Shown here: one piece after another, positions 1 through 64,000 of the stretch
How the letters are laid out: the number at the start of each line of letters is the position of its first letter
How positions within the stretch are numbered: position 1 is the first letter of the stretch
Assembly: GCA_947627355.1 (NCBI GenBank)
Contig: CANQVX010000007.1
Span: 14,952-78,951 of the forward strand
DNA: 64,000 nt
Direction of reading: 5' to 3'
DNA from: an uncultured Bacilli bacterium
GTDB taxonomy: Bacteria > Bacillota_I > Bacilli_A > RFN20 > CAG-631
Translations under genes and position numbers: made by a program
The notes under the pieces: model-generated
What the model was told of the DNA's origin: nothing
Database searches by the model: none
Seen by the model: only the letters and a program-made list of their open reading frames with translations

Positions 1-361
1 ATTTATGTTTACATACTTTGTTGAAGTATGTAAAGCTTTTGGAAGACTATTTACAGGACATACAGAACAATTATCAGGACTAGTAGGAATTTATAAAACT
101 GTCGATGAAACTGCAAGAACTGGTGCTGGAGCAATAGGTATGATATATATTGCCGGTGCTATTTCTTTTAGTTTAGGATTTTTCAATTTAATGCCAATTC
201 CGGCTCTAGATGGAGGAAGAATTGTCTTTGTATTAATTGAATCTTTAACTCGTAAAAAGGTTAATCCTAAAATTGAAGGTTGGATTCATACGGTTGGTTT
301 TATTTTACTATTTGGCCTAATGATTGTAATTAATATACGAGATATTATTAAACTATTTTAA
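1..361 (+). CDS. rseP: RIP site-2 metalloprotease RseP/RasP, C-terminal fragment (gene starts upstream of window)
   Basis: C-terminal TM region with NLMPIPALDGG motif typical of S2P proteases; rasP-polC adjacency as in Bacillus; first Met of ORF track is internal. Confidence 0.7.
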   Translation, partial: FMFTYFVEVCKAFGRLFTGHTEQLSGLVGIYKTVDETARTGAGAIGMIYIAGAISFSLGFFNLMPIPALDGGRIVFVLIESLTRKKVNPKIEGWIHTVGFILLFGLMIVINIRDIIKLF

Positions 362-383
362 CTAGAAATTAAGAGGTGGTACT

Positions 384-3300
384 ATGAATTTAAACGAATT
401 ATTAAAAATAGCAAAAATATCCAATACCACTTATTTTAGTGATGGCAAAATTTCAGACGTCACTTTATATAATCCTAATGGAAATAACCCTAATTATGTT
501 ATCAAATTAGCACTTAAAGATTTTATACCAGCGGATACATTTATTCTATTATCTAAAAACTTAAAAGAAGCTTTGAAAGCAAATTGTGCTATCATTCTAG
601 ATATTGAAAATAAAAACCTAGATGTAACAAAAATAAAAGAATATGTTAATAAATATATTGAAGTTTATGAAGATGATAATCCTCAATTAAAATTTTTGAA
701 AGATCAATCTTTTGCCGTTAGAAACGGCATTATTCGTCTATCTTATGATAGCATGTTAAAAGAAACACTACTTAAAGAACTTAAAACAAGATTAGAAAGA
801 TTTTTAAGTAATGCTGGCTTTAAATTAAATATTGAATTTGTTTATGTTGAAGCAGATGTTGAATTTAATTACGAACAAGACTTAGAAAAAATCTTTTCTA
901 AGACTGAATTACTTGAACCTATCTATCAAAACAATACTTATAATGGCTATAATGGTTATAATGGCTATAAAAAAAGAAAGATTACTATGAGTTTTAAAGG
1001 AAAAACCTTTGTTGATGTTGAATTAGATAATATTGGTGATAATGCTGATATTAGAACTAAAGGAAAGGTTTTTCAAATCAAAACAGACGATAACGAAAAA
1101 ACTATTTTTCGTATTTATATAACTAATTACAAAGCATCATATATTACTTTAATAACTGCTGATGAAAAGAAAATGCCTGAATCTTTTCTTGAAAGTTTAA
1201 TGGGCAATTGGCTTGAAGTGACCGGCACTTTTGCTTATGACACTTATGAAAAAGAAAACGTTATTTATCTAAATACTATTGATGTTATTGAAAGCCTTGA
1301 TGAAAAACTTGAAGACACTGCCCCTGTTAAAAGAGTAGAGTTACATGTGCATAGTGATATGTCAGCAATGGATGGTATTAGTTCAATTGAAGAATTAGTA
1401 ACTCAAGCTGCTAATTTTAATCATAAAGCTATTGCTATCACTGATCATAATTCATTACAATCTTTTCCAAATGCTCAAAGAATTCAAGAGGATTTAAAGA
1501 AAAAAGGAAAAGACATCAAGATTATTTATGGACTTGAAACAAATGTCGTAAATAATACACTACCTATTATTAAAAATCCAAGTAATGTATCATTAATTGA
1601 TGCAACCTATGTGGCATTTGATATTGAAACAACAGGATTGTCCGCTCAATTCGATAAAATTATTGAATTTGGCGCTGTTAAATTTAATGGCAGTCAAGAA
1701 ATTGATTCAATTGATATATTAATTAATCCAGGGTTTAAACTATCATCATTTACTACTGAACTTACTCATATCACTGATGATATGTTAAAGAACCAACCAA
1801 CTATTGATGTTGCTTTACCAAAAATTAAAAAGTTTATTGAAGGTTGTGTTTTAGTTGCTCATAACGCCACATTCGATGTTGGCTTTATTGAAGCAGCCCT
1901 TGGCCATCCTTTACCTAACCCTATTATTGATACTTTATCTTTATCAAGAGCCTTAAGTCCTGAAGAAACTAAACATAATCTAGGCGCTGTTTCACGTCGT
2001 TATCATGTTGATTATAACGAAGAAAGTGCGCACCGAGCTGATTATGATGCTGATGTCTTAAGACAAGTTTTTGATGGTTTAATTGCTGATGCAATGCAAA
2101 AAGACATTATTGATTATCATGAAGATTTAGCTAAATTACAATCTGATGATGCAATTAAAAGAATGAATTCATATCATACGAATATTCTAGTTAAGAATCA
2201 AAAAGGTTTAAAAGATTTGTTTAAACTTATAAGTGTTGCTAATACAACTTATTTTGCTGAAACTCCTTTGATTCCTAAATCAGTTGTTGAAAAATATCGT
2301 GGAGATTGCTTAGTTGGAAGTAGTTGTGCTCGTGGTGAAATATTTGAAATAGCTAGCACTAAAACTATTGAAGAACTAAAACAAGTTATGAAATTCTATG
2401 ATTACATTGAAATTCAACCATTAGATCAATATGAAATATTAGTAACTACTAAAAAAGTTGAATCAATGGAAAGAGTAAAAATGATTTTAAGAAACATCAT
2501 AACTGCTGCTAGAGAATTAAATCTTTTAATTGTTGCTACTGGCGATGTTCATTACACCTATAAATATCAATCAATTGCTCGTGATATTTTGATTGCTACC
2601 CCTGCTAATGGAGGGGGCTTCCATCCACTATTTGATTATAAAAAACGAATCGAACATTATCCTATGCAAGATTTAAAAACTACCGATGAAATGCTGACTT
2701 TATTTCCATATTTAAGTAAAGAAGAAGTCTATGAATTTGTCGTTGAAAACACTAATAAAATAGCAGATCAAATTGAAGAAGTTAAACCAGTTCATGATAA
2801 ACTTTATCCACCATTTCTTGAAAATTCTGATAGTGAACTTAGAAGAATTTGTTATGAAAATGCTCATAAAATGTATGGTGATGATTTACCAATTGAAGTT
2901 TCCTCAAGACTTGAAAAAGAATTGAATTCAATTATTTCTAATGGCTATTCTGTTATTTATTTAATTGCTAATAAAACGGTTTTAAAATCTGAACAAGATG
3001 GCTTTTTAGTTGGCTCTCGTGGTTCGGTTGGTTCATCATTTGTTGCAACTTGTGCCGGAATTACTGAAGTTAATCCATTAAAGCCTCATTATCGTTGCCC
3101 TCATTGTGGTTATAGTGACTTTAGTATAGATGAAACCAAAGTTAAAAGTGGTTTTGATTTACCTGATAAAGAATGTCCTGTTTGTCATAATCAAATGAAG
3201 GGTGATGGACATAACATTCCATTTGAAACATTTTTAGGCTTTAAAGGTGATAAAGTACCCGATATTGATTTGAATTTCTCGGGTTTAAATCAAGATCAAG

Positions 3301-4676
3301 CACACAACTTTATTCGTGAATTGTTCGGTAAAGACTATGTTTTTAGAGCAGGAACCATTTCAACTGCGGCTGATAAAACCGCCTTTGGTTATGCTAAACG
3401 TTATTATGAAAAACAAAACATAGAAATATCACAAGCAGAAGCAACAAGACTTGCTAAAATGATTGAAGGAACTAAAAAGACAACTGGCCAACATCCAGGT
3501 GGTTTAATCGTTATTCCTGCTAATATGGAAGTTTATGATTTTACACCTATTCAATATCCAGCTGATGATGTATCGTCAGATTGGTTTACAACTCATTTTG
3601 CTTTTGAATCTATTCATGATAATGTCTTGAAACTTGATATGTTAGGTCACGTTGATCCAACGGCTTTAAGAATGCTTCAAAATTTAACTGGAATCGATCC
3701 AAAAACACTTCCTTTAAATGATAAAAATGTTATAAGTCAGTTCCAAGGTGGTACTGTATTAGAACTAAATGATACTTTAGGTGCAGCTGGTCTTCCTGAA
3801 TTTGGAACATCACTTGCTAGACGAATGTTAAACGACACTCATCCTAAAACTTTTTCAGAATTAGTTCAAATTTGTGGCCTTGCCCATGGTACTGATGTTT
3901 ATTTTGGAAATGCCGATAAATTAATTAAAAATAATATTTGTACTTTGATGAATGTTATTGGTTGTCGTGATGACGTTATGGTTGATTTACTTGAATATGG
4001 CCTTGAACCAATTGATGCTTTTAAAATCATGGAAACAGTAAGAAAAGCCCAAAAACACTTAACTCCTGAACAAGAAGTTATCATGAGAGAACATCATGTT
4101 CCAGAATGGTACATTGATTCATGTAAGAAAATCAAATATCTATTTCCTAAAGCTCACGCGGTTGCTTATTGTATGATGGCAGTAAGAATTGCCTGGTTTA
4201 AATATTACAAACCATTTGAATATTATGCTACTTATTTTTCAGTTCGTGCTGATGCTTATGATATTGAAACCTTGATTAAAGGTGAAGAAGAAGTAACTAA
4301 TAAATATAAAGAAATTATTGTAAAGAAAAAATCAGAACAATCTAATAAAGAAAAAGCCTTAATAGTTGTTTTTGAAATAGCTATTGAAATGTTTAAAAGA
4401 GGCTATAAATTTGCTAATATTGATTTAAATAAATCAATGGATGAAAACTTTGTTTGTGATTATGAAAATAATGCTTTGATTCCACCATTTAGAACTATTG
4501 ATGGTCTTGGAATGCAAGCTGCTACCTCAATTGTAGAAGCTAGAAATGAAAGACCATTCACTTCTAAACAAGATTTGTTGAATCGAACAAAGTTAAATAC
4601 AACAAACATTAAAACACTTGAAAAAATTGGGGCAATTGATTTTGATAACGATGCTGAACAATTGACATTATTTTAA
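384..4676 (+). CDS. polC: DNA polymerase III PolC-type (Gram-positive replicative polymerase)
   Basis: 1430 aa; PHP motif HVHSDMSAMDG, 3-5 exonuclease FDIETTGL, Zn finger CPHCGY...CPVCH, pol III alpha core; RBS AAGAGGTGG 371-379. Confidence 0.95.
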   Translation: MNLNELLKIAKISNTTYFSDGKISDVTLYNPNGNNPNYVIKLALKDFIPADTFILLSKNLKEALKANCAIILDIENKNLDVTKIKEYVNKYIEVYEDDNPQLKFLKDQSFAVRNGIIRLSYDSMLKETLLKELKTRLERFLSNAGFKLNIEFVYVEADVEFNYEQDLEKIFSKTELLEPIYQNNTYNGYNGYNGYKKRKITMSFKGKTFVDVELDNIGDNADIRTKGKVFQIKTDDNEKTIFRIYITNYKASYITLITADEKKMPESFLESLMGNWLEVTGTFAYDTYEKENVIYLNTIDVIESLDEKLEDTAPVKRVELHVHSDMSAMDGISSIEELVTQAANFNHKAIAITDHNSLQSFPNAQRIQEDLKKKGKDIKIIYGLETNVVNNTLPIIKNPSNVSLIDATYVAFDIETTGLSAQFDKIIEFGAVKFNGSQEIDSIDILINPGFKLSSFTTELTHITDDMLKNQPTIDVALPKIKKFIEGCVLVAHNATFDVGFIEAALGHPLPNPIIDTLSLSRALSPEETKHNLGAVSRRYHVDYNEESAHRADYDADVLRQVFDGLIADAMQKDIIDYHEDLAKLQSDDAIKRMNSYHTNILVKNQKGLKDLFKLISVANTTYFAETPLIPKSVVEKYRGDCLVGSSCARGEIFEIASTKTIEELKQVMKFYDYIEIQPLDQYEILVTTKKVESMERVKMILRNIITAARELNLLIVATGDVHYTYKYQSIARDILIATPANGGGFHPLFDYKKRIEHYPMQDLKTTDEMLTLFPYLSKEEVYEFVVENTNKIADQIEEVKPVHDKLYPPFLENSDSELRRICYENAHKMYGDDLPIEVSSRLEKELNSIISNGYSVIYLIANKTVLKSEQDGFLVGSRGSVGSSFVATCAGITEVNPLKPHYRCPHCGYSDFSIDETKVKSGFDLPDKECPVCHNQMKGDGHNIPFETFLGFKGDKVPDIDLNFSGLNQDQAHNFIRELFGKDYVFRAGTISTAADKTAFGYAKRYYEKQNIEISQAEATRLAKMIEGTKKTTGQHPGGLIVIPANMEVYDFTPIQYPADDVSSDWFTTHFAFESIHDNVLKLDMLGHVDPTALRMLQNLTGIDPKTLPLNDKNVISQFQGGTVLELNDTLGAAGLPEFGTSLARRMLNDTHPKTFSELVQICGLAHGTDVYFGNADKLIKNNICTLMNVIGCRDDVMVDLLEYGLEPIDAFKIMETVRKAQKHLTPEQEVIMREHHVPEWYIDSCKKIKYLFPKAHAVAYCMMAVRIAWFKYYKPFEYYATYFSVRADAYDIETLIKGEEEVTNKYKEIIVKKKSEQSNKEKALIVVFEIAIEMFKRGYKFANIDLNKSMDENFVCDYENNALIPPFRTIDGLGMQAATSIVEARNERPFTSKQDLLNRTKLNTTNIKTLEKIGAIDFDNDAEQLTLF
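939..965 (+). repeat. three tandem 9-bp units (TATAATGGC/T) inside polC encoding YNGYNGYNGY
   Basis: tataatggc tataatggt tataatggc read directly at 939-965. Confidence 0.6.
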
Positions 4677-4694
4677 TAGAAAAGAGGGAATTAT

Positions 4695-5675
4695 ATGGAA
4701 AAAGTAGGGATTATTTTGGCAGCAGGAAAAGGTACTAGAATGCGTTCAATTTATAACGATAGTGCCAAAGTTTGTTTTAAAATTTTTGATCATGCATTGA
4801 TTGAATATGTTGTGGATAGTTTAAATCAAGCAGGCATATCCTCTTTGATTACCATTGTTGGTCATAAAAAAGAAGAAATCATTTCGTTGCTTAATAATAA
4901 AAGCCAATATGTTGAACAACTAGAACAAAAGGGCACAGGACACGCAATCATGTGCACTTTAGATTTACTTAAAAAAGATGATGTTGCTATTATTGTTTGT
5001 GGAGATACACCATTATTGTCGAGTGAAACGATAAAATCTTTACTTGACTATCATCTAAATAATAATTGTGATGCCACTATTTTAGAAGCAGATGTTGATA
5101 ATCCATTTGGTTATGGAAGACTTGTAAAAGATGGCTCTAAATTATTAAAAATTGTCGAAGAAAAGGATGCTTCTATAGATGAAAAAAAGATTCAAACAAT
5201 CAATACTGGTGTTTATGTTATTAACACTAACGCTTTGTTAAAATATATTCCTAAATTAACCAATAACAATGCTCAAAAAGAATATTACTTAACACAATTA
5301 TTTGAATTAATGATTGCTGATAGTAATAAAGTTGAATGCTTTAAATCTGTCGTTAGAAACGAGTTTTTAGGAGTTAATGATAGAGTACAACTAGCAAATG
5401 CTTTAAAAGTTATTCAACAAAGAATTAATGAAAAACACATGAGAAATGGAGTCACAATTGTTGATCCACTTACTACCTATATAGGAAAAGATGTTTGCAT
5501 TGGTAATGACACCATAATTTATCCTAATTCCCATATTTATGGTAAAAGCATTATTGGTGCTAATTGTAAACTTGGACCAAATGTTTATATTGATAACTCT
5601 ATTTTTCAAGATTGTGTTATAATAAAAAACGAGGTTGTTGAAAACAAACACCTCAACATTCAAGCAAAAAAATAG
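4695..5675 (+). CDS. glmU: GlmU-like UDP-N-acetylglucosamine pyrophosphorylase, lacking most of the C-terminal acetyltransferase LbH domain
   Basis: 326 aa; N-terminal LAAGKGTRMRS nucleotidyltransferase motif; strong GlmU-like stretch HMRNGVTIVDP..TYIG; ends after about 70 aa of hexapeptide repeats; gcaD(glmU)-prs adjacency as in B. subtilis. Confidence 0.75.
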   Translation: MEKVGIILAAGKGTRMRSIYNDSAKVCFKIFDHALIEYVVDSLNQAGISSLITIVGHKKEEIISLLNNKSQYVEQLEQKGTGHAIMCTLDLLKKDDVAIIVCGDTPLLSSETIKSLLDYHLNNNCDATILEADVDNPFGYGRLVKDGSKLLKIVEEKDASIDEKKIQTINTGVYVINTNALLKYIPKLTNNNAQKEYYLTQLFELMIADSNKVECFKSVVRNEFLGVNDRVQLANALKVIQQRINEKHMRNGVTIVDPLTTYIGKDVCIGNDTIIYPNSHIYGKSIIGANCKLGPNVYIDNSIFQDCVIIKNEVVENKHLNIQAKK

Positions 5676-5722
5676 TAAGAAAGGGTAGTATCAAACAAAG
5701 ATTTGATCAGGTGAAAAAAACG

Positions 5723-6685
5723 ATGCTTAATGGAATTAAATTAGTATGTTTAAGTGCTAATCAAGAGTTAACTGCTAAAATCGCTGAAATTTTAGAAGCT
5801 CCTATTATGGAATCTGAGTTGACTCATTTTGCAGACGGTGAAATTCTTTTCGAAGGCAAACAATCTTTTAGAGGGGATAAGGTTTATGTTATTCAATCGA
5901 CTTGTGCACCAGTAAGTGAAAGATTAATGGAATTGTTAGTTTGTTGCGATGCTTTAAAAAGAGCAAGTGCTAAAGAAATTACAGCCATTATTCCTTACTT
6001 TGGTTATGCAAGACAAGATAGAAAGGCCAAGGCAAGACAGCCAATTACTGCTCGTTTAGTAGCCGATTTATTACAAGTAGCTGGTGTTAATCGAGTTGTT
6101 TCAACCGATTTACATGCTCCACAAATTCAAGGATTCTTTAGTTGTCCTGTTGATGATGTATCAGCTATTCCAGTATTTGTTAAATATTTTGAAAAAGAAA
6201 AAATTGATAATATAGTTGTTGTATCTCCAGATCATGGAGGTGTTGTTAGAGCAAGGAAACTTGCTGAAAAATTAGGTGGCGCACCAATTGCAATTATTGA
6301 TAAACGTCGCCCTAAACCAAATGTAGCTCAAGTTGTTAGTGTTGTCGGTGATGTTAAAGATAAAAATGCAATTATCATTGATGACATTGTTGACACAGCT
6401 GGCACTTTATGTCAAGCAGCTCAAGTTTTAAAAGAAATGGGTGCTAACAAGGTTTATGCTGCTATTTCTCATGGTGTGTTAAGTTTAGATGCGGTTGATA
6501 AAATCAAGACATCTTGTCTTGAAAAACTAATCATCACTGATTCAATTCCACTACCAGAAGAAAAGAAATGTGATAAGATTGAAGTTCTTTCAATGGCAGC
6601 TTTATTTGCTAAAATTATTGAACATATCGAAAAAGGTTTATCACTAAGTGATGCTCATAAAGAGTTTCTAAAATCACTAAAATAG
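5723..6685 (+). CDS. prs: ribose-phosphate pyrophosphokinase (PRPP synthetase)
   Basis: DLHAPQIQGFF and VSPDHGGV motifs; ATG 5723 has AGGTG RBS; ORF track starts at GTG 5711 (alternative). Confidence 0.9.
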   Translation: MLNGIKLVCLSANQELTAKIAEILEAPIMESELTHFADGEILFEGKQSFRGDKVYVIQSTCAPVSERLMELLVCCDALKRASAKEITAIIPYFGYARQDRKAKARQPITARLVADLLQVAGVNRVVSTDLHAPQIQGFFSCPVDDVSAIPVFVKYFEKEKIDNIVVVSPDHGGVVRARKLAEKLGGAPIAIIDKRRPKPNVAQVVSVVGDVKDKNAIIIDDIVDTAGTLCQAAQVLKEMGANKVYAAISHGVLSLDAVDKIKTSCLEKLIITDSIPLPEEKKCDKIEVLSMAALFAKIIEHIEKGLSLSDAHKEFLKSLK

Positions 6686-6712
6686 CCGACCGATATTATT
6701 ATAAATAATATC

Positions 6713-6741
6713 TTGACTTTTAAGGTAAAGATTGCTAATAT
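6713..6741 (+). promoter_or_regulatory. sigma-A type promoter for rplM-rpsI (TTGACT-17-TAATAT)
   Basis: -35 6713-6718, -10 6736-6741, followed by about 70-nt leader before RBS AAGGGAGGA. Confidence 0.5.
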
Positions 6742-6810
6742 ATTTATCGGCACTTTGCTTGCCTTAGTAGCCCCGGTACAGTTACTAAGATTTGTAAGGG
6801 AGGATATAAA

Positions 6811-7251
6811 ATGCAACGTCAAACAACAATGGCGAAGCCAAAAGAAATTACCCGTAAGTGGTATGTCGTTGATGCAACAAACATTCCTTTAGGAAGACTT
6901 GCATCACAAGTAGCAATGGTATTAACAGGAAAAGATAAGCCAACTTATACTCCAAATGTTGATACAGGCGACTATGTAATTATTTTAAACTGTGGAAAAG
7001 TTGCTTTAACTGGCAACAAATTAAAAACCAAAAATTATTACAATCATTCACAATATTTAGGTGGATTAAGAACTCGTTCAGCAAAAACTATGGTTGAAAA
7101 ATATCCAGTAGAAATGGTTGAAAGAGCAGTATGGGGTATGTTACCTAAAGGTTCACTTGGTAGACAAATGTATAAAAAATTATTTGTTTATGAAGGAAAT
7201 GAACATCGTCATGAAGCTCAAAAACCTGTTGAATTAAAAATTAAGTTATAG
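6811..7251 (+). CDS. rplM: 50S ribosomal protein L13
   Basis: [15 protein letters not shown] hallmark N-terminus; 146 aa. Confidence 0.95.
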
Positions 7252-7262
7252 GAGGAAATAAA

Positions 7263-7676
7263 ATGGCAGCTAAAAAGAAAACACAAGAAGTTGTTCGCTA
7301 TTGTGGAACTGGTAGAAGAAAATCTTCAGTTGCAAGAGTTGCTTTGATTCCTGGAACTGGAAACATTCTAGTTAATGGAAGAAAAGTTGAAGAATATTTA
7401 CCTTCTCAAACATTTATTATGGATTTAAAACAACCTTTAACAGCAACTGAAAATGCAGCACGTTTTGACGTTATCGTTAACGTTTATGGCGGTGGTTTTT
7501 CAGGACAAACTGGTGCAATTCGTTTAGGTATTGCTAGAGCTTTATTACAAGCTTCTAATGAATATAGACCAACACTTAAAGCTTTAGGTTTATTAACTCG
7601 TGATGCAAGAGTTAAAGAACGTAAGAAATATGGTCTTAAAGGCGCACGTAGAGCACCTCAATTCTCTAAACGTTAA
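7263..7676 (+). CDS. rpsI: 30S ribosomal protein S9
   Basis: C-terminal [29 protein letters not shown]; 137 aa. Confidence 0.95.
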
Positions 7677-7697
7677 TTTAAATTTGATTGTAATTTT

Positions 7698-7726
7698 AAA
7701 AAGCTCGATTCGTTCGAGCTTTTTTG
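7698..7726 (+). terminator. rho-independent terminator after rpsI
   Basis: AAAGCTCGA-ttcgt-TCGAGCTTT stem-loop followed by T-run. Confidence 0.7.
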
Positions 7727-7777
7727 CATCTTTAATAAATTAATATTTGTTTTCATACAATTATAAGAGGTGTTGAT

Positions 7778-8470
7778 ATGAAAACAAAAAAGATAATGAT
7801 AACCTTAATATTCATGTTATTAATTAGTTTATTTAATACTTTTCTTGTAATTAGTTATAAGACTAGTGAACACATTGTTTCTAGTCTATCTGGATATTGT
7901 ATTTTTATTGATCCAGGTCATGGTGGAAAAGATAATGGCACTAGTTTTAATGATGTTTTAGAAGATGAAATAAACCTAGCTATAGCAAAAAAAGTGTATG
8001 AAAGATTACTAGATGATAATGCTAGAGTGATAATTAGTAGAATAGCCGATTATGATTTAAGTGATATGTATGCTAAAAATCATAAGATTCAAGACTTAAA
8101 TAAAAGAATAGAATATATGAAAAAGTGTAATGTTGACTTGTTTATAAGCATTCATTTGAATTCTTATAGCAGTAGTGATGTTAGTGGCGCTCAAGTATTT
8201 TATAAATCCAATTTAAATGAAAGTAAAACCTTAGCTAATTGTATTCAAGATAGTCTAAATTCACTAAATAAAAAGAATAAAAAAGTAAAAACTGGAGACT
8301 ATTATATCTTTAAAAATACCGGTCAAATCAATGGAATTATTGTTGAATGTGGATTTTTATCTAATAGCGAAGATAGACAAAATCTATTATCGGATTCCTA
8401 TCAAAATAAGATTGCTAAATTGATTCATGAAGGCTTAATTAATTATCTTGAACTTAAAAACCGTATTTAA
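7778..8470 (+). CDS. cwlD: N-acetylmuramoyl-L-alanine amidase, CwlD-like (Amidase_3)
   Basis: N-terminal TM then FIDPGHGGKDNG amidase_3 motif; located downstream of rpsI as cwlD is in B. subtilis; RBS AAGAGGTG. Confidence 0.75.
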   Translation: MKTKKIMITLIFMLLISLFNTFLVISYKTSEHIVSSLSGYCIFIDPGHGGKDNGTSFNDVLEDEINLAIAKKVYERLLDDNARVIISRIADYDLSDMYAKNHKIQDLNKRIEYMKKCNVDLFISIHLNSYSSSDVSGAQVFYKSNLNESKTLANCIQDSLNSLNKKNKKVKTGDYYIFKNTGQINGIIVECGFLSNSEDRQNLLSDSYQNKIAKLIHEGLINYLELKNRI

Positions 8471-8499
8471 AATTTAAAAATGCTTAAACTATTTTTGAG

Positions 8500-8916
8500 G
8501 TGATTTTTATTAAAAAGGTATTTCGCTTTTTAGCAAATCTTGGCTATAGTTTAATGCAATTGATGGTTATGTTACTTATTTCCTTTTTTGTTATCTCAAT
8601 AAAACTTGTAAGAGAAGATAGTCCTAATCCATATTGTAAGGTTAGTAATCAAAATACTAATCTTGAATTAGATTATAAAGAAATTGATTATTATACTTAT
8701 GAAGTTGATTGTAATACTTTAATGGTAGAAGTATATTTAATCGATTCTATCGACAAATTTGATGCTGTTGCCTTGCTAGTTCAAATAAAACAACAACTAG
8801 AAAATAGTAATTATTCAATCATGACACACTTCACTTTAAATGGTAAAAAACTAACTAATACCATGTATGCTAATTTGAATTTAGGACATGATGGGATAAG
8901 TTATGTTGGTGGTTAA
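8500..8916 (+). CDS. hypothetical membrane-anchored protein
   Basis: 138-aa ORF with GTG start, one N-terminal TM segment; no recognisable family. Confidence 0.4.
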   Translation: MIFIKKVFRFLANLGYSLMQLMVMLLISFFVISIKLVREDSPNPYCKVSNQNTNLELDYKEIDYYTYEVDCNTLMVEVYLIDSIDKFDAVALLVQIKQQLENSNYSIMTHFTLNGKKLTNTMYANLNLGHDGISYVGG

Positions 8917-8973
8917 AAATATTTGAGTTTGTATATTATATTTGATATAATATACATCGTTGGAGGAAGAAGT

Positions 8974-9591
8974 ATGAAAACCGTGATTTATGCTAGTAAT
9001 TGTTATGATAAATTATGTGATGATTTATTAAACGATAAAGTGGTGGGATTTCCTACTGATACCGTTTATGGACTAGCTATTTCAAGTTATAGTAGTAAAG
9101 CTTTTGATGCTTTAGTTGCTATAAAAAATAGACCAATTACTAAACCTATTTCAGTCATGGTTGATAGCATTGATAAAATTAAAGAGTTAGCTATTTTAGA
9201 TAATAGAAAACTTAAAATGCTAGAAGCTTTATTGCCAGGGCCAGTAACTTTTTTATTAAAAGCCAAAGATAATTTGCCTTATCATATGACTCTTGGTTAT
9301 TCAACTATTGGTATTCGTATTCCTAACCATCCAACAAGCCTTGCTATTTTAAAAAAAGTAAATGTTCCTTTACTTGTTACTAGTGCAAATTTATCGGGTG
9401 AAGAACCACTACTTAAAGCAAATGATGTTTATAACAAATTTAATGATAAATTAGCATCATTAATAGCTGAAGATAGTCTAGGCAATCAGGCCTCAACAAT
9501 AATTGATTTATCAAATGATAAACCTGTTATTGTTCGCGATGGACCTATATCACATCAAGAAGTAATGACTATTTGGGAGGAAAGCAAATGA
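8974..9591 (+). CDS. tsaC: L-threonylcarbamoyladenylate synthase (Sua5/YciO/YrdC/YwlC family)
   Basis: FPTDTVYGLA motif; RBS TTGGAGGAAG before ATG 8974 (ORF track extends to 8923); ywlC-rpiB-atp synteny as in B. subtilis. Confidence 0.8.
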   Translation: MKTVIYASNCYDKLCDDLLNDKVVGFPTDTVYGLAISSYSSKAFDALVAIKNRPITKPISVMVDSIDKIKELAILDNRKLKMLEALLPGPVTFLLKAKDNLPYHMTLGYSTIGIRIPNHPTSLAILKKVNVPLLVTSANLSGEEPLLKANDVYNKFNDKLASLIAEDSLGNQASTIIDLSNDKPVIVRDGPISHQEVMTIWEESK

Positions 9592-10025
9592 AATTAGCAA
9601 TTGGTTCAGATCATGGTGGCTTTGAACTTAAAAAAGCAATCATGGAAACATTAAAAGATGAAATTGAATGGCTAGATTGTGGAACATATAGTCTAGATTC
9701 TTGTGACTATCCCGATTTTGCTTTTAAAACAGCTTTAAAAGTTAAAAACAAGGAATGTGATTATGGAATTGTTATTTGTAAAAGTGGTATTGGTATGTCA
9801 ATAGCTGCAAATAAAGTAAAAGGTATTCGTTGTGCTTTAGTAACTAATGAAACTAATGCTATTTTATCAAAACAACATAACAATTCTAATATGCTAGCAT
9901 TTGGTGCTAATGATGTTGATTTAAATCATGCTATTTCTATTATCAAAGCGTGGTTAAATACTACATTTTTAGCCGGTAGACATGAAAATCGTGTCAAGAA
10001 AATAACTGATTTTGAAAATCAATAG
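9588..10025 (+). CDS. rpiB: ribose-5-phosphate isomerase B
   Basis: MKLAIGSDHGGFELK N-terminus, RpiB/LacA/LacB fold; RBS GGGAGGAAAG. Confidence 0.85.
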   Translation: MKLAIGSDHGGFELKKAIMETLKDEIEWLDCGTYSLDSCDYPDFAFKTALKVKNKECDYGIVICKSGIGMSIAANKVKGIRCALVTNETNAILSKQHNNSNMLAFGANDVDLNHAISIIKAWLNTTFLAGRHENRVKKITDFENQ

Positions 10026-10027
10026 TT

Positions 10028-10423
10028 ATGTCAAGAAAAAGATTAAAAAGTGAGATATATTCAATAATTGAATATAGTTTAATTAGCACCGGCATTATTT
10101 TTTTAATTCTTTTAATTTGTAGTTTAATTTTTAAATTTTATTATGCCATTGCTTTATCTTTTTTGATTGCTAGTTTAGTTGGTTGTGCTTTGTTTTATTT
10201 TTTTGATTATCAAGTAAGTAAAAGCACTGATCGAATGCTAAGACAAACTATAAGGCTTAATTTTATCACTAGAACATTTGTATATATCGCTTGTATGGTT
10301 GGTTTGTTTTTTATATTTAAACGAAATGTTTGGGTGGTAGTTGCTACTGTTTGTGGTTATTTAGTAAACAAAGTAGTGATTATTTTTATATATTTAAAGG
10401 GTGGAAAGAAGAAACAAAAATGA
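10028..10423 (+). CDS. atpI: ATP synthase protein I-like small membrane protein
   Basis: 131-aa multi-TM protein immediately upstream of atpB, stop overlapping atpB ATG. Confidence 0.5.
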   Translation: MSRKRLKSEIYSIIEYSLISTGIIFLILLICSLIFKFYYAIALSFLIASLVGCALFYFFDYQVSKSTDRMLRQTIRLNFITRTFVYIACMVGLFFIFKRNVWVVVATVCGYLVNKVVIIFIYLKGGKKKQK

Positions 10424-11160
10424 AAAAGATTTGGGATTACATTGTTCATGATATGCCTGCGGAACTAATAGTTTCTCTTTTCGTCATGCTTATAATTGCT
10501 ATTATTGCAATTATTTTAGGACACGCCATTAAAAAAGCCGATCCTACAAAAGCACCTAAAGGCCTAGCTTTTGTTGCTGATTTTCTAGTTGAACATAGCA
10601 TGAATTCAGTAGATGGAACACTAGGAACCGCTTATGAAAAATTTGTTCCTTACTATATCTTTTTGATTTTATTTATTCCACTTTGTTTTGTTAGTGGTTT
10701 ATTTAGTTTACCTTCTCCAATTATGTATTTTTCAATTCCTTTAACTTTAGCAATTGTTTCCTTTTTAGGAATTCAAATATCATCTATTTATTATAACAAA
10801 TGGAGCTATTTAAAAGGATTCACTGATCCTTTGCCACCATGGCTTCCAATTCTTGCTCCAGTTAACTTACTTGGAAAAATTGCTCCAATTTTATCATTAT
10901 CAATTCGTATGTTTGGTAATGCAATTGCAGGTTATATGCTGATGACCTTGGTTTATTGGGGTACAGGAACTTTATCAGATAGTATCATTAATGCCTTACA
11001 TTTATCGGCTAATGGTATCAATTTTGTTGGTGTCTTTGTAGCACCATTTCTCCATGCTTATTTAGATATTTTTTCAGCATTTATTCAAACTTTAATATTC
11101 GTAACATTAACAATGTTATTGATATCGGTTGAAATTCCGGCTCCTGTAGCAAAAAAATAA
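10420..11160 (+). CDS. atpB: F0F1 ATP synthase subunit a
   Basis: multi-TM with conserved LSLSIRMFGN region (essential Arg); in-frame ATG at 10420 overlapping atpI stop. Confidence 0.85.
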   Translation: MKKIWDYIVHDMPAELIVSLFVMLIIAIIAIILGHAIKKADPTKAPKGLAFVADFLVEHSMNSVDGTLGTAYEKFVPYYIFLILFIPLCFVSGLFSLPSPIMYFSIPLTLAIVSFLGIQISSIYYNKWSYLKGFTDPLPPWLPILAPVNLLGKIAPILSLSIRMFGNAIAGYMLMTLVYWGTGTLSDSIINALHLSANGINFVGVFVAPFLHAYLDIFSAFIQTLIFVTLTMLLISVEIPAPVAKK

Positions 11161-11190
11161 AGAAACTAAAAAGAAAGCGAGGGTTTCACA

Positions 11191-11463
11191 ATGTTAGAAT
11201 TTTTAGTTAGTATGATGCCAATGCTTGCTGATTTAAGTGTTGGAAAAGGTTTAGCTGCCATTGGTGCAGGTATTGCAGTATTAACCGGTTTAGGTTCAGG
11301 TATTGGGGAAGGTAATATTGCCGCTCATGCCATGGATTCAATTGGCCGTAATCCTGAAGCTGCTGATGTTATTCGTAAAAACATGATTTTAGGTATCGCA
11401 CTTGCCGAAACCACTGGTATTTATGGCTTTGCCATTGCTTTTTTAATTATATTTGTTATGTAG
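11191..11463 (+). CDS. atpE: F0F1 ATP synthase subunit c
   Basis: two-helix hairpin with GIGEG loop and conserved carboxylate in ALAETTGIYG. Confidence 0.85.
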   Translation: MLEFLVSMMPMLADLSVGKGLAAIGAGIAVLTGLGSGIGEGNIAAHAMDSIGRNPEAADVIRKNMILGIALAETTGIYGFAIAFLIIFVM

Positions 11464-11478
11464 TTAAGGAGTACTTTT

Positions 11479-12018
11479 ATGATTAGATGGCTTATTTTAT
11501 CGGGCCTTGATGATCTTAAAACTATTGGCGATAAATTGTTTCCTGATTGGAAAACAATGCTAATTCAATTAATTGCTACTATTATTTTATGTATTATTTT
11601 AGCCAAGTTTTTAGTAAAACCTGCTAAGAACTTCATAAGAAAAAGAAGAGAATATATTCAAAATAATCTTGATGATGCTAAATTAAAACAAGAAGAAGCA
11701 ACTAAAAAATTACAAGAGGCTGAACAAGAAATCAAAAATAGTAAGCAAACAAGTAAAGAAATCATTGAAGAAGCTAAAATTTCGGCTTTAAATGAAAAAG
11801 ATAAAATCATCTTTGAAACTAAAAAAGAAGTCCAATTAAGAAAACAAAAAGCTGAACAAGAAATACTTCAACAACAAAAACAAATGCAAGAAGAATTATC
11901 TAAAGAAGTCGTTGATATTGCTATGCAAGCAGCAACTAAAGTTATTAATAGAGAGATTAATCAAGACGATAACGAAAAATTAATCGAAGATTTTTTAAAG
12001 GATGAAGATGAATCATGA
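11479..12018 (+). CDS. atpF: F0F1 ATP synthase subunit b
   Basis: N-terminal TM then long charged coiled coil, operon position. Confidence 0.8.
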   Translation: MIRWLILSGLDDLKTIGDKLFPDWKTMLIQLIATIILCIILAKFLVKPAKNFIRKRREYIQNNLDDAKLKQEEATKKLQEAEQEIKNSKQTSKEIIEEAKISALNEKDKIIFETKKEVQLRKQKAEQEILQQQKQMQEELSKEVVDIAMQAATKVINREINQDDNEKLIEDFLKDEDES

Positions 12019-12581
12019 ATGCTATATTTTTGCGTTATGCTATAGCACTCTTTTCGCTTGCAAAAGAAGAAAATAAAATCGAGACTTATTTAGATGAAGC
12101 AAATCAATTAATCGATATCATAAACGAAAATGAAACGTTGATAACATTTTTAAAAGACTATGGTATTGAAGTAAATGAAAAAAAGAAAGTTCTAGAAACA
12201 ATCTTTAAAGATAAAATTCAAAACAATTTATTGTATTTTTTATATGTTGTTGTTGATAACCAAAGAGGAAAATATTTAAAAGAAATATTAACTGAATTTG
12301 TTAAATATACTTATAAAACTCTTAATGTTCAAACTGGAATTATTTATTCAACTATCCCTTTAAAAGAAACTGATATCAAAAAGATTGAAAATAAAGTTGA
12401 AAAAATTATGAATTCAAAAATAAAACTTAAAAATCAAATTGATACAAATTTAATCGGTGGCTTTAAAATTGTGGTAGGTTATACAGTTTTTGATAATTCC
12501 ATTTTAAATAAAATTCAAAATCTAAAAAAAGATATTTTAGATAAAATCGGAAAGGAGGATTTCAATGAAAATAAATCATAA
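12015..12581 (+). CDS. atpH: F0F1 ATP synthase subunit delta
   Basis: 188 aa, operon position between b and alpha, overlaps both. Confidence 0.75.
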
Positions 12582-14073
12582 TGAAATTAGTACTCTAATA
12601 AAAGAACAAATCAAACAATATTCTCAAAAACTTGAACTATTAGATACTGGTAAAGTTATGTCTATTGGTGATGGAGTCGCTGTTGTACATGGACTTAAAA
12701 ATGCTATGCTTAGTGAACTAGTTGTCTTTAAAGATGATATCTATGGCATGGTTTTAAATCTTGAAGAAGATTGCGTTGGTGTTGTTTTATTAGGTGATGA
12801 TTCTCAAATAAAAGAAGACGATATTGTAACAAGAACAAATAAAATCATTGAAATTCCTGTTGGTGATGGCTTTTTAGGAAGAGTTGTAAATGCTATTGGT
12901 AAACCAATCGATGGTTTAGGACCAATTGAAAGCACTAAAACTAGACCAATTGAAAGAATTGCTTATGGTGTAATTACAAGAAAATCGGTAAGTGTACCAT
13001 TACAAACTGGCATCATGGCAATTGATTCTATGATTCCAATTGGTAGAGGACAAAGAGAATTAATCATTGGCGATAGACAAACTGGAAAAACAGCCATAGC
13101 TATTGATACCATCATTAACCAAAAAAATAAAAATGTTAAATGTGTTTATGTAGCGATTGGTCAAAAAGCTTCAACGGTTGCTCAAGTAGTTGAAAAGTTA
13201 AGAATTCATGGCGCTCTTGAATATACGACAATTGTTTCATCAACTGCTAGTGAAATGGCTTCACTTCAATACATTGCTCCATATGCTGGAATCACTCTAG
13301 CTGAAGAATGGATGGAAAAAGGTGAAGATGTTTTAATTGTTTATGATGATTTAAGTAAACACGCTGTTGCTTATCGAACATTATCTTTACTTTTACGTCG
13401 TCCACCTGGAAGAGAAGCTTATCCTGGTGATGTCTTCTATCTACATTCTAGATTACTTGAAAGATCTGCTAGGTTAAGTAAAGAATATGGTGGTGGTTCA
13501 ATTACAGCCCTACCTATTATTGAAACATTAGCTGGTGATATATCAGCATATATTCCTACTAATGTTATTTCAATTACTGATGGTCAAATCTTTTTACAAA
13601 CTGAACTATTTAATGCTGGCCAAAGACCGGCAATTGATACTGGTTTGTCAGTTTCAAGAGTTGGCTCAAATGCCCAAATAAAAGCTATTAAACAAGTATC
13701 AGGAACACTTAAAATTGAACTTGCAAACTATCGAGAAATGCAAGCATTTGCTCAATTTGGTAGTGATTTAGATAGAACTACTAAAGAAACACTAGAACAT
13801 GGAAGCAAAGTTATGGAAATGTTAAAACAACCACAATATGCTCCAATGGATGTGTATGATCAAATTCTTGTTTTGTTTGCTGCTAGACATCGTTTTATTA
13901 AACCTGTACCAATTCATAGAATCAAAGAATATCAAACAAGTTTACTAGATATGATGCATGCAAAACATCAAGATTTGATAGAAAACATAAAACAAGAACA
14001 AAAAATAACTGAAGAAATAGAAAATAAACTAAAAGAAATATATCAAGAATTTACTAATCAATTTGTTTTATAA
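12565..14073 (+). CDS. atpA: F0F1 ATP synthase subunit alpha
   Basis: P-loop GDRQTGKT, 502 aa. Confidence 0.95.
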
Positions 14074-14092
14074 ATAAAAAGGAGGTGTCAAA

Positions 14093-14947
14093 ATGGCTTT
14101 AAGTATGCAACAAAGCAAAAATCGAATTAAGTCGATTCAATCGACAAAAAAGATAACTAAAGCGATGGAACTTGTTTCTACATCGAAACTTAAACGTGCC
14201 AAAGATATCTATTTTAAAATGACACCTTTTGAAAAAGAATTGCAAACTTTAATGAGTTGTGTAGTTTCTAATCTAGACAATAAAAAGAACATTTATTTCA
14301 ATAAAAATCTAAATAGCAAGAAAAAACTATACATCATAGTTACTTCAAGTCTAGGTTTATGTGGTGGTTATGATGCTAACATCTATCGGTTTATTGAAAA
14401 TAAGATTAATAAAGATAATGATGACTTAATTATCTTTGGTCTTAAAGGAATTCATTATTTTGCTAACAAAGGTTTTTCAATCATTGATAAACAAGAAGAA
14501 TTACCTCAATTCAATGTAAAAGAAAAAATTACCGATAGAATCGCTAAAATTGTGCAATCACAATATGAAAATCAAATCTATGAATCTATTTATATGGTTT
14601 ATAGTAAATATATTAATTCATTAACTTTTGAACCAACACAGGTTACATTACTTCCTTTAGATGCTAAAAAACAAAAAGTTAAGATGTCTAAAGAATTACT
14701 GATAGAACCTAGCAAAGAAGAAGTCTTAAAAGAATTAATTCCATTTTATTTAAACATGGAAATCAAAAAATATTTATTTGAAGCAATGTTATCCGAGCAA
14801 GCATCACGTAGAACTGCTATGGAAAATGCAACAGATAATGCTTATGAATTAGAAAATCAATTACTACTTGCTTATAACAAAGCAAGACAAGCAATGATAA
14901 CTCAAGAAATTAGTGAAATTTCTGGTAGTGCCGATGCACTTAAATAG
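14093..14947 (+). CDS. atpG: F0F1 ATP synthase subunit gamma
   Basis: 284 aa, conserved gamma N- and C-terminal helices, operon position. Confidence 0.9.
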   Translation: MALSMQQSKNRIKSIQSTKKITKAMELVSTSKLKRAKDIYFKMTPFEKELQTLMSCVVSNLDNKKNIYFNKNLNSKKKLYIIVTSSLGLCGGYDANIYRFIENKINKDNDDLIIFGLKGIHYFANKGFSIIDKQEELPQFNVKEKITDRIAKIVQSQYENQIYESIYMVYSKYINSLTFEPTQVTLLPLDAKKQKVKMSKELLIEPSKEEVLKELIPFYLNMEIKKYLFEAMLSEQASRRTAMENATDNAYELENQLLLAYNKARQAMITQEISEISGSADALK

Positions 14948-14956
14948 GAGGTGTAA

Positions 14957-16357
<1,401 letters not shown>

Positions 16358-16362
16358 GAACT

Positions 16363-16740
16363 ATGAAACTAAAAATTGTAAACCTTGAAGGTCTTTATTT
16401 AGAAACTGATGTTGATGCTATTGTTGTTAAAACTACTAATGGTGAACTAACTATTCTAAATAAACATATTCCTTTAATAACTAATTGTACGATTGATGTT
16501 TTAAGAGTTATAAAAGATGGTAATGAAGAGTTATATGCTTTAGCTGGTGGTGTATTATTTGTCGATGAAAACGAAACAAAAATCATTACAATGGCTATTG
16601 AAAATAAAAAAGAAATTGATTTTAATCGAGCAGAAAATGCTAAAAAGAGAGCAGAAGATAGATTAAAAGATCCACAAAGTGATATTAAAAGAGCGGAAAT
16701 TGCTTTAAAAAGAGCAATGAATCGTTTATCATTAAAATAG
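16363..16740 (+). CDS. atpC: F0F1 ATP synthase subunit epsilon
   Basis: 125 aa, operon position, beta-sandwich plus helical hairpin. Confidence 0.85.
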   Translation: MKLKIVNLEGLYLETDVDAIVVKTTNGELTILNKHIPLITNCTIDVLRVIKDGNEELYALAGGVLFVDENETKIITMAIENKKEIDFNRAENAKKRAEDRLKDPQSDIKRAEIALKRAMNRLSLK

Positions 16741-16758
16741 CAAAGGAGTAATAAAAAT

Positions 16759-16977
16759 ATGATTACATTACTTATTTCAACAAAAGCTATCTTAAATCTA
16801 GTATGTTATGGTTTAGGTTTAGTTATCGGTGCTTATTTTTGTAAGTATATTGAACTTCAAAAAAAGATGAATACTGCAAACAAAGTAGGATTTTATTTTG
16901 TCTATGTTGTTTTAACTTGTGTGATTGGTTTTATTATTGGGGAATTTCTATTTAGACTAATTACTATGTTTATGTAG
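16759..16977 (+). CDS. small membrane protein (YwzB/DUF1146-like)
   Basis: 72 aa, two TM helices, directly after atpC as ywzB is in B. subtilis. Confidence 0.45.
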   Translation: MITLLISTKAILNLVCYGLGLVIGAYFCKYIELQKKMNTANKVGFYFVYVVLTCVIGFIIGEFLFRLITMFM

Positions 16978-16986
16978 GTATCTATT

Positions 16987-17556
16987 ATGTATTCCAAACA
17001 CAAACAATTAGAATATGATATTCAAACATTTTTAAAAAATCCTAAAACGTTTGAAGAAATAGATCAAAGAAACTTTTTTGATAAATATTTTGTAATTATC
17101 TTTTTACCATTTATTTTATCAATAGTTTTATTCTTATTTTTGTTACTCATAGGTTTTAATAAATACATGCCAGCTATTTATATACTACCTATGCTATATT
17201 TGATATTTTTATATTTTTGTTTAGTTGAATATTTATCATTCATTCAATTATTTAAAAATTATCCTGAATTTGCTTATGTATATTTTCTTGCAAAGAATGA
17301 TAAAGAAAAGAAAAAAGATTTTTCATATGATAAAGCTGTTCAAAAATTATATAATCAGTTAACTAAACATAAAATAATTGCAAAAAAAAGACTTAAATAT
17401 AAGTTTCTTATAGGACTTCCTACTTATATAACAATCTTAATGATGATTATACTTGGCTGTCCTGAAGCATCACTTGTTATCATTGCTGTTAGTGTAATTT
17501 ATCTATTTTATTTTTTAATCGAAGTTATCATGCGATTTGGTGGAAAAGGAGAATAA
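16987..17556 (+). CDS. hypothetical multi-TM membrane protein
   Basis: 189 aa, very hydrophobic, no family recognised. Confidence 0.45.
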   Translation: MYSKHKQLEYDIQTFLKNPKTFEEIDQRNFFDKYFVIIFLPFILSIVLFLFLLLIGFNKYMPAIYILPMLYLIFLYFCLVEYLSFIQLFKNYPEFAYVYFLAKNDKEKKKDFSYDKAVQKLYNQLTKHKIIAKKRLKYKFLIGLPTYITILMMIILGCPEASLVIIAVSVIYLFYFLIEVIMRFGGKGE

Positions 17557-17581
17557 AATTCTTCTTTTTTTATGCAAACTC

Positions 17582-17612
17582 TTGACACAGTCGGGGGGGG
17601 GTTAAACTAAGA
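17582..17612 (+). promoter_or_regulatory. candidate promoter with G9 homopolymer in the spacer (possible phase-variable switch)
   Basis: TTGACA 17582-17587, G9 17593-17601, TAAACT 17603-17608 (spacer 15 nt as it stands). Confidence 0.4.
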
Positions 17613-17633
17613 TTGAAAGTGAGAGTAGATATT

Positions 17634-18605
17634 ATGAAAAAAGCATTTAAATTAGTTTTAAAATTATTAGTTATTGCCGTTTCTATCGGAGGTTTTTCAT
17701 ATTTAGGTTATCATATTTATAACCGTTATTTTGTGGGATCTAATGCCGATAAACCTAAAGTTTTAGCTGTTGTTAAAAATGTTTCATTTAATTCTAAAAC
17801 AAACATGTTAACATGGAGTAATGTTAATCATGCGGATTCATATATTGCAAACATAAATGGTGTAGAATACAACGTTCAATTGAATGAAATGAACTATGTT
17901 CCCGTTTCAAACAAAACAGAATTCAAAGTTAAACCAGTTGATTCAACAGGAGAATATGCTTCTCCAGGCTGGTCAAAAACTTACACCTACACTTTAAACA
18001 ATGAGTTTTCTTACTCAAAAGTTAGTTCTTATATAAATGACGCTTTGCCAACAAATGATTTAAAGAAAGTTATTAGTGCTTATGTTAAAGATAACAGTTT
18101 ATACACAAATTGCTACTTTACAAAAAATGGCACTGATAAAATGATGAAATTACAAATTAAATATAATACAGAAGTTTCATCAATTGCAGATTGTATAAAT
18201 ACTGGATACAGAAGTGTAACGATAAAAAACACTTACTATGTAGCAAACTATGACTCTGCAAGTTATCTTCTTCAATCAAATTCTTTTGTTGGTGAAATGG
18301 AACAAAGAAGACTAGAAGGATATAATTTCACTGTAGTTGCCAGTCAAGTTGGAAAAGTGGAAGATAGTACAGATTATCATATCTTTGCAACATATAAACT
18401 TACAAAAGGTGATGATGTTAAATATATAGAGAGTAACATTTTGTGTGGAGTAAAAAATCCATCATATAATGAAAAAACTAATTTTACAACAAATCTTTTA
18501 AATATGAATAATAGAATAGTTTATGAAGATTCATACACTGAACTCAAAGGCGATGAAATAATCTTTGCTAAAAGCATGGATGAAGTACAAATTCAAAAAT
18601 ATTAA
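17634..18605 (+). CDS. hypothetical membrane-anchored extracellular protein
   Basis: N-terminal TM/signal anchor KLLVIAVSIGGFSYLGY; ATG 17634 preferred over TTG 17613 of the ORF track. Confidence 0.5.
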   Translation: MKKAFKLVLKLLVIAVSIGGFSYLGYHIYNRYFVGSNADKPKVLAVVKNVSFNSKTNMLTWSNVNHADSYIANINGVEYNVQLNEMNYVPVSNKTEFKVKPVDSTGEYASPGWSKTYTYTLNNEFSYSKVSSYINDALPTNDLKKVISAYVKDNSLYTNCYFTKNGTDKMMKLQIKYNTEVSSIADCINTGYRSVTIKNTYYVANYDSASYLLQSNSFVGEMEQRRLEGYNFTVVASQVGKVEDSTDYHIFATYKLTKGDDVKYIESNILCGVKNPSYNEKTNFTTNLLNMNNRIVYEDSYTELKGDEIIFAKSMDEVQIQKY

Positions 18606-18680
18606 ATCCTAGATTTACCAATTATTTCCATCAAGCATTGTTTTTAGATATTTGGGAAAAATGATGTTGAGGTGAAAGCA

Positions 18681-19346
18681 ATGAAAAGATTTTTAAGATG
18701 GTGTAAAGAAGCAAAGTTTGGATTAATACTAGGTGCTATAGCATTTGTATTTATATTAAGCATTTCTTTAATTGCTACCAATAATAAGAAAACAAATCAA
18801 GTGGCTAAACTTCCATCTTCATCAATAAATAGTTCTAGTACTGGAAATTCTTCTACTAGTTCTAGTAGTAGTTCTACTTATATAAATTCAATAGTTAAAG
18901 AAAAACTAATAAAACCATTTAAGGTTGACGCTACTATTTCTCGTTATTTCTTTGATGATGAAGATCCTATGGAAATAAAAAGCCAAGCAATTGTAACTTA
19001 TCAAAACAAAGTTTTACCAAGTCAAGGTGTTGATTACACCTATAATGATGAAGCTTTTGATGTAATGGCTGCTTTTAGTGGAAAAGTAATAGCTAAGAAA
19101 AATGATCCAATGTATGGACTTAGCATTGCAATTGAACATACTAGTGGTGTTGTAGCTTATTATTGTGGTCTTACTGAAGTAAATGTTATGCAAGATGAAA
19201 ACATCACTCAAAACACTATTTTAGGTAAGGCTGGAGAAAGCGTTATCAATGCTAAATTAGGTAAACATTTACACTTTGCAATTCAAGTAAATAATAATTA
19301 CATAAATCCATTAAAATCTTATGATAAATTAGTCGAAGATTTATAG
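18681..19346 (+). CDS. membrane-anchored M23/LytM-domain protein with degenerate first metal-binding motif (SpoIIQ-like)
   Basis: N-terminal TM, Ser-rich linker, C-terminal GKHLHFAIQ (HxH) motif but no His in the HxxxD position (YNDEAFD); GGTGA RBS before ATG 18681. Confidence 0.6.
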   Translation: MKRFLRWCKEAKFGLILGAIAFVFILSISLIATNNKKTNQVAKLPSSSINSSSTGNSSTSSSSSSTYINSIVKEKLIKPFKVDATISRYFFDDEDPMEIKSQAIVTYQNKVLPSQGVDYTYNDEAFDVMAAFSGKVIAKKNDPMYGLSIAIEHTSGVVAYYCGLTEVNVMQDENITQNTILGKAGESVINAKLGKHLHFAIQVNNNYINPLKSYDKLVEDL

Positions 19347-19373
19347 AAAAAAATGCACTTGTTGCATTTTTTT
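19347..19373 (+). terminator. rho-independent terminator
   Basis: A7-ATGCA-cttgt-TGCAT-T6. Confidence 0.6.
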
Positions 19374-19412
19374 GTTGCGGCCAATCCCTATGATTTTAGC
19401 CAATAAAAGTAT

Positions 19413-19441
19413 TTGACTAGAGGTGAATATTATTATATAAT
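19413..19441 (+). promoter_or_regulatory. consensus sigma-A promoter TTGACT-17-TATAAT
   Basis: -35 19413-19418, -10 19436-19441, RBS AAGGAG 19470-19475. Confidence 0.65.
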
Positions 19442-19483
19442 ATTTTCTAGAGAAATTATTTTTTTAGCAAAGGAGCATGAAAA

Positions 19484-20953
19484 ATGAATAATAAGTTAAA
19501 AAAAGTTTTAGCTAGTATTTTCGTCCTAACTCTAGTTGCTGCACCTTTATATGGTTGTGGCGGTGACAAGGCTTCTTCTTCAAGCAAGGTAGAAGAAAAT
19601 CCGGTAAAAGTTACATTAAATAGAAAAATGTACTTAATAGGCGAAAGTCTAGATGTACAAAAAGTTGAAGTATATCGTGAAGCTTTAGGCTTCTATAACA
19701 CAGTATCAAACTACACTGTTGCAAATGATGGTTGGAACCAATCAGCAGGTCATAAGAAAGTAACTATCAGTGCTGGTTCAGAAAAGGCTACTGTTGAAGT
19801 TGATGTTTATGAATCTGCAGCTGCTGCAGCTGAAGCAAATTCTATTTATGATGAAAATGGAGATATGAGCAAATACTTCGACGAAACAAAAGTAATTAAT
19901 CTTAATAGAAACACATTAAGAAAAGAAACAATCTTAGGTGAAGATAAAGACGGAGCCCCTCTTTTAAGATCATTTGTTGGAAGTAAGACTACTTCTTCAT
20001 TAAATAAAGAAGGCGCTGGTCCAGTTGATATTTGGACCGCTGATTCAAGCAATCCAAATCGTTCAATTTTACAATATGAATTACATCCAGAAATTCCAGG
20101 AAACGAAAGAGCTTTTACTACTCCACATACAAGAGTACATAAAGTTGATGTTCTTGATGACAAAGGTGAAAAAACCGGAGAAGAATCATGGAAATGGATG
20201 TTTGCTTCTTATGATGCAGCTCAATGGCGTACCGAAATGATTTTTGATAAAGATGGTAAAATTGCTTATATGGCATTTTGTATGCCAGATAACTCTTGGA
20301 CAGCAGCAGCTGGACATCCTCATACAACAAGATGGTATTCACATTCTGAATTTGCAGAAACAAAAGTAAAAAATCCAGCGCTTCTATTTGAAGAAGATGA
20401 AACAAACGTACAAACACTAGTTTCTAGAATGTATGAACCAGTTACATTTGATGTAACTCAAGAAGATTCTAATGGTTTTGCTGATAAATACTTCTATGAA
20501 AAGATCATCCCTGAAGGTGGTTTCTATATGATTTTAACTAACCAAGAAGCTAGCACAGTATGGCAATGGTGGACTGGTGATGAAACACAATCAATCGATG
20601 ATGATCATGCAGCTTCTATTTGTACACAAGCACAAAGAGATAAAGGTGCTGATGAATATCGTGGAATTTTAGATCCAGGAAGTAAGAGAGCAAACTTCTA
20701 TGCCCCATCTACTTTACAACAACAATATGCTTATTGGTATCTTGAAATCATTAAAGGTTCAGAAGAACATGCAACCGAATATGCAGAAGTAGCTGAAACA
20801 AGAAAAGAAATTTATAAATTATTAGTTGAAGCTGCTAACCCTGTAGTTGAAGAAGAACCTGTTTTAAAAGATTACTATGATACTACAGTTCAAGCTAAGA
20901 TTAAAACTTGGGCAAATGCAGTTCAAGATATTCAAGAAAGTTTAGCTGCTTAA
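19484..20953 (+). CDS. lipoprotein, function unknown
   Basis: signal peptide with lipobox LYGC; 489 aa. Confidence 0.6.
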   Translation: MNNKLKKVLASIFVLTLVAAPLYGCGGDKASSSSKVEENPVKVTLNRKMYLIGESLDVQKVEVYREALGFYNTVSNYTVANDGWNQSAGHKKVTISAGSEKATVEVDVYESAAAAAEANSIYDENGDMSKYFDETKVINLNRNTLRKETILGEDKDGAPLLRSFVGSKTTSSLNKEGAGPVDIWTADSSNPNRSILQYELHPEIPGNERAFTTPHTRVHKVDVLDDKGEKTGEESWKWMFASYDAAQWRTEMIFDKDGKIAYMAFCMPDNSWTAAAGHPHTTRWYSHSEFAETKVKNPALLFEEDETNVQTLVSRMYEPVTFDVTQEDSNGFADKYFYEKIIPEGGFYMILTNQEASTVWQWWTGDETQSIDDDHAASICTQAQRDKGADEYRGILDPGSKRANFYAPSTLQQQYAYWYLEIIKGSEEHATEYAEVAETRKEIYKLLVEAANPVVEEEPVLKDYYDTTVQAKIKTWANAVQDIQESLAA

Positions 20954-20974
20954 TAGAGAATTTAACTGAAAGAG

Positions 20975-21000
20975 AAAAAGCCATGCAAATGGCTTTTTTA
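20975..21000 (+). terminator. rho-independent terminator
   Basis: AAAGCCAT-gcaa-ATGGCTTT + T-run. Confidence 0.65.
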
Positions 21001-21011
21001 ATGGAAATAAA

Positions 21012-21617
21012 ATGAAAACGATAAAAGAAACAGTTACTAATACAATTATTATAGATAAATCTAAATTTATCACATATTTGATACCTATAAATAACAAACA
21101 AGATTTACAAGATAGCCTTGCATCCTTAAAAAAACAATATCTAGATGCAACGCATATTTGTTATGCCTCAATTTATCTTGAAAATGATTTGCAATGTTAT
21201 AAATCATCAGATGATGGTGAGCCTTCTAATACTGCTAAAGTTCCTATTTTAAATGCTTTAAAACAAAATGATTTGAATAATGTTTTATGTGCAGTTATAA
21301 GATACTTTGGTGGTATTAAATTAGGTGCCGGAGGATTATGTAGAGCTTATGGCAAATCATGTTTAGAAGCCATTAAATTAGCAACTATCATTGATATGAT
21401 TTATTGTGATGTTTATCAATTTAAAGTTCCTTATTCAATGGATAAAATGATTAGTTATGCTTTAAAGAATTTAGATTGCATTGTTTTCAATAAAAATTAT
21501 GATATTGATGTTTTATATGAAGTATGTTTTAAAAATAGTGATGAATTAAATCAATTTAAAACTAACTTTAATATCCTTGAATTAAAGATTATAAATAAAG
21601 TACTAGTTAGCCGTTAA
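21012..21617 (+). CDS. YigZ/IMPACT family protein
   Basis: 201 aa with IMPACT-like N-terminal domain (ATHICYAS region). Confidence 0.55.
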   Translation: MKTIKETVTNTIIIDKSKFITYLIPINNKQDLQDSLASLKKQYLDATHICYASIYLENDLQCYKSSDDGEPSNTAKVPILNALKQNDLNNVLCAVIRYFGGIKLGAGGLCRAYGKSCLEAIKLATIIDMIYCDVYQFKVPYSMDKMISYALKNLDCIVFNKNYDIDVLYEVCFKNSDELNQFKTNFNILELKIINKVLVSR

Positions 21618-21648
21618 ATTATCGATTTTATCGACAAATTATAAAAAT

Positions 21649-21677
21649 AAAGAGCACTCAGTGCTCTTTATTTTTTT
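21649..21677. terminator. bidirectional terminator between convergent genes
   Basis: AGAGCAC-tca-GTGCTCT flanked by A-run and T-run; overlaps stop codon of the minus-strand gene. Confidence 0.6.
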
Positions 21678-23278
21678 AAAAGTTTTCTTTTAGCTTTAAG
21701 ATATAATTTAAACTCAACTTTCTTATCATTATCACGAAAGGCTTTAGATATCAATTCACGTTTCTTTTTATTACTAGATAAAGCAATTTTTGTTGGAGTA
21801 TAAGCCATATTTAAATAATCAAGAGTTAGATAATGATTATCAAGTCGTTTTAAAAAGTCTTTTAAATTAATGTTTTTTTGTTTAGTCCAAGCCTTTTCAG
21901 CAAGTGCTTCTAATCTAGGTAAAATCAAGGTTTCAAGGAGTTCATTACTATCAATCCATTCAGTCCAAATACAACCTTCAACACCTAATATATTACTAAG
22001 TCCAGTTCTAGTAAGACCTTCAAAACTTATCTTTTTAGTATAAGTTGTTTTTAATGGTAGTTCAGCATATGGATCATTGAAATAGAATTGTGAACAAGGT
22101 GAATAAATAGTAGTTCTACCATTATTCATATATTCGATTTTATCTTTTTCGAGTTGCCATGTCCAATATTGCATAATTACATTTTTGTCGCTAGAATCAT
22201 ATACTCCATCATGCCAACAAATAACTTTTTTATTTAATGATTGAACATAACTTACCATTTCTTTCATGAAATATTGTTGTAGTTGTTTAGCATCATCTAG
22301 ATGTAGTTTTTGTATTTTTTTATTGCAATCAGGGCATTGTTTCCAATTAGCTGTATCTACTTCATCACCACCGATATGGATATATTTACTATCTTTAAAT
22401 AAATCACATAAGGCCTTAAGTAGTTTCTTTAAAAATTCATAAGTTGAATCTTTAGATGGACATACTATTTCGCTAAACACACCAAATTTAGTTTCAACAT
22501 CGATTTGTTTATGTAAACAATGTAGTTCATTATAAGCTGCTACTAGTGCTGTAGTGTGTCCTGGCATATCAATTTCAGGAATGATTTCAATATATCTATC
22601 TTTAGCATATTGAATAATTTCTTTGATATCTTCTATTTCATAACAATATGAATATTCATGTTCATCATAATCATCATTAGTTAAAGAATTAATTTTAGTT
22701 CTTTTTCTAGTACTAGCCACTGATTTAAGTTTATCAAATTCTTTGAAATTGATTCTAAAGCCTTGGTCATCACTTAAATGCCAATGAAAATAATTGAATT
22801 TCAAATCAGCCATTAAATCAATGATTCTTTTGATTTCATCTTTACCAAAGAAGTGACGAACTTCATCAACCATAAAACTTCTAAATAAGAATCTAGGTGA
22901 GTCATTTATAGTTAAACAATTTAATGTTAAATTGTCGATTTTACCGGCAGTTTTAAGGCTTAATAATTGAATTAAAGTTCTAGTAGCATAATAAAAACCT
23001 TCTTTAGTTTTAGCATATATTGTTGTATTACTAGTAGTTACTTCAATCTTATATTGTTGCCTTTTTAATTTGCTATCTTTGATGAATTTAAATAGATAAA
23101 ATTTGCTGTTTTCATTAACATTTAATTTTTGTTTCAATTCATTTTCAAATTGAATGATTGCTTCTTTAAATTTTGGTTCATAATCTAATCTAAAATTATC
23201 AAAACTTACTTGTTTTTCATCTAACTTATAATCGTTTACCATTGGTATAACAGATAACATAATAATCCCTACTTTCAT
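21668..23278 (-). CDS. beta-N-acetylhexosaminidase (GH20)
   Basis: HIGGDEV catalytic motif; 536 aa; a Met 6 codons in (23260) has better RBS AGGGA. Confidence 0.8.
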   Translation of the reverse strand: MKVGIIMLSVIPMVNDYKLDEKQVSFDNFRLDYEPKFKEAIIQFENELKQKLNVNENSKFYLFKFIKDSKLKRQQYKIEVTTSNTTIYAKTKEGFYYATRTLIQLLSLKTAGKIDNLTLNCLTINDSPRFLFRSFMVDEVRHFFGKDEIKRIIDLMADLKFNYFHWHLSDDQGFRINFKEFDKLKSVASTRKRTKINSLTNDDYDEHEYSYCYEIEDIKEIIQYAKDRYIEIIPEIDMPGHTTALVAAYNELHCLHKQIDVETKFGVFSEIVCPSKDSTYEFLKKLLKALCDLFKDSKYIHIGGDEVDTANWKQCPDCNKKIQKLHLDDAKQLQQYFMKEMVSYVQSLNKKVICWHDGVYDSSDKNVIMQYWTWQLEKDKIEYMNNGRTTIYSPCSQFYFNDPYAELPLKTTYTKKISFEGLTRTGLSNILGVEGCIWTEWIDSNELLETLILPRLEALAEKAWTKQKNINLKDFLKRLDNHYLTLDYLNMAYTPTKIALSSNKKKRELISKAFRDNDKKVEFKLYLKAKRKLLKK

Positions 23279-23361
23279 TACAATAATAGTAAAAAAACAC
23301 TTAAAAGTAAATAAAAATCATAGGTTGCAGTTTAGTTTTATTTTGTTTAAAATATGGCTAA

Positions 23362-24171
23362 GTGGTGATTAAATTGAATAAACTTGGCCTTTATGCTTGG
23401 TTTGGTGGTAATGTTAGTATTGATAGTAGATTCAAAGCTATTAAAGAAGTTGGATTTGACTGTGTTAGTCTTTATTGGGGTGATGATTATTTAAGTCTAA
23501 CTGGCAATAAATATGAAACAATCAAATTAGTTAAAGAAAAATATGGCCTTGAAGTAGAAAACTTACACACTCCATATACCAATGCTTATGATTTGTTTTC
23601 AATTGATGAAGATAAAGCAAATGCTATTATTAATTTATATCTATCTTGTATTGATGATGCTTCTAAATATGATGTACCTGTCATTGTTATTCATTTAACA
23701 AATGATAATTGTAACCCTAATAACATTAATTTAGATGGTATTAAAAGAATTAAAACATTAGTTGACTATGCTAAAGTTAAAAATGTTAAATTAGCTTTTG
23801 AAAATTTAACTTATAATGGGCTTGCTTATTTAGATTTAGTTTTAACTACTTATCAGGATGATTGTGTTGGCTTTTGTTATGATTTAGGCCATGACCATGT
23901 ATTTTCTAAAAATGAATTTGAAATATTAAAGAAATATCAAAATAGATTATTTGCTATGCATTTACATGGAAATGATGGTAAATGGGATTATCATCAAAGA
24001 ATATTTGATGGGAATATTGACCTAGTTAAATTTAAAGAAGTATTACAAGAAATAAAGCCTAAATGTCCATTATCATTAGAAGTAATTCAAAAATTAAATT
24101 TTAATTCCTATGCTGAATTCAAAGAATATGTTAAACTATTAAAAGAAGATTTACTTAGTCTAGTAAAATAA
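23362..24171 (+). CDS. TIM-barrel sugar phosphate isomerase/epimerase (xylose isomerase-like) family protein
   Basis: 269 aa, alternating beta/alpha pattern with His/Glu/Asp metal ligands (HLHGNDG); start uncertain (GTG/TTG). Confidence 0.4.
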   Translation: MVIKLNKLGLYAWFGGNVSIDSRFKAIKEVGFDCVSLYWGDDYLSLTGNKYETIKLVKEKYGLEVENLHTPYTNAYDLFSIDEDKANAIINLYLSCIDDASKYDVPVIVIHLTNDNCNPNNINLDGIKRIKTLVDYAKVKNVKLAFENLTYNGLAYLDLVLTTYQDDCVGFCYDLGHDHVFSKNEFEILKKYQNRLFAMHLHGNDGKWDYHQRIFDGNIDLVKFKEVLQEIKPKCPLSLEVIQKLNFNSYAEFKEYVKLLKEDLLSLVK

Positions 24172-24182
24172 TAAGAAATAAG

Positions 24183-24692
24183 GTGAAATCAATGAAAAAT
24201 AAAAAACTTACTTTAAATACAATCTTATATGGAGTTGTATCGTTAATCTTAATTGTTTTATATTTAGTACTACCTTTATTTAAAGTAGATACTATTCATG
24301 ATTTTAATGTTAATGGTTTTAAATTGTTAACTGGCACATATGAAAAGCAACAAATTGGTGGTCCTAGAGTTGTCTTAGGCACTTCATCATTTAATTTCAT
24401 TCCAATTTTATTTCCGGTAGCAATCTTTTTCTTTTATTTAATTTTAAGTTCAGATCCTGTCAAAAAACTTAGTTCATTGATTGCTGGTATTGTTAGTTTT
24501 GCTTATGTTGTATTTGTTCCTGTTATTGCTTTTAGTTTACGTAATTTGAATTATGATTCTAGGATGGATATAACTAAATCCTGGGGTTGGTATGTATTAA
24601 TATTTATTTATCTTGCTTTTGTTATTTATATGTTAGTTGATTTAATCTTAACAATTAGAAACGAAAAAAAGAAATTATCCGAAGAAGAATAA
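24183..24692 (+). CDS. hypothetical multi-TM membrane protein
   Basis: 169 aa, 4-5 predicted TM helices. Confidence 0.45.
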   Translation: MKSMKNKKLTLNTILYGVVSLILIVLYLVLPLFKVDTIHDFNVNGFKLLTGTYEKQQIGGPRVVLGTSSFNFIPILFPVAIFFFYLILSSDPVKKLSSLIAGIVSFAYVVFVPVIAFSLRNLNYDSRMDITKSWGWYVLIFIYLAFVIYMLVDLILTIRNEKKKLSEEE

Positions 24693-24703
24693 TTTCTTTT
24701 TTT
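24670..24703. terminator. bidirectional terminator
   Basis: AGAAATTAT-10 nt loop-ATAATTTCT then T6; between a plus-strand gene and cspA (minus). Confidence 0.6.
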
Positions 24704-24708
24704 ATCAT

Positions 24709-24912
24709 CTAGTTATCAACTTTAACAACATTATGTGCTTGTAAACCACGATCTGTTTCACAAAGATCAAATTCTACATCTTCTCCTTCATCTAAGGTCT
24801 TATAACCATCGTAAAGGATTTGTGAATAATGTACAAAGATATCTGGACCTTCACCACGATTGATAAAGCCAAATCCTTTGTTTGCATTAAACCATTTTAC
24901 TTTGCCCTTCAT
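24709..24912 (-). CDS. cspA: cold-shock protein
   Basis: [20 protein letters not shown]-1/RNP-2 motifs, 67 aa. Confidence 0.9.
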
Positions 24913-24984
24913 TGTTACACCTCACTTATTACTTACAGGATTATAATAAAATAAATAATAGGCAAATTAAAGAAAAACAAGTCG

Positions 24985-25641
24985 TCAAATTTCGACATTT
25001 TTCTTCCTTGTCTTTGCTATACAAATTATCTTTAAATCCTTGAAATGACCGACATTTTTTACAATTAAATTAATACATGCTTTAATAGTGTTTCCCGAGG
25101 TATAGATATCATCTAGTAAAAGTATCTTCTTATTTTCTAATATTTGATAATCATGGATATCGATATAATCTTTTATATGGACTCTGTCTTTGTAACTGAC
25201 ATCTGATTGTTTATAATGTTCCTTTTTTATAAAAATATCATAGACATTGTTATTTATATGTTTTGCTATTTCTTTAACATGAATAAAACCCCTTTCTTTA
25301 TTATCTTTATCACTTGATGGAGGATAGACAATATAATAGTCTTTATATTCTTTTTTTATTTTTTCAAGAAAATAAGCTAGAAATACTGGTGCTAGTTCAA
25401 TATCATAACAGCCCTTATATTGATAAACTAATTTTTTTATAAAATCATTGTAATAATATAAATACCAAATCGAATAGTTATTAATGGTATCCTGAATATT
25501 TGCTATTTCAAATTGATTAAAACATGTATTACAAATTGGTATATCATTTAAATTTATCGACTGAAACGAAAAATCATGAAATAAATCATTGAAACATATT
25601 AAACAATGACATTGTTTTTTGATTTTAATTTTAAAACGCAT
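24985..25641 (-). CDS. comFC: ComF operon protein C-like phosphoribosyltransferase
   Basis: N-terminal Zn finger CxxC...CxxC and PRTase motif LLLDDIYTSGNT; overlaps comFA. Confidence 0.75.
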   Translation of the reverse strand: MRFKIKIKKQCHCLICFNDLFHDFSFQSINLNDIPICNTCFNQFEIANIQDTINNYSIWYLYYYNDFIKKLVYQYKGCYDIELAPVFLAYFLEKIKKEYKDYYIVYPPSSDKDNKERGFIHVKEIAKHINNNVYDIFIKKEHYKQSDVSYKDRVHIKDYIDIHDYQILENKKILLLDDIYTSGNTIKACINLIVKNVGHFKDLKIICIAKTRKKNVEI

Positions 25642-26711
25642 TCATTTATTGCCTTTGTCTTTTTACTACATAAAAAGATGATATCACCATTTGGATGAGC
25701 CTTTTTCCTGCCAACTCTACCACTTATTTGAATTAAAGTCTTTAAATCAAATAATTCATGTTCAGCGTTATAGACTATTACTTGTACATTATCAATGGTG
25801 ATACCTCTTTCAAGAATTGTTGTAGTTATTAAGACTTTTATTTCATTTTTCTTGAATCTATCGATAATTTTTTCTTTATTTATTGAATTAGAATAAACAA
25901 ATTGAATGTTAATTTTGCTAGCTAATGCTTTTCCTATCTTAACAGTTGGCACAAATATTAATACTTGTTTTTTGGTTTTAAGAAATTCATTTATTTTGTC
26001 TTTTAATATTTTGATTTTATTAAAAAAATAAACTTTTTGAATTCTAGGAATAGGCAAATCATAGTTATGAAACCTTCTATTTACTTCAACATGATTAGGT
26101 ATTTCTTTTAAAAACTTCTCATTAAATGTAGCTGATAAATAAATAATAACATTCTTACATGACCTTTTTAAAAACCAATCATTGTAATAAGGAAAAGCAT
26201 CGGCTTCATCAAGAATTAATAAATCAAAATAATTTTTATATCGATATAGTTGATAAGTTGTTAAAACTATGATTTGACCGGTTAATTTGCTGGTGTGTCC
26301 ACCATATAAAGAGACAACTTCAACATCTGGATAATCTTTTTTTAATCGATTATAGATTTCAATTACAACATCTTTTCTAGGAATTGTAAATCCTATGACC
26401 TTTCCTTGATTTAAAAAATATTCGATTGATTGATAGACAAGTTCAGTTTTACCTGCCCCACAGACAGCATTAACTAAGACTGATTGATTCTTTTTTACAA
26501 ATCCTAATATTTCATTTGATGCTTTATGTTGGGTATCTGTTAAGTCATAATGAATATTTGCTTTAACTTCTTTGCAAACTTCATAATCTAATTTTTCAAC
26601 AGCATTAGTTTTTAATTGTATGCATTTTCTACAATAAGGAATGTTATTTTTATAACCTATGTATCTTTTATCTTTATTGTTACATACTTTGCATTCAAAC
26701 ATCAAAAACAC
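25599..26711 (-). CDS. comFA: competence helicase ComFA (DEAD-box SF2)
   Basis: N-terminal Cys4 finger, Walker A AVCGAGKTE, DEAD motif LILDEADAF. Confidence 0.8.
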   Translation of the reverse strand: MFLMFECKVCNNKDKRYIGYKNNIPYCRKCIQLKTNAVEKLDYEVCKEVKANIHYDLTDTQHKASNEILGFVKKNQSVLVNAVCGAGKTELVYQSIEYFLNQGKVIGFTIPRKDVVIEIYNRLKKDYPDVEVVSLYGGHTSKLTGQIIVLTTYQLYRYKNYFDLLILDEADAFPYYNDWFLKRSCKNVIIYLSATFNEKFLKEIPNHVEVNRRFHNYDLPIPRIQKVYFFNKIKILKDKINEFLKTKKQVLIFVPTVKIGKALASKINIQFVYSNSINKEKIIDRFKKNEIKVLITTTILERGITIDNVQVIVYNAEHELFDLKTLIQISGRVGRKKAHPNGDIIFLCSKKTKAINECVLKLKSKNNVIV

Positions 26712-26803
26712 CTCCTACTATTATAAATAGTAGAAAAATCTTAAAATGACTTTTTTTAAATGAAAAAAAATGCTAAGATAGTAGCGGTTAAGGAGTGGCT
26801 GAT

Positions 26804-27100
26804 ATGGAAAAAATTAGTATAGAAAAATTAAAAGAATTAGCCTTGAATCTTAAATTTGATATGGATGAAAAACAATATCAAACTTTACAAGATGAATTCG
26901 ATATCATGTTAAGACAAATGGAAGCCATTAATAAAACAGTAGATACAACTAATGTTGAACCAATGTCTTTTCCATTTGATGTTTGTTTTTCTTATTTAAG
27001 AGATGACGAAATCGTTGAAGAAAGTCCTCGTGATGAAATCTTAAGAAATGCTAATAAGGTTGTTGAAGGACAAATTCAAATTCATAAGGTGGTGGAATAA
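26804..27100 (+). CDS. gatC: Asp/Glu-tRNA amidotransferase subunit C
   Basis: about 98 aa, precedes gatA with 1-nt gap; RBS AAGGAGTGG. Confidence 0.85.
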   Translation: MEKISIEKLKELALNLKFDMDEKQYQTLQDEFDIMLRQMEAINKTVDTTNVEPMSFPFDVCFSYLRDDEIVEESPRDEILRNANKVVEGQIQIHKVVE

Positions 27101-28546
27101 ATGGATTATTTAAATCAAAGTTTAGAAACTATTCACCAAGCCTTAAAAGATAAAAAAGTAACAGTTACAGAACTTGTAAAAGAAGCTATTAACAAAGCAA
27201 AGAAACTACAAGAAACTTGTAATGCTTTTGTAACAATTGATGAAGACAATGCTTTAAATCAAGCAAAAGAACTAGATAATAAAGAAGTAACTGATAATTT
27301 ATTATTTGGTATTCCAATGGCTATTAAAGATAACTATTCAACCAAAGATGTTTTAAGCACGGGTTCTAGTAATATTTTAAATAACTATGTACCTATTTTT
27401 GAATCACAAGCAACTAGTTTATTAAAAGATGCTAACGCCATATCAATTGGTAAAACTGTCTTAGATGAACTTGCTATGGGGGGAAGTGGGCTTACAGGAC
27501 ACACAGGTGTTGTTAAAAACCCATTAGATACTAATCGTTTAATTGGTGGTTCATCAGCTGGTAGTTGTGCTGCAGTTGTTGCTGGTGTTATTCCTTTTGC
27601 CTTAGGTAGTGATACTGGTGATTCAGTAAGAAAACCAGCATCTCTTGGTGGTATTGTTGGCTTTAAACCTACTTGGGGTAGAATTTCTCGTTATGGTCTA
27701 TATCCATTTGCTCCATCATTAGATACAGTTGCTTTCTTTACAAGAAATGTTAAAGATAGTGCTTATATTTTTGATGTTTTAAATGGTTATGATAACAAAG
27801 ATATGACCTGTTTTAACCTAGAAAAAGAAATTGTTTATGATTCTATTAATGGAACCATAAAAGGTAAAAAAATAGCGGTTTTAAAAGAAATATATGAAAC
27901 AATTTCTAATCCTGAAATAAAAAAAGAATTTGATGAATTCTTTGAAAATGTTAAAAAGCAAGGTGTTCAAGTTGATTTAATATCAATTGATAAAAAATTA
28001 TATGACACAATTTATTCAACATATATGATTTTATCTTGTTCTGAAGCAACCTCAAATAATGCTAACCTAGATGGCATTAATTTTGGAAATTATGTTGAAG
28101 CTAATGGTGTTGATGCTTCAGTTATTGCAACTCGTAGTAAAGGATTTAGTGAATTAATCAAGAGACGTTTTGTAATTGGTAGTTATATTTTAAGTAAAGA
28201 AAATCAAGAAAAACTATTCATTAAAGCTAAAAAACTTCGCCGTTTAATTGTTGAAGATGTTAATCGCATCTTAGATAGTTATGATGCTATTGTTTTACCA
28301 GCTTCTGGTAATGTTGCTCCATTATTTAAACAAGGTAATGATGTTGATCGTTTATCAGATGAATATTTATTACTTGAAAATCATATGGCTATTGGTAATT
28401 TTGGTGGTTTTCCTAGCATTACCATTCCTTGTATCAAATATCAAGGATTACCAATCGGTATAAATATTACAGGCAAGGCATTTAAAGATAAAGACGTTTT
28501 AAATCTTGCTTATGGCCTTGAATCAATGATTGGAGGTAAGAAATAA
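27101..28546 (+). CDS. gatA: Asp/Glu-tRNA amidotransferase subunit A
   Basis: amidase signature GGSSAGS. Confidence 0.95.
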   Translation: MDYLNQSLETIHQALKDKKVTVTELVKEAINKAKKLQETCNAFVTIDEDNALNQAKELDNKEVTDNLLFGIPMAIKDNYSTKDVLSTGSSNILNNYVPIFESQATSLLKDANAISIGKTVLDELAMGGSGLTGHTGVVKNPLDTNRLIGGSSAGSCAAVVAGVIPFALGSDTGDSVRKPASLGGIVGFKPTWGRISRYGLYPFAPSLDTVAFFTRNVKDSAYIFDVLNGYDNKDMTCFNLEKEIVYDSINGTIKGKKIAVLKEIYETISNPEIKKEFDEFFENVKKQGVQVDLISIDKKLYDTIYSTYMILSCSEATSNNANLDGINFGNYVEANGVDASVIATRSKGFSELIKRRFVIGSYILSKENQEKLFIKAKKLRRLIVEDVNRILDSYDAIVLPASGNVAPLFKQGNDVDRLSDEYLLLENHMAIGNFGGFPSITIPCIKYQGLPIGINITGKAFKDKDVLNLAYGLESMIGGKK

Positions 28547-28547
28547 T

Positions 28548-29981
28548 ATGAACTTTGAAACTATTATTGGAATTGAAATTCACCTTCAATTAAAAACTAA
28601 AACAAAGATGTTTTCACCAGCTTTAAATACTTCAAAAGCAGCTCCAAACACTCATGTTCATCCAATTGACATGGGCTTTCCAGGAACACTTCCTAGAGTA
28701 AATAAAAAGGCTGTAGAACTTGCTTTAATTGCTTGTAAAGCATTACATTGCAGTATTGATGATTGTTTACATTTTGATCGTAAAAATTATTTCTATGCTG
28801 ATTTACCAAAGGGTTATCAAATAACTCAAGATAAAAGACCAATTGGTAGAAATGGTTATGTAACCATTGAAGTAGATAGCAAAGAAAAAAACATTGAAAT
28901 CGAAAGAATTCATATGGAAGAAGATACTGCAAAACAACTTCATTACACCACTTTTACATTACTAGATTACAATCGCTGTGGTATTCCTTTAATTGAAATC
29001 GTTACTAAACCTAATATTCGTAGTGGTAAAGAAGCTGCTGCTTATGTTGAACAACTAAGAAATATCTTATTATATCTTGATGTTTCTGATTGTAAGATGG
29101 AAGAAGGTTCTCTTCGTTGTGATGTAAATGTTTCAATTAGACCTTATGGTCAAGTTGAATTTGGAACTAAAGTTGAAATCAAAAACCTAAACTCTATTAG
29201 TAATGTTGAAAAAGCTATTGATTATGAAGTTAAAAGACAAAAAGCATTACTACTTAGAGGCGAAGCCGTTGAAATGGAAACACGCCGTTTTGATGAAGCA
29301 AGTAAAACCACCGTTTTAATGCGTAAAAAGACTAGTGCAGTTGATTATAAATACTTCACTGAAGATAATATCATGCCTATTCAACTTGATAAAAACTGGG
29401 TAAATCAAGTTATCTCTAATTTACCTGAACTTCCTCATGAAAAAGAAACTCGTTATCAAAAAGAATATGGCCTTTCAAGTTATGATGCTAAAGTGCTAAC
29501 ATCAAATAAACCAATGATGCAATATTTTGAAAAACTAGTTACTTATTATAATAACTATAAGATTATGACTAACTGGTTAATTGTTGAAGTATTAGGTTAT
29601 CTAAATAAAAATAATCAAACTTTTGAAAACATGAAAATGGAACCAAAAGAATTAGCAATAATGGTTAAATATATTGATGAAGGTAAAATATCATCAAAAC
29701 AAGCAAAAGATGTCTTTGAACATTTAATGAGTTCATCAAAAACTGTCGATGAAATCATAAAAGAATTAAATATTGTCCAAATCAGTGATGACACAACATT
29801 GCTTGCAATTATTAATGAAGTTTTAACTGAATTTAGTTCATCTATTGATGATTATTTTGCCGGTAAAGACAGAGCTTTTGGCTTCATGATTGGTCAAATT
29901 ATGAAAAAAACAAAAGGTCAAGCTAATCCAGCAAAAGTTAATCAATTACTAAAACAAGAATTAGAAAAATTAAAGAAATAA
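28548..29981 (+). CDS. gatB: Asp/Glu-tRNA amidotransferase subunit B
   Basis: MNFETIIGIEIH N-terminus, RBS GGAGGTAAG; ORF track start 28530 is upstream in-frame. Confidence 0.95.
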   Translation: MNFETIIGIEIHLQLKTKTKMFSPALNTSKAAPNTHVHPIDMGFPGTLPRVNKKAVELALIACKALHCSIDDCLHFDRKNYFYADLPKGYQITQDKRPIGRNGYVTIEVDSKEKNIEIERIHMEEDTAKQLHYTTFTLLDYNRCGIPLIEIVTKPNIRSGKEAAAYVEQLRNILLYLDVSDCKMEEGSLRCDVNVSIRPYGQVEFGTKVEIKNLNSISNVEKAIDYEVKRQKALLLRGEAVEMETRRFDEASKTTVLMRKKTSAVDYKYFTEDNIMPIQLDKNWVNQVISNLPELPHEKETRYQKEYGLSSYDAKVLTSNKPMMQYFEKLVTYYNNYKIMTNWLIVEVLGYLNKNNQTFENMKMEPKELAIMVKYIDEGKISSKQAKDVFEHLMSSSKTVDEIIKELNIVQISDDTTLLAIINEVLTEFSSSIDDYFAGKDRAFGFMIGQIMKKTKGQANPAKVNQLLKQELEKLKK

Positions 29982-30030
29982 TTTCACATAAGATTTAATT
30001 AAATATCCAAACTATCATTGAGGTGATAAT

Positions 30031-30219
30031 TTGGATAACCAATCATACAATGAAAAAACTAAAAAAGCATTAAATGAAATTGCCAAAGAAAATGAAATCT
30101 TTGATGAAATTCAAATTGGTCCACAAGAAGAACCAATTGTCCATGAATTTAAGGTTGATATTCCTAAATATCGACGTTACATTCGTAAAAAAAGTCAAAT
30201 GAATAGATTAAAAAAATGA
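30031..30219 (+). CDS. hypothetical small protein
   Basis: 62 aa, TTG start with GAGGTGA RBS. Confidence 0.3.
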   Translation: MDNQSYNEKTKKALNEIAKENEIFDEIQIGPQEEPIVHEFKVDIPKYRRYIRKKSQMNRLKK

Positions 30220-30241
30220 GGCCCGATTGAGCCTCATTTTG
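30211..30241. terminator. bidirectional terminator
   Basis: ATGAGGC-8 nt-GCCTCAT with A6 upstream and T4 downstream, between convergent genes. Confidence 0.65.
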
Positions 30242-30253
30242 ATTTAAGTTAGT

Positions 30254-33007
30254 TTATTCAGTTCTTAAAGCATCTACTGGATCTTTTTTAGATGCGATAC
30301 GAGCAGGAATTAAACCAGAAATTAAAGTTAAAGCAATACTTACAGCAATCATTATTAAGGAAATAGAAATTGTAAGTTTAGCAATTTGAGCAATTGGGGC
30401 CAAGTGACTTACAATTGCATTACAGATTACTGTTAGTAAGAAGGTAATGGCTATACCGATAACACCGGCAAGTCCACCAATAATAAATGATTCAGCAGTA
30501 AATAGTCTTGAAACATCTTTCTTACGACCACCTAGTGATCTAATAACACCAATTTCTTTAATTCTTTCAATAACTGATACATATGTGATAATAGCAATCA
30601 TAACAGTTGATACAACAAGTGATAAAGCGGTAAAGACAACTAAGGCAATTGTAATGATATTAATCATTTCATTGATAATTGCTATAACTACCGATAAATT
30701 ATCACTATAAGTGATTTCATCGCGTTCTTCAAAAGTTAAAGTTTTACCGGTCGAAAGGGTAATATCTGTTTCTTTATTCCATTTTTTAAGATAATTTGTA
30801 ACTGAATCTTTTAATGTGAAATCTTTTGGATAAATTGATATAGCGTTTGGTTTATCAATACCACCAAGTTCACGATTAGTTAATGAATAAGTTAAATATT
30901 GACTTTGATTACTGCTACTAGATGAACCAGCCATCATCATGCTTAGTAATGCTGACATAGCATTTGTGTTTCCTACAGCAGCGGTAGCTGTTATTTTTCC
31001 ATTAGGAACAAAATAATAGTCATAAGTATAAATCATAGCAGGACTTACTGTTGTAGCCCCTGTTGTAGAAGGCATAGGAGTAAATCCTAAACTTGATTTT
31101 AAAGAAGTATATGATGTAAGTTCATTTTCTTCTAGATATTTAACTACTCTAGATTCTTTATTATCTTGTAAGAATTTCTTAGTAAATTTAGGAGTATAAT
31201 AGATACCACTTTGTAAACAACCATAAGATGTACCTTTTTTAGGTCTTAAGATTGCTGTAATCTTTAAATCCAGTTTAGCACTTTGCATACTATCCTTTGA
31301 TTCATAATTATAATCAAATGGCATTAAAGTATTAGCTGGAGTTTTTTCAGTATAAACAACACTATTTGGATAATAAGTAAACTTTTTATTTAATAATTCA
31401 TCATAAGTAAAATTTGGTTTAGAAGGACATAATTCTTTTAATGGGCTATCAATTGCTTCGTAAATGATATCAAAGAATTCATTTTGTGAAAAATAACCTA
31501 GTTGAGCTAATAGTAAATCAGTTAATTCACTATCATCACTAACAACAATCATGATTTCATCTTCTTCAGTAGCAATCTTACTTTTTTCTTTTGAAGAGAT
31601 GATATCATATTGTTCAGCAATGAACTTTTCATTTTCAACAGCTTGATTGAATGAATCTGATAAAGTTGCAATATAACCAGAATAAGGACCTAAATCAGTT
31701 TGTTCCATCATTGCAGTATACATATTAATGATAGCACCTAATGATAGGTTTCTTTTTGTAGTTACATAAGCATTTGCTGCATCGTTTTGTACTTCAATAT
31801 CAGTATAAATATTATTAGCCACATCAATACCATAATAAGAAGTGATTGATGAATAATAACTTTCAGGCATATCATGAATAAATTGAATATAGTCTTCAGT
31901 TATATCATTACTAATTCTTAAACTTTCAAAATTGTTTTTACTAGATATTAGTCTTTCAATTACTGAATCAACATTAATAACTCCATCTTTAATTGATTGT
32001 TTAACAGCATTTTGTTTCATGCTTTGAGTTGATGTTTCCATTAATAAATCAAGATTCATGGCTTCTTCGGTAATTCTTATAGGGTTTCCTGATAACATAT
32101 CTTCTTGCATATCACTGATATAAGAACGAACACCAGTTGATAAAGATAAAACTGAAGCGACACCTACAATACCAATAGAGCCAGCTATACATACCATTGC
32201 AGTTCTTTTAAATTTAGAACGTAAGTTTCTAGCAGATAATTTAAATGCACTCCAGAAAGATAATTTTGATTTTTTAATAGTTGGTTGTTTTATATTTTCA
32301 CTTGTTGGTTCAACTTCTTTAGTTTCTTCTTTAATTGGATTTGAATCTGAAGTAATTAAACCATCTAGTAATGTAACAATTCTAGTTGAATATTTGTCGG
32401 CAATTTCAGGATTATGAGTTACCATTATAACTAATCGATCTTCAGAGATTTCTTTAATTAAATCCATGATTTGAATAGATGTTTTAGTATCAAGAGCGCC
32501 AGTTGGTTCATCGGCTAGTAGAATGTCTGGCTCATTTACTAAAGCTCTAGCAATAGCAACTCTTTGACATTGACCACCAGATAATTGATTTGGCTTTTTA
32601 TCATATTCACCTTGTAAACCAACTTTATCTAATGCTTCCTTTGCTTTTTTAACTCTTTCTTCTTTTTGCATTCCTGAGATAGTTAAAGCTAGTTCAACGT
32701 TTTCAAGAACAGTTTGATGAGGAATTAAATTATAACTTTGGAATATAAAACCGATTCGATGATTACGATAAGTATCCCAATCACGATCTGTATAATCTTT
32801 AGTGCTAATATTATCAATTACTAAGTCACCAGATGTGTAGTGATCAAGACCACCAATAATATTAAGTAAAGTAGTCTTACCACAACCAGATGGACCTAAA
32901 ATAGAAACAAATTCATTACTTCTAAAGGAAATAGATATACCTCTTAAAGCATGAACTTTATTTGATGCCACAATATAATCCTTTGTTATATCAGTTAATT
33001 TAAGCAT
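30254..33007 (-). CDS. fused ABC transporter ATP-binding/permease protein (MacB/FtsX type)
   Basis: Walker A GPSGCGKTT, signature LSGGQCQRVAIARAL, Walker B LLADEPTGALD; TM1 then roughly 480-aa extracytoplasmic domain then 3 C-terminal TMs; start ATG 33007 with GGAGGGG RBS (ORF track GTG 33049). Confidence 0.85.
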   Translation of the reverse strand: MLKLTDITKDYIVASNKVHALRGISISFRSNEFVSILGPSGCGKTTLLNIIGGLDHYTSGDLVIDNISTKDYTDRDWDTYRNHRIGFIFQSYNLIPHQTVLENVELALTISGMQKEERVKKAKEALDKVGLQGEYDKKPNQLSGGQCQRVAIARALVNEPDILLADEPTGALDTKTSIQIMDLIKEISEDRLVIMVTHNPEIADKYSTRIVTLLDGLITSDSNPIKEETKEVEPTSENIKQPTIKKSKLSFWSAFKLSARNLRSKFKRTAMVCIAGSIGIVGVASVLSLSTGVRSYISDMQEDMLSGNPIRITEEAMNLDLLMETSTQSMKQNAVKQSIKDGVINVDSVIERLISSKNNFESLRISNDITEDYIQFIHDMPESYYSSITSYYGIDVANNIYTDIEVQNDAANAYVTTKRNLSLGAIINMYTAMMEQTDLGPYSGYIATLSDSFNQAVENEKFIAEQYDIISSKEKSKIATEEDEIMIVVSDDSELTDLLLAQLGYFSQNEFFDIIYEAIDSPLKELCPSKPNFTYDELLNKKFTYYPNSVVYTEKTPANTLMPFDYNYESKDSMQSAKLDLKITAILRPKKGTSYGCLQSGIYYTPKFTKKFLQDNKESRVVKYLEENELTSYTSLKSSLGFTPMPSTTGATTVSPAMIYTYDYYFVPNGKITATAAVGNTNAMSALLSMMMAGSSSSSNQSQYLTYSLTNRELGGIDKPNAISIYPKDFTLKDSVTNYLKKWNKETDITLSTGKTLTFEERDEITYSDNLSVVIAIINEMINIITIALVVFTALSLVVSTVMIAIITYVSVIERIKEIGVIRSLGGRKKDVSRLFTAESFIIGGLAGVIGIAITFLLTVICNAIVSHLAPIAQIAKLTISISLIMIAVSIALTLISGLIPARIASKKDPVDALRTE

Positions 33008-33120
33008 AATATACCCCTCCAAACGATTAATCTCATGTAATTTTAACACAAATAAATTGCTAAATAAATATTATTTTATAATATTTAACATTTTTTTGTT
33101 AAAATTTGTCGGTTAAGTTT

Positions 33121-33155
33121 TAAAAAAATTAAAAAAGCTCGACAGAATCGAGCTT
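33121..33155 (-). terminator. terminator of the tRNA operon
   Basis: minus-strand AGCTCGA-ttctg-TCGAGCT followed by T-run. Confidence 0.7.
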
Positions 33156-33165
33156 AATTTACAAA

Positions 33166-33241
<76 letters not shown>

Positions 33242-33250
33242 TTAAAAAAA

Positions 33251-33327
33251 TGGCGGTCCAGACGGGAATCGAACCCGCGATCTCCTCCGTGACAGGGAGG
33301 CATGTTAAACCGCTACACCACTGGACC
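33251..33327 (-). tRNA. tRNA-Asp (GTC)
   Basis: anticodon loop CTGTCAC; CCA encoded. Confidence 0.9.
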
Positions 33328-33347
33328 GTAAGATATATATATTTAAA

Positions 33348-33424
<77 letters not shown>

Positions 33425-33439
33425 ATGTAAGTTTAATAA

Positions 33440-33530
33440 TGGCGGAGGAACTGGGATTCGAACCCAGGCGCCACTTTCGCGACCTACCGGTTTTCAAGAC
33501 CGGACCCTTCAACCACTTGGGTATTCCTCC
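33440..33530 (-). tRNA. tRNA-Ser (TGA)
   Basis: 91 nt with long variable arm; anticodon loop CTTGAAA. Confidence 0.9.
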
Positions 33531-33541
33531 AAATAATTAGT

Positions 33542-33616
33542 TGGTGGACCCTGTAGGACTCGAACCTACAACCAACCGGTTATGAGCCGGGAGCTCTGCC
33601 ATTGAGCTAAGGGTCC
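33542..33616 (-). tRNA. tRNA-Ile2 (CAT, lysidine-type) or elongator Met
   Basis: anticodon CAT; GGACCCTTAGCTCA... resembles Bacillus tRNA-Ile(CAU); position matches Ile in the B. subtilis trnB order. Confidence 0.75.
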
Positions 33617-33621
33617 ATAGC

Positions 33622-33699
33622 TGGTAGCGGCGGGGGGACTTGAACCCTCGACCTACCGGGTATGAGCCAGTTGCTCTAAACCATCTGAGCTACGCCGCC
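33622..33699 (-). tRNA. elongator tRNA-Met (CAT)
   Basis: GGCGGCGTAGCTCAG...CTCATACCCG...CGCCGCTACCA. Confidence 0.8.
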
Positions 33700-33707
33700 A
33701 AGTATAA

Positions 33708-33783
33708 TGGTGGAGCTGACGGGGATCGGACCCGCGACCTCCTGCTTGCAAGGCAGGCGCTCTCCCAACTGAGCTACAGCCCC
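33708..33783 (-). tRNA. tRNA-Ala (TGC)
   Basis: GGGGCTGTAGCTCAG with G3:U70, anticodon loop CTTGCAA. Confidence 0.9.
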
Positions 33784-33801
33784 ATTCTCGCTTGCTTGTA
33801 T

Positions 33802-33830
33802 ATAATACAATAAATTTTTGCCTTTGTAAA
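33802..33830 (-). promoter_or_regulatory. promoter of tRNA operon (minus strand TTTACA-17-TATTAT)
   Basis: -10 = plus 33802-33807, -35 = plus 33825-33830. Confidence 0.5.
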
Positions 33831-33877
33831 GAACAAATTTAAAAAAGTGTTATGCAGCACGTAGGATAATAGTCTTG

Positions 33878-34729
33878 TTAATTTTTTTCTAAATACTTAA
33901 CAAAATTTATTACTAAATCAGTAGGAGTAGAAGTTCCAGAAGTAACATAGATATTCTTTTTAGTTCTTAATAAATCTAGGTTTAATTCTTCAATTGATGA
34001 AACAAAAAATGAATCTTTTATTTTGCTTTTAGCAATTTTATAAAGTGCTGTGCAATTGTTACTTTGTTTATCACCTATAACAATAATGGCGTCTGATTTG
34101 TCAAGCACTTCATATAGTTTTTCTTGACGTATACTTGCCATTGCACAGATTTCTTTATTAATAACAATGTTTGGATATTTTTCTTTTAGATAATCATGAA
34201 TTGGTTTGATATCATATTTAGACATTGCTGTTTGATTTGTTAAAAACAATCTTTCTGTCGACAAATTCAATGATTTTGCTTCTTCTAGTGATGTGATTAA
34301 ATGAATTCTTTTTGATAATGATAAAATAGCATTAGCTTCAGCATGGTTTCTAGTTCCAATAAAAATAATGTCATAATCTTTTTCTAGATATTCTTTAATA
34401 ATGTTAGTTGAATGATTAACATAACGACAAGTAGCATCAATACAAATTAGATTTTTATTTTTGGCTTTTTCTTTGATTGCATTGCTCATTCCATGTGCTG
34501 GAAAGACAACTACTCCATCATTAATTGCATCGAGTGCTTTATAAGGCTCTTCTTCAATTATAGTTATATTGTTTTGTTTTAAAGTTTCCATAATATTGTC
34601 ATTATGAACGATTTTACCTAGACAATAAATGTTTTTATCTGGATATTTATTTCGTGCTTCTAAAAGTTTGTTAATAGCTTTACTAACACCGATACAATTA
34701 CCATATGGTTCTAAAAGATTCACTTTCAT
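33878..34729 (-). CDS. ispH: 4-hydroxy-3-methylbut-2-enyl diphosphate reductase
   Basis: LytB fold; GNCIGV, AHGMSN, conserved Cys; RBS GGTGA before ATG 34729. Confidence 0.85.
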   Translation of the reverse strand: MKVNLLEPYGNCIGVSKAINKLLEARNKYPDKNIYCLGKIVHNDNIMETLKQNNITIIEEEPYKALDAINDGVVVFPAHGMSNAIKEKAKNKNLICIDATCRYVNHSTNIIKEYLEKDYDIIFIGTRNHAEANAILSLSKRIHLITSLEEAKSLNLSTERLFLTNQTAMSKYDIKPIHDYLKEKYPNIVINKEICAMASIRQEKLYEVLDKSDAIIVIGDKQSNNCTALYKIAKSKIKDSFFVSSIEELNLDLLRTKKNIYVTSGTSTPTDLVINFVKYLEKN

Positions 34730-34746
34730 TTCAATCACCAAAAACA

Positions 34747-35181
34747 TTATAACACATTAAAAAATGGATTTGGTATAGATTTATCCTCCTTGATGATATT
34801 TACTTTAAAATCATCGTTTTTATCGGTAATATCGATAGTTTTATCATCGCTTTGATTATTTATATCTGGTAAATTATCAAACGCTTTTTCAAGACTTGAT
34901 TCATTTGAAAATCTTTTAAATGCTTTGGCCACTTTAAAAGTTGTTTTGATATTTGCTATTAATGGTTTGGTTTGTTTTATGATTGGTGTTACTTGGTTAT
35001 AGATATTTAATACTTTTTGTGCACCACCTAAAAAAGTACCAACTTTAGTAAATGAAATATTTGAAAGCCTTGAAAATAATGATGGCCTAATTTTTGCGGC
35101 TTGTAATAAATTGCCACTTCTAGAAAGTAAGCCATAACTAGGACTTGTAAGTATATTGCTATATAAAGGAATAGTATTCAT
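34747..35181 (-). CDS. hypothetical protein, translationally coupled to ispH
   Basis: 144 aa; stop 17 nt before ispH start. Confidence 0.45.
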   Translation of the reverse strand: MNTIPLYSNILTSPSYGLLSRSGNLLQAAKIRPSLFSRLSNISFTKVGTFLGGAQKVLNIYNQVTPIIKQTKPLIANIKTTFKVAKAFKRFSNESSLEKAFDNLPDINNQSDDKTIDITDKNDDFKVNIIKEDKSIPNPFFNVL

Positions 35182-35282
35182 AGTTAATTCGCCTCATTAA
35201 TAAATATGCAATTGTTATTAAAAAGGTTAAAAAAAACTAAAGGAGTTTTGTTTCCTTTAGTTTTAAGGTCATTAATTGGTAT

Positions 35283-36212
35283 TTATTCTTCTTCGTTTTT
35301 ATTTTGTTTTTCATTAGTTGTCTTAACTGTTTCAGTTAAAGCAGCAACTAAAGAAGTTAAATCAGCAATGTTAGATGGAATAAATAATTTAGTAGCATTA
35401 CCATTTGCAACTTTTGCTAAGGTATCTAAACTACGAATGGTAATATATTGCTTTGATGGACTTGCTTCGTTTATAAGTTTAATTGCTTGTGCAGCACCTT
35501 CAGCTTCAGCAATTAATGCTTCTTTTTTAGCTTCAGCCTTTAATACTACTGATTCTTTTTCCCCTTCAGCAACAAGGATTGCAGAACGTTTTTCCCCTTC
35601 GGCTCTTAAAATAGCTTCTCTTCTTTCACGTTCGGCTCTCATTTGTTTTTCCATAGCTTCTTGAATATCACGAGGAGGGATAATGTTTTTAAGTTCAACT
35701 CTACGAACTTTAATGCCCCAAGGATCAGTTGCTTCATCTAGAATCAAACGAACCTTAGCGTTAATAACATCTCTTGAAGTTAAAGTTGAGTCTAATTCAA
35801 GTTCCCCAATGATATTTCTAAGAGTTGTAGCAGTTAAATTTTCAATGGCATTAATTGGATTATTAACACCATAAGTGTAAGCATGTGGATCAGTGATTTG
35901 ATAAAAGACAACAGTATCAATTTGAATGGTTACATTATCTTTTGTAATAACTGGTTGAGGTTTAAAATCAACAACATGTTCCTTTAAACTTACTTTTTTA
36001 ACTACCTTATCAAAAATTGGAATAATGAAGTGCCAGCCAACATCTAACGTAGCTTTATATTTTCCAATTCTTTCAACAATAAATGCTTCTGTTTGGTGAA
36101 CAATAACAATAGATTTAAATACTATAAACAAAATAACTAAAGCAATAACAGCAACAGCAATCCAAACACCAATTGTAGCACCTTTTGACAATAAAATAAT
36201 TGCATTATTCAT
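35283..36212 (-). CDS. SPFH/band-7 (stomatin/flotillin-like) membrane protein
   Basis: N-terminal TM, SPFH domain, C-terminal Ala/Glu-rich coiled coil; paired with upstream NfeD. Confidence 0.8.
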   Translation of the reverse strand: MNNAIILLSKGATIGVWIAVAVIALVILFIVFKSIVIVHQTEAFIVERIGKYKATLDVGWHFIIPIFDKVVKKVSLKEHVVDFKPQPVITKDNVTIQIDTVVFYQITDPHAYTYGVNNPINAIENLTATTLRNIIGELELDSTLTSRDVINAKVRLILDEATDPWGIKVRRVELKNIIPPRDIQEAMEKQMRAERERREAILRAEGEKRSAILVAEGEKESVVLKAEAKKEALIAEAEGAAQAIKLINEASPSKQYITIRSLDTLAKVANGNATKLFIPSNIADLTSLVAALTETVKTTNEKQNKNEEE

Positions 36213-36230
36213 TTGTTTTCCTTCTTTCTT

Positions 36231-36662
36231 TTAAATTTGTTTTACTATCATTTTGTTTCCTTCAATACGAACAATTTCAACTTTACTACCTTCTAGTATA
36301 GTTGCACTTTTATCTTCACATATAGCAGTCCAGATAATGCCTTCGTATTTAATTTCACCTGGCTGTTCAGGTTGAATTTTAGTTTGTACAACAACAGTTT
36401 TTCCAATAGCTACATCGACATTAGTTGGAACTGTAGCACTTTCGAATTTTTTCTTAACAAGTGGTCTTAAGAAAATGATACATAGAGTGGATAGAACTGC
36501 AAAAATAATAAGCAATGCCCACCATGGAACATCAAATATTGCAACAATCATCGCAACTAAAGCACCAATAGCAAACCAAAAACTAGTCAAATCTGTTGTG
36601 GATACTTCGATTATAATGGAAAGTATTAATATGCCAAGATAAATCCAAAACCAAATAGACAT
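36231..36662 (-). CDS. NfeD-family short membrane protein (OB-fold)
   Basis: 143 aa, 3 TM then beta-rich C-terminus; classic NfeD-SPFH operon. Confidence 0.7.
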   Translation of the reverse strand: MSIWFWIYLGILILSIIIEVSTTDLTSFWFAIGALVAMIVAIFDVPWWALLIIFAVLSTLCIIFLRPLVKKKFESATVPTNVDVAIGKTVVVQTKIQPEQPGEIKYEGIIWTAICEDKSATILEGSKVEIVRIEGNKMIVKQI

Positions 36663-36784
36663 AACTATCTCCCCTTTCAGTAATAATTATATGATATACG
36701 GGACTTTTTTACAATCAAATTCGTGTACATGCATTGAATATTATTGCTTGCTTTTTCATACAATGTAAGGAAAGGAAAATAAAC

Positions 36785-37507
36785 ATGAAAATGTATTTAA
36801 ATAGTTATTTCATTGATAAGAAAAGCAATAAAACAATTTTATATTTACATGGCTGGAATACATCCTATCAAACCATGTTAACACTTAGCCAAAAAAATCT
36901 CGATTTGAACGAACTTTTTATCGATTTACCAGGTTGTGGAAAATCAAAAGAACCAATTAGTTCATTAACAATCAGTGACTATGTTGAAATCATATTAGAT
37001 AACCTAGAAGATAAAATAGATAACATAACTTATATAGTAGGTCATTCTTTTGGTGGAAAATTAGCTATAAAACTAGCAAATCATTTTAAAAATTTAAAAG
37101 GTTTATTTTTAATATCACCTTCAATTGTTAAAGCTAAAAGGACACCAGTTTATTACTTTAAAATTCTTAAATATAAGTTATTCAAAAAACTTCACCTAGA
37201 TACATCTAACATGGGAAGTAATGATTTTAAACAAGCCAGTGACGTTATGAAAAAGACTTTAGTTAATGTCGTAAATGAAGATGGAATAAAAGAAATAAAA
37301 GCAATTGAAACTAAAACTTTATTAGTTTGGGCTAAAGATGATAAACAAACACCACTTAAAATGGCAAAGACAATAAAAAGGAATATGAAAGATTGTAAAA
37401 TCATTGAAATCTATGGTGATCATTTTGGTTATCTATCAAAGATTAATCAAGTAAATTTATTGCTTAAAGACTTTATTTTAGAGGTTGAAAACAATGCTGA
37501 TAGTTAG
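36785..37507 (+). CDS. alpha/beta hydrolase fold protein
   Basis: nucleophile elbow GHSFGG; RBS AAGGAAAGG before ATG 36785 (ORF track TTG 36734). Confidence 0.6.
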   Translation: MKMYLNSYFIDKKSNKTILYLHGWNTSYQTMLTLSQKNLDLNELFIDLPGCGKSKEPISSLTISDYVEIILDNLEDKIDNITYIVGHSFGGKLAIKLANHFKNLKGLFLISPSIVKAKRTPVYYFKILKYKLFKKLHLDTSNMGSNDFKQASDVMKKTLVNVVNEDGIKEIKAIETKTLLVWAKDDKQTPLKMAKTIKRNMKDCKIIEIYGDHFGYLSKINQVNLLLKDFILEVENNADS

Positions 37508-39038
37508 TTTAATTATAACTTTACTTATTTCCTTTAAAGCATTGATATATTTATTAAATGATTATCAAAAACAATATTATGATATTAGTAGGTTTATCAA
37601 GTTACAAAAACAAAAATTCAAGATTCATAAATTAAAGATTATATTATTCATAATAAGCCTAATTATATTGTTTCTACCGACAAATTTTAAAGTAATTAAA
37701 TTTATTTTACTTATTTTATCATCTTTTTATCTGTTTTATAACAAAATTACCGATAGAATCATACGTTTTAAAATAACTAATCGAATAAAAAGATTTATAA
37801 TTGAATATTGTTTTGTTTATCTGTTATTTATAACTTTATCTTATTTATTAAATATTTCATTTGTGATAATTCCTATTATTTATTATCTATTGTTTATCTA
37901 TTTCTTTTTACTTACTTGTTTTATAAATATTATTATAGAAAAAATAATCATGTACTTTTATAAAAAGAAGGCTAGAAAGAAACTAAAAAGGAATAAAAAT
38001 CTAAAGATAATTGGTTTAACTGGAAGTTATGGTAAAACTAGTACTAAAAATTATACATATCATTTACTTAATGGTTCTTATAATGTTTTAATGACTCCTG
38101 AATCATATAATACTTTTAACGGAATTTTACTTACTATTAATAATAATTTAGAGATATTTCATGAAATTTTATTGTTAGAGTTAGGAATCGATAAACGTAA
38201 TGGAATGAATAAGTTTATTTCTTTTTTTGATTTTGATATTGCTAGTGTAATAGCTATTGGAAGTCAACATTTACAAACTTTTCATGATATTAAATACATC
38301 GAACAAGAAAAGATAAAAATACTAACTAATTTAGATAGTAATAAGATTGCTATCTTAAATCTAGATGATCCTAGAATTATTAAATATCAAGATAAGATAA
38401 AAGCAACAATTATAACAATTAGTAGTGTTAATAAAGCTGACATTTATGCCACTGATATATCATTAAATTTGTCGGGTATTTCATTTGTTTTACATATTTT
38501 TTCTAATGTTTATAAAGTTAAAACTAAAGTACTTGGTAAAAATCATATCAATGATATTTTAATTGCTATTGCAATAGCAAAAGCAAATAACATAGATGAT
38601 AAAACAATAATAAATAGATTAAATTCACTTAGAAATTTTAGTCATCGTCTAGAATATAAAAAAGAAGGCTTATGGGAAATAATTGATGATTCATATAACA
38701 GTAATTTTAAAGGTTTTCTTGATGCTCTTGAAATACTAAGATTAGCAAATAATAAAAAAGTATTAATAACACCTGGATTAATAGAATTAGATAATAAAAA
38801 CAAAAAAATTAATAAACGATTAGCATTAGATATCACAAAATCAGTTGATTTAGTATGTTTAGTAACTAATAATTCCTTAGCAATTTATAATGAATTAAAG
38901 AATCTAAAATTCGATGATGATAAAATGTTTTGTTTTAATAGTTATAATCAAGCAATGTCTTATTTAAAAGATAATTATTTAAACGACAATTTAACGATTT
39001 TAATTGAAAATGATTTACCAGATACATATTTAAAATAG
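37494..39038 (+). CDS. murF: Mur ligase, MurF-like, with roughly 170-aa multi-TM N-terminal extension
   Basis: GLTGSYGKTSTKNY ATP-binding loop, IIDDSYNSN middle-domain motif, adjacent to ddl; N-terminal 170 aa almost entirely hydrophobic. Confidence 0.75.
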   Translation: MLIVSLIITLLISFKALIYLLNDYQKQYYDISRFIKLQKQKFKIHKLKIILFIISLIILFLPTNFKVIKFILLILSSFYLFYNKITDRIIRFKITNRIKRFIIEYCFVYLLFITLSYLLNISFVIIPIIYYLLFIYFFLLTCFINIIIEKIIMYFYKKKARKKLKRNKNLKIIGLTGSYGKTSTKNYTYHLLNGSYNVLMTPESYNTFNGILLTINNNLEIFHEILLLELGIDKRNGMNKFISFFDFDIASVIAIGSQHLQTFHDIKYIEQEKIKILTNLDSNKIAILNLDDPRIIKYQDKIKATIITISSVNKADIYATDISLNLSGISFVLHIFSNVYKVKTKVLGKNHINDILIAIAIAKANNIDDKTIINRLNSLRNFSHRLEYKKEGLWEIIDDSYNSNFKGFLDALEILRLANNKKVLITPGLIELDNKNKKINKRLALDITKSVDLVCLVTNNSLAIYNELKNLKFDDDKMFCFNSYNQAMSYLKDNYLNDNLTILIENDLPDTYLK

Positions 39039-39053
39039 GGAGGAAATAAAATT

Positions 39054-40193
39054 ATGAATATTGGTTTAGTTTTTGGTGGTTCGTCTGTTGAACATGAAAT
39101 TAGTGTTATCACAGCTTTACAAGCGTATCATAGTTATCATGGAAATAAATATAATTTAATTCCAATTTATCTTACTAAAGATAAAAAATTTTATACAGGT
39201 AAATATTTAACTGAATTAAATAGATATAAAGATTTAAAGGCGTTACTTAAAAAATCAAAACAAGTAACTTTTCATAAAGATAAAAACAATACTTATCTAA
39301 AAGTTGGAACTAAAAAAGTTATAATTGATGCTATTTGGCCAGTAGTTCATGGAAATAATTGTGAAGATGGTAGTCTTTATAATTATTTTAATATGTTAGG
39401 TTTTATATGTATTTCAATGGATCATTTTCAAGGCGCTATTAGTCAAGATAAAATAATTACAAAAAAACTAATGCAAGCAAATAAAATCAAACAAACCGAT
39501 TATTTTTCAGTTCATTTATTTAACTATAATCAAAATAGTGATATTGTCTTTGAAAAGGCTCATAAAATTGGCTATCCATTAATAGTTAAACCATCACGAC
39601 TTGGAAGTTCAATTGGTATTTGTATTTGCAATGATGATGCTTCATTAATAGATGCTATTGAAGCAGCTTTTAGATATGATTTAGAAGTATTAGTTGAAAA
39701 ATATATCGAAAATGTTAAAGAATATAACATTTCTATTTTAGGTGATATTTCTAACTATCAAGTGTCTGAAATAGAAGAAATAAGTAAACATGATTTTTTA
39801 AGTTATGAAGATAAGTATTTAAGTAATAATAAAAATAAAGGGATGGCTAGTTTAAATCGAATAATTCCCGCTTCTATCGATAAAAAATTAAAACAAAACA
39901 TAATAAATACAGCCATCAAAGTATCAGAAATATTAAATACTTGTTTATGCGTAAGACTTGATTTTCTATATGATGAAGAAAACAATCAATTGTACTTTAA
40001 TGAAATAAATAATATTCCTGGTTCTTTAGCCTTTTACTTATGGGAAAAGAGTGATGTTTCATTTACATCACTGATTGAAAAAATAATTGAAATAGGACTT
40101 AAAAAAGAATATTACAAATCCCAATTAAATCTCACATATTCTCACAATATATTTAATAGTTCTGAACTAGAAAAACTAAGTTTTAAGAAATAA
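39054..40193 (+). CDS. ddl: D-alanine--D-alanine ligase
   Basis: VFGGSSVEHEISV N-terminus, ATP-grasp; 379 aa. Confidence 0.9.
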   Translation: MNIGLVFGGSSVEHEISVITALQAYHSYHGNKYNLIPIYLTKDKKFYTGKYLTELNRYKDLKALLKKSKQVTFHKDKNNTYLKVGTKKVIIDAIWPVVHGNNCEDGSLYNYFNMLGFICISMDHFQGAISQDKIITKKLMQANKIKQTDYFSVHLFNYNQNSDIVFEKAHKIGYPLIVKPSRLGSSIGICICNDDASLIDAIEAAFRYDLEVLVEKYIENVKEYNISILGDISNYQVSEIEEISKHDFLSYEDKYLSNNKNKGMASLNRIIPASIDKKLKQNIINTAIKVSEILNTCLCVRLDFLYDEENNQLYFNEINNIPGSLAFYLWEKSDVSFTSLIEKIIEIGLKKEYYKSQLNLTYSHNIFNSSELEKLSFKK

Positions 40194-40325
40194 AAAAGAT
40201 TCGAACGCGTTCGAACGCAAAATCGTTCAAAAAATGTTTTAGTCGACAAAAATGATGCTATAATAATGTTGTAAAGGACTTGATAGTATGAACATAAAAG
40301 GACTAAAAAAGTTAAATGAAAAAAC

Positions 40326-41726
40326 TTGCTTGAAACATTTTCTAATAAAAATGATATTCCTTATGGTGCCTTAGAAGTTTATAGTGCATTTGCTAATAGT
40401 AATGGGGGAACTATTGTTTTAAGAATTGAAGAGACTTCTAAAAATATTTTTGAATCAGCAAAACTTAGTCTTAAAGAAATTGAAACATTACAAAAAGGAT
40501 TTTGGGATGCAATAAATAACTCACAAAAAGTTAGTGTTAATATTTTGGTCGACAAAGATGTTTATGTTGATGACTATGATGGCTATCCAGTTCTTGTAAT
40601 TAATGTTAAAAGAGCAAGTCGCTATGAAAAACCGGTTTATATTAATAACAACCTTTATAATGGTACTTATCGTAGAAATCATGAAGGCGATTATCATTGT
40701 AGCAAACAAGAAATTGACTTGATGATTAAAGATTCTAGCAGTCAATCAAATGATAAGACTTGCTTAGAAGAGTTTACAATAAATGATTTAAACTTAGAAT
40801 CAATTTCAAGTTATAAACAAATGTTAAAAGCATCAAATCCAGGTCATATCTTTTTAACTATGCCAGATGAACAATTTTATCTAAATCTAGGAATTGCCAA
40901 ATATGGAAATGATAATAAGATTCATCCAACTAGAGCTGGTTTACTTATGTTTGGTAAGGAATATCGGATCACTGATGAATTTATTCATTATTTTCTAGAT
41001 TATCAAGATCATCGAAATGAAACACCTGAAATTAGATGGATTGATAGAATTCAATCATCATCTGGGGATTGGAGTGGTAATGTTTTTGATTTCTTTTTTA
41101 AGGTCAATAACAAAATAAGTCAAGGCTTATCTATTCCTTTTAAATTAGATGGTGTTCAAAGAATAGATGATACTGATATGCATAAAGCTTTAAGAGAAGC
41201 ATTATGTAACACTTTATCAAATGCTGATTATTATGGAACTAGAGGAGTTGTTATTAAAAAATATCAAGATAGAATTGAGTTTGCAAATCCTGGTTGTATG
41301 AGAATGAGTATTGAAGAAGCCTTAGCCGGAGGCAATACTGATCCTAGAAATGAAACAATTTTAAAAATATTTAGTTTGATTAAAATTGGTGAAAGAGCTG
41401 GCACAGGCATTCAAACAATTATGAATGCAGTAAAGAAATCAGGTTATGATTCAATAAAAATTGAAGAAACTTTTAATCCAGATCGAACAAAAATGACAAT
41501 CTATTTAACATCCAATGATACAAACAATAATAGACTTTTATCAAATACCGAAAAAAAGTCGTTAGAATACATCAAAGAAAAAAAAGAAGTTTCAAGGAAA
41601 GATTTGGAAAAATATTTAGACTGTAAAAAAACAAAATGCATTAATGTTTTAAAAGTATTATTAGAAAAAGGATTTATAAGAAAAATTGATCTAGGAAAAA
41701 ATATTAAATACGCCACTAATTTTTAA
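40326..41726 (+). CDS. AlbA_2 (Schlafen-like DNA-binding) plus HATPase_c_4 ATP-binding regulator; main ORF lacks the AlbA_2 N-terminus and an RBS; probable frameshift relative to ATG 40288
   Basis: SAFANSNGGTIVLRIEE AlbA_2 core; C-terminal HATPase-like and wHTH; ATG 40288 with RBS AAAGGA is in the +1 frame and terminates after 28 codons. Confidence 0.6.
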   Translation: MLETFSNKNDIPYGALEVYSAFANSNGGTIVLRIEETSKNIFESAKLSLKEIETLQKGFWDAINNSQKVSVNILVDKDVYVDDYDGYPVLVINVKRASRYEKPVYINNNLYNGTYRRNHEGDYHCSKQEIDLMIKDSSSQSNDKTCLEEFTINDLNLESISSYKQMLKASNPGHIFLTMPDEQFYLNLGIAKYGNDNKIHPTRAGLLMFGKEYRITDEFIHYFLDYQDHRNETPEIRWIDRIQSSSGDWSGNVFDFFFKVNNKISQGLSIPFKLDGVQRIDDTDMHKALREALCNTLSNADYYGTRGVVIKKYQDRIEFANPGCMRMSIEEALAGGNTDPRNETILKIFSLIKIGERAGTGIQTIMNAVKKSGYDSIKIEETFNPDRTKMTIYLTSNDTNNNRLLSNTEKKSLEYIKEKKEVSRKDLEKYLDCKKTKCINVLKVLLEKGFIRKIDLGKNIKYATNF

Positions 41727-41741
41727 ACTAAAAATAGCAAA

Positions 41742-41768
41742 AATGTCCATTAGAATGGGCATTTTTCG
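41742..41768 (+). terminator. rho-independent terminator
   Basis: AATGTCCAT-taga-ATGGGCATT + T5 (one G-U pair). Confidence 0.55.
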
Positions 41769-41854
41769 TTAATAAGAATATTTGATATTTTATCTAAAAT
41801 ATTATAAAATACGAATTGACTAAAAAAATGATAATTAAGTAAAAGGGGATTTAT

Positions 41855-43393
41855 ATGATTGTAGCATTAACAGGTGCCACTGGAAACATGGGCAAAGAAA
41901 CCTTAAAAAAACTATTACAAATAAACGAAATAGATAAAGTTAAAATATTAGTCTTAGAAGATGATAAAAGACAAAATGAACTATTAAAATATAATAAAAA
42001 AGATAAATCAAGAATTGAAATAATTAGAGGTAACATCGCTTCAAATGAAGCATGTGTTAAACTTTGTAAAGATGCTAGTTATGTTATAAACATGGCCGCA
42101 GTTATACCACCTCATTCAGATAAATACCCACTTAAAGCAATTGAATGTAATCAAATAGGTGTTGAAGTATTAGTAAATGTTATAGAAAATACTAAACCTC
42201 AACCTAAATTTATTCATATTTCAACTGTTGCTTTATATGGTAATCGTAATTCATACCATCCATGGGGTAGAGTTGGCGATCCATTACTTGTTAGTGCCTT
42301 TGATATTTATGCTATCACTAAACTTCGTGGTGAGTTTTGTGTTTTAGAATCTAATATCGATAATTTTGTTATACTTCGTCAAACAGCTATGCTTCATAAA
42401 AGAATGCTTAAAGATAATATGAGTGATGGTTTAATGTTTCATACTTGTTTCAATGCTCCTTTAGAATGGGTTACTGCAAATGATTCAGGAACTTTAATAG
42501 CAAATATTATTAAAAAAGATTTAGTTGAAGATTTAAGTAAAACATTTTGGAAAAAAGTATTCAATATTGCCGGTGGAAACGTTAATTGTGTCACAGGTTA
42601 TAATACTTTAGATGATGGCTTTAAATTGATTGGTGGTAGTTGTAAAGACTTTTTTGAACCTAATTATAATGCTACTAGAAACTTTCATGGTTTATGGTTT
42701 TATGATGGTAATAAACTAGAAGAAATGTTTAACTACCAAAGTGAATCAACTACTGATTTCTGGCTGCAACTTAAAAAAGAAAATTGGTATTTTAAATTAG
42801 GAAAAATAGTACCAAAAAGATTAATCAAAAAGTTTGTAATTAAAAGATTATTTAAAAACTATAATTCACCTAAGTATTGGTTAAAACATGATGATATAGC
42901 AAGAATCTATGCTTATTATGGTGGTCTAGATAATTATAATAACATAAAAGCTTCATGGAATGATTTTTCATTACTTATTGAAAACAAAGATGAACAAGGA
43001 AATGCTATAGATTATCTAAAACTAAAAGATAAAAATAATGCCAAACTTATTGATTTTGGCATTGATATCGATAAAGATAACTTTACAATCGAAGAGATAC
43101 AAAAATATGTTAGCATGCATGGTGGGAAACTAATTTCTACAACTGTTAATTCTATGTATGATAAACTTACTTTTGAAGACATGGATGGTAATAGATTTAT
43201 AGCTCGTCCTTATACTATTATCAAAGCAGGACACTGGTATCATCAGGGTTATAAAGATAATGTTTGGGATTTTGATCGTCTTGCTAAGATTGATAAAATC
43301 TATGCTCAAATATGGTATGACAGTCATAAAACTGATGAAGATAAGTTTTATTATTATGATAAAGATTTCAAGGCACATATGGTGGATTTATGA
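41855..43393 (+). CDS. NAD(P)-binding epimerase/dehydratase (extended SDR) family protein with about 200-aa C-terminal extension
   Basis: Rossmann GATGNMG, YxxxK (YAITK); 512 aa. Confidence 0.65.
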   Translation: MIVALTGATGNMGKETLKKLLQINEIDKVKILVLEDDKRQNELLKYNKKDKSRIEIIRGNIASNEACVKLCKDASYVINMAAVIPPHSDKYPLKAIECNQIGVEVLVNVIENTKPQPKFIHISTVALYGNRNSYHPWGRVGDPLLVSAFDIYAITKLRGEFCVLESNIDNFVILRQTAMLHKRMLKDNMSDGLMFHTCFNAPLEWVTANDSGTLIANIIKKDLVEDLSKTFWKKVFNIAGGNVNCVTGYNTLDDGFKLIGGSCKDFFEPNYNATRNFHGLWFYDGNKLEEMFNYQSESTTDFWLQLKKENWYFKLGKIVPKRLIKKFVIKRLFKNYNSPKYWLKHDDIARIYAYYGGLDNYNNIKASWNDFSLLIENKDEQGNAIDYLKLKDKNNAKLIDFGIDIDKDNFTIEEIQKYVSMHGGKLISTTVNSMYDKLTFEDMDGNRFIARPYTIIKAGHWYHQGYKDNVWDFDRLAKIDKIYAQIWYDSHKTDEDKFYYYDKDFKAHMVDL

Positions 43394-44277
43394 AAAGAGT
43401 ATTAATTTGTTATTTTTCAGGTACAGGAAATACCTTTAAAGTTGTTAATGAATATGTTAAGTTCTTTAATGAACATGGTTATGATACAACCTTATTTAAC
43501 ATGGATAATAAAGAATTTAACCTAAATATTTTAGAATATGATTTGTTTGGAATTGCTTATCCAATTCATGCTTTTAATGCGCCATCAAATATCTTAAAGT
43601 TTGCTAAATCACTAGATAAACTACCTAAGAAAACTAAAAAATCATATTTTATAATTAAAACTTCAGGTGAACCATTAAAACTTAATAACATCTCATCGTT
43701 AAAACTAAGATCAATCTTAAAGAAAAAAGGTTATGTTTTAACTAACGAATATCATTATTGTATGCCTTATAACATTATCTTTAGACATACTAATAATATG
43801 GTTTATAAGATGTGGAATATCGCAAGTAATGTTATTCCTTTAGATGCAACTGAAATCATAAATAACAAAGAATCTAAACTTAGTTATGTTTTATTTGGAA
43901 GGCTTCTAGCTTTTATTTTTAGAATTGAACACTGGGGTGGTAGGTTTAATGGAAAACATTATAAGGTTAATGATACCTGCCTTAAATGTGGAAAGTGTAT
44001 TAAAAACTGTCCTACCAATAACATAACCATTGAAAACAATGAATTTAAGTTTAACAAGAATTGTTTAATGTGTATGCGTTGTTCATTTAACTGTCCAGTA
44101 GATGCTATAAAAATAGGCTTATTTAATAAATGGAAAGTAAATGGTTCATATGATTTTAATAGTTATGATGAAAATGAGGTTCAAACTCATCAAAAGTATT
44201 GTAAGAAATCATATCAAAAATATTTTGCTAGAAATCAAAAGCGAATAGATGAGATAAAAACTAACAAGAATATTTAA
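43390..44277 (+). CDS. EFR1-family ferredoxin (flavodoxin-like domain + 2x[4Fe-4S])
   Basis: YFSGTGNT flavodoxin motif, CLKCGKCIKNCP and CLMCMRCSFNCP clusters; start overlaps epimerase stop (ATGA). Confidence 0.6.
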   Translation: MKRVLICYFSGTGNTFKVVNEYVKFFNEHGYDTTLFNMDNKEFNLNILEYDLFGIAYPIHAFNAPSNILKFAKSLDKLPKKTKKSYFIIKTSGEPLKLNNISSLKLRSILKKKGYVLTNEYHYCMPYNIIFRHTNNMVYKMWNIASNVIPLDATEIINNKESKLSYVLFGRLLAFIFRIEHWGGRFNGKHYKVNDTCLKCGKCIKNCPTNNITIENNEFKFNKNCLMCMRCSFNCPVDAIKIGLFNKWKVNGSYDFNSYDENEVQTHQKYCKKSYQKYFARNQKRIDEIKTNKNI

Positions 44278-44323
44278 TTTTATTTAAAATTTTATTATAA
44301 TTAAACCGATAGGAGTGATACAT

Positions 44324-45025
44324 ATGTCAACACCTCATAATCAAGGAAAAGAAAATGATTTTGCTAAAACTGTTTTAATGCCTGGTGATCCACTTAGAGC
44401 TAAATTTATTGCTGAAAACTATCTAGAAAACGTTAGATTAGTTAATAGTGTTCGTAATATGTTAGCTTATACTGGTACTTATAAAGGAAAAGAAGTAACT
44501 GTTATGGGTTCAGGTATGGGAATGCCATCGATTGGTATTTATAGTTATGAACTATTTAAGTTCTATGGTGTAGAACAAATTATTAGAATCGGTTCCTGTG
44601 GTGCTTATCAACCAAATTTAAAATTATTTGATATTTTAATTTGTGCTGGTACTTCAACTGATTCAAACTATGCTAGTCAATATGAGCTTAATGGTACATA
44701 TTCAGCTATCGCATCTTTTGATTTACTAGAAAAAGCTGTCGCTAGTGCCAAGGCTAGAAATGCTAATTATTATGTTGGAAATATCTTATCTAGTGATTTA
44801 TTTTATCGCGCTGATAGTGATATTTATAAAAAATGGCAAGCCATGGGAATTCTTGGAGTTGAAATGGAAAGTTATGCTTTATATTGCAATGCTGCTTATC
44901 TAAACAAAAAAGCATTAACTATTTTAACTGTTTCTGATTCATTAGTTAATAAAACTGAAACAACCGCCAAAGAAAGAGAACAATCATTTACTCAAATGAT
45001 GGAAATCGCTTTAGATTTAATTTAA
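44324..45025 (+). CDS. deoD: purine nucleoside phosphorylase DeoD-type
   Basis: MSTPHN...LMPGDPLRAKFIAENYLE near-identical to DeoD N-terminus. Confidence 0.9.
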   Translation: MSTPHNQGKENDFAKTVLMPGDPLRAKFIAENYLENVRLVNSVRNMLAYTGTYKGKEVTVMGSGMGMPSIGIYSYELFKFYGVEQIIRIGSCGAYQPNLKLFDILICAGTSTDSNYASQYELNGTYSAIASFDLLEKAVASAKARNANYYVGNILSSDLFYRADSDIYKKWQAMGILGVEMESYALYCNAAYLNKKALTILTVSDSLVNKTETTAKEREQSFTQMMEIALDLI

Positions 45026-45031
45026 TTATCT

Positions 45032-45658
45032 ATGTGGTGGAAAATCTTAGTTGCTACAATTTTATTTTTAATTGTTCTAGTTTTAATATTCTATAAACAG
45101 TTAAAAATGTTATATGTAGGATTAACAAAGAAAAAAAGAATTCAAAGGAACTTATATCACGCTTGTAAAAGCGAAAACTTTTTAACAATTTCTGATATCT
45201 TTATCGAAGTTAATCAAAAAAATATTCATCAAGCTGATACTATTATCTTTGCTAATAAATACATCTATGTTGTTAAACAACTTATCTATCTTGGTAGATT
45301 AGATGGTAATCGTGATGATGCTAGATGGCGTCTATATAATAAAAATGAAATGCAACTTGTAATCAATCCATTTAAAGATAACTATAAAAGAATTCAAAGA
45401 GTTGCTAATATCTTAAATCTATCATTAGATAACTTTAAAAGTATTGTTTGTCTTGCTAAAACCATTCAAAAAGGTGATATCAAGATAAATAACAATGATG
45501 AATTTATTTGTTTAGAAGATGAAGTAATACCAGCTATCAAAATGATTGAAAAAAATTCAAATGCTAATCCATATGATATCGATGAAGTAGAAAAATATGC
45601 TAACATGTTATATCGATATGGTTTAGACAATGAAAAGAAAGTGAAAAGAGGTAAATAA
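45032..45658 (+). CDS. membrane-anchored NERD-like (nuclease-related domain) protein
   Basis: N-terminal TM, about 200 aa; family assignment tentative. Confidence 0.4.
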   Translation: MWWKILVATILFLIVLVLIFYKQLKMLYVGLTKKKRIQRNLYHACKSENFLTISDIFIEVNQKNIHQADTIIFANKYIYVVKQLIYLGRLDGNRDDARWRLYNKNEMQLVINPFKDNYKRIQRVANILNLSLDNFKSIVCLAKTIQKGDIKINNNDEFICLEDEVIPAIKMIEKNSNANPYDIDEVEKYANMLYRYGLDNEKKVKRGK

Positions 45659-45659
45659 A

Positions 45660-45872
45660 ATGTTATTCAAGAAAAAAAAAGCCACAATTAAAGTAACTAC
45701 TATGAAATGTGCTAACTGTGCTAAAAGAATCGAAAATGCTTTAAAAGAAAGAAATGTTAGTACTAAAATCAATTTAGAAACTAAAGAAGTTGAACTTTAT
45801 TTTAAAGATGGAATTATCACAGTTGATGAAGTAAAGAAAATCATTACTGATTTAGGTTATGAAGTCGCTTGA
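45660..45872 (+). CDS. copZ: heavy-metal-associated domain copper chaperone
   Basis: MKCANCAKRIE (MxCxxC) ferredoxin-like HMA fold, 70 aa. Confidence 0.7.
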   Translation: MLFKKKKATIKVTTMKCANCAKRIENALKERNVSTKINLETKEVELYFKDGIITVDEVKKIITDLGYEVA

Positions 45873-46542
45873 TTTTTTAAAATATCATGAAGAGTTAAGT
45901 TATTCTTATTCCTATGGGGCTTTTGTAACCTTTGAACTGATAAACAATCATCCTAAAGATACTATAGCTATCATTGTTGATGATAGCTTTATAAAAAATG
46001 ATAAATTCAAAGATTTAGAAAAGTTAACAAAAAAACACAATATCCCCCTTTTTATCGACAATAAATTGATTTCCAAACTAAGAAACAAAGATAATTGTTA
46101 TGTAATCGGAGTATTTAAAAAATATAAAGAAGCCTTAACAAATGGTCGACATATAATCCTAGAAAACATAAATGAACTAGGAAAACTTGGAACCATTATA
46201 AGAGGTATGAATGGCTTTGATTTCAAACAACTAGTCTTATTAAATTCTAGTATTGATTACTTCAGTCCTCATGTTATTAGATCTAGTATGGGTTCCTTCT
46301 TCCATGTAAAGATAAAAGAATATAAATCAATAGAAGATTATAAAAAAGATTTTCCTAATCAAGAAATCTATGTTTGTAACGAAAAAGGAAAAAGTAATCT
46401 AGAATCAATAGATCCTAGTATAGAAAACTTAACATTATGGTTTAGTGATAACATAACTAAAGAAAAATCAATAAAAATTGCTAGTGATTTAGACTTAGAA
46501 AATAATGCAAACATCCTATTTTTTCATTTTTTTAACAATTAG
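45859..46542 (+). CDS. SPOUT/TrmH-family RNA methyltransferase-like protein
   Basis: motif NELGKLGTIIRG resembles SpoU motif I; overlaps copZ stop. Confidence 0.45.
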   Translation: MKSLDFLKYHEELSYSYSYGAFVTFELINNHPKDTIAIIVDDSFIKNDKFKDLEKLTKKHNIPLFIDNKLISKLRNKDNCYVIGVFKKYKEALTNGRHIILENINELGKLGTIIRGMNGFDFKQLVLLNSSIDYFSPHVIRSSMGSFFHVKIKEYKSIEDYKKDFPNQEIYVCNEKGKSNLESIDPSIENLTLWFSDNITKEKSIKIASDLDLENNANILFFHFFNN

Positions 46543-46589
46543 GATGTTTTCTTTTTTTGTTTTTGCATATGATACTATGAGGTGGCATC

Positions 46590-47009
46590 ATGGCAAGAAT
46601 AAAATATATTGATTCTGATGTTATATTACTTGCTAGAATTATGCGAGCAGAAGCCTTAGGTGAAGGCGATGTTGGTATGAAACTAGTAGGTAATGTTGTT
46701 GTTAATCGAGTTATTGCTACTTGTGGCACATTTAAAAAAACAGACACTATTTCAAAAGTTGTTTATCAAAAAAATCAATTTGCAGGAGTTAACACTCCTT
46801 TATTTAAATCATATCCAACAGTAAAAGAAAGAAGACTTGCTAGGCAATGTTTAGAATATTATACCAAGTGGCCTGCCACTAGAGCTTTGTTTTTTAAAAA
46901 TCCTGGAAAAGGTAAATCATGCCCTAAACAATTCTTTGGTTTGTTTGTTGGGAAATACAAAAAACATTGTTTCTATCGAGCAAATAACAACTTAAAGTGT
47001 GGATTATAA
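46590..47009 (+). CDS. cwlJ: spore cortex-lytic/germination cell wall hydrolase CwlJ-like
   Basis: 139 aa; LLARIMRAEALGEG, LVGNVVVNRV, KHCFY match CwlJ/SleB catalytic domain. Confidence 0.75.
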   Translation: MARIKYIDSDVILLARIMRAEALGEGDVGMKLVGNVVVNRVIATCGTFKKTDTISKVVYQKNQFAGVNTPLFKSYPTVKERRLARQCLEYYTKWPATRALFFKNPGKGKSCPKQFFGLFVGKYKKHCFYRANNNLKCGL

Positions 47010-47036
47010 AAAAATATCGAGTGAATCGATATTTTT
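47010..47036 (+). terminator. rho-independent terminator
   Basis: AAATATCGA-gtgaa-TCGATATTT + T-run. Confidence 0.7.
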
Positions 47037-47205
47037 AATACACAAATATTTAAAATTGTCGGTAAAATCGATATTTATAATAAAATAAATCAATTTAATT
47101 ATTTTTTAGTTTGATATTTACTTTGTTTTTCAAATTTACTAAAATGAAGTTGTAGGTCAAATAATAAATAATTCTTTTAAAATAATAGAATGTGAGGTGA
47201 CATAA

Positions 47206-50200
47206 ATGGAAGAAAACAATATTTTAGAAGGAATTGATTTAAGCAATGAAATTTTAAACAAAAGAACAAATAATTCTAAGTTCTACTTACAACCAGATGG
47301 TGCAGTTGTAATGATTTCTGATTTATGTGATGACGATATAATGTTAACAAGCACAAATTCAGACACAGAAATAACAAGTTTTGAATCAACCGGAACAACA
47401 GTTACATTACAAGAGCAAGAAGTAAAATTTGGAAAAGATAAAACAACTAATCAATTTTATAGAGCATATTTCCAATTTTATAATTATAGTTTTTTGAGTA
47501 AAGATGTCACTTCCGCAACATTAACTCTACACATTAACAATACAAAATATGCAACAGCTTTATATTATTCAATTTATCCTATTAAATCTAGAATTTTTGC
47601 TGGTGATAGACTACCAGAATATGATGAAAGCAGTCCTCTTGTAGAAAAGCAATATCCATCATCAGCAACATTAACATTAAATGTGCAAAAAATTATTGCA
47701 AATGATTATTGGGGAATAGTTATAAAGTCAAGTGAAGATAGTTCTGTACCTGGAACAGGAACATTTTATGGTTCAAAAAATTCATCTTCAAGTAATAGAC
47801 CGCAATTAATAGTCAAATATTATGATAGTATTTCTGTATCTAACAGCGAAAATGTAGGAACCATCACATTAAATGATAAAAGTTTTGCAAACATTAAGAA
47901 TATTAGCGGTTATAAAGAATTTAAACATTTATGTTTATCCCTTGGTGGAATTGATTTATATCATATCTATAATGATATTATCGGAAGATATTCATCTGTT
48001 AATAGTAAAAAAGCAACACAAGAATATCGTTTTGGTGTTGGTGCAAAATGTAATTTTCATATGAATCTATTTAATGAAAACAGATTAAATAATCAAATAA
48101 GTGATAGTACAATAACATTGATAGACGATAATGATAGTTATATGCCATTTAATAAAAAATATTATTATGTTAAAAATGGAAAAAGAATTTTTGTTAATGA
48201 AAACGAAATCAAAGAAAAGAATTTTAAATACATATATGTTGATAGTGATGGAATAGAATATGACATAACAATTTCATATTTTGATTTTTTAGGTCGAGAA
48301 ATACGTGTTGATAAATCAAAAGCTGCAATGTTTGAAGCGTTGGTAAATAATAAATACAATCTTACCTATTATGTAAAAGACATAAAAGGTAATGTTGTTG
48401 ATATTGAATATGATATTCAAACAAATACAGCCACATATAAAATGGCTCAATTAGAAGAATATAACGGAAATGTGTTTGTAGTAGATAATGATTTTATAAC
48501 AATTGAAAATGGAGTCAAAGTATATCATAAAAATGGTTTTAATATTAAAGTGCAAAACGATAGTTATTTACAAAAAGTATCAGTTATAAAACAAAACGAT
48601 AATCTTTATTTGCATTCAAACTATGTAATGTATGACATGTATGGGAATCCAACATGGGCAAGTTATAAGAAGCAAATATATGAAAAGATAAATATGAATG
48701 GTATTGATTTTTCAAATGTTAGCATACCAGAAGAATTATATTACCTAAGACAAGAATTGGATCAATTAGAAGAAACAAAAGAAAATATTCAAAAACAAAT
48801 CGAACAATACACAGAATATTTAACTTATAGTGATGCTAAAATAAAAGAAAAGATGTTGCAAATACAACAAGAACTACTTTTATATGAAATCAAAGATAAC
48901 ACAAATAAACAAATTGAAGAGAATGCAGATAATTTTATTAAAGTGTATGAATCAATGCCTGAAGATAAGCTTTGGCATATTCTTTGGCGGCAATCTGCAC
49001 AAGCTAAATATGAAGAATATGTTAGAAGAAACTTAACAATTGAATATCAAAATTTGCAATATTACTTAAATGAATTAAACATGTCTTCAATACCAAGAGA
49101 AGAAAATCATATCAAGAAAACAATAGAAGAATATGAAAGTGATTTAGATAATGTTGAAAAAGAAATAGAAAACACAAGAGCAAATATTATTGAATTAGTT
49201 GAACAAGAAAAGAGAAAACCAATTGATTGTTTATTATTAAATGGAACAGAAATATGGTTTGATTTTTTCGGTAAAATGGTACAAATCAAAAGAATTAAAC
49301 AGGAAATAAATATTAATTATGATAGAGATGATTATTTAATTAATATCACAAATCAAAACAATGAAAAATTATTTGATTTTGAATACGAAAATGGATTTGT
49401 AACAAAGATTACAGATGCAACTGGAAAATATGTAACACTAGAATATGATTCAAGTGATCGAATTCAACAAATAACTCATGATAACGGTGAATATGTAAAA
49501 TATGGATATTATGATTTTGGATTGCATAACGTTTATGATAACTGTGGAAGAAATTTAGCACTTGCTACAGGAAGTGTTGTCACATCATGTAGTTTTAATT
49601 CAAAAATAAGTGAAATAAATGATGAAGGCATTGTAACAGATACCCAAGAAATATTATATTATTATGAAACTATTGCAACAGCAAATAAGCATTGGAGAAT
49701 AATACGTGATGACAATGATATATATATTCATACATACGATAATTACTGTAATTTAGTAGGAGTTTTTGAATCAAACAATACAATTCCAAGTGAAAAAATA
49801 CAAGTAGGAAAAGAACCATCATATCGTTTTTATGGAACAGATAAAAAATATGATGTATATTTAAATTACAAGGCAAATCTTCTACAAAACGGAAGTTTCG
49901 AGGATGGTCTAAGTAATTGGATTTTAAGCAACTCAAATAATCAAATTACTAAAGATGCATATGTAGATGGTAGTAATGCAATAAATCTTTCATTAGGATA
50001 TATGTATCAAAATGTGCCAATTGAAAATGTAAAAGATTATAATTATTTAGTTTTTGGTGGTTATGCGTTAGCTAAATCAGCACCAGTTAGAATGAATCAA
50101 AGACAAATTGATGAATCATTAAACAATCAAATAAGTAGTGGTACAAAATTTGAATTAAGAGCACAACTAGAATACAATGATGGAAGCACAGAAGTATTTA

Positions 50201-53022
50201 ACACAACATTTGACTGGAAGATTACTGATTGGCAATTTGCGGCTGTTTTAATCAAAATAAACAAGCAAAAAACACTTTATAGATTTTGTGTTTATGTAGA
50301 TTTTAGTTCAAATACAGGTACTGCAATTTTTGATAATTTTGCACTTTGTGAAGCAAATGGTTCATATCAAGAAATAAACAGCGATGAAACTATAAATTAT
50401 AAAACCAATTTTGAAAGTGAAACATATTATAATAAATATGATGGATACAACCCAACCGAAAGCGTTTTTGTCGATAAAAACGGCTATAAATTAACAACAT
50501 ATTATACATATGATTTTTATAATCGCTTACTTCGTACAGAAACTAGTGAAGGAATAATAACAGCATATAAGTATGAAGAAAATGAAACGATACAAGAAAC
50601 ATATCATAAAGATGATCCAACAAACAAATTGATTCATCATGAAATTGTCGATGAAAACGGACGTTTACTAGAAGAGTTTGATAGCAAAGAAAATCAATCA
50701 ACCAAATATAATTATGTTAGTCCAATTAGTTCTTTGATTGATTTAATAGAAAATGGGGTTCAAAAAATCTATTATGGATATGATAATAGAACCGATGAAA
50801 TGGTAAGTCAAAGTCAAACAATTCATCAACAAGACGCCACATTAAGATATCATTACACAGATGGATTAGTAACAAGAATTGATAATGATTTTGATGTGAC
50901 AGTTAAATATGCATACGATAATAAAAAAAGATTGAAAAAAGCAATTGTTAATGAATTAATATTAGAAGATATTGAAACAAACGAAAATGTAACATTTACA
51001 ATCGATGGCAAACAATTTACAGGTGATGAAGTAAATACATTTTATGATTTGTTTTATGTAAGCAAAAAATATAATGATAAGAATCAAATTTTATCAGTTT
51101 CTGAGGGAAAGAAAAATTTTACACCTGTAGAAACAGTATTAACTTATAGTTACGATGAAAAAGATAGACTTGTAGCAATTAATGATAAAGTAAATGAAGA
51201 AAACAGTTATAGTTTTACATATAATAATAATGATTTATTAAGTGGTTTTGCTACAGATAAAGTGACTGGTTCAATCTTTTATAATACAAGGAACCAAATA
51301 TCTAAAGAGGTATATTCTTTTGATAATTCAGATAGTTTTAGTTATAGTTACGAATATGATGAAGCAAATCCATATCAATGTAATTATATATATACTCATT
51401 TAGATAAAAGTGCTAAAACAATCTTTAATTATGATTTACTATCTAGAGTAAAAAGTAAAGCAATCAATATATTAGATATGAATAGAACAATATATGAAGA
51501 ATACTATTCATATTGTAAAGATAATAACCAAACCAACATGCAAATAGCTAAGATAAATTATGTAGTCTATAATGCAATGGATGATTGTTTTGAATATAAA
51601 TATGATAGCAACCATAGAATTGTTGGAATAATGAAAAATGGTCTAGTTATAAACGAATACGAATATGATATTTTAAATAGATTAAGTGTTGAAAAAGATT
51701 ATAATAATCAAACAAAAATTAGATATCAATATGATATAGTAGGTAACATTTTAAAAAAATTCTATTATGATTTAAAGACAAATGAACTTGTTAAGACTGA
51801 TACATATACTTATACAAAAGGAACATTTGGTTTAAAATTATCAAAATTTAATGGAACAAATGTAAAAACATTTACACTAAATGATAAAAAACAATTGACA
51901 GAATATGATGGAACAACATTTACATATAATACTAGAGGATTAAGAATTAACAAAAATAATGCTAAGTATTATTATGATCATAACAATAGACTATTTAAAG
52001 AAGAAAATGGAACTAATACAATTTATTATTTCTATATCAACAATCAAGTTCAATATCTAAAAGTAAATGATACACAATACATATTAAGAAGAAACATATT
52101 CAATGATGTAACTCACATTTATAATTTTGAAGGTAAACTAGTAGCATATTATGAATATGATTCTTGGGGCAATCATAAAGTATACGACGAAACAGGAAAA
52201 GTTAATGAAAATGCCGATTTTATCGGAAATATTAATCCAATCAGATATCGTGGATATTACTATGATGTAGAAACCAAACTTTATTATTGTAATGCTAGAT
52301 ATTATAATCCTGAACATGGAAGATGGATAAGCGAAGATTCAATCGATTATTTGAATCTTGCCACTATTAACGGATTAAATTTCTATTCATATTGTAATAA
52401 CAACCCTATAATGTATGTTGATCCAAGTGGACATATTATAGGATTAATTATTGGATTACTTGCTGGTGCATTTATTGTAGGCTCTGCCACAAGTGCTATA
52501 AGCCAGGGTGTTACTTATGGTTGGGATAATATTGACATCTTGCAAGTTTTTACTGATGGATTATTTGCACTAGGTTCTACTGCATTAGCCATGACAGGAA
52601 TTGGTTCAATAGGATCTGCAATTATAGGAGCAGGAATGGGTTTTGCACAATATGCAATCGGCGCATCACGCCACGGAGAAGATATAACATTGCTTGGTTC
52701 ATTAACATCAATTGGTCTAGGTGCTATCGGTGGTGCTATAAGTGGTGCTGGTGCAAGAAACAATACAAGTATCATTAAAAATATGAAATTAACTGGTAGT
52801 GGAGCCAGCGCAGTTAAAGCAATTACAACTGCAACTAATAGATATTTCGCCGGAGAGATTTCAATGAGAGGTCTCCAAGCAACAACAAATCTATGGGGGA
52901 ATGCAGCATTAAATGCTGTACAAAACGCAATAGCACCTGCAATTGCTAGAGGAATGATTTGGGGAACTGGAAAAGTTCTACTTTGTACAATTGGTTCTAC
53001 AATACTAAATAATATATTCTAA
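47206..53022 (+). CDS. RHS/YD-repeat polymorphic toxin (1938 aa)
   Basis: many YD repeats (YEYD, RYQYDIVGN, YDxxxR), RHS core YYCNARYYNPEHGRWISEDSIDY ending DPSGH, then variable C-terminal domain; RBS GAGGTGA. Confidence 0.85.
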   Translation: MEENNILEGIDLSNEILNKRTNNSKFYLQPDGAVVMISDLCDDDIMLTSTNSDTEITSFESTGTTVTLQEQEVKFGKDKTTNQFYRAYFQFYNYSFLSKDVTSATLTLHINNTKYATALYYSIYPIKSRIFAGDRLPEYDESSPLVEKQYPSSATLTLNVQKIIANDYWGIVIKSSEDSSVPGTGTFYGSKNSSSSNRPQLIVKYYDSISVSNSENVGTITLNDKSFANIKNISGYKEFKHLCLSLGGIDLYHIYNDIIGRYSSVNSKKATQEYRFGVGAKCNFHMNLFNENRLNNQISDSTITLIDDNDSYMPFNKKYYYVKNGKRIFVNENEIKEKNFKYIYVDSDGIEYDITISYFDFLGREIRVDKSKAAMFEALVNNKYNLTYYVKDIKGNVVDIEYDIQTNTATYKMAQLEEYNGNVFVVDNDFITIENGVKVYHKNGFNIKVQNDSYLQKVSVIKQNDNLYLHSNYVMYDMYGNPTWASYKKQIYEKINMNGIDFSNVSIPEELYYLRQELDQLEETKENIQKQIEQYTEYLTYSDAKIKEKMLQIQQELLLYEIKDNTNKQIEENADNFIKVYESMPEDKLWHILWRQSAQAKYEEYVRRNLTIEYQNLQYYLNELNMSSIPREENHIKKTIEEYESDLDNVEKEIENTRANIIELVEQEKRKPIDCLLLNGTEIWFDFFGKMVQIKRIKQEININYDRDDYLINITNQNNEKLFDFEYENGFVTKITDATGKYVTLEYDSSDRIQQITHDNGEYVKYGYYDFGLHNVYDNCGRNLALATGSVVTSCSFNSKISEINDEGIVTDTQEILYYYETIATANKHWRIIRDDNDIYIHTYDNYCNLVGVFESNNTIPSEKIQVGKEPSYRFYGTDKKYDVYLNYKANLLQNGSFEDGLSNWILSNSNNQITKDAYVDGSNAINLSLGYMYQNVPIENVKDYNYLVFGGYALAKSAPVRMNQRQIDESLNNQISSGTKFELRAQLEYNDGSTEVFNTTFDWKITDWQFAAVLIKINKQKTLYRFCVYVDFSSNTGTAIFDNFALCEANGSYQEINSDETINYKTNFESETYYNKYDGYNPTESVFVDKNGYKLTTYYTYDFYNRLLRTETSEGIITAYKYEENETIQETYHKDDPTNKLIHHEIVDENGRLLEEFDSKENQSTKYNYVSPISSLIDLIENGVQKIYYGYDNRTDEMVSQSQTIHQQDATLRYHYTDGLVTRIDNDFDVTVKYAYDNKKRLKKAIVNELILEDIETNENVTFTIDGKQFTGDEVNTFYDLFYVSKKYNDKNQILSVSEGKKNFTPVETVLTYSYDEKDRLVAINDKVNEENSYSFTYNNNDLLSGFATDKVTGSIFYNTRNQISKEVYSFDNSDSFSYSYEYDEANPYQCNYIYTHLDKSAKTIFNYDLLSRVKSKAINILDMNRTIYEEYYSYCKDNNQTNMQIAKINYVVYNAMDDCFEYKYDSNHRIVGIMKNGLVINEYEYDILNRLSVEKDYNNQTKIRYQYDIVGNILKKFYYDLKTNELVKTDTYTYTKGTFGLKLSKFNGTNVKTFTLNDKKQLTEYDGTTFTYNTRGLRINKNNAKYYYDHNNRLFKEENGTNTIYYFYINNQVQYLKVNDTQYILRRNIFNDVTHIYNFEGKLVAYYEYDSWGNHKVYDETGKVNENADFIGNINPIRYRGYYYDVETKLYYCNARYYNPEHGRWISEDSIDYLNLATINGLNFYSYCNNNPIMYVDPSGHIIGLIIGLLAGAFIVGSATSAISQGVTYGWDNIDILQVFTDGLFALGSTALAMTGIGSIGSAIIGAGMGFAQYAIGASRHGEDITLLGSLTSIGLGAIGGAISGAGARNNTSIIKNMKLTGSGASAVKAITTATNRYFAGEISMRGLQATTNLWGNAALNAVQNAIAPAIARGMIWGTGKVLLCTIGSTILNNIF
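52435..53022 (+). other. C-terminal toxin domain of RHS protein: Gly/Ala-rich glycine-zipper hydrophobic domain (predicted membrane-inserting)
   Basis: about 195 aa after DPSGH: repeated GxxxG/AxxxG (IIGLIIGLLAGAFIVG, GIGSIGSAIIGAGMG, GLGAIGGAISGAG). Confidence 0.55.
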
Positions 53023-53048
53023 ACACTTTTTAAGGAGGCATAGTTACT

Positions 53049-53444
53049 ATGAAAAGTACAGACATTATTGATTTTTATCTTATACAACTAGTTATATTAA
53101 TGTTATGCTTCTCAAATTTGATACTAGGAGGATCCTCTGATAAATATTTATCTGATTATACATTAAAAAAACTATCAGTTCCCAAAAAATCATTTTTAAG
53201 GAAACTAGTAATATTTAAAGAAAATAGATTTACAGTTCCTGATTCATTCTTATATATAAGAGTAATACCATACTTAATAGAATGGTTGTTTATTATTATA
53301 GGTACAATATTGATATTAATTAATCAATTTGTAGTTTACTTTATTCCAAGTTCTGCTTTTCTTATTTTTGGTTATTGTAATTTAGGTTTATATTTTGCTT
53401 ATGAAATATTATTAATGTTTTTAGGATATGGCATCCATTATTAA
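53049..53444 (+). CDS. candidate immunity protein (small multi-TM protein) for the RHS C-terminal toxin
   Basis: 131 aa, 3-4 TM helices, 26 nt downstream of toxin stop with RBS AAGGAGG. Confidence 0.5.
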   Translation: MKSTDIIDFYLIQLVILMLCFSNLILGGSSDKYLSDYTLKKLSVPKKSFLRKLVIFKENRFTVPDSFLYIRVIPYLIEWLFIIIGTILILINQFVVYFIPSSAFLIFGYCNLGLYFAYEILLMFLGYGIHY

Positions 53445-53460
53445 ATCTTTATAAATACAA

Positions 53461-53511
53461 AAAGTGAAATCAAATATGAGTAATTAGTTTCATATTAATT
53501 GATTTCACTTT
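53461..53511. terminator. nested-hairpin bidirectional terminator
   Basis: perfect 13-bp arms AAAGTGAAATCAA / TTGATTTCACTTT enclosing a second 6-bp stem ATATGA/TCATAT. Confidence 0.55.
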
Positions 53512-53515
53512 TAAT

Positions 53516-53974
53516 TTATTTAATGTATTTTATTTGGTAGTGCTTGCACCATTCTATAGCTATTTCTTCATATTTCATTTCTTGAAACTTATACCATTTA
53601 TCAATGATATGGTTATAGATACAAATGTTTTTAAATCTTCTAAAGGCACCTTTACCTTTAATTGCTATAAATAATTTACTTGCTAGATTTTTATCTTTTA
53701 TGGTATCTATAAATTCTCCCATCATATGATAAGGATTTATATCATATCTGGTTGGTAAACAAATATAATTATTGGCATCATCTAATATATCAGAATGTGA
53801 ATCAGCCATTTCATTTGTATATATTAACTTATAGGTATCAGGATCTAAATAATATGTAAAATACATATCACCAGCAACAATTGATATAGCATCTATTATG
53901 TCTGATAATTTTAATTCTTTCATAATGTTTTCCATTCTTACTTTTACAAATCTATTATAACTTTTAATAAACAA
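53516..53974 (-). CDS. hypothetical cytoplasmic protein (possible orphan immunity/accessory protein)
   Basis: 152 aa, no TM, convergent on RHS locus. Confidence 0.4.
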   Translation of the reverse strand: MFIKSYNRFVKVRMENIMKELKLSDIIDAISIVAGDMYFTYYLDPDTYKLIYTNEMADSHSDILDDANNYICLPTRYDINPYHMMGEFIDTIKDKNLASKLFIAIKGKGAFRRFKNICIYNHIIDKWYKFQEMKYEEIAIEWCKHYQIKYIK

Positions 53975-54030
53975 TTAGTAAATATTTTGCATTTTATAAT
54001 TATTTTTACTATAATTTTGTTGGTGAAAAT

Positions 54031-55362
54031 ATGAATAAAGAAATCGAAATAACAATTGATCATTTAACTAAAGATGGAGTAGGTGTTAGCCGCCTTGAAA
54101 ATGGCAAGAATTTATATGTTGCCAATTGTTTTAGTAATGAAAAATTGTTAGTTACAATAGATTATGAAGGTAAAAAACAAGTCTATGGTCATATTAAAAA
54201 AGTATTAGTTTCTAATCCAAGTAGAGTTAATCCTAAATGTGATGTTTATTATAGTTGTGGCGGTTGTCATTTATCTTTTATGAGTTATGATGCTCAACTT
54301 AAATTCAAACAAGAAATAGTTAAAAAGATTTATGAAAAAGCAGGCTTTAATAACATTATAGTTCATGAAACTATAGGCATGGATTATCCTTATGAATATC
54401 GTAATAAAGTACAAACTCCAGTTAAACTAAAAAAAGGTAAGATTGTTGCTGGTTTTTATAAAGAAAATAGTCATGATGTGGTACCTTTTAACTTTTGTTA
54501 TGTTCAATCAAAACAAAGTAATGAAATCATTAAAAAAGTATTGCTTGCTATGAATGAAAATAAAATACCACCATATGATGAAGATAAAAAGACTGGTGTT
54601 ATTCGTCATCTTTTAATTAGAGAAAGTGATACTGAAACTATGTTAGTATTAGTAACCTATAAAGATTCATTCCCAGGTCGTAAAAACTTTGTTAATTCAA
54701 TTAGAAAATATTTACCAAATCTAACAACCATTGTTCAAAATGTTAATACTAGACATACTAATGTAATCTTAGGTGAAAAAGAAAACATCTTATATGGTAA
54801 GGGTTATATTGTTGATACCTTATTAGGATATACCTATAAAATATCACCTAAATCATTCTATCAAATAAATAAAATACAAACTCAAAAGTTATATCAAAAA
54901 GCAATAGAACTAGCAAGTCTTAGTAAAGATGATGTTATCTTAGATGCTTATTGTGGAATTGGTACAATAGGACTTAGTGCTGCTAAATATGTAAAACAAG
55001 TTGTTGGTGTTGAAATAGTAAAAGATGCTATCAAAGATGCTAAAATGAATGCTAAAAATAATCATCTAGATAATTGTATGTTTTATTGTGAAGATGCTTC
55101 TAAGTTTATGTGTGATAACCTTAATAAATTTGATGTAGTATTTGTAGATCCTCCTAGAAAAGGTTGTGATTTACCATTTCTAGAAGCCTTAATAAAACAA
55201 AAACCAAAAAGAATTGTTTATATATCATGTAATCCTGAAACACAAGCTAGTAATCTATCATATCTAGTAGAGCATGGTTATACCTTTAAGGATATCTATC
55301 CATTTGATATGTTTCCTCAAAGTTATCATGTTGAAAGTATTTGTGTGTTAAAAAGAAAATAA
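54031..55362 (+). CDS. rlmD: 23S rRNA (uracil-C5)-methyltransferase RlmD/RumA family
   Basis: N-terminal TRAM, Fe-S cysteines CDVYYSCGGCHL, SAM MTase with VFVDPPRKGC. Confidence 0.85.
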   Translation: MNKEIEITIDHLTKDGVGVSRLENGKNLYVANCFSNEKLLVTIDYEGKKQVYGHIKKVLVSNPSRVNPKCDVYYSCGGCHLSFMSYDAQLKFKQEIVKKIYEKAGFNNIIVHETIGMDYPYEYRNKVQTPVKLKKGKIVAGFYKENSHDVVPFNFCYVQSKQSNEIIKKVLLAMNENKIPPYDEDKKTGVIRHLLIRESDTETMLVLVTYKDSFPGRKNFVNSIRKYLPNLTTIVQNVNTRHTNVILGEKENILYGKGYIVDTLLGYTYKISPKSFYQINKIQTQKLYQKAIELASLSKDDVILDAYCGIGTIGLSAAKYVKQVVGVEIVKDAIKDAKMNAKNNHLDNCMFYCEDASKFMCDNLNKFDVVFVDPPRKGCDLPFLEALIKQKPKRIVYISCNPETQASNLSYLVEHGYTFKDIYPFDMFPQSYHVESICVLKRK

Positions 55363-55398
55363 ATAAATTGTCGGTCAAATCGGATAAAACTAGTTGGT

Positions 55399-55427
55399 GT
55401 TCATCTATTTTAAGATGAACATTTTTT
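55399..55427 (+). terminator. rho-independent terminator after rlmD
   Basis: GTTCATCT-attta-AGATGAAC + T6. Confidence 0.7.
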
Positions 55428-55488
55428 ATTTATGATGCCACTATATAGTTTTAAAAAAGTATCAAAAAAATATTATTTGTGTTTCATT

Positions 55489-55518
55489 TGATTGATATTA
55501 TCGATTAAATGCTATAAA
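55489..55518 (+). promoter_or_regulatory. promoter of defence operon (TTGATT-18-TGcTATAAA extended -10)
   Basis: read directly; followed by tandem GTAAAAGAC GTAAAAAAC at 55521-55538 and RBS AAAGGAGA. Confidence 0.45.
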
Positions 55519-55553
55519 ATGTAAAAGACGTAAAAAACGCAAAGGAGAAACAT

Positions 55554-55754
55554 ATGACATTAGTAGAACAATTACTCTATGTTAGAGTGCAATTAAATTT
55601 GACTCAAATGGAATTAGCAAAAAAATTGAATGTTTCTTTTGCTACCATTTCAAGATGGGAAAATAATAAAGCAAAACCAACAAAAAAAGCTTTATTAACA
55701 TTTAAGAATTTTTGTAAGAAAAATAATATAGTTTTTGATTGTGAGGACTTATAA
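55554..55754 (+). CDS. XRE-family HTH protein, likely R-M controller (C) protein
   Basis: 66 aa; LNLTQMELAKKLNVSFATISRWEN helix-turn-helix; first gene of overlapping operon containing a DNA MTase. Confidence 0.65.
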   Translation: MTLVEQLLYVRVQLNLTQMELAKKLNVSFATISRWENNKAKPTKKALLTFKNFCKKNNIVFDCEDL

Positions 55755-55755
55755 T

Positions 55756-56277
55756 ATGAAGAAATATGAATGTATGATGAATCATAAAGAATTACTCTTA
55801 ACTTTTGAAAAAACGTTGGTTTCTTCTGGTATTTTAATTAATAGTATTGAAAAGTGTGAAGATAGTATAAAAAATTTTTATCAAGTAAAAATAATTTTCA
55901 AAAACAAACAACTAAATTTGTTTGTTGATTTAAGAAATATTAGTTCGGCATATTTGCCAAACAAACCATATATTTTAAGAAGGCAAGTAGGAAAATTAGA
56001 GTTCGACGCTATACCAATTAACGATGAAAATAGTTTATCCATGCTAATTGGTATTACTTGTATTGATGATAAAATTATTTTAGTATGTTGGAATCCTTTT
56101 TATTTTATAGGACATAGCACAAATCGTTCGTGTTACGTTTTAGAAAGCAGTTTAGAAGAAGCAAAACAATTTGGATTATATGATGGTAATGATTGTAGAA
56201 CACCTGTTTTAGTTTGCCTAGATTCTTGTTTTGACAAAATGTTAGATATTTATGTGGAAAGAAATGTGGTGGATTAA
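55756..56277 (+). CDS. hypothetical 173-aa protein, candidate small type II restriction endonuclease (PD...DxK-like arrangement FDAIP...IDDK)
   Basis: position between C protein and MTase; GTGAGGA RBS; no family recognised by eye. Confidence 0.35.
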   Translation: MKKYECMMNHKELLLTFEKTLVSSGILINSIEKCEDSIKNFYQVKIIFKNKQLNLFVDLRNISSAYLPNKPYILRRQVGKLEFDAIPINDENSLSMLIGITCIDDKIILVCWNPFYFIGHSTNRSCYVLESSLEEAKQFGLYDGNDCRTPVLVCLDSCFDKMLDIYVERNVVD

Positions 56278-56278
56278 C

Positions 56279-57502
56279 ATGGGCGTTTTAAAGAAAAATT
56301 TTACATATATAGATTTGTTTGCTGGAATTGGTGGATTTAGACTTGCAATGGAAAATTATTCTAGTAAGTCCAAATGTTTATTTGCATCTGAAATTGATGA
56401 GGCTGCTGTAAAGACATATGAGTTGAATTTTGGTCAAAAGCCTTTAGGAGATATTAGAAAAATTAATCCCAAAGATTTAAATATTCCAGCACCCGATGTT
56501 ATATGTGGTGGTTTTCCTTGTCAAACTTTTTCGAAAGGTGGAAATCAAGCCGGGTTTAAAGATTCAAGAGGAACTTTGTTTAGGGAGATCATTAGAATAA
56601 TAGAATCTTATGATTTTAACGAAAGACCTAAAATATTAATTTTAGAAAATGTTCAAAATTTAATTAATCATGATAAAGGAAACACTTGGAAAACAATACA
56701 TTATGAAATTACTAATGTAGGATATAATGTTATTGAAAAACCGTTAGTTGTATCTCCTAAAGATGTTGGTGTACCACAATTAAGAAATCGAGCCATTATT
56801 TTAGCTGTAAGGAAAGATATTTATGATGGTCCTATTGATTTAAAAATTGAAAAGAAAAGAGTTAATTGTTCTAAAATAATAGATATTATTGATAAAGATA
56901 TTGATGATAATTTATTAAAAACTCATTCTTTATCGGATGAACAAATTGAAATTTTAGATTGTTGGGATGAGTTTCTTAATATTATTCCGCAAAAAGAAAG
57001 AGTTATCGGTTTTCCAATTTGGAGCGATGAGTTTGGGAAAAAATATCCATTAGGTGGTTTGCCAGAATGGAAACAAAGAATCATTTTAAAAAACAGGGAA
57101 TTGTATTTAAAGCATAAATCAGAAATTGATTTGTGGTTAAAAAAATGGAATGTAAGAAAAACACTTACACCAACAAATAGAAAATTTGAGTGGCAAGCCG
57201 GAATTAGTATGGATAGTGTATATGATGGTATTATTCAATTTAGGACAAGTGGCGTTAGAGTTAAAAAACCAACAGAGAGCCCTGCTCTTGTTGCCATGGA
57301 TCATAGACCAATATATGGTCCGGAAAAAAGATATATCGTTCCAGTTGAGGGATTAAGATTACAAAGTTTTCCGGATAATTATCAATTTAACGAAAATGAA
57401 AAACAAATATTTAAACAATTGGGTAATGCCGTAAATGTTAAAGTTATTGAGTGTATGTTTAGATTATTTGTTGAATATATCGACGAGAAACGAGGAAAGT
57501 AG
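56279..57502 (+). CDS. dcm: DNA (cytosine-5)-methyltransferase
   Basis: motif I FAGIGGF, motif IV GGFPCQTFS, motif VI LILENVQNL, motif VIII QLRNR; ATG 56279 two nt after upstream TAA. Confidence 0.9.
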   Translation: MGVLKKNFTYIDLFAGIGGFRLAMENYSSKSKCLFASEIDEAAVKTYELNFGQKPLGDIRKINPKDLNIPAPDVICGGFPCQTFSKGGNQAGFKDSRGTLFREIIRIIESYDFNERPKILILENVQNLINHDKGNTWKTIHYEITNVGYNVIEKPLVVSPKDVGVPQLRNRAIILAVRKDIYDGPIDLKIEKKRVNCSKIIDIIDKDIDDNLLKTHSLSDEQIEILDCWDEFLNIIPQKERVIGFPIWSDEFGKKYPLGGLPEWKQRIILKNRELYLKHKSEIDLWLKKWNVRKTLTPTNRKFEWQAGISMDSVYDGIIQFRTSGVRVKKPTESPALVAMDHRPIYGPEKRYIVPVEGLRLQSFPDNYQFNENEKQIFKQLGNAVNVKVIECMFRLFVEYIDEKRGK

Positions 57503-57503
57503 T

Positions 57504-59012
57504 ATGGAAGAAAAAAATTTTGATGTAACTGTGGGATCTGGAATTATTTCAATATTTCAAAGACAAAACTTTAGATTAGAAAGGGTGTTTTCTGAGTTTA
57601 TTGATAATTCCCTACAAAGTTTTTTAGATCATCAAGACGTTTTAAAAAAACTTGCTGATGGTGAAAAGTGTAAGGTTTCAATTTTTTGGGATGGAAATAA
57701 AATAGTTATCAAAGACAACGCGTTTGGCATGAATGAAGAAGAGTTCGGTCGAGCGTTAAAATTAAAGGCAACAAACCCTGATGCATTAAAAAACGATCAA
57801 TTGAGTGTATATGGTATGGGATTAAAATATGCTTCGGTATATTTGGGAAATCATTACAGTATATCTTCCACAGCATATAATTCTGATATTCGTTATTTTG
57901 CAGAAATTGATGTACCAAAATTTGAAACAAATAACCCTACATCTGTTCCTGCAAAATTAAATAGCGAAAATCCAGAAGTTCATGAAACAGTCGTTACTAT
58001 TACTGATTTAAGAATAAAAAGAACACCAGCCAAAGAAAACGATTTGCGCGAAAAATTAGGTACAATTTATAACCATTATATGCACAGCGGAACTCTATCA
58101 ATTTTTTTAAACAATATTCCTGTAGTATATCACCTGCCTGAATTGAGACCTAATGAAAATGGTGGAAGGTATTATAGTAATTTTAACGATTCGTTTACTA
58201 TTAATGGTAAAACATATAATTTTTCTGGATGGATTGGAATATTAAATAAAGGTAATCAAAGTATAACAGGATTGAATTTAATTCAAGCTAATAGGTGTAT
58301 AGAATTAGGATATAAGCCAGAAAAATTATTTGGAAAAGGAAACTCATTTCAAAATTCAAGAGTTGTTGGAGAAGTTGTTTTTAATGGTGATAATTATGTT
58401 CTTTCATTTAATAAAGATAAATTTGTTTGGGCTGATGATGGAGCGGAAGACGCTTTTATCAATAAATTAAAAAGCAATTCTGATGTTGCATGTATTATTA
58501 AAACTTCAAAAAAAATATCTTTTACAGACGATGAAGAAAAAGCAAAAGAAAAAACATCTAAATCATTTACTAAAAGTTCCGTTATTTCTGTTATAAATGA
58601 ACCGAAAGTAGATAGTACACTAATTTTAAATACAGATGATAGTACATCTACTGATACAACTAATCAACCAACAACTATTACTGCACCGGTTACAACTAAT
58701 AAATATATTAAGTTTCAAATTGTAGTGGAGGATAAAAATGTTCCACTATATGTTGATACATGGCAAGGATCTAAAACTGATGACTGGATTATATTCGAAA
58801 AATATGAAGATGGTTATTTACTTCGTGTTAATTATGAAAACGAGTTTATTTGTAATAAATTTAGTACTCAAAAATCGAAAGTTGCTTCAAACACAATAGC
58901 TATTGTAATAGTGACTAGCATGTTAATGTCACAAAATCTTGGGGTGAAATTAACAGATTCCAAAACACTATTGAAGACTATAAACAAAATTATGGGTGAA
59001 AAAAATGAATAA
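57504..59012 (+). CDS. GHKL-superfamily (MORC/MutL-like HATPase_c) ATPase
   Basis: N-box EFIDNS, G1 box KDNAFGMN, G2 box YGMGLKYAS; ATG 57504 one nt after MTase stop. Confidence 0.7.
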   Translation: MEEKNFDVTVGSGIISIFQRQNFRLERVFSEFIDNSLQSFLDHQDVLKKLADGEKCKVSIFWDGNKIVIKDNAFGMNEEEFGRALKLKATNPDALKNDQLSVYGMGLKYASVYLGNHYSISSTAYNSDIRYFAEIDVPKFETNNPTSVPAKLNSENPEVHETVVTITDLRIKRTPAKENDLREKLGTIYNHYMHSGTLSIFLNNIPVVYHLPELRPNENGGRYYSNFNDSFTINGKTYNFSGWIGILNKGNQSITGLNLIQANRCIELGYKPEKLFGKGNSFQNSRVVGEVVFNGDNYVLSFNKDKFVWADDGAEDAFINKLKSNSDVACIIKTSKKISFTDDEEKAKEKTSKSFTKSSVISVINEPKVDSTLILNTDDSTSTDTTNQPTTITAPVTTNKYIKFQIVVEDKNVPLYVDTWQGSKTDDWIIFEKYEDGYLLRVNYENEFICNKFSTQKSKVASNTIAIVIVTSMLMSQNLGVKLTDSKTLLKTINKIMGEKNE

Positions 59013-61191
59013 ACTCACGATAACGGAAGTTATAAACAATAACTCAACTGATACTATTAAAAATCCAACTTTTAGTGGTTATCATATTACAAAGTTTAAA
59101 GAAAATCTTGAACAAGAAGAAAGTTCAGAAACAGTTGGACATATTCTTTCTAACGCCTATCAATCAATCAATTATTTTAAAAATCCTAATAATGTTTCCG
59201 ATGAACAAAATCCGATGAAAATATTATGTTTAGGTAAAGTTCAAAGTGGTAAAACATCATTCTTTTTAGCAACGACAGCGTTGGCTTTTGACAATGGATA
59301 TGATATTGCATATATTTTAGGTGGCACAAAATTAAAACTAAAGGAACAAAATTTAGGAAGAATTATTAAATCTTTTAAAAATAATGAAAAAATAAAAATT
59401 TTTGATGTTAATAATTTGTTTAACGAAAATATACCTTCTTTAATAAAAGCCGGTTATAAAATTATTTTGGTTATCTTGAAAAATGCTGCAGAAAAGACAA
59501 ATTTAGGAAAATTAAAAAAATTTTCTGAAATATATTATTCTATTCCTGCTGTAATAATCGATGATGAAGGCGATGAATACACTCCGGGAGCAGAAAAACA
59601 AAAGAAAAAGAATTCGAGAGCCGGCAAAACACATGATAAAATTGTAGATATCATCACATCGTTTAAAATATGTACTTTTTTATCTGTAACAGCTACGCCT
59701 CAAGCTAATTTATTGGTTTCAACTTATGATGGTATATCGCCAAATAGATTAGTCCTTGTAAAACCTGGAAAAGGTTATACTGGAGGCAGAGAATTTTTTG
59801 ACACAAAAGATAATCCTCATGTTTCTATCATTGATGATACAGACGATTTTGTTGATTCGATACCTAGTTCATTTAAAGAAGCACTATATTTCTTTATATT
59901 TGCCTGTTCGATGAAACGCTCGAAGGGAGATAAAGAACCATTTTCAATGTTAGTACATCCATCATCTTTTCATGCAGTTCAAGAAGTTGTTGCAAGTAGG
60001 ATAAAAAATTTTATAAATAATTCGTTGAATCCAATTATTTTGAATAAAAGGTCTATTGAATTTGATGATTTAGTTAATGAAATTGAAAATGTTTTTATGC
60101 AATATAAAAAGATATATGGACAAAATGACATTGAATTTGAAAAAGTAATTAACGAATTGCCTGGCGTTGTTGAAAATCTTATGATTCAAATAATTAACTA
60201 TGCAAGTTCCGATGATGGAGATGAAAAAAAAGACACTCCTAAATACAAAATTAAAGTCGGAGGCAATATGCTAGGAAGAGGGCTTACTATTGATAGATTA
60301 ATAGTTTCATATATCTATAGGGATTCTAAAGAAGCACAAGTAGACACAATGTATCAAAGATGTAGATGGTTTGGTTATAAAGCAAATTACTTTGATGTAT
60401 GCAAAGTTTTTATGACCGCAGAACTACAAGATAAATTTATGGCAATTGTTTCAAATGAAGATCATATGTGGAATTCAATGGAGGCTTTCTTAAATACACA
60501 AATTGATTTAAAAAAATTTAAAAGAATATTTTTGCTCGAAAATGATAAATTAGTTTTAACTCGAAAAAGTGTTTCGAATACTATAACGCTTAAAGTTATT
60601 TCTTCAGGAAATAAAGCAGATGAAAGCATATATTTAAATAAGGAAGAAATGGAACATAATCGAAAAATTTACATAGAATATTGTAAAAATAATAAACATA
60701 ATGGCGAACTAGTTGATTTTGATAATTCCAAGGAACACAATCAAAGACATCTATTAATTAAAGAAAGTTTTATAAATTTTTATAATGTATTTTTATCTAA
60801 AATTATTTTTGGTTATGGTAGTCCATTTAGTGCGCAACTTTTTCAAGTTATGGTAGATAAAATAAAACGTGGCGAACAAGAAGATGATATCTTAATTATG
60901 TTAATGAGATATGGTAATGGGGAATACCGTTCTCCAAGCGATAGTACAATGATGAATATTTCTAGATTGTTTCAAGGTAGAAATGATGGCACAAAATTTA
61001 CGGGAGATAGGTATCCAACAGATATAAATGGAGTTGATTATAGTAAAATTCCTTTTATACAAATTCATATGGTGGATATTTATAACAAAGAACCAAATAT
61101 TAACGAATCAATTCCTTTAATTTCTTACAACAGTCCATTAACATCAGAAGTAATTAAAATGGTAACGGGAGATAATGTTTATGAAGAATGA
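59005..61191 (+). CDS. Z1-domain SF2 helicase-like ATPase (DEAD-Z1 motor)
   Basis: Walker A GKVQSGKTS, Walker B IIDDEGDE, motif III SVTATPQAN; overlaps upstream stop. Confidence 0.75.
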   Translation: MNKLTITEVINNNSTDTIKNPTFSGYHITKFKENLEQEESSETVGHILSNAYQSINYFKNPNNVSDEQNPMKILCLGKVQSGKTSFFLATTALAFDNGYDIAYILGGTKLKLKEQNLGRIIKSFKNNEKIKIFDVNNLFNENIPSLIKAGYKIILVILKNAAEKTNLGKLKKFSEIYYSIPAVIIDDEGDEYTPGAEKQKKKNSRAGKTHDKIVDIITSFKICTFLSVTATPQANLLVSTYDGISPNRLVLVKPGKGYTGGREFFDTKDNPHVSIIDDTDDFVDSIPSSFKEALYFFIFACSMKRSKGDKEPFSMLVHPSSFHAVQEVVASRIKNFINNSLNPIILNKRSIEFDDLVNEIENVFMQYKKIYGQNDIEFEKVINELPGVVENLMIQIINYASSDDGDEKKDTPKYKIKVGGNMLGRGLTIDRLIVSYIYRDSKEAQVDTMYQRCRWFGYKANYFDVCKVFMTAELQDKFMAIVSNEDHMWNSMEAFLNTQIDLKKFKRIFLLENDKLVLTRKSVSNTITLKVISSGNKADESIYLNKEEMEHNRKIYIEYCKNNKHNGELVDFDNSKEHNQRHLLIKESFINFYNVFLSKIIFGYGSPFSAQLFQVMVDKIKRGEQEDDILIMLMRYGNGEYRSPSDSTMMNISRLFQGRNDGTKFTGDRYPTDINGVDYSKIPFIQIHMVDIYNKEPNINESIPLISYNSPLTSEVIKMVTGDNVYEE

Positions 61192-62113
61192 ATTTAAATA
61201 TGTTTCTGATATTAGTAACGAAACATTTGAAACAAATGTTGTTTTACCTTTTTTAAATGAAGAAGGAAGACCATGTATTTTAATAAAAAACAGTAAAAAC
61301 AAAGAAAATATCGTTGAGGGTTCGACCGACAATTTAGAATATCATCTAAATTCTTTGTTTATAAAAGATGAAAAAAGATATTATTTTCATATGATTTCGT
61401 GTTTGAAATCAGATGGTTATTCTAAAGAACAATTTAATATAGCTTATGAATATCTTTTTAAAACTATGGATTCTCCTAAAAGTGATACTGAGATAGGTTC
61501 GCTTATTAATTCTTTAGAACAACTTTTCAAAGTAACACCCGAAAAAGATAATTTTAAATTGCTTCTAGGAGTTTATGGTGAGTTGTTATTTGTTTTATTC
61601 GCGCACAATTGTGGATGTAATGAAATCTTAACTAAATATCATCCAAATTTCTTTTCAAAACATGATTTTGAAATAGATAGATATAATAGAATTGAAGTTA
61701 AAAGTACTGTTGATTCTAAAAGAATACATCACTTTTCACATGATCAAATTTTTCGAGAAGATGTTAACGTTTATGTGGTTTCTATAATTCTTGAAGAGTC
61801 TTCAGAAGGTGTGTCTTTGAATGAATTATTTGAAAAAGTATTAGAATTTTCTTTTGATCCTAAAACAACTTTATGGTTGGGACAATTGAAAGGATTTTGC
61901 GGAGTGTCCAAAGAAAACCCTGGGCCATCTTTTTCTTATGAAAAAGCATTGCAAGATTTAAAAATATTTAACGCAACAGATTTGCCACATTTAAAATTAG
62001 AAGGAATAAATGGAATAACTAACGTTTCATACAACGTTGATTGTTCTATGAGTGATAATTTAGACACTGCTGTGTTTATTAATAAAATAAATAAAATTAT
62101 TGAAAATAAATAG
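61181..62113 (+). CDS. PD-(D/E)xK motif nuclease-like protein
   Basis: KHDFEIDRYNRIEVKST (D...ExK); start overlaps Z1 stop; typical partner of Z1/GHKL genes. Confidence 0.6.
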   Translation: MKNEFKYVSDISNETFETNVVLPFLNEEGRPCILIKNSKNKENIVEGSTDNLEYHLNSLFIKDEKRYYFHMISCLKSDGYSKEQFNIAYEYLFKTMDSPKSDTEIGSLINSLEQLFKVTPEKDNFKLLLGVYGELLFVLFAHNCGCNEILTKYHPNFFSKHDFEIDRYNRIEVKSTVDSKRIHHFSHDQIFREDVNVYVVSIILEESSEGVSLNELFEKVLEFSFDPKTTLWLGQLKGFCGVSKENPGPSFSYEKALQDLKIFNATDLPHLKLEGINGITNVSYNVDCSMSDNLDTAVFINKINKIIENK

Positions 62114-62175
62114 TAAAAAATTAAATAATTACAGACAATTATCAATAAACTTGATTAGAAAAATTTAATAAATAA

Positions 62176-62223
62176 AAAGTTCTTTAAACATTGGTTATAC
62201 CAATCAATTTAAAGAACTTTTTT
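62176..62223. terminator. nested-hairpin bidirectional terminator
   Basis: perfect 13-bp arms AAAGTTCTTTAAA / TTTAAAGAACTTT enclosing inner ATTGGT/ACCAAT stem, then T-run. Confidence 0.6.
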
Positions 62224-62243
62224 ATTGATTCTATCGATAGATT

Positions 62244-62864
62244 TTATAATATTTCTTTTTTTAATTCTAATCTATCTTCATCAGTTATTTGACGTCTTAC
62301 TTTACAAGGATTACCAAAAGCTAAACTATTAGCAGGTATATCTCTAGTAACTACACTACCAGCACCAATAACACAACCTTCGTTAATAGTAACACCACCA
62401 CAAATAGTAACATTACCAGCAATCCAACAATTATCTTTAATGGTTATAGGTGCACCATATTCTTTATCAGTTACATAATTTTTATTTTCATCATAGTATT
62501 GATTTCTATCTTGATATCTTAAGGGATGTAATGGTGTATAGATTGATACATTAGGACCGAAATAAACATTATTTCCAATACTAACCTTACAGATATCTAA
62601 AACAGTAAAGTTAAAGTTGGCATAAACATTATCACCCATAGATGTAAAGATACCATAATCAAAATAAAAAGGACCTTGTAAATAAACATTGTTACCTCTA
62701 TTTGGAATCAACTTATCTAAGATTTCATTTCTTTTTGTTGTTTCTTCTTCTAAAGTATCATTATATTCTTTAGATAAACGATGAGCAGTTTGTCTTAGTT
62801 TTAATAATTCACTATCATTAGGATCATATATCTTTCCTTGTAACATTCTTTCTTTTTCAGTCAT
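62244..62864 (-). CDS. maa: sugar O-acetyltransferase (maltose/galactoside acetyltransferase family, hexapeptide repeat)
   Basis: left-handed beta-helix hexapeptide repeats; ATG 62864 with AAGGAG RBS; ORF-track TTG 62921 is probably the -35 element. Confidence 0.8.
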   Translation of the reverse strand: MTEKERMLQGKIYDPNDSELLKLRQTAHRLSKEYNDTLEEETTKRNEILDKLIPNRGNNVYLQGPFYFDYGIFTSMGDNVYANFNFTVLDICKVSIGNNVYFGPNVSIYTPLHPLRYQDRNQYYDENKNYVTDKEYGAPITIKDNCWIAGNVTICGGVTINEGCVIGAGSVVTRDIPANSLAFGNPCKVRRQITDEDRLELKKEIL

Positions 62865-62892
62865 ATCTATATCTCCTTTTTTGTCGGTTAAA

Positions 62893-62921
62893 TTATAATA
62901 TTGATTTTTATTATTTTGCAA
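62893..62921 (-). promoter_or_regulatory. promoter of maa (minus strand TTGCAA-17-TATAAT)
   Basis: -10 = plus 62893-62898, -35 = plus 62916-62921. Confidence 0.55.
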
Positions 62922-63012
62922 TACTTTTTCGATGTAATAAAAATATTACATCCAAATTTCTAATAATAAACAAATAAATAATATAATGAAACCGAAAGGT
63001 AAGGTGTTTATA

Positions 63013-63231
63013 ATGGAAGGACAATACACGTGGGAAAAATTAATGAAATTGTCAATGAGCCAATTAAAAGAAATAGCCCTCAAAGAAGCAAAGAAACGCA
63101 ACTTTATAATGGCAGATATACATATGATAGAACGAATGGAACAATTGGAAATAAAGTACAACGTTATGGAAATGATATTAGAACCAACGTGGACAAGCGA
63201 AGACTTCGCGACGGACGTTCTTTTAGATTAA
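63013..63231 (+). CDS. hypothetical small protein
   Basis: 72 aa from ATG 63013 with AAGGTG RBS. Confidence 0.3.
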   Translation: MEGQYTWEKLMKLSMSQLKEIALKEAKKRNFIMADIHMIERMEQLEIKYNVMEMILEPTWTSEDFATDVLLD

Positions 63232-63248
63232 CAATCCATTTTGTCTAG

Positions 63249-63277
63249 TTGAAAACAATAAAGTTAATAGCTATAAT
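63249..63277 (+). promoter_or_regulatory. consensus sigma-A promoter for glxK (TTGAAA-17-TATAAT)
   Basis: -35 63249-63254, -10 63272-63277; 60-nt leader carries TGTCGG ... TCGACAA inverted motif. Confidence 0.6.
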
Positions 63278-63337
63278 AAAACTGTCGGAAATAAAACAAT
63301 TGATTCTATCGACAATTTTATGAAAGGCAAGATAAAC

Positions 63338-64000
63338 ATGAATATATTAGTATTATCTGATAAATTCAAAAATACCATCTCATCAAAGAAAATAGGAATG
63401 TTATGTAAAGATGTCTTTGAAAAACAAAACCATAAGGTAACATATTTACCTATTTCTGATGGTGGTGATGGTTTTCTTGATAGTATTGGTTACTATAATG
63501 ATGTAGTAAAAGTTTATTGTAACACCTATGATGCTTATAAAAACAAAATAAAAACATATTATCTAAGAAAAGATAATATAGCTTATATTGAAATAGCAAA
63601 AATAATAGGTATTAGAAAAAACTCATCATATGATATCCTAAATGCTACTTCTTATGGACTAGGAAAAGTAATACTACATGCTATCAAAAATAATGTTGAT
63701 ACCTTTTATATTGGACTAGGTGGTAGTCTTACTAATGATGCCGGACTAGGAATGTTATTAGCATTAGGTTATAAATTTGATAATGATAAGATAATTATTC
63801 CTGATATCATTATAAATAATAAATTTACTTTTCATATTATTAGTGATGTAACGAATCCTTTACTTGGTAGTAATGGTGCTACATATGTCTTTTCAAAACA
63901 AAAAGGAGCCAAAGAAAAACAACTACCAATACTAGAACAAAATATATTGAATCTATCGATAAAAATAAATAAATTCTATAACATAGATTATACCAATTAT
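63338..64000 (+). CDS. glxK: glycerate kinase, N-terminal part (continues beyond window)
   Basis: MNILVLSDKFK...LPISDGGDGFLD glycerate kinase N-terminus. Confidence 0.8.
   Translation, partial: MNILVLSDKFKNTISSKKIGMLCKDVFEKQNHKVTYLPISDGGDGFLDSIGYYNDVVKVYCNTYDAYKNKIKTYYLRKDNIAYIEIAKIIGIRKNSSYDILNATSYGLGKVILHAIKNNVDTFYIGLGGSLTNDAGLGMLLALGYKFDNDKIIIPDIIINNKFTFHIISDVTNPLLGSNGATYVFSKQKGAKEKQLPILEQNILNLSIKINKFYNIDYTNY

Follow-up and report, generated by a model that had tools for sequence, protein, structure and literature searches.

Contingency loci driven by repeats have mainly been described in pathogens: Neisseria, Haemophilus, Campylobacter, Helicobacter, Treponema, and the mycoplasmas. In gut commensals, the phase variation mapped so far is mostly that of invertible promoters (DNA inversion) and of methylation. 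The closest described counterparts of the locus reported here are simple repeats in or at promoter spacers. In porA of Neisseria meningitidis, a surface-protein gene, the −35 and −10 hexamers flank a poly-G tract and slippage alters their spacing; expression peaks at 17 nt and is lost on spacer shortening (as summarised in PMC7864442). The poly-C tract of meningococcal opc overlaps the −35 (PMC3447861) and is proposed as a rigid A-like DNA element that acts like a rheostat (PMC7864442). In Treponema pallidum, tp0126 has a poly-G between −35 and −10 and is expressed best at a total of 17 nt, and the promoters of tprE/G/J/F/I/L, which encode putative surface proteins, have poly-G tracts of about 7–11 nt. 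The most frequent length in tprL is 9 G, with minority lengths among 8–11 and a range of 7–11, and T. pallidum ORFs have been mis-annotated where the tract is upstream of the true start (PMC7864442). The poly(A) tract of Mycoplasma hyorhinis vlp and the (TA)n tract of M. mycoides Vmm are promoter-spacer repeats that turn transcription of surface proteins ON and OFF (PMC10502178).

Here we describe a G9 homopolymer in the window, the whole 64-kb stretch of DNA analyzed, which derives from an uncultured Bacilli bacterium. At the sequence level, the locus shows the features of a contingency locus: an improbable tract, a position between the two hexamers, length polymorphism, and lengths that cross the functional spacing. 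It is most likely, from these comparisons, a promoter-spacer repeat contingency locus of the porA/tp0126/vlp kind. As a clean example of such a locus in an uncultured Bacilli/Erysipelotrichales lineage of the rabbit gut, it is backed by comparative data. Our literature search did not find repeat-based phase variation reported in Erysipelotrichales.

The G tract and the putative promoter around it

By direct reading, the window sequence across the promoter region is ...ctcTTGACAcagtcGGGGGGGGGtTAAACTaagattgaaagtgagagtagatattATG (features in Table 1). The GC content of the window is 28.3%, and the G9 homopolymer is its sole G/C run longer than 6: the longest other G runs are two G6 (at 27478 and 33632), and the C runs are all 5 or shorter. 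The number of G runs of 9 or longer expected per 64 kb is 0.003 (iid) to 0.005 (first-order Markov). In about 171 kb of related loci, G/C runs of 7 or longer occur only here and in the counterpart tract of a second species, described later. TRF found no other repeat in the window comparable to the tract. The earlier note had singled out nine G residues as very unusual in low-GC DNA, and the coordinates, the sequence, and the rarity are all borne out.

The same unique flanks are found, on both sides of the tract, in contigs from four run/assembly accession groups (ERR10663xxx/ERZ27249xxx, SRR2927303x, DRR8xxxxx, and SRR27728189), which argues that the tract is not an assembly artefact. A poly-G artefact of two-colour chemistry is ruled out, since the tract lies internally between unique flanks and recurs across studies. 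The tract is genuine, and chance would hardly produce it. It was also considered as part of a terminator and rejected, since it has no complementary C run and the hairpin lies upstream (17542–70). As for a riboswitch or another RNA element, Rfam at E ≤ 1 over 16000–20000 gave only a chance U4 match elsewhere.

Table 1. Features of the orf323 locus, in window coordinates
Feature	Position	Strand	Basis or remark
72-aa membrane-protein ORF (orf72)	16759–16977		no family
189-aa membrane-protein ORF (orf189)	16987–17556		no family
A/U-rich hairpin, then U run	17542..17570	+	overlapping the orf189 stop codon
Upstream ATG	17572..17574	+	in frame with orf323 only at G10 (also G7, G13)
−35 hexamer TTGACA	17582..17587	+	6/6; aligns with TTGATA/TTGACA of the sister-species promoter
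Promoter spacer cagtc-G9-t, 15 nt	17588..17602	+	direct reading
G9 homopolymer, slippage-prone repeat	17593..17601	+	GGGGGGGGG, direct reading and script; G8–G11 in same-species contigs
−10 hexamer TAAACT	17603..17608	+	4/6, A2 and T6 present
Predicted short 5′ leader	17615..17633	+	sequence; −10 position
orf323, 323 aa, predicted type-II membrane-anchored surface protein	17634..18605	+	
M23 (LytM-domain) membrane protein, SpoIIQ-like	18681..19346	+	Pfam Peptidase_M23, 3e-17
Hairpin AAAAAAAUGCA-CUUGU-UGCAUUUUUUU and U run	19347..19373	+	RNA fold of 19335–19490

Judging from consensus and homology, the tract is situated between the −35 and −10 hexamers of the putative orf323 promoter. The reading of TTGACA and TAAACT with a 15-nt spacer, first proposed in the earlier note, is reproduced in its coordinates by direct reading and by script. 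The tract contributes a G at −14 relative to the promoter. From the position of the −10 hexamer, transcription would start at about 17615, and a Shine-Dalgarno-like GAGAG is found at 17621–25, 8 nt 5′ of the orf323 ATG. The spacer length in this species is the G count plus 6, so that G8, G9, G10, and G11 give 14, 15, 16, and 17 nt, respectively. A consensus scanner that takes only spacers of 16–18 nt calls TTGACA-16-TAAACT in the G10 allele and TTGACA-17-TAAACT with 10/12 matches in the G11 allele; it calls no promoter here in the G9 allele, which is explained by its spacer limits. The natural occurrence of the G10 (16 nt) and G11 (17 nt) alleles also agrees with the expectation, put forward beforehand, that gain of one or two G would bring the spacer to 16–17 nt. 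In one G9 contig (L004), a C-to-G change is found at 17581, directly 5′ of the −35; it is one of only three SNPs among six near-identical contigs.

A sister species shares about 84% nucleotide identity with the window in atpD and 72–76% protein identity in orf323. At the same place, its contig L034 has TTGATA-17-TATAAT (11/12 matches) with the spacer acaacaaaaGGGtttat, which is non-repetitive and has only a GGG. In a MAFFT alignment, the G11 allele is ungapped against this promoter from the −35 through the −10, and TAAACT falls exactly on TATAAT, suggesting that TAAACT, not TAAGAT, is the −10. Judging from this alignment, the tract is an expansion inside an ancestral 17-nt spacer. More distant homologs are likewise directly preceded, in the corresponding position, by ordinary promoters of their own, and a scan of JGI metagenomes gave five distant homologs only, with the tract in 0/5.

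Two other readings of the promoter were tried and rejected. With TAAGAT (17608–13) as the −10, the spacers would be 19–22 nt for G8–G11, none of which is functional, and the hexamer is misaligned with the −10 of the sister species; TAAACT is preferred. The sigma-F consensus is GYATA ... GGnnAnAHTR. A sigma-F-type reading that takes the last GG of the tract together with TTAAACTA lacks a GYATA-like −35 at the proper distance, and the sister-species promoter is incompatible with it. Separately, in one genome of the sister species, 25 nt situated between two ATGAAAAAAAG direct repeats are absent (L007, 2990–3010, compared with 1470–1510 of L034). This deletion takes out the Shine-Dalgarno region and leaves the −10 (AATAAT) ending 4 nt 5′ of the ATG, and the transcript may lack a leader.

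The F1Fo ATP synthase genes atpA/G/D/C (12565–16740) are upstream of the locus, followed by orf72 and orf189. RNA folding of 17538–17640 gives a 13-bp stem with a 3-nt loop for the first hairpin in Table 1 (z = −2.2 for the whole stretch). A pattern scanner did not call this hairpin as a terminator, since it has too few G-C pairs; its T7 run (17565–71) is unchanged in 18/18 contigs. It is a probable weak terminator of an atp-orf72-orf189 unit, and the candidate promoter comes directly 3′ of it. The gap between orf323 and the M23 gene folds without a hairpin and is unremarkable (18590–18690, z = +0.55), and the second hairpin in Table 1 is the probable terminator of an orf323-M23 unit. The gene after M23 has its own promoter, TTGACT-17-TATAAT, at 19413–19441. 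The two hairpins, with none between the genes, suggest that the tract-bearing promoter probably drives orf323 and perhaps the M23 gene; the two may be co-transcribed, since no terminator separates them.

Further genes in the window encode PolC, GatA/B, a Mur ligase, and an ABC/FtsX transporter, pointing to a chromosomal region of a wall-making member of Bacillota. Among genome records, the nearest are gut MAGs from rabbit ('Lapin') that carry the label uncultured Bacilli, and the one relative with a name is an Erysipelotrichales MAG. A 1938-aa RHS-repeat protein is encoded at 47206–53022 and is followed by a 131-aa ORF at 53049–53444; the two could be a polymorphic toxin and immunity pair.

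Tract length within the species and in a second species

Public contigs of the same species were retrieved by exact-protein look-ups, and each record was counted once. The tract is G8 in three, G9 in twelve (window included), G10 in two, and G11 in one of the 18 records, where some ENA and Logan contigs may share runs, making the independent observations fewer than 18. The lengths are those of short-read metagenome assemblies with about 3–10× coverage. Six contigs 99.9–100% identical to the window over 1.7–6 kb are divided 3:3 between G8 and G9, and outside the tract they differ by three SNPs and one 3-nt indel in total. One identical upstream haplotype of 1150 nt with an identical 323-aa allele occurs with both G8 and G9. 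Three upstream haplotypes that are 2 SNPs apart have G9, G10, and G9, and G10 and G11 are also found on two further upstream haplotypes. This distribution of G8–G11 over the haplotypes indicates that the tract length changed at least four times.

As a control, twelve A/T runs of 7–8 nt (four of them intergenic) were compared in the same contigs, and no length change was found (0/129). The changes in the two G tracts are 6/16 and 3/9, as against 0/129 in these controls, with the reservation that G9–10 runs are more error-prone than A/T runs of 7–8 nt. The tract length varies among near-identical genomes, as observed in low-coverage assemblies. An invariant G9 in related strains, which had been named beforehand as evidence against a switch, is not seen; G8–G11 are present in the assemblies.

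The positions of the contig ends should also be noted. In four of about 28 contigs, one end is no more than about 35 nt from a G tract (L022 at 1–34, L029 and L031 at the 3′ end, and L039 at the 5′ end); L029 and L031 stop at or inside the tract of this species. Such ends fit either within-sample length heterogeneity or poor sequencing there. They and the recurrent length changes on several haplotypes are hints of rapid switching within a clonal population. L022 (4.7× coverage) was considered as a recombinant upstream region with G9 and rejected: it is actually an ungapped variant with six substitutions in its last 34 nt. Its total spacer length is unchanged, and it was left out of the count of length variants.

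The counterpart in the second species precedes the gene of P0009, a protein 48% identical to orf323 from another rabbit-gut MAG. Its neighbours are an AAA_14/DUF4143 gene and an ABC/FtsX gene, and it is not beside the atp operon. The promoter is TTGACA-aat(a/g)aaaac-Gn-TATAAT, that is, TTGACA-N9-Gn-TATAAT. Among ten records, all from one study, the tract is G10 in six, an interrupted C+G9 in one, G9 in two, and G8 in one. The spacer is here the G count plus 9, so that G8–G10 give 17–19 nt, and G10 with 19 nt is the commonest. The scanner finds 12/12 matches in the G8 (17 nt) and G9 (18 nt) alleles and calls no promoter in the G10 allele (19 nt). Identical protein alleles of this species (P0054 and P0055) each occur with several tract lengths.

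The nearest relative of P0009, P0010 (59%), has, by our count, TTGATT-17-TATACA with a unique spacer sequence and no tract. The non-G parts of the spacers of the two species are unrelated, and neither a palindrome nor a common motif was found beside the two tracts; the hexamers alone are shared. Two gains of the tract are favoured as more parsimonious than one gain with several losses, and the tract probably arose twice, independently. The natural length variants span 14–17 nt in the first species and 17–19 nt in the second. The commonest states (15 and 19 nt, respectively) are both 2 bp off the 17-nt optimum, and both ranges include 17 nt.

The orf323 product and its neighbour

Searches of orf323 against Pfam, NCBIfam, PHROGs, and a PDB sequence profile gave no match. 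Two AlphaFold models (pLDDT 86 and 87) show a transmembrane helix at residues 2–34 with MKK before the helix, an Fn3-like sandwich at about residues 45–120, and a C-terminal tandem α/β-sheet domain at residues 126–323. In Foldseek searches against PDB, the domain-level matches are to Fn3 only (about residues 45–120). The C-terminal domain gave nothing at E ≤ 0.001 in these searches, and its weak similarities are cystatin-like or NTF2-like. The protein belongs to an uncharacterised family. It is predicted from the models to be surface-exposed, anchored by the transmembrane helix with extracellular domains. The membrane-anchored extracellular protein of the earlier note thus finds support in the modelled helix, Fn3-like domain, and α/β domain.

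Within the species, orf323 has 81–92% nucleotide identity and at least eight alleles, as compared between the window and L018, L019, L023, and L025–L028. The flanking atpC, orf72, and orf189 have 98–100% nucleotide identity, and the M23 gene is intermediate (90–96%). The dN/dS of the orf323 alleles is 0.3–0.45 with dS up to 0.5, and variable patches are found in the C-terminal domain at residues 158–166, 186–196, 235–245, and 265–300. In these sequence comparisons, orf323 stands out as a sharp divergence hot spot and as the most divergent gene in the neighbourhood. The pattern is the one expected where a surface protein undergoes diversifying or balancing selection or frequent exchange of alleles.

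Disrupted copies of orf323 are also found. Contig L030 (ERZ27249496) lacks 26 nt after codon 37, and the sequence beyond is that of a different allele; in one 17.3-kb ENA contig the gene is split into ORFs of 211 aa and 102 aa (P0059 and P0060). These copies could be loss-of-function variants or chimeric mixed-strain assemblies at about 3×.

The M23 protein has SpoIIQ as its top NCBIfam match (127 bits, E = 8e-37), which is what "SpoIIQ-like M23" in the earlier note amounts to. The label is acceptable as a description of sequence likeness, and the score is below the equivalog cut-off of 250 bits for SpoIIQ membership. The protein has SQGVD where the HxxxD zinc motif is expected and keeps HLH, which is the pattern of B. 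subtilis SpoIIQ. A GCATT-14 nt-GGGAAAAATG sequence at 18635–18663, 5′ of the gene, resembles the Bacillus sigma-F consensus. The sigma-F-like site and the zinc-motif pattern would be in keeping with a SpoIIQ-like gene expressed in the forespore from a promoter of its own.

In the lipoprotein gene at 19484–20953, one assembly (L004) has a 3-nt CTT deletion at 19572–19574 in a (CTT)n run. The run encodes a Ser stretch just past a lipobox-like Cys, and this is a second small repeat polymorphism in a surface gene.

Slippage as a candidate expression switch

We consider it likely, from the sequence comparisons described above, that the G tract is a slippage-driven promoter-spacer expression switch of orf323. 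Slipped-strand mispairing at replication would add or remove G residues in the spacer of the sigma-A-type orf323 promoter. Each step of one G would change the distance between the −35 and the −10 by 1 bp and rotate the hexamers relative to each other by about 34 degrees. G11 (17 nt) and G10 (16 nt) would be the expressed states. Weak or OFF states would be G9 (15 nt), which is the commonest and that of the window, and G8 (14 nt). The amount of a hypervariable surface protein, and possibly that of the M23 protein too, would then vary in a stochastic, heritable, and reversible way. Since the commonest spacers are 2 bp off the optimum, the model implies predominantly low or OFF expression of the gene. 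In most samples, the majority of cells would express little of the orf323 product, and slippage would regenerate expressers. That tract length affects transcription, that the change can be reversed within a clone, and that phage or host antibody may be the selective agent are what we infer.

It is unlikely that the tract is hypermutable without a regulatory role, the orf323 promoter being elsewhere or insensitive to length. Such neutrality would be in keeping with a −10 that matches at just 4/6 and with commonest lengths that give non-optimal spacers, and the hexamers might not be a promoter. However, a G run of 8 or longer is expected only about 0.005 times per 64 kb, and there is no other G/C run of 7 or longer in 171 kb of related DNA. 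The tract is moreover placed between TTGACA and TAnnnT at homologous genes in two lineages, where sister lineages have a plain 17-nt spacer, and the observed lengths reach the 17-nt optimum in both species. Action through something other than hexamer spacing, with the tract tuning the binding of a regulator or forming a rigid A-like DNA element and so working as a graded rheostat rather than an ON/OFF switch, appears quite improbable, although it may be a variant of the preferred model. Only the hexamers are common to the two species, no palindrome or motif is found at the flanks, and a simple spacing model already explains the homology to the 17-nt promoter. The off-optimum commonest states in both species would nevertheless be compatible with graded use, and rheostat-like and regulator-dependent tracts are described for opc (PMC7864442) and, reportedly, for H. 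pylori sabA. In the second species, a graded, volume-control output is plausible, since both hexamers are perfect.

The length variation itself could be spurious: an invariant tract might appear as G8–G11 if errors of sequencing, PCR, or assembly had arisen at so long a homopolymer in metagenomes of low coverage. This is very improbable, since G8 is found in three assemblies and G9 in many, four lengths occur with a +2 change among them, the A/T control runs of 7–8 nt are changed in 0/129, and the second species shows the same pattern. The coverage of the ENA contigs (3–10×) speaks for errors, as do the four contigs that end in the tract or within about 35 nt of it, although contig breaks at the tract are also expected from within-sample heterogeneity. 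A translational switch, with the true start at ATG 17572 and the tract in the 5′ coding region, can hardly be credited. It would give a 344-aa protein at G10 (in frame also at G7 and G13), and 344-aa gene calls do exist. The G10 allele L027 (2086–3120) is called as a 344-aa ORF and the G10 protein P0061 begins with MQTLDTVGGGVKLRPKVRVDI-MKK, since the ATG at 17572 is in frame through the tract at this length. However, this ATG has no usable Shine-Dalgarno sequence, the closest GGAG being 20 nt upstream, within the terminator-like hairpin, and the reading would need upstream transcription to pass through that hairpin. All homologs begin with MKK and the transmembrane helix, the sister species has no such extension, and the frame through the tract of the second species meets a stop. 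The ATG at 17572 is probably not the real start codon, and the tract is probably not situated inside an ORF past a functional start, the arrangement of an intragenic translational frameshift switch. The 344-aa calls are rather an annotation trap, in which gene callers stretch orf323 when the tract is G10.

With the promoter-spacer switch as the preferred reading, the two species show an apparent convergence, in which the same device is found on the same protein family. The unannotated orf323 family would be a likely key interface with phage or host. We offer, as a tentative and rather doubtful extension, that one uncharacterised surface-protein family gained the poly-G switch twice in rabbit-gut Erysipelotrichales-like bacteria, and that this, the commonest setting of 2 bp off the optimum, and the divergence of the gene, the highest in its neighbourhood, would together mark the family as a major target of phage or host antibody in these commensals, kept mostly silent and re-expressed by slippage. 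If true, the switch would be a case of repeat-based bet-hedging in walled gut Bacillota, where inversion has mainly been described so far.

Compared with the described systems, the locus is like porA in that a poly-G lies between the candidate hexamers of a predicted surface-protein gene, with an expected optimum of 17 nt. Unlike porA and opc, which concern outer-membrane proteins of a Gram-negative pathogen and were shown experimentally, the case here rests on comparative evidence and concerns an unrelated protein of an uncultured Gram-positive-type gut commensal; unlike in opc, the tract is clear of the −35. The range of G8–G11, with G9 the most common, and the 344-aa over-calls are similar to what is seen in T. 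pallidum. The spirochaete, however, has many tracts genome-wide, whereas there is one in 64 kb here, and the proteins are not homologous. Mollicutes are the closest major relatives of Erysipelotrichales. With vlp and Vmm, the locus shares a simple-sequence repeat in the promoter spacer of a variable surface protein. In those systems the repeats are A or TA and belong to multigene lipoprotein families of wall-less bacteria, whereas here the repeat is G, at a single-copy gene for a transmembrane-anchored protein, in a wall-making host with a Mur ligase and a LytM-type protein encoded in the window.

Follow-up and report, generated by a model that had tools for sequence, protein, structure and literature searches.

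A probable RHS polymorphic toxin with a candidate pore-forming C-terminal domain and a putative membrane immunity partner on a strain-variable island of an uncultured gut Bacilli bacterium

Several RHS and membrane-active toxins provide the framework in which the locus described here can be read. In Pseudomonas aeruginosa, Tse5 (RhsP1)-CT/Tsi5 pairs a pore-forming toxin, enclosed in an RHS shell, with an immunity protein that sits in the membrane (PMC9637101, PMC10684867). Tse5, a Gram-negative T6SS effector, has a PAAR-type N-terminus, a DUF6531 plug and an aspartyl-protease core; this core, with D1141 and D1164 as catalytic residues (PMC10684867), cleaves the chain just before a hydrophobic, Ile-rich and non-enzymatic C-terminal domain (CT) of 149 aa. 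Among Gram-positive bacteria, WapA of B. subtilis and of S. suis is an RHS protein with a polymorphic CT and a downstream immunity gene; the CTs CT1, CT2 and that of B. subtilis WapA are nucleases or tRNases and not membrane toxins (PMC12704120). LrhA of Listeria monocytogenes is a Bacillota RHS toxin followed by a membrane-anchored candidate immunity protein, and its export is predicted to proceed via T7SSb and not via Sec (PMC10327511). TspA, EsxX and TelE are Firmicute antibacterial toxins that carry extended C-terminal glycine zippers and depolarise membranes, and polytopic membrane immunity proteins are typical for such channel-forming or depolarising toxins (PMC12744356). Finally, the CDI ionophores CdiA-CT/CdiI have CTs that are polymorphic, helical and ionophoric and contain a putative glycine zipper (PMC11630599).

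We analysed a window of 64 kb, the whole stretch of DNA considered here, from an uncultured low-GC gut Bacilli bacterium whose genome is of the Firmicute type (PolC). We consider it probable that a 6.9-kb island in this window encodes both an RHS polymorphic toxin and its cognate immunity protein, and that the CT of this toxin is pore-forming (Table 1). Since RHS toxin/immunity modules are well understood in outline, the locus itself is unsurprising. What is new is an unannotated CT family, for which Pfam and NCBIfam hold no model, together with a matching family of putative three-TM immunity proteins of ~130 aa. In appearance this CT family is a Gram-positive equivalent of the pore-former Tse5-CT.

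Table 1. Features of the RHS locus and its surroundings, in positions of the 64-kb window
Feature	Position	Strand	Basis or remark
Strain-variable 6.9-kb island (RHS gene, candidate immunity gene, UPF0158 gene) between a cwlJ-like gene and rlmD	47040..53979		blastn against empty sites
18-nt motif AAATTGTCGGTAAAATCG, containing TTGTCGG	47053..47070	+	14 nt inside the left island edge
RBS GAGGTG of the RHS gene	47194..47199	+	6 nt 5' of the start codon, read from the sequence
RHS polymorphic toxin gene (probable)	47206..53022	+	1938 aa
DNRLRE/CBM96-like N-terminal domain, aa 69-203	47410..47814	+	NF033679, below threshold
E/K/Q/L-rich segment, probably coiled coil, aa ~505-690	48718..49275	+	composition; inferred
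YD/RHS-repeat shell, aa ~701-1650	49306..52155	+	RHS_repeat matches, YxYD motifs, shell homology
CBM-like insert in the shell	aa ~890-1050	+	matches P0147, P0153 and L002; weakly NTTRR-F1
Rhs-associated core/aspartyl autoprotease plug, aa 1651-1743	52156..52434	+	TIGR03696; ends in DPSGH
Putative C-terminal toxin domain, aa 1744-1938, 195 aa	52435..53019	+	four hydrophobic helices that carry conserved glycine zippers; amphipathic ones follow
RBS AAGGAGG of the candidate immunity gene	53032..53038	+	read from the sequence
Candidate immunity gene, 131 aa, three TM helices	53049..53444	+	hydropathy, AF2, linkage to the CT
Long, AT-rich nested hairpin where the immunity and UPF0158 genes converge	53451..53519		likely bidirectional terminator
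UPF0158-family gene	53516..53923	-	Pfam PF03682, E 1e-8; 135 aa from ATG, 152 aa from an upstream TTG

The original prediction of a YD-repeat protein with an RHS core holds: the motif YYCNARYYNPEHGRWISEDSIDY...DPSGH is present, and the exact protein is found also in ENA and NCBI contigs. Its 5.8-kb ORF is intact despite a GC content of 26%, and an in-frame TAA directly before the ATG makes an N-terminal extension impossible. Of the profile matches that had been proposed as a check, those to the repeats and to the core were obtained, and the CT matched no Pfam or NCBIfam family. The core matches TIGR03696 with an E-value of 2.5e-21 (75.9 bits, cut-off 32.5), and Pfam RHS_repeat exceeds its cut-off (29.8 bits against 22) with matches at aa 728-762 and, from a search with a sub-segment, at aa ~1309-1327. 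The repeats are divergent, with only eight strict YxYD-type motifs. Across aa ~720-1745 the sequence has homologues in other RHS proteins, and a search of PDB sequences retrieved the Rhs chains 8h8a and 8qja as homologues of the shell; in the same database the Tse5 core 8cp6 proved homologous to the core (E 6.5e-9), and TcdB2-TccC3 chains matched the core region only. The core ends in a sequence of the PxxxxDPxGH type, NNPIMYVDPSGH, whose DPSGH occupies aa 1739-1743. D1711 and D1739 align with both Asp positions of 8h8a and are the counterparts of the two catalytic Asp of Tse5, and the 8h8b sequence has Ala in place of the second Asp. Autoproteolytic cleavage is predicted after DPSGH; the predicted site, DPSGH-I, would resemble that of Tse5, DPxGL-I, in lying just before a hydrophobic, Ile-rich CT.

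The protein, which stems from a Gram-positive-type Bacilli genome, differs from Tse5 in its accessory parts: PAAR, DUF6531 and signal peptide are absent, and in their place are a DNRLRE-like domain, a probable coiled coil and a CBM-like insert. The DUF6531 plug had no Pfam match with the full protein or with sub-segments, even at E<=10. The DNRLRE_dom profile NF033679 is matched from position 16 to 163 of 164 (E 2.3e-6) at 27.8 bits against a cut-off of 34, and the probable coiled coil gave only weak matches to coiled-coil-type families. Local BLAST against other CT carriers found weak N-terminal matches only, so that the N-terminal module is poorly defined.

The CT is rich in Gly, Ala and Ile (33, 29 and 27 per 200 residues), with hydropathy peaks of up to 2.27. 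An AF2 model built from 40 sequences consists of seven helices and zero strands at low confidence (pLDDT 44.6), a level at which a fold search would give meaningless matches. Its helices 1-4 measure 19-30 aa and have a mean Eisenberg hydrophobicity of 0.45-0.63; from there on the helices are amphipathic. Conservation is highest at the Gly and other small-residue columns of the hydrophobic helices. Across 67 non-redundant family members, the glycine zippers G1839-x3-G1843-x3-G1847-x-G1849 and G1808-x3-G1812 show 61-100% Gly per position, and small residues occupy positions 1755/1759/1763 in 87-98%. A CT profile run against all PDB chain sequences at E<=10, a set that does not certainly include the Tse5-CT chain, returned irrelevant matches only, and no similarity to characterised pore-formers, Tse5-CT included, was detected in it. 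The membrane-inserting look of the domain is an observation that the original prediction did not contain. A foreign origin of the CT, suggested by its high GC content (0.39-0.40), was rejected: at 0.17 its GC3 does not depart from that of the remaining genome, and it is codon position 2 (0.53) that is enriched, because of the Gly and Ala codons.

The multi-TM ORF that had been announced downstream of the toxin gene, with an RBS of its own, is indeed there, separated from it by 26 nt (53023-53048). Hydropathy and an AF2 model (pLDDT 73.8) place TM helices at aa 3-26, 69-94 and 101-130 of the 131-aa protein, and the loop 27-68 between the first two holds 9 K+R against 4 D+E; the model has no match in the PDB by Foldseek (best E 9). 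The linkage of this gene to the CT recurs elsewhere. In three contigs (L079, L080, L081) a homologue of the 131-aa protein, 130-137 aa long and 52-54% identical, begins -1 to +17 nt behind a CT homologue (62-66% identity), and hmmsearch places an immunity-family ORF downstream of all four strong CT matches (4/4). L080 also has a CT variant of 48% identity, and the immunity-family ORF behind it has diverged to match (E 4.5e-8). Behind remote CT variants stand other small multi-TM ORFs, of which two have three TM segments by prediction. Judging from this linkage, the 131-aa membrane protein most likely protects the producer from the CT. The nested hairpin predicted as a terminator behind the small ORF was likewise recovered, with a dG of -21.3 kcal/mol and a z of -6.0 (0/200 shuffles fold as well); a G+C-based terminator scan missed both AT-rich hairpins, which were judged by folding instead. 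For the promoter also ascribed to the locus, sigma-70-like matches were no commoner than chance (61 found, 69.8 expected from shuffles), a scan that is uninformative in such AT-rich DNA.

The CT family comprises 233 cluster representatives at E<=1e-3. It occupies the C-terminal position in all long and mid-size carriers, RHS repeats were present in each of the ten mid-size carriers checked (10/10), and it appears to be confined to RHS scaffolds of gut Firmicutes. The nearest relatives of the CT (62-73% identity) are orphan core+CT cassettes that stand beside RHS bodies only ~31% identical to ours; such cassettes lie on the three unrelated contigs L079, L080 and L081, within arrays of unrelated CT/small-ORF pairs. 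Full-length carriers show higher identity in the CT (29-49%) than in the shell (24-33%). These comparisons indicate that the CT moves between RHS scaffolds. Inside the 64-kb window there is no orphan CT cassette or array. Searches for the CT by tblastn in plasmids and phages and among IMG/VR contigs gave zero matches, so nothing points to carriage by a plasmid or phage. The CT/immunity variability that had been foreseen is clear at the level of the family; at the locus itself no swapping is seen, the same-species contigs L091-L093 and P0302 having the same CT. Repeats, core, two Asp, an exchanged CT with orphan cassettes and a linked downstream gene are the hallmarks of RHS toxins, and together with the linkage in L079-L081 they support the toxin-CT and immunity arrangement first proposed from the sequence.

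The likeness to Tse5 extends from the shell and the two-Asp core to the payload. In both systems the CT is non-enzymatic as far as its families and motifs tell, combines TM-like with amphipathic helices within 149 aa (Tse5) or 195 aa (this protein) and is followed directly by the gene of a small integral-membrane protein, with two TM segments in Tsi5 and three predicted here. By description, the glycine zippers liken the CT also to TspA, EsxX and TelE; these are LXG proteins encoded with WXG100-like partners near essC, whereas our protein has an RHS scaffold and no LXG, and the window no T7SS genes. A likeness of this kind exists also with the CDI ionophores, which are delivered by the T5SS filament CdiA in Enterobacteria and with which no sequence similarity was detected. 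On this basis we infer for the CT a depolarising or pore-forming activity like that of Tse5-CT, countered by an immunity protein in the membrane.

The mechanism that we propose would begin with the RHS repeats (aa ~700-1650), which would form a closed shell around the 195-aa CT. The aspartyl protease of the Rhs core (D1711, D1739) would then cleave after DPSGH (1743), and, once the toxin had been exported and had met a neighbouring cell, the freed CT would enter the cytoplasmic membrane of the target via its four hydrophobic helices. The glycine zippers would allow the CT to oligomerise into an ion-conducting pore that would provoke the collapse of the membrane potential. In the producer, the co-transcribed 131-aa protein, with three TM helices and, on the predicted cytoplasmic side, a conserved basic loop, would reside in the membrane and block the insertion or the assembly of the CT.

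An RHS toxin with its immunity gene could also act otherwise than by a pore, which we regard as unlikely. The CT might kill in another way, from within the membrane or at it, and inhibit a transporter or a membrane-embedded step, for instance the handling of lipid II or cell-wall precursors; or its hydrophobic half might be only a translocation or entry module for an effector part at aa ~1853-1938. Such a reading would fit the bipartite layout of the domain, hydrophobic over 1744-1850 and then more polar and amphipathic, and the conserved polar residues Q1767, W1773, Q1780, D1784 and N1852 could be functional and not structural. By the title of one study (PMC10240207), glycine zippers can serve translocation instead of pores, which counts on the same side. 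However, neither half of the CT gave a match to an enzymatic family or a catalytic-type motif, the columns conserved best are the Gly and small residues of the hydrophobic helices, and the immunity protein is predicted to be membrane-embedded, as is typical of channel-forming toxins (PMC12744356). We keep to the pore-forming toxin as the preferred reading.

The locus lacks defining marks of the export routes considered here. No hydrophobic segment precedes aa 1735, so by hydropathy the protein has no Sec signal peptide, a feature that adds to the original prediction; and T7SS, essC-like, sortase and SecF-like genes are absent from the 64-kb window. The WapA type shares with our locus the Gram-positive RHS scaffold, the polymorphic CT, the downstream immunity gene, the occurrence of orphan cassettes among relatives and, by a below-threshold match here, an N-terminal domain of the DNRLRE type, but it was rejected: WapA has a Sec signal peptide and LysM wall-binding domains, in S. 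suis with linked SecF-like and SrtB genes, and neither these domains nor a SecF-like or sortase gene were found in the protein or the window. A T7SSb/LXG substrate was rejected for want of an LXG or WXG match and of an essC-like gene in the 64 kb; LrhA, which resembles our protein as a Bacillota RHS toxin with a membrane-anchored candidate immunity protein, differs in having DUF6531, in adjoining essC8 and in the three small WXG100-like genes beside it, features that were not found here. A T6SS Rhs effector was rejected in the absence of a PAAR/VgrG-binding N-terminus or DUF6531, even at E<=10 on sub-segments, and a Tc (ABC) toxin of the TcB-TcC kind in the absence of Pfam matches to SpvB or the TcdB mid-domain. 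Among family matches longer than 1000 aa, a signal-peptide-like N-terminus was seen by hydropathy in only 2 of 22, 20 of these 22 being CT carriers. It is a tentative and rather doubtful extension of these data that gut Bacilli and Clostridia possess a large, unrecognised class of leaderless RHS proteins, whose divergent N-terminal modules, here the coiled coil, DNRLRE-like domain and CBM-like insert, would direct export or delivery into target cells by a route distinct from Sec/WapA, T7SSb/LXG, T6SS and Tc, with a new RHS-restricted glycine-zipper pore as payload and a new 3-TM immunity family. The CT family, most of whose full-length carriers lack a signal peptide, could make testable how cocoons of 200 kDa exit a Gram-positive cell.

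The missing signal peptide and the lack of secretion genes in the 64 kb might be taken to mean that the module is not deployed or is decaying, the RHS protein being intact and unexported and the small ORF being kept only against the toxins of relatives. Same-species copies include a frameshift-split one (P0303/P0304) and one with an in-frame deletion of 20 aa in the CT (P0305), which may be signs of decay or assembly errors, and the window has no orphan array. We hold this reading to be improbable: the 5.8-kb frame is unbroken in DNA of 26% GC, its RBSs are good and a terminator is present, near-identical intact RHS copies exist elsewhere (P0302 and L092), and the signal peptide is missing in most full-length CT carriers, which points to a common alternative export route and not to decay. 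That the CT is merely the producer-cell membrane anchor of a surface RHS protein, with the 131-aa protein as partner or chaperone and no toxin at all, would suit its TM-like helices and the surface-protein type of the DNRLRE-like domain, but is very improbable given that the CT starts exactly past the autoproteolytic DPxGH site, the usual start of RHS toxins, that promoterless-looking orphan core+CT cassettes among unrelated CT/small-ORF pairs would be senseless for an anchor, and that no N-terminal signal would place the body outside the cell.

The putative pore-forming toxin and its partner are carried by an island whose presence varies. The accessory insertion predicted between cwlJ and rlmD is borne out by two empty sites of a related lineage (L089, L090), where rlmD follows cwlJ after ~200 bp; blastn homology to them stops at ~47036-47039, between the RHS gene and its cwlJ-like upstream neighbour, and restarts at 53980, the spacer there being ~120 bp of unrelated sequence. 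Filled and empty sites form a clean natural presence/absence pair, and in L082-L084 other genes occupy the slot. The prediction needs one correction, in that the block also holds the minus-strand UPF0158 gene, an addition to what had been noted. This gene accompanies the RHS gene in L078 and L091-L093 and is missing from the empty sites; as a regular RHS companion it was rejected, for it stands beside none of the other RHS loci collected. No direct or inverted repeats pair the left with the right end of either variable island in the window, so that no integration mechanism can be named. The TTGTCGG motif described upstream of the locus was located at 47056-47062 and belongs to the 18-nt motif AAATTGTCGGTNAAATCG, which has two exact copies in the window, the second (55365-55382) at the left edge of the second variable island; at <=2 mismatches, five matches are found where 0.02 would be expected.

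The reading that is best supported combines an RHS cocoon, a membrane-inserting C-terminal domain (CT, residues 1744-1938 of the RHS protein) and a neutralising protein with three transmembrane (TM) helices. The cocoon would shield the self-cleaved, membrane-active CT until its delivery; the delivered CT would insert into the cytoplasmic membrane of the target and dissipate its membrane potential, and the 3-TM protein, encoded by the small downstream ORF, would neutralise the CT in the membrane of the producer itself. That the locus is an RHS toxin/immunity module is very probable, and a pore or depolarisation mechanism for the CT is rather likely. The closest characterised system is the Tse5-CT/Tsi5 pair of Pseudomonas aeruginosa, in which the 149-aa Tse5-CT, with its TM and amphipathic helices, builds pores selective for cations, Tsi5 is a membrane protein with two TM segments, and the Tse5 shell keeps the producer from poisoning itself from the cytoplasm (PMC9637101, PMC10684867, PMC12744356). 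The likeness lies in function and architecture; at the sequence level, no homology of the CT to Tse5-CT was detected. The nearest Firmicute analogues of the CT are the T7SS glycine-zipper toxins TspA, EsxX and TelE, which are built on LXG scaffolds whereas the CT sits on an RHS scaffold. RHS toxin/immunity modules are already known as a kind; what is new is this CT family and this immunity family on such a scaffold. The locus also offers a tidy empty-site comparison, the cwlJ-rlmD junction with and without the island, and raises the question of how the RHS protein is exported.

The layout of the original prediction, a 1938-aa RHS gene followed 26 nt downstream by a 131-aa ORF, was confirmed, each ORF being preceded by a good Shine-Dalgarno match (see the table). 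An in-frame TAA lies directly 5' of the first ATG of the RHS gene, so that no N-terminal extension of the protein is possible. The predicted repeats and core were recovered as well: Pfam RHS_repeat is above threshold, and NCBIfam TIGR03696 matches residues 1651-1743 (E 2.5e-21, 75.9 bits for a cut-off of 32.5), ending on DPSGH (1739-1743). The core region is similar to solved Rhs, Tc and teneurin chains, Tse5 included. Aligned to the Vibrio Rhs 8h8a, D1711 and D1739 stand at the two aspartate positions that correspond to the catalytic D1141 and D1164 of Tse5, which is cut between L1168 and I1169 (PMC10684867). By homology, the cleavage of our RHS protein would fall between H1743 and I1744.

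Features of the window and of the CT (nucleotide coordinates unless residues are indicated)
Feature	Position	Strand	Remark
18-nt motif, 2 mismatches	21623-21640	-	
tRNA cluster	33166-33783	-	seven genes: Phe, Asp, Met, Ser, Met, Met, Ala
Inserted block	47040-53979		RHS gene, small ORF, hairpin, minus-strand UPF0158 gene
18-nt motif AAATTGTCGGTNAAATCG	47053-47070 and 55365-55382		two exact copies in the window
Shine-Dalgarno, RHS gene	47194-47199		GAGGTG
RHS gene	47206-53022	+	1938 aa
Shine-Dalgarno, small ORF	53032-53038		AAGGAGG
Small ORF	53049-53444	+	131 aa
UPF0158-family gene	53516-53923	-	PF03682; part of the RHS island, opposite strand
Second island	55368-62169		HTH_3, MTaX1, DNA cytosine methylase, HATPase_c_3, Z1 domain protein, DUF4420 (PD-(D/E)XK family)
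CT helices 1-4	residues 1742-1771, 1778-1796, 1802-1822, 1829-1848		transmembrane length (AF2 boundaries, pLDDT 44.6)

Neither Pfam nor NCBIfam has a model that matches the CT, even at E<=10, and no PDB sequence matched it. It is extreme in composition, with 33 Gly, 29 Ala and 27 Ile among 200 residues, and its hydropathy peaks reach 2.27 in 19-residue windows. AF2, run on a 40-sequence alignment, gave seven helices and no strand; this model was kept out of the fold comparison because of its pLDDT of 44.6. Helices 1-4 have a mean Eisenberg hydrophobicity of 0.45-0.63, and the part beyond them is more polar and amphipathic. A search of 1.84 billion cluster representatives with the CT profile returned 233 relatives at E<=1e-3 (37 at E<=1e-30); the match is C-terminal in all long or mid-size carriers, many short matches being fragments, and RHS repeats are present in all ten mid-size carriers scanned. 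Among 67 members less than 70% identical to each other, the best-conserved columns are Gly or small residues with i/i+4 spacing inside the hydrophobic helices: G1839 (81%), G1843 (97%), G1847 (89%) and G1849 (100%), together with G1808 and G1812 and the small residues at 1755, 1759 and 1763 (87-98%). A few polar residues are likewise among the best conserved (Q1767, W1773, Q1780, D1784, N1852). Such a sequence pattern typifies a membrane helix bundle with glycine zippers, not an enzyme. Two same-species metagenome copies of the RHS gene, in the same 90% cluster, are altered, P0305 by an in-frame 20-aa CT deletion (ITTATNRYFAGEISMRGLQA, residues 1873-1892) and P0303/P0304 by a frameshift that splits it near residue 1336; these could be real inactivations or assembly errors.

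The small ORF belongs to a family of proteins of about 130 aa (104 clusters, none annotated), mostly 50-58% identical to the 131-aa protein. Its AF2 model (pLDDT 73.8) has three TM helices (3-26, 69-94, 101-130), and a PDB search with it gave no similar fold. The loop 27-68 is the most conserved part, S48, L50-V54, F56, K57, F67-Y69 and R71 being invariant in the family; with 9 K+R against 4 D+E, this loop should face the cytoplasm according to the positive-inside rule.

The toxin/immunity reading gained support from three unrelated contigs (L079, L080 and L081), where a CT homologue (62-66% identity) has a relative of the small ORF (52-54%) directly after it. These CTs are carried by short orphan ORFs that start inside the Rhs core (e.g. 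MYYCNSRYY...DPGGH) and stand in arrays with other core+CT/small-ORF pairs; the L079 array lies 3' of a full-length RHS gene having a different CT and a different downstream ORF. A second CT variant of L080 (48% identical) precedes an immunity-family ORF that has diverged correspondingly (E 4.5e-8), and remoter variants in L029, L072 and L037 precede other small multi-TM ORFs, with three TM segments each in L029 and L072. In full-length carriers the CTs are 29-49% identical to ours and the shells just 24-33%. Orphan cassettes, conserved partner and these identities together display the mobility and partner fidelity expected of polymorphic toxin/immunity systems. The arrays (L079 1548-12800, L080 3967-9210, L081 2-9166), with a small ORF after each cassette, hold several other hydrophobic, Gly/Ala-rich CTs (e.g. 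L079 9307-9825, L080 5695-6351), which points to membrane-active CTs as a common element of the RHS loci of these Bacilli.

The chromosome of the window is of the Firmicute type (PolC, F-type ATPase, GatAB, tRNA cluster), and its proteins are also present on an 87,436-bp NCBI contig. The proposed insertion between cwlJ and rlmD was borne out by two empty-site contigs whose rlmD falls into the 90%-identity protein cluster of the window's own, L089 (from a MAG annotated uncultured Bacilli bacterium, Lapin-005 bin75) and L090. Both read PNP-NERD-HMA-SpoU-cwlJ-rlmD, with about 200 bp separating cwlJ from rlmD, and their nucleotide homology to the window (75-85%) ends at 47036-47039 and restarts at 53980, which delimits the inserted block. 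The terminator-type hairpin expected after the small ORF is strong (dG -21.3 kcal/mol, z -6.0) and lies between convergent genes, and the TTGTCGG motif expected near the left edge is found within the 18-nt motif; the predicted dedicated promoter gained no support, promoter-like matches being no commoner than in shuffled sequence. The island is also present, at about 99.7-100% identity, on four same-species ENA contigs (L078, L091-L093). The UPF0158 gene, missing from the empty sites and not seen beside the other RHS loci collected, may have an accessory role or be an orphan immunity gene. A foreign origin suggested by the high GC of the CT (GC2 0.53, GC3 0.17) was rejected, Gly and Ala codons accounting for it. 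In more distant relatives, most of whose flanking genes are 69-82% identical at the amino-acid level, the slot (L082 8234-9869, L083 503-1237, L084 8241-9866) holds a kinase-like gene (282-293 aa) and/or a lipoprotein gene (~247 aa). Both genes lie on the minus strand, and the lipoprotein looks, by eye, like an N-acetylmuramoyl-L-alanine amidase. The cwlJ-rlmD junction is thus a recurrent site of gene-content variation.

As for export, the RHS protein has no hydrophobic N-terminal segment. It starts with a DNRLRE-like domain (69-203; 27.8 bits, below the threshold of 34), after which comes an E/K/Q/L-rich stretch, a probable coiled coil, and its shell contains a CBM-like insert that a few other carriers have as well. 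WapA-type RHS proteins have Sec signal peptides, with linked SecF-like and sortase genes in S. suis (PMC12704120), and the Listeria LrhA adjoins essC and WXG100-like genes (PMC10327511); in contrast, our protein has no Sec signal peptide and the window has no SecF-like, sortase, essC or WXG100-like gene, so that the known Gram-positive models leave its export unexplained. Of the 22 family matches above 1000 aa, 20 of which carry the CT, only two have a signal-peptide-like start. Genes outside the window might encode a T7SSb, or a release system of the lysis type, that serves for export.

Downstream of the ATP synthase operon, three sizeable ORFs (189, 330 and 489 aa; 16987-20953) without Pfam match flank an M23 peptidase gene. 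The 18-nt motif is over-represented in the window (5 found at <=2 mismatches for 0.02 expected; core TTGTCGG, 9 for 1.9). Each exact copy lies just 3' of the stop codon of the preceding gene and 0-17 nt from the left breakpoint of one variable island; the motif is absent from both empty sites, and the right ends of the islands have no matching repeat. It could be an integration-related or regulatory sequence. The second strain-variable island, directly after rlmD, has the look of a restriction or defence cassette linked to a methylase. The same-species contigs L091-L093 have 90 bp in its place, the next gene after rlmD being there the one for a Mac-type acetyltransferase.

Follow-up and report, generated by a model that had tools for sequence, protein, structure and literature searches.

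The stretch of DNA analysed here (the window, 64,000 nt) contains an intact gene for an RHS/YD-repeat polymorphic toxin of 1938 aa, whose C-terminal toxin domain (CT) directly follows a predicted self-cleavage site. After a gap of 26 nt between stop and start codons comes a second gene for a small membrane protein, the immunity candidate, which is separated by an inverted repeat from a convergent UPF0158 gene (Table 1).

Table 1 Features of the RHS toxin locus (positions are those of the window; helix residues are numbered from the first residue of the CT).
Feature	Position	Strand	Description or basis
RHS/YD-repeat polymorphic toxin gene	47206..53022	+	Intact ORF, 1938 aa
Rhs-associated core / aspartyl-protease plug	52156..52434	+	aa 1651-1743, YVDPSGH at end; TIGR03696
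C-terminal toxin domain (CT)	52435..53019	+	aa 1744-1938, 195 aa; Gly/Ala-rich, charge-poor, predicted all-helical, single domain
Helix 1	52438..52518	+	CT 2-28, IGLIIGLLAGAFIVGSATSAISQGVTY; most hydrophobic CT segment, Kyte-Doolittle up to 2.27
GWDNID loop and helix 2	52519..52590	+	Helix at CT 35-52; family motif GW(D/E)NIN..QV..DG
Helix 3	52606..52671	+	CT 58-79; conserved ladder G57-S61-G65-G69, then QYA; alignment, model
Helix 4 and glycine zipper	52690..52752	+	CT 86-103; G96xxxG100xxxG104xG106, then N109; alignment, model
Helices 5-7	52762..53016	+	CT 110-194; amphipathic, Ala/Thr/Asn-rich; alignment, model
Antisense ORF	52515..52775	-	86 aa, Pro/Ala/Ile-rich; not a gene
Shine-Dalgarno AAGGAGG	53032..53038	+	10 nt ahead of the immunity start codon; read from sequence
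Immunity candidate	53049..53444	+	131 aa, polytopic membrane protein; hydropathy, homologues downstream of CT homologues
AT-rich 28-nt inverted repeat	53449..53523	.	Between convergent immunity and UPF0158 genes

The carrier matches RHS_repeat PF05593 in a Pfam search (E 7.6e-7), RHS_core in a profile search and, in NCBIfam, TIGR03696 (Rhs_assc_core) at 75.9 bits (cutoff 32.5). Its PDB sequence matches include at least six Rhs shell structures, Tse5 (8cp6_B) among them. Both the DPxG(L/H) self-cleavage motif and the two catalytic aspartates are present: with the motifs aligned by eye, D1711 and D1739 of the plug take the positions of D1141 and D1164 in Tse5, and in the sequence alignment RWISED pairs with RYASQD(1141) and YVDPSGH with AYD(1164)PTGL (Tse5 sequence and catalytic residue roles from PMC10684867). 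In the PDB sequence search the alignment to the Tse5 chain stops at the cleavage residue, and by analogy self-cleavage is predicted at H1743|I1744. Because the TIGR03696 match ends exactly at ...YVDPSGH, the CT was taken to begin at residue 1744; the roughly 195 aa that a first-pass annotation of this DNA had counted after DPSGH are exactly 195, followed by a stop codon at 53020-53022. Neither a signal peptide nor an LXG or PAAR N-terminus was recognisable in the protein (LXG PF04740 has no Pfam match), so its export route is not evident. Searches of the protein and its neighbours turned up no PAAR, VgrG or T6SS domain, and the window ORFs that were examined include no identifiable T7SS gene. 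The producer belongs to the AT-rich, gut-type Firmicutes.

The CT consists of 16.4% G, 14.9% A and 13.8% I with just 7.7% charged residues (D+E+K+R), in contrast to 4.4% G, 3.2% A and 25% charged residues in the RHS core. On the Kyte-Doolittle scale only CT 1-23 clearly passes the threshold of 1.6, helix 1 being the sole helix to do so; CT 42-78 and CT 84-107 are marginal (1.3-1.67), and the same three hydrophobic blocks are recovered in the family-averaged profile. The first-pass annotation had described the domain as dominated by GxxxG/AxxxG repeats, and the three peptide strings that it quoted are all in the sequence. However, neither the 7 GxxxG motifs (P = 0.21) nor the 35 small-xxx-small motifs (P = 0.04) clearly exceed composition-preserving shuffles, so the look of a repeat is mostly composition, and the GxxxG count alone is weak evidence. 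What does stand above chance is how consistently certain glycines are retained: G16, G55, G69, G96, G100, G104 and G106 each show 85-96% conservation among about 100 non-redundant relatives.

These relatives belong to a large unannotated family of 375 representative clusters (E <= 1e-3), in essentially all members of which the CT directly follows an ...NNP....DPxG motif. RHS repeats and no other delivery domain were found in 23 of 24 scanned carriers; LXG had no match in any of the 24, and CdiA architecture was likewise not seen among carriers. By sequence comparison, the CT founds an unannotated, RHS-restricted domain family. Its conserved positions are G, S, Q, N, T and Y, with D41 as the sole conserved acidic residue.

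An AF2 model built from a diverse alignment gives one domain of seven helices (pLDDT 93.1, pTM 0.80), and model and sequence together predict four charge-poor helices of 18-27 residues each, followed by amphipathic ones. Helix 1 would begin directly after the predicted cleavage site and carries the ladder G3/G7/G11/G16/S20/Q24, of which G16, S20 and Q24 are conserved at 85-91%. The family's best-conserved glycine zipper is G96xxxG100xxxG104xG106 at helix 4 (87-96% in about 100 non-redundant members), and G96xxxG100xxxG104 is invariant in a narrow alignment (A2). Helices 5-7, which end in a moderately hydrophobic tail, form the more variable half of the family, with a widely shared motif ISx(K/R)G(L/F)Q..NL(W/Y)G. 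A monomer model this compact and confident could equally represent a soluble helical bundle.

In the immunity candidate a first transmembrane (TM) segment spans approximately aa 6-28; a basic loop with 9 K/R follows (aa 31-65), and then come 66 hydrophobic residues corresponding to 2-3 further TM segments. The protein has no Pfam or NCBIfam family. Its earlier description as a membrane protein is therefore borne out by a hydrophobic, polytopic ORF, and effectors that form channels are as a rule countered by polytopic membrane proteins (PMC12744356). An immunity homologue adjoins the CT homologue on its 3' side in loci L001-L003 and L005-L009. Identities to the window proteins for toxin and immunity candidate are 63% and 55% at L006 (55% for the immunity protein throughout L006-L009), about 62% and 52% at L001, about 50% and 37% at L005, about 50% and 29% at L002 and about 43% and 31% at L003. 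Toxin and membrane partner co-diverge in six other loci, orphan cassettes included; related genomes contain orphan arrays of CT plus immunity gene, and the immunity-candidate family comprises 345 clusters. With four charge-poor helices, further amphipathic ones and a co-evolving polytopic membrane partner, a membrane association of the CT is predicted, as had been proposed.

The same observations bear on whether the tail is a toxin at all. It could instead anchor a surface RHS protein in the membrane or extend its structure, with a gene for an unrelated membrane protein downstream; the strong TM-like helix at the start of the CT and the lack of a recognisable export signal speak for this. We give this reading hardly any credence: the tail lies past a conserved self-cleavage motif, and it recurs in N-terminally truncated orphan cassettes that are always accompanied by the same small membrane protein and stand in arrays beside other CT/immunity-like pairs. 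The co-divergence of the two proteins also argues against it, as does the wider distribution of the partner family compared with the toxin, which is what one expects for immunity genes.

Two further features of the region concern transcription and coding. The inverted repeat downstream of the immunity candidate is probably a bidirectional terminator; a consensus terminator scan did not report it, probably because its stem lacks the G-C pairs that the scan requires. The antisense ORF opposite the CT exists but was rejected as a gene, in agreement with its first description as spurious. An in-register antisense frame of 67-167 stop-free codons occurs in every CT homologue, with start and end not conserved, and such a frame is expected opposite a coding sequence rich in GGN and GCN; we regard it as a compositional artefact of the Gly/Ala codons on the sense strand.

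No relatives of the CT were found in Pfam, NCBIfam or the PDB by sequence or profile searches. Foldseek of the model returned nothing significant against the PDB (best E 0.37, TM <= 0.28) and no neighbour in BFVD; the weak top PDB matches are mostly integral membrane proteins. Pfam, NCBIfam, PDB and Foldseek searches gave no match to an enzymatic toxin family or fold (nuclease, deaminase, ART, NADase or peptidase), and no catalytic-type His, Cys, Lys or Glu is conserved across the family alignment. The proposal that the domain is not enzyme-like agrees with all of these searches. That the CT is a small enzymatic toxin, with a fold and active site that have diverged beyond the reach of the searches used, is accordingly a very improbable reading, given also the low content of charged residues, conserved positions that are mostly Gly, and an immunity candidate that is a membrane protein.

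A different division of labour within the CT, with the N-terminal ~110 aa as an entry module and the variable C-terminal ~85 aa as a cytoplasmic warhead, would account for the uneven conservation of the family. Conservation is much stronger over the N-terminal 110 aa than in the C-terminal half, which is modular across subfamilies: column occupancy drops there to about 50%, and several distinct tail types occur. CdiA-CTs consist of an entry domain plus a toxin (PMC11630599), and the T6SS DNase Tde1 is reported to need a glycine zipper for translocation (PMC10240207). Against this, AF2 gives the whole CT as one domain, and the tails do not exceed about 90 aa and are amphipathic and Ala/Thr/Asn-rich with a hydrophobic end, without conserved catalytic residues or a family match. 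CT lengths are 60-215 aa in 141 of 143 members (160-215 aa in 130 of these) with two outliers of ~250 aa; the family thus has no appended enzyme domain, and no member has a larger extra domain. The immunity protein, moreover, is nearly all membrane-embedded and offers a soluble warhead only the 35-aa basic loop as a binding site. We therefore consider a bipartite CT decidedly unlikely.

The strongest link to a characterised toxin is with the CT of Tse5 from P. aeruginosa, which experiments have shown to insert into membranes and form depolarising pores, and which is paired with a membrane immunity protein (PMC9637101, PMC10684867). An hhalign comparison of the CT-family alignment (A4) with that of Tse5-CT (A5) gives 86.7% probability (E 4.4e-6), or 76.5% after trimming both alignments to the CT. 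The match spans only ~48-57 columns (CT 3-51 versus Tse5-CT 4-76) and covers helix 1, which pairs with the first helix of Tse5-CT, and (G/N)WDN and INW..V, where the GWDNID loop and helix 2 pair with the Tse5-CT motifs NWDN and INW..V. No score among 400 column-shuffled controls exceeded 21.7, against 37 for the real alignment, and a TM-rich control scored ~10. The narrow alignment A2 against A5 scores 17.9, which is not significant, and HMMER gives -4.5 bits with A2 and 8.2 bits with the broad profile, a value matched by 4-15 of 2000 shuffles. The comparison suggests that the first two CT helices are remotely homologous to Tse5-CT; past them no homology is detectable.

A CT that enters the membrane need not make a pore. 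It might instead bind an integral membrane component of the target cell and block it: a transporter, for instance, a complex of respiratory or Rnf type, or the lipid II cycle machinery. S20, Q24 and D41, polar residues conserved within apolar helices, could provide a surface for specific binding, and a defined, confident monomer fold suits a specific binder as well as a pore subunit. Dependence on specific target membrane proteins also has precedents in the AcrB-dependent CdiA ionophores (PMC11630599) and, as reported in PMC12718326, in an Rnf-dependent Bacteroidales T6SS toxin. These precedents, however, still depolarise, with the protein as receptor; the best-conserved features of the CT are glycine ladders typical of helix-helix oligomerisation, and the possible homology to Tse5-CT points to a pore-former. 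Hence, we regard blockade without a pore as unlikely.

On balance we favour, with modest confidence, a CT that kills rival bacteria as the membrane-inserting, depolarising cargo of a Gram-positive-type RHS toxin, from which the 131-aa membrane protein protects the producer. By analogy with Tse5, the RHS shell would enclose the hydrophobic CT and the aspartyl-protease plug (D1711, D1739) would cut H1743|I1744. On release at the target cell, the charge-poor, Gly/Ala/Ser-rich helices H1-H4 may enter the cytoplasmic membrane and pack or oligomerise via their conserved small-residue ladders, above all G96xxxG100xxxG104, and the resulting ion-conducting lesion would dissipate the membrane potential; pore formation and depolarisation are what we infer for the CT. 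The amphipathic helices 5-7 would be an interfacial or soluble-state part, and the co-transcribed polytopic membrane protein would shield the producer's own membrane.

More tentatively, and with the balance of probability against it, the CT may represent a previously undescribed, RHS-exclusive family of gut-Firmicute pore-formers that shares an insertion hairpin with Tse5-CT and is exported without Sec, LXG, T7SS, PAAR or T6SS. If so, the seven-helix fold would be one without a solved relative, and a 'post-cleavage insertion hairpin' (Gly-rich helix, WDN, INW..V) would be ancient and common to Tse5-CT. RHS shells would then repeatedly have chaperoned one lineage of membrane-inserting cargo across the Gram divide. 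What is new here is the CT family, whereas the kind of weapon, an RHS-borne membrane-acting toxin with membrane immunity, is already known.

Among known systems, the pore-forming domains of colicins A, E1 and Ia are likewise helical and about as long (~200 aa); they enter the cytoplasmic membrane by means of buried hydrophobic helices, and the corresponding immunity proteins are polytopic membrane proteins like the window candidate. Gly-ladder content and RHS context differ. No colicin domain matches the CT in Pfam at E <= 10, and no colicin structure is among the top 50 Foldseek PDB matches listed, none of which reaches E <= 0.001. WapA and other Gram-positive RHS toxins (B. subtilis, S. suis) share RHS repeats, a variable CT, adjacent immunity and orphan cassettes. 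The characterised B. subtilis WapA CTs are known as tRNases; the window CT is predicted to be of membrane type. In WapA, a Sec signal peptide is combined with a wall-binding region (PMC12704120), whereas a signal peptide is not detectable in the window protein.

The comparators named in the first-pass annotation, CdiA-CT ionophores and TspA, hold as analogies only: the carriers examined are all RHS proteins, none of them of LXG or CdiA type. TspA-TsaI and EsxX-ExiCD (S. aureus), TelE-TipE (S. gallolyticus) and LXG-T2 (S. suis) come from Gram-positive producers, as does the window toxin. By description, these LXG/T7SSb toxins have non-enzymatic, helical CTs that depolarise, as is proposed for the window CT, and their toxicity requires (G/A/S)xxxGxxxG motifs; the window CT contains this pattern in an apolar helix (G96xxxG100xxxG104). 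TsaI and ExiCD are polytopic membrane immunity proteins, and orphan modules are also known. The scaffold differs (RHS versus LXG/T7SS), a PDB profile search of the CT found no TspA, TelE or EsxX chain, and the DUF5085-type cytoplasmic immunity protein of LXG/T7SSb systems has no counterpart beside the window toxin; shielding by the RHS shell presumably stands in for it, as argued for Tse5 in PMC12744356. The E. coli CdiA-CT ionophores (EC93-type), again likened by description, are small helical CTs with a putative glycine zipper; they dissipate the membrane potential, and CdiI proteins located in the membrane neutralise them (PMC11630599). They are carried on a CdiA filament, have an entry domain apart from the toxin and require a receptor (AcrB, for example), whereas the window CT is RHS-borne, is preceded by DPxG and is modelled as a single domain, and neither a CdiA pre-toxin architecture nor a bipartite entry-plus-toxin CT was found.

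As far as alignments can tell, Tse5-CT is the best comparator. Unlike Tse5, the window protein comes from an AT-rich Firmicute and lacks a PAAR or VgrG/T6SS context; its CT is ~46 aa longer (195 versus 149 aa), has an extra glycine-zipper helix pair H3-H4 (G96/G100/G104) and has neither the Cys pair nor the basic tail found in the Tse5 family, and by segment count its immunity candidate contains 3-4 hydrophobic segments where Tsi5 has two TM segments. Yet Tse5 (PA2684, RhsP1)/Tsi5 and the window pair are alike in the RHS shell, the DPxG self-cleavage site with both catalytic Asp positions kept, and an integral-membrane immunity protein encoded just downstream. Both CTs are small, open with an Ile-started, Gly/Ala-rich hydrophobic helix right after the DPxG site, and combine TM-like with amphipathic helices and no predicted enzymatic function.

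The match to the Rhs-associated core domain ends in ...NNNPIMYVDPSGH, and its end point therefore places the C-terminal domain (CT), the proposed toxin, at aa 1744-1938 of the RHS protein (see table). The CT is thus exactly 195 aa long and directly follows DPSGH, which agrees with the roughly 195 aa given in the first-pass annotation, and all peptide strings cited there are found in it. A phmmer search of PDB sequences aligns the core end with the last residues (1060-1120 of 1121) of 8cp6_B, the shell chain of Tse5, an Rhs-borne pore-forming toxin of Pseudomonas aeruginosa. Tse5 cleaves itself between Leu1168 and Ile1169 by means of D1141 and D1164 (PMC10684867). Direct comparison with the Tse5 sequence, taken from the supplement of the Tse5 paper, lines up RYASQD...AYDPTGL/I (slash, cut site) with RWISED...YVDPSGH/I of the RHS protein. 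By analogy, D1711 and D1739 are predicted to occupy the Tse5 catalytic Asp positions, with H1743/I1744 as the cut site. The N-terminal ~700 aa (window 47206-49300) carry no signal peptide, LXG, PAAR or confident domain, and none of the window ORFs examined was identified as a secretion-system gene. A Lys/Glu-rich, coiled-coil-like stretch lies around aa 500-680.

Features of the toxin locus and neighbouring genes (window positions unless marked aa)
Feature	Position	Strand	Remarks
Schlafen/AlbA_2 + HATPase_c_4 protein	40326-41726		5' of toxin locus
NERD-domain protein	45032-45658		5' of toxin locus
Hydrolase_2 gene (SleB/CwlJ-type cell-wall hydrolase)	46590-47009		E 1.3e-16; directly 5' of RHS gene
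RHS ORF	47206-53022	+	intact, 1938 aa; RHS repeats PF05593, E 7.6e-7
Rhs-associated core domain	aa 1651-1743 of RHS protein		TIGR03696, 75.9 bits (cutoff 32.5)
CT	52435-53019 (aa 1744-1938)		195 aa; starts where TIGR03696 match ends
Antisense ORF	52515-52775	-	Pro/Ala/Ile-rich
Immunity candidate	53049-53444		131 aa; starts 26 nt after toxin stop codon
AT-rich inverted repeat (hairpin)	53449-53523		28 nt; between immunity and UPF0158 genes
UPF0158-family protein	53516-53974	-	E 1e-8; convergent with immunity gene

Compared with the RHS core, the CT is rich in Gly (16.4% versus 4.4%) and Ala (14.9% versus 3.2%) and poor in charged residues (D+E+K+R 7.7% versus 25%). The GC content of the CT is 38.6%, that of the core (47206-52434) 25.8% and the window average 28.3%; the rise is due chiefly to the GGN and GCN codons of Gly and Ala. 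Acquisition of the CT/immunity cassette by recombination could be a further cause, to which orphan cassettes in relatives point. The Gly/Ala-zipper pattern proposed at first pass stands on this compositional shift and on conserved Gly ladders, but not on motif counts: 21% of shuffles that preserve composition attain the 7 GxxxG motifs of the CT and 4% its 35 small-xxx-small motifs, which makes the argument from GxxxG counts weak. The real zipper signal is the conservation of positions. Across ~100 non-redundant relatives conservation is highest in columns G16, S20, Q24, G29, G55, G69, G96, G100, G104 and G106 (85-96% each), and the conserved ladders are G16-S20-Q24, G57-S61-G65-G69 and G96xxxG100xxxG104xG106. 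The same relatives have no conserved His, Cys, Lys or Glu, and D41 is the only conserved acidic residue. Residues 1-23 form one classical transmembrane (TM) segment (Kyte-Doolittle up to 2.27), residues 42-78 and 84-107 are marginal hydrophobic segments (1.3-1.67), and the same three blocks appear in the family-averaged profile.

A word-indexed search returned 40 close CT relatives; with an HMMER profile, searched exhaustively, the family grew to 375 representative clusters at E <= 1e-3, including 133 at E <= 1e-10. In essentially every member the domain begins directly after ...NNP....DPxG. RHS repeats were found in 23 of the 24 longer carriers scanned, and LXG, PAAR, CdiA or another delivery domain in none of them. 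Most full-length carriers are without a signal peptide, while two, P0068 and P0078, have one. CT length is confined to 60-215 aa in 141 of 143 cases (160-215 aa in 130 of these), the other two being ~250 aa, and none of the 143 has a separate enzyme domain appended. Conservation is concentrated in the N-terminal 110 aa, the family core, and the C-terminal half varies more, with an occupancy of about 50% and several flavours, many of which share an ISx(K/R)G(L/F)Q..NL(W/Y)G motif. One subfamily (P0039, P0081, P0084, P0092, P0096 and others) has a strongly basic tail (...WKSASKGI.RE.RRAN.KYA.KQIAKY...) instead of an Ala/Thr-rich one. The only organism names attached to the family are Thomasclavelia (Erysipelotrichales) and a Clostridiales MAG; the latter holds L004, the one distant locus recovered when a genome collection was searched with the single protein. 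A tblastn search of plasmids gave no match.

The family has no match in Pfam, NCBIfam or PDB sequences. We put profile matches to PDB entries (Vip1, UspA1, haemagglutinin; E 0.07-0.5) down to chance and low complexity, and rejected weak Pfam matches of single members (MTHFR_C, AAA_26, holin E 0.18), which were inconsistent from member to member. The lack of database matches and of a catalytic residue set, together with the hydrophobic helices and a membrane partner, bears out the earlier reading of the CT as membrane-type and not enzyme-like, and we consider a cryptic enzyme very improbable.

AlphaFold2 (AF2) run on a shallow alignment of 33 close homologues (A1) gave a pLDDT of 42.7 and was discarded, while on 50 diverse CTs (A4) five of five models were confident, the best with a pLDDT of 93.1 and a pTM of 0.80. 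This model has seven helices (2-28, 35-52, 58-79, 86-103, 110-116, 121-138 and 144-194). H1, H2 and H4 are apolar, with a low hydrophobic moment and 0-1 charges each; Gly, Ala and Ser make up 59% of H3; the stretch from H5 to H7a is amphipathic, and H7b moderately hydrophobic. Among viral proteins (BFVD), the top Foldseek match to the model is A0A8S5LUV7_1, a 900-aa 'crystallin beta/gamma motif-containing protein' fragment of Podoviridae sp. ctrub15. The match is not significant (probability 0.85, TMq 0.41, E 0.34, 203 aligned columns), and the protein could be a phage-borne relative of the modelled helical domain. The modularity of the C-terminal half would suit a bipartite CT, in which an entry module is joined to a small cytoplasmic warhead, but the model is a single domain, the tails are tiny and amphipathic, and the immunity protein is membrane-embedded; we find this arrangement improbable.

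In the immunity candidate, preceded by a consensus AAGGAGG 10 nt 5' of its start, a TM segment (~aa 6-28) is followed by a 35-aa basic loop (9 K/R) and then by 66 hydrophobic residues; the protein has no family annotation in Pfam or NCBIfam. Its family comprises 345 clusters, all unnamed. Homologues directly adjoin CT homologues on the 3' side in every one of the loci examined, L001-L003 and L005-L009, and toxin and partner co-diverge across them: identities to the window pair are 63% (toxin) and 55% (partner) in L006-L009, about 62% and 52% in L001, about 50% and 37% in L005, which has a full-length 1942-aa RHS, about 50% and 29% in L002, and about 43% and 31% in L003. Arrays of N-terminally truncated orphan CTs with small genes, a hallmark of polymorphic toxin loci, are present in L001 (3967-9210), L003 (1-9416) and L006-L009 (5171-8393), and those of L006-L009 have no full-length RHS gene within 8 kb. 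Because of the partner linkage, the co-divergence and the orphan cassette arrays, the CT and the 131-aa membrane protein are very likely a toxin/immunity pair, as judged from sequence and gene order. The membrane-protein immunity candidate of the first-pass annotation is thereby upheld by its TM and hydrophobic segments and its CT-linked, co-diverging homologues, and a CT serving as a non-toxin anchor is hardly credible. The arrays also hold, beside CT-family members, other unannotated pairs such as 181+147 aa and 90+158 aa. In L004 (611-1258) the gene after a distant, 186-aa CT homologue is a 215-aa membrane-type ORF with hydrophobic N-terminal segments, not one for a ~130-aa protein; this ORF may encode another type of immunity protein that serves a divergent subfamily.

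The minus-strand ORF within the CT had been called spurious, and we agree: in the window and in 5/5 homologous loci tested, the in-register antisense frame contains no stop over 67-167 codons, its boundaries are not conserved, and it is an expected artefact of Gly/Ala-rich coding sequence. The Hydrolase_2 gene might have served the RHS toxin as a partner that breaches the wall, but this idea was dropped and a functional link is doubtful, as no homologue lies 5' of the L005 RHS gene. The hairpin 3' of the immunity gene was detected as an inverted repeat and was not reported by a consensus terminator scan. The other loci gave no sign of a relation between the UPF0158 gene and the toxin system. 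Two more genes of defence type, Schlafen/AlbA_2 + HATPase_c_4 and NERD, lie close to the toxin locus.

The toxin/immunity nature of the pair and the non-enzymatic, membrane-type character of the CT are well supported, while pore formation and depolarisation are what we infer from them. In the scheme that we favour, and hold to be rather probable as a whole, the hydrophobic cargo would be kept inside the RHS shell, aspartyl autoproteolysis would free it, and helices H1-H4 would insert it into the membrane. The conserved small-residue ladders would then mediate oligomerisation and the membrane potential would be dissipated, with the polytopic partner shielding the producer's own membrane. A CT that resides in the membrane as a binder or inhibitor, and not as a pore, seems unlikely to us.

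The CT is best filed as an unannotated new family of membrane-acting polymorphic-toxin CTs with a membrane immunity protein. As this locus suggests, gut Firmicutes (Thomasclavelia-like genomes) harbour an RHS-specific toxin/immunity family that is abundant and unannotated, with 375 toxin and 345 immunity clusters and orphan cassette arrays. Glycine-zipper toxins that act on membranes and are paired with membrane immunity proteins are a well-established concept, and the family is therefore useful rather than surprising to the specialist: useful for annotation, testable and conceptually expected. If confirmed, it would add two named domains, one toxin and one immunity, to Pfam and NCBIfam, and would offer a tractable case for the storage of a very hydrophobic toxin in an RHS shell and its export without a known signal. 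To our knowledge, Tse5, from a Gram-negative type VI secretion system (T6SS), is the sole characterised Rhs-borne pore-forming cargo so far, and the membrane-depolarising polymorphic toxins of Firmicutes in the literature searched are all LXG/T7SS substrates. Confirmation would mean that Tse5-type cargo reaches across the Gram divide.

Comparison of the narrow CT alignment (A2) with Tse5-CT gave no support for homology (hhalign with a single Tse5 sequence, 0.09% probability; HMMER, -4.5 bits), and the 8.2 bits of a broad CT profile were matched by 4-15 of 2000 shuffles. For profile-profile comparison a Tse5-CT family alignment (A5) was built. The diverse A4 matched it with 86.7% probability (E 4.4e-6) and, with both trimmed strictly to the CT, with 76.5% probability and a score of 37.0 over 48 columns. 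The alignment covers the post-cleavage Gly-rich helix, GWDN versus NWDN, and IN..QV..DG versus INW..V..SAA. The controls scored lower: at most 21.7 for 400 column-shuffled profiles, 12.1 for the reversed profile and ~10 for a TM-rich immunity alignment. With the narrow A2 the signal was gone (score 17.9), and the alignment does not extend past CT helix 2. The basic tails of the P0039-like subfamily resemble that of Tse5-CT in character, but only a 20-column INW motif aligned. These profiles are suggestive of remote homology between the first hairpin of the CT and Tse5-CT, short of proven membership. The Tse5 CT is a 149-aa domain with no predicted enzymatic function that has both TM and amphipathic helices, inserts spontaneously into lipid and depolarises cells, and Tsi5, a two-TM membrane protein, neutralises it (PMC9637101); in the producer the Rhs shell shields the toxic CT (PMC10684867; PMC12744356). 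The glycine-zipper toxins TspA, TelE and EsxX and the CdiA-CT ionophores are, by description, functional analogues of the CT, but their carriers are LXG (T7SS) and CdiA proteins, respectively, and not RHS. The closest functional precedent for the CT and its 131-aa partner is Tse5/Tsi5.
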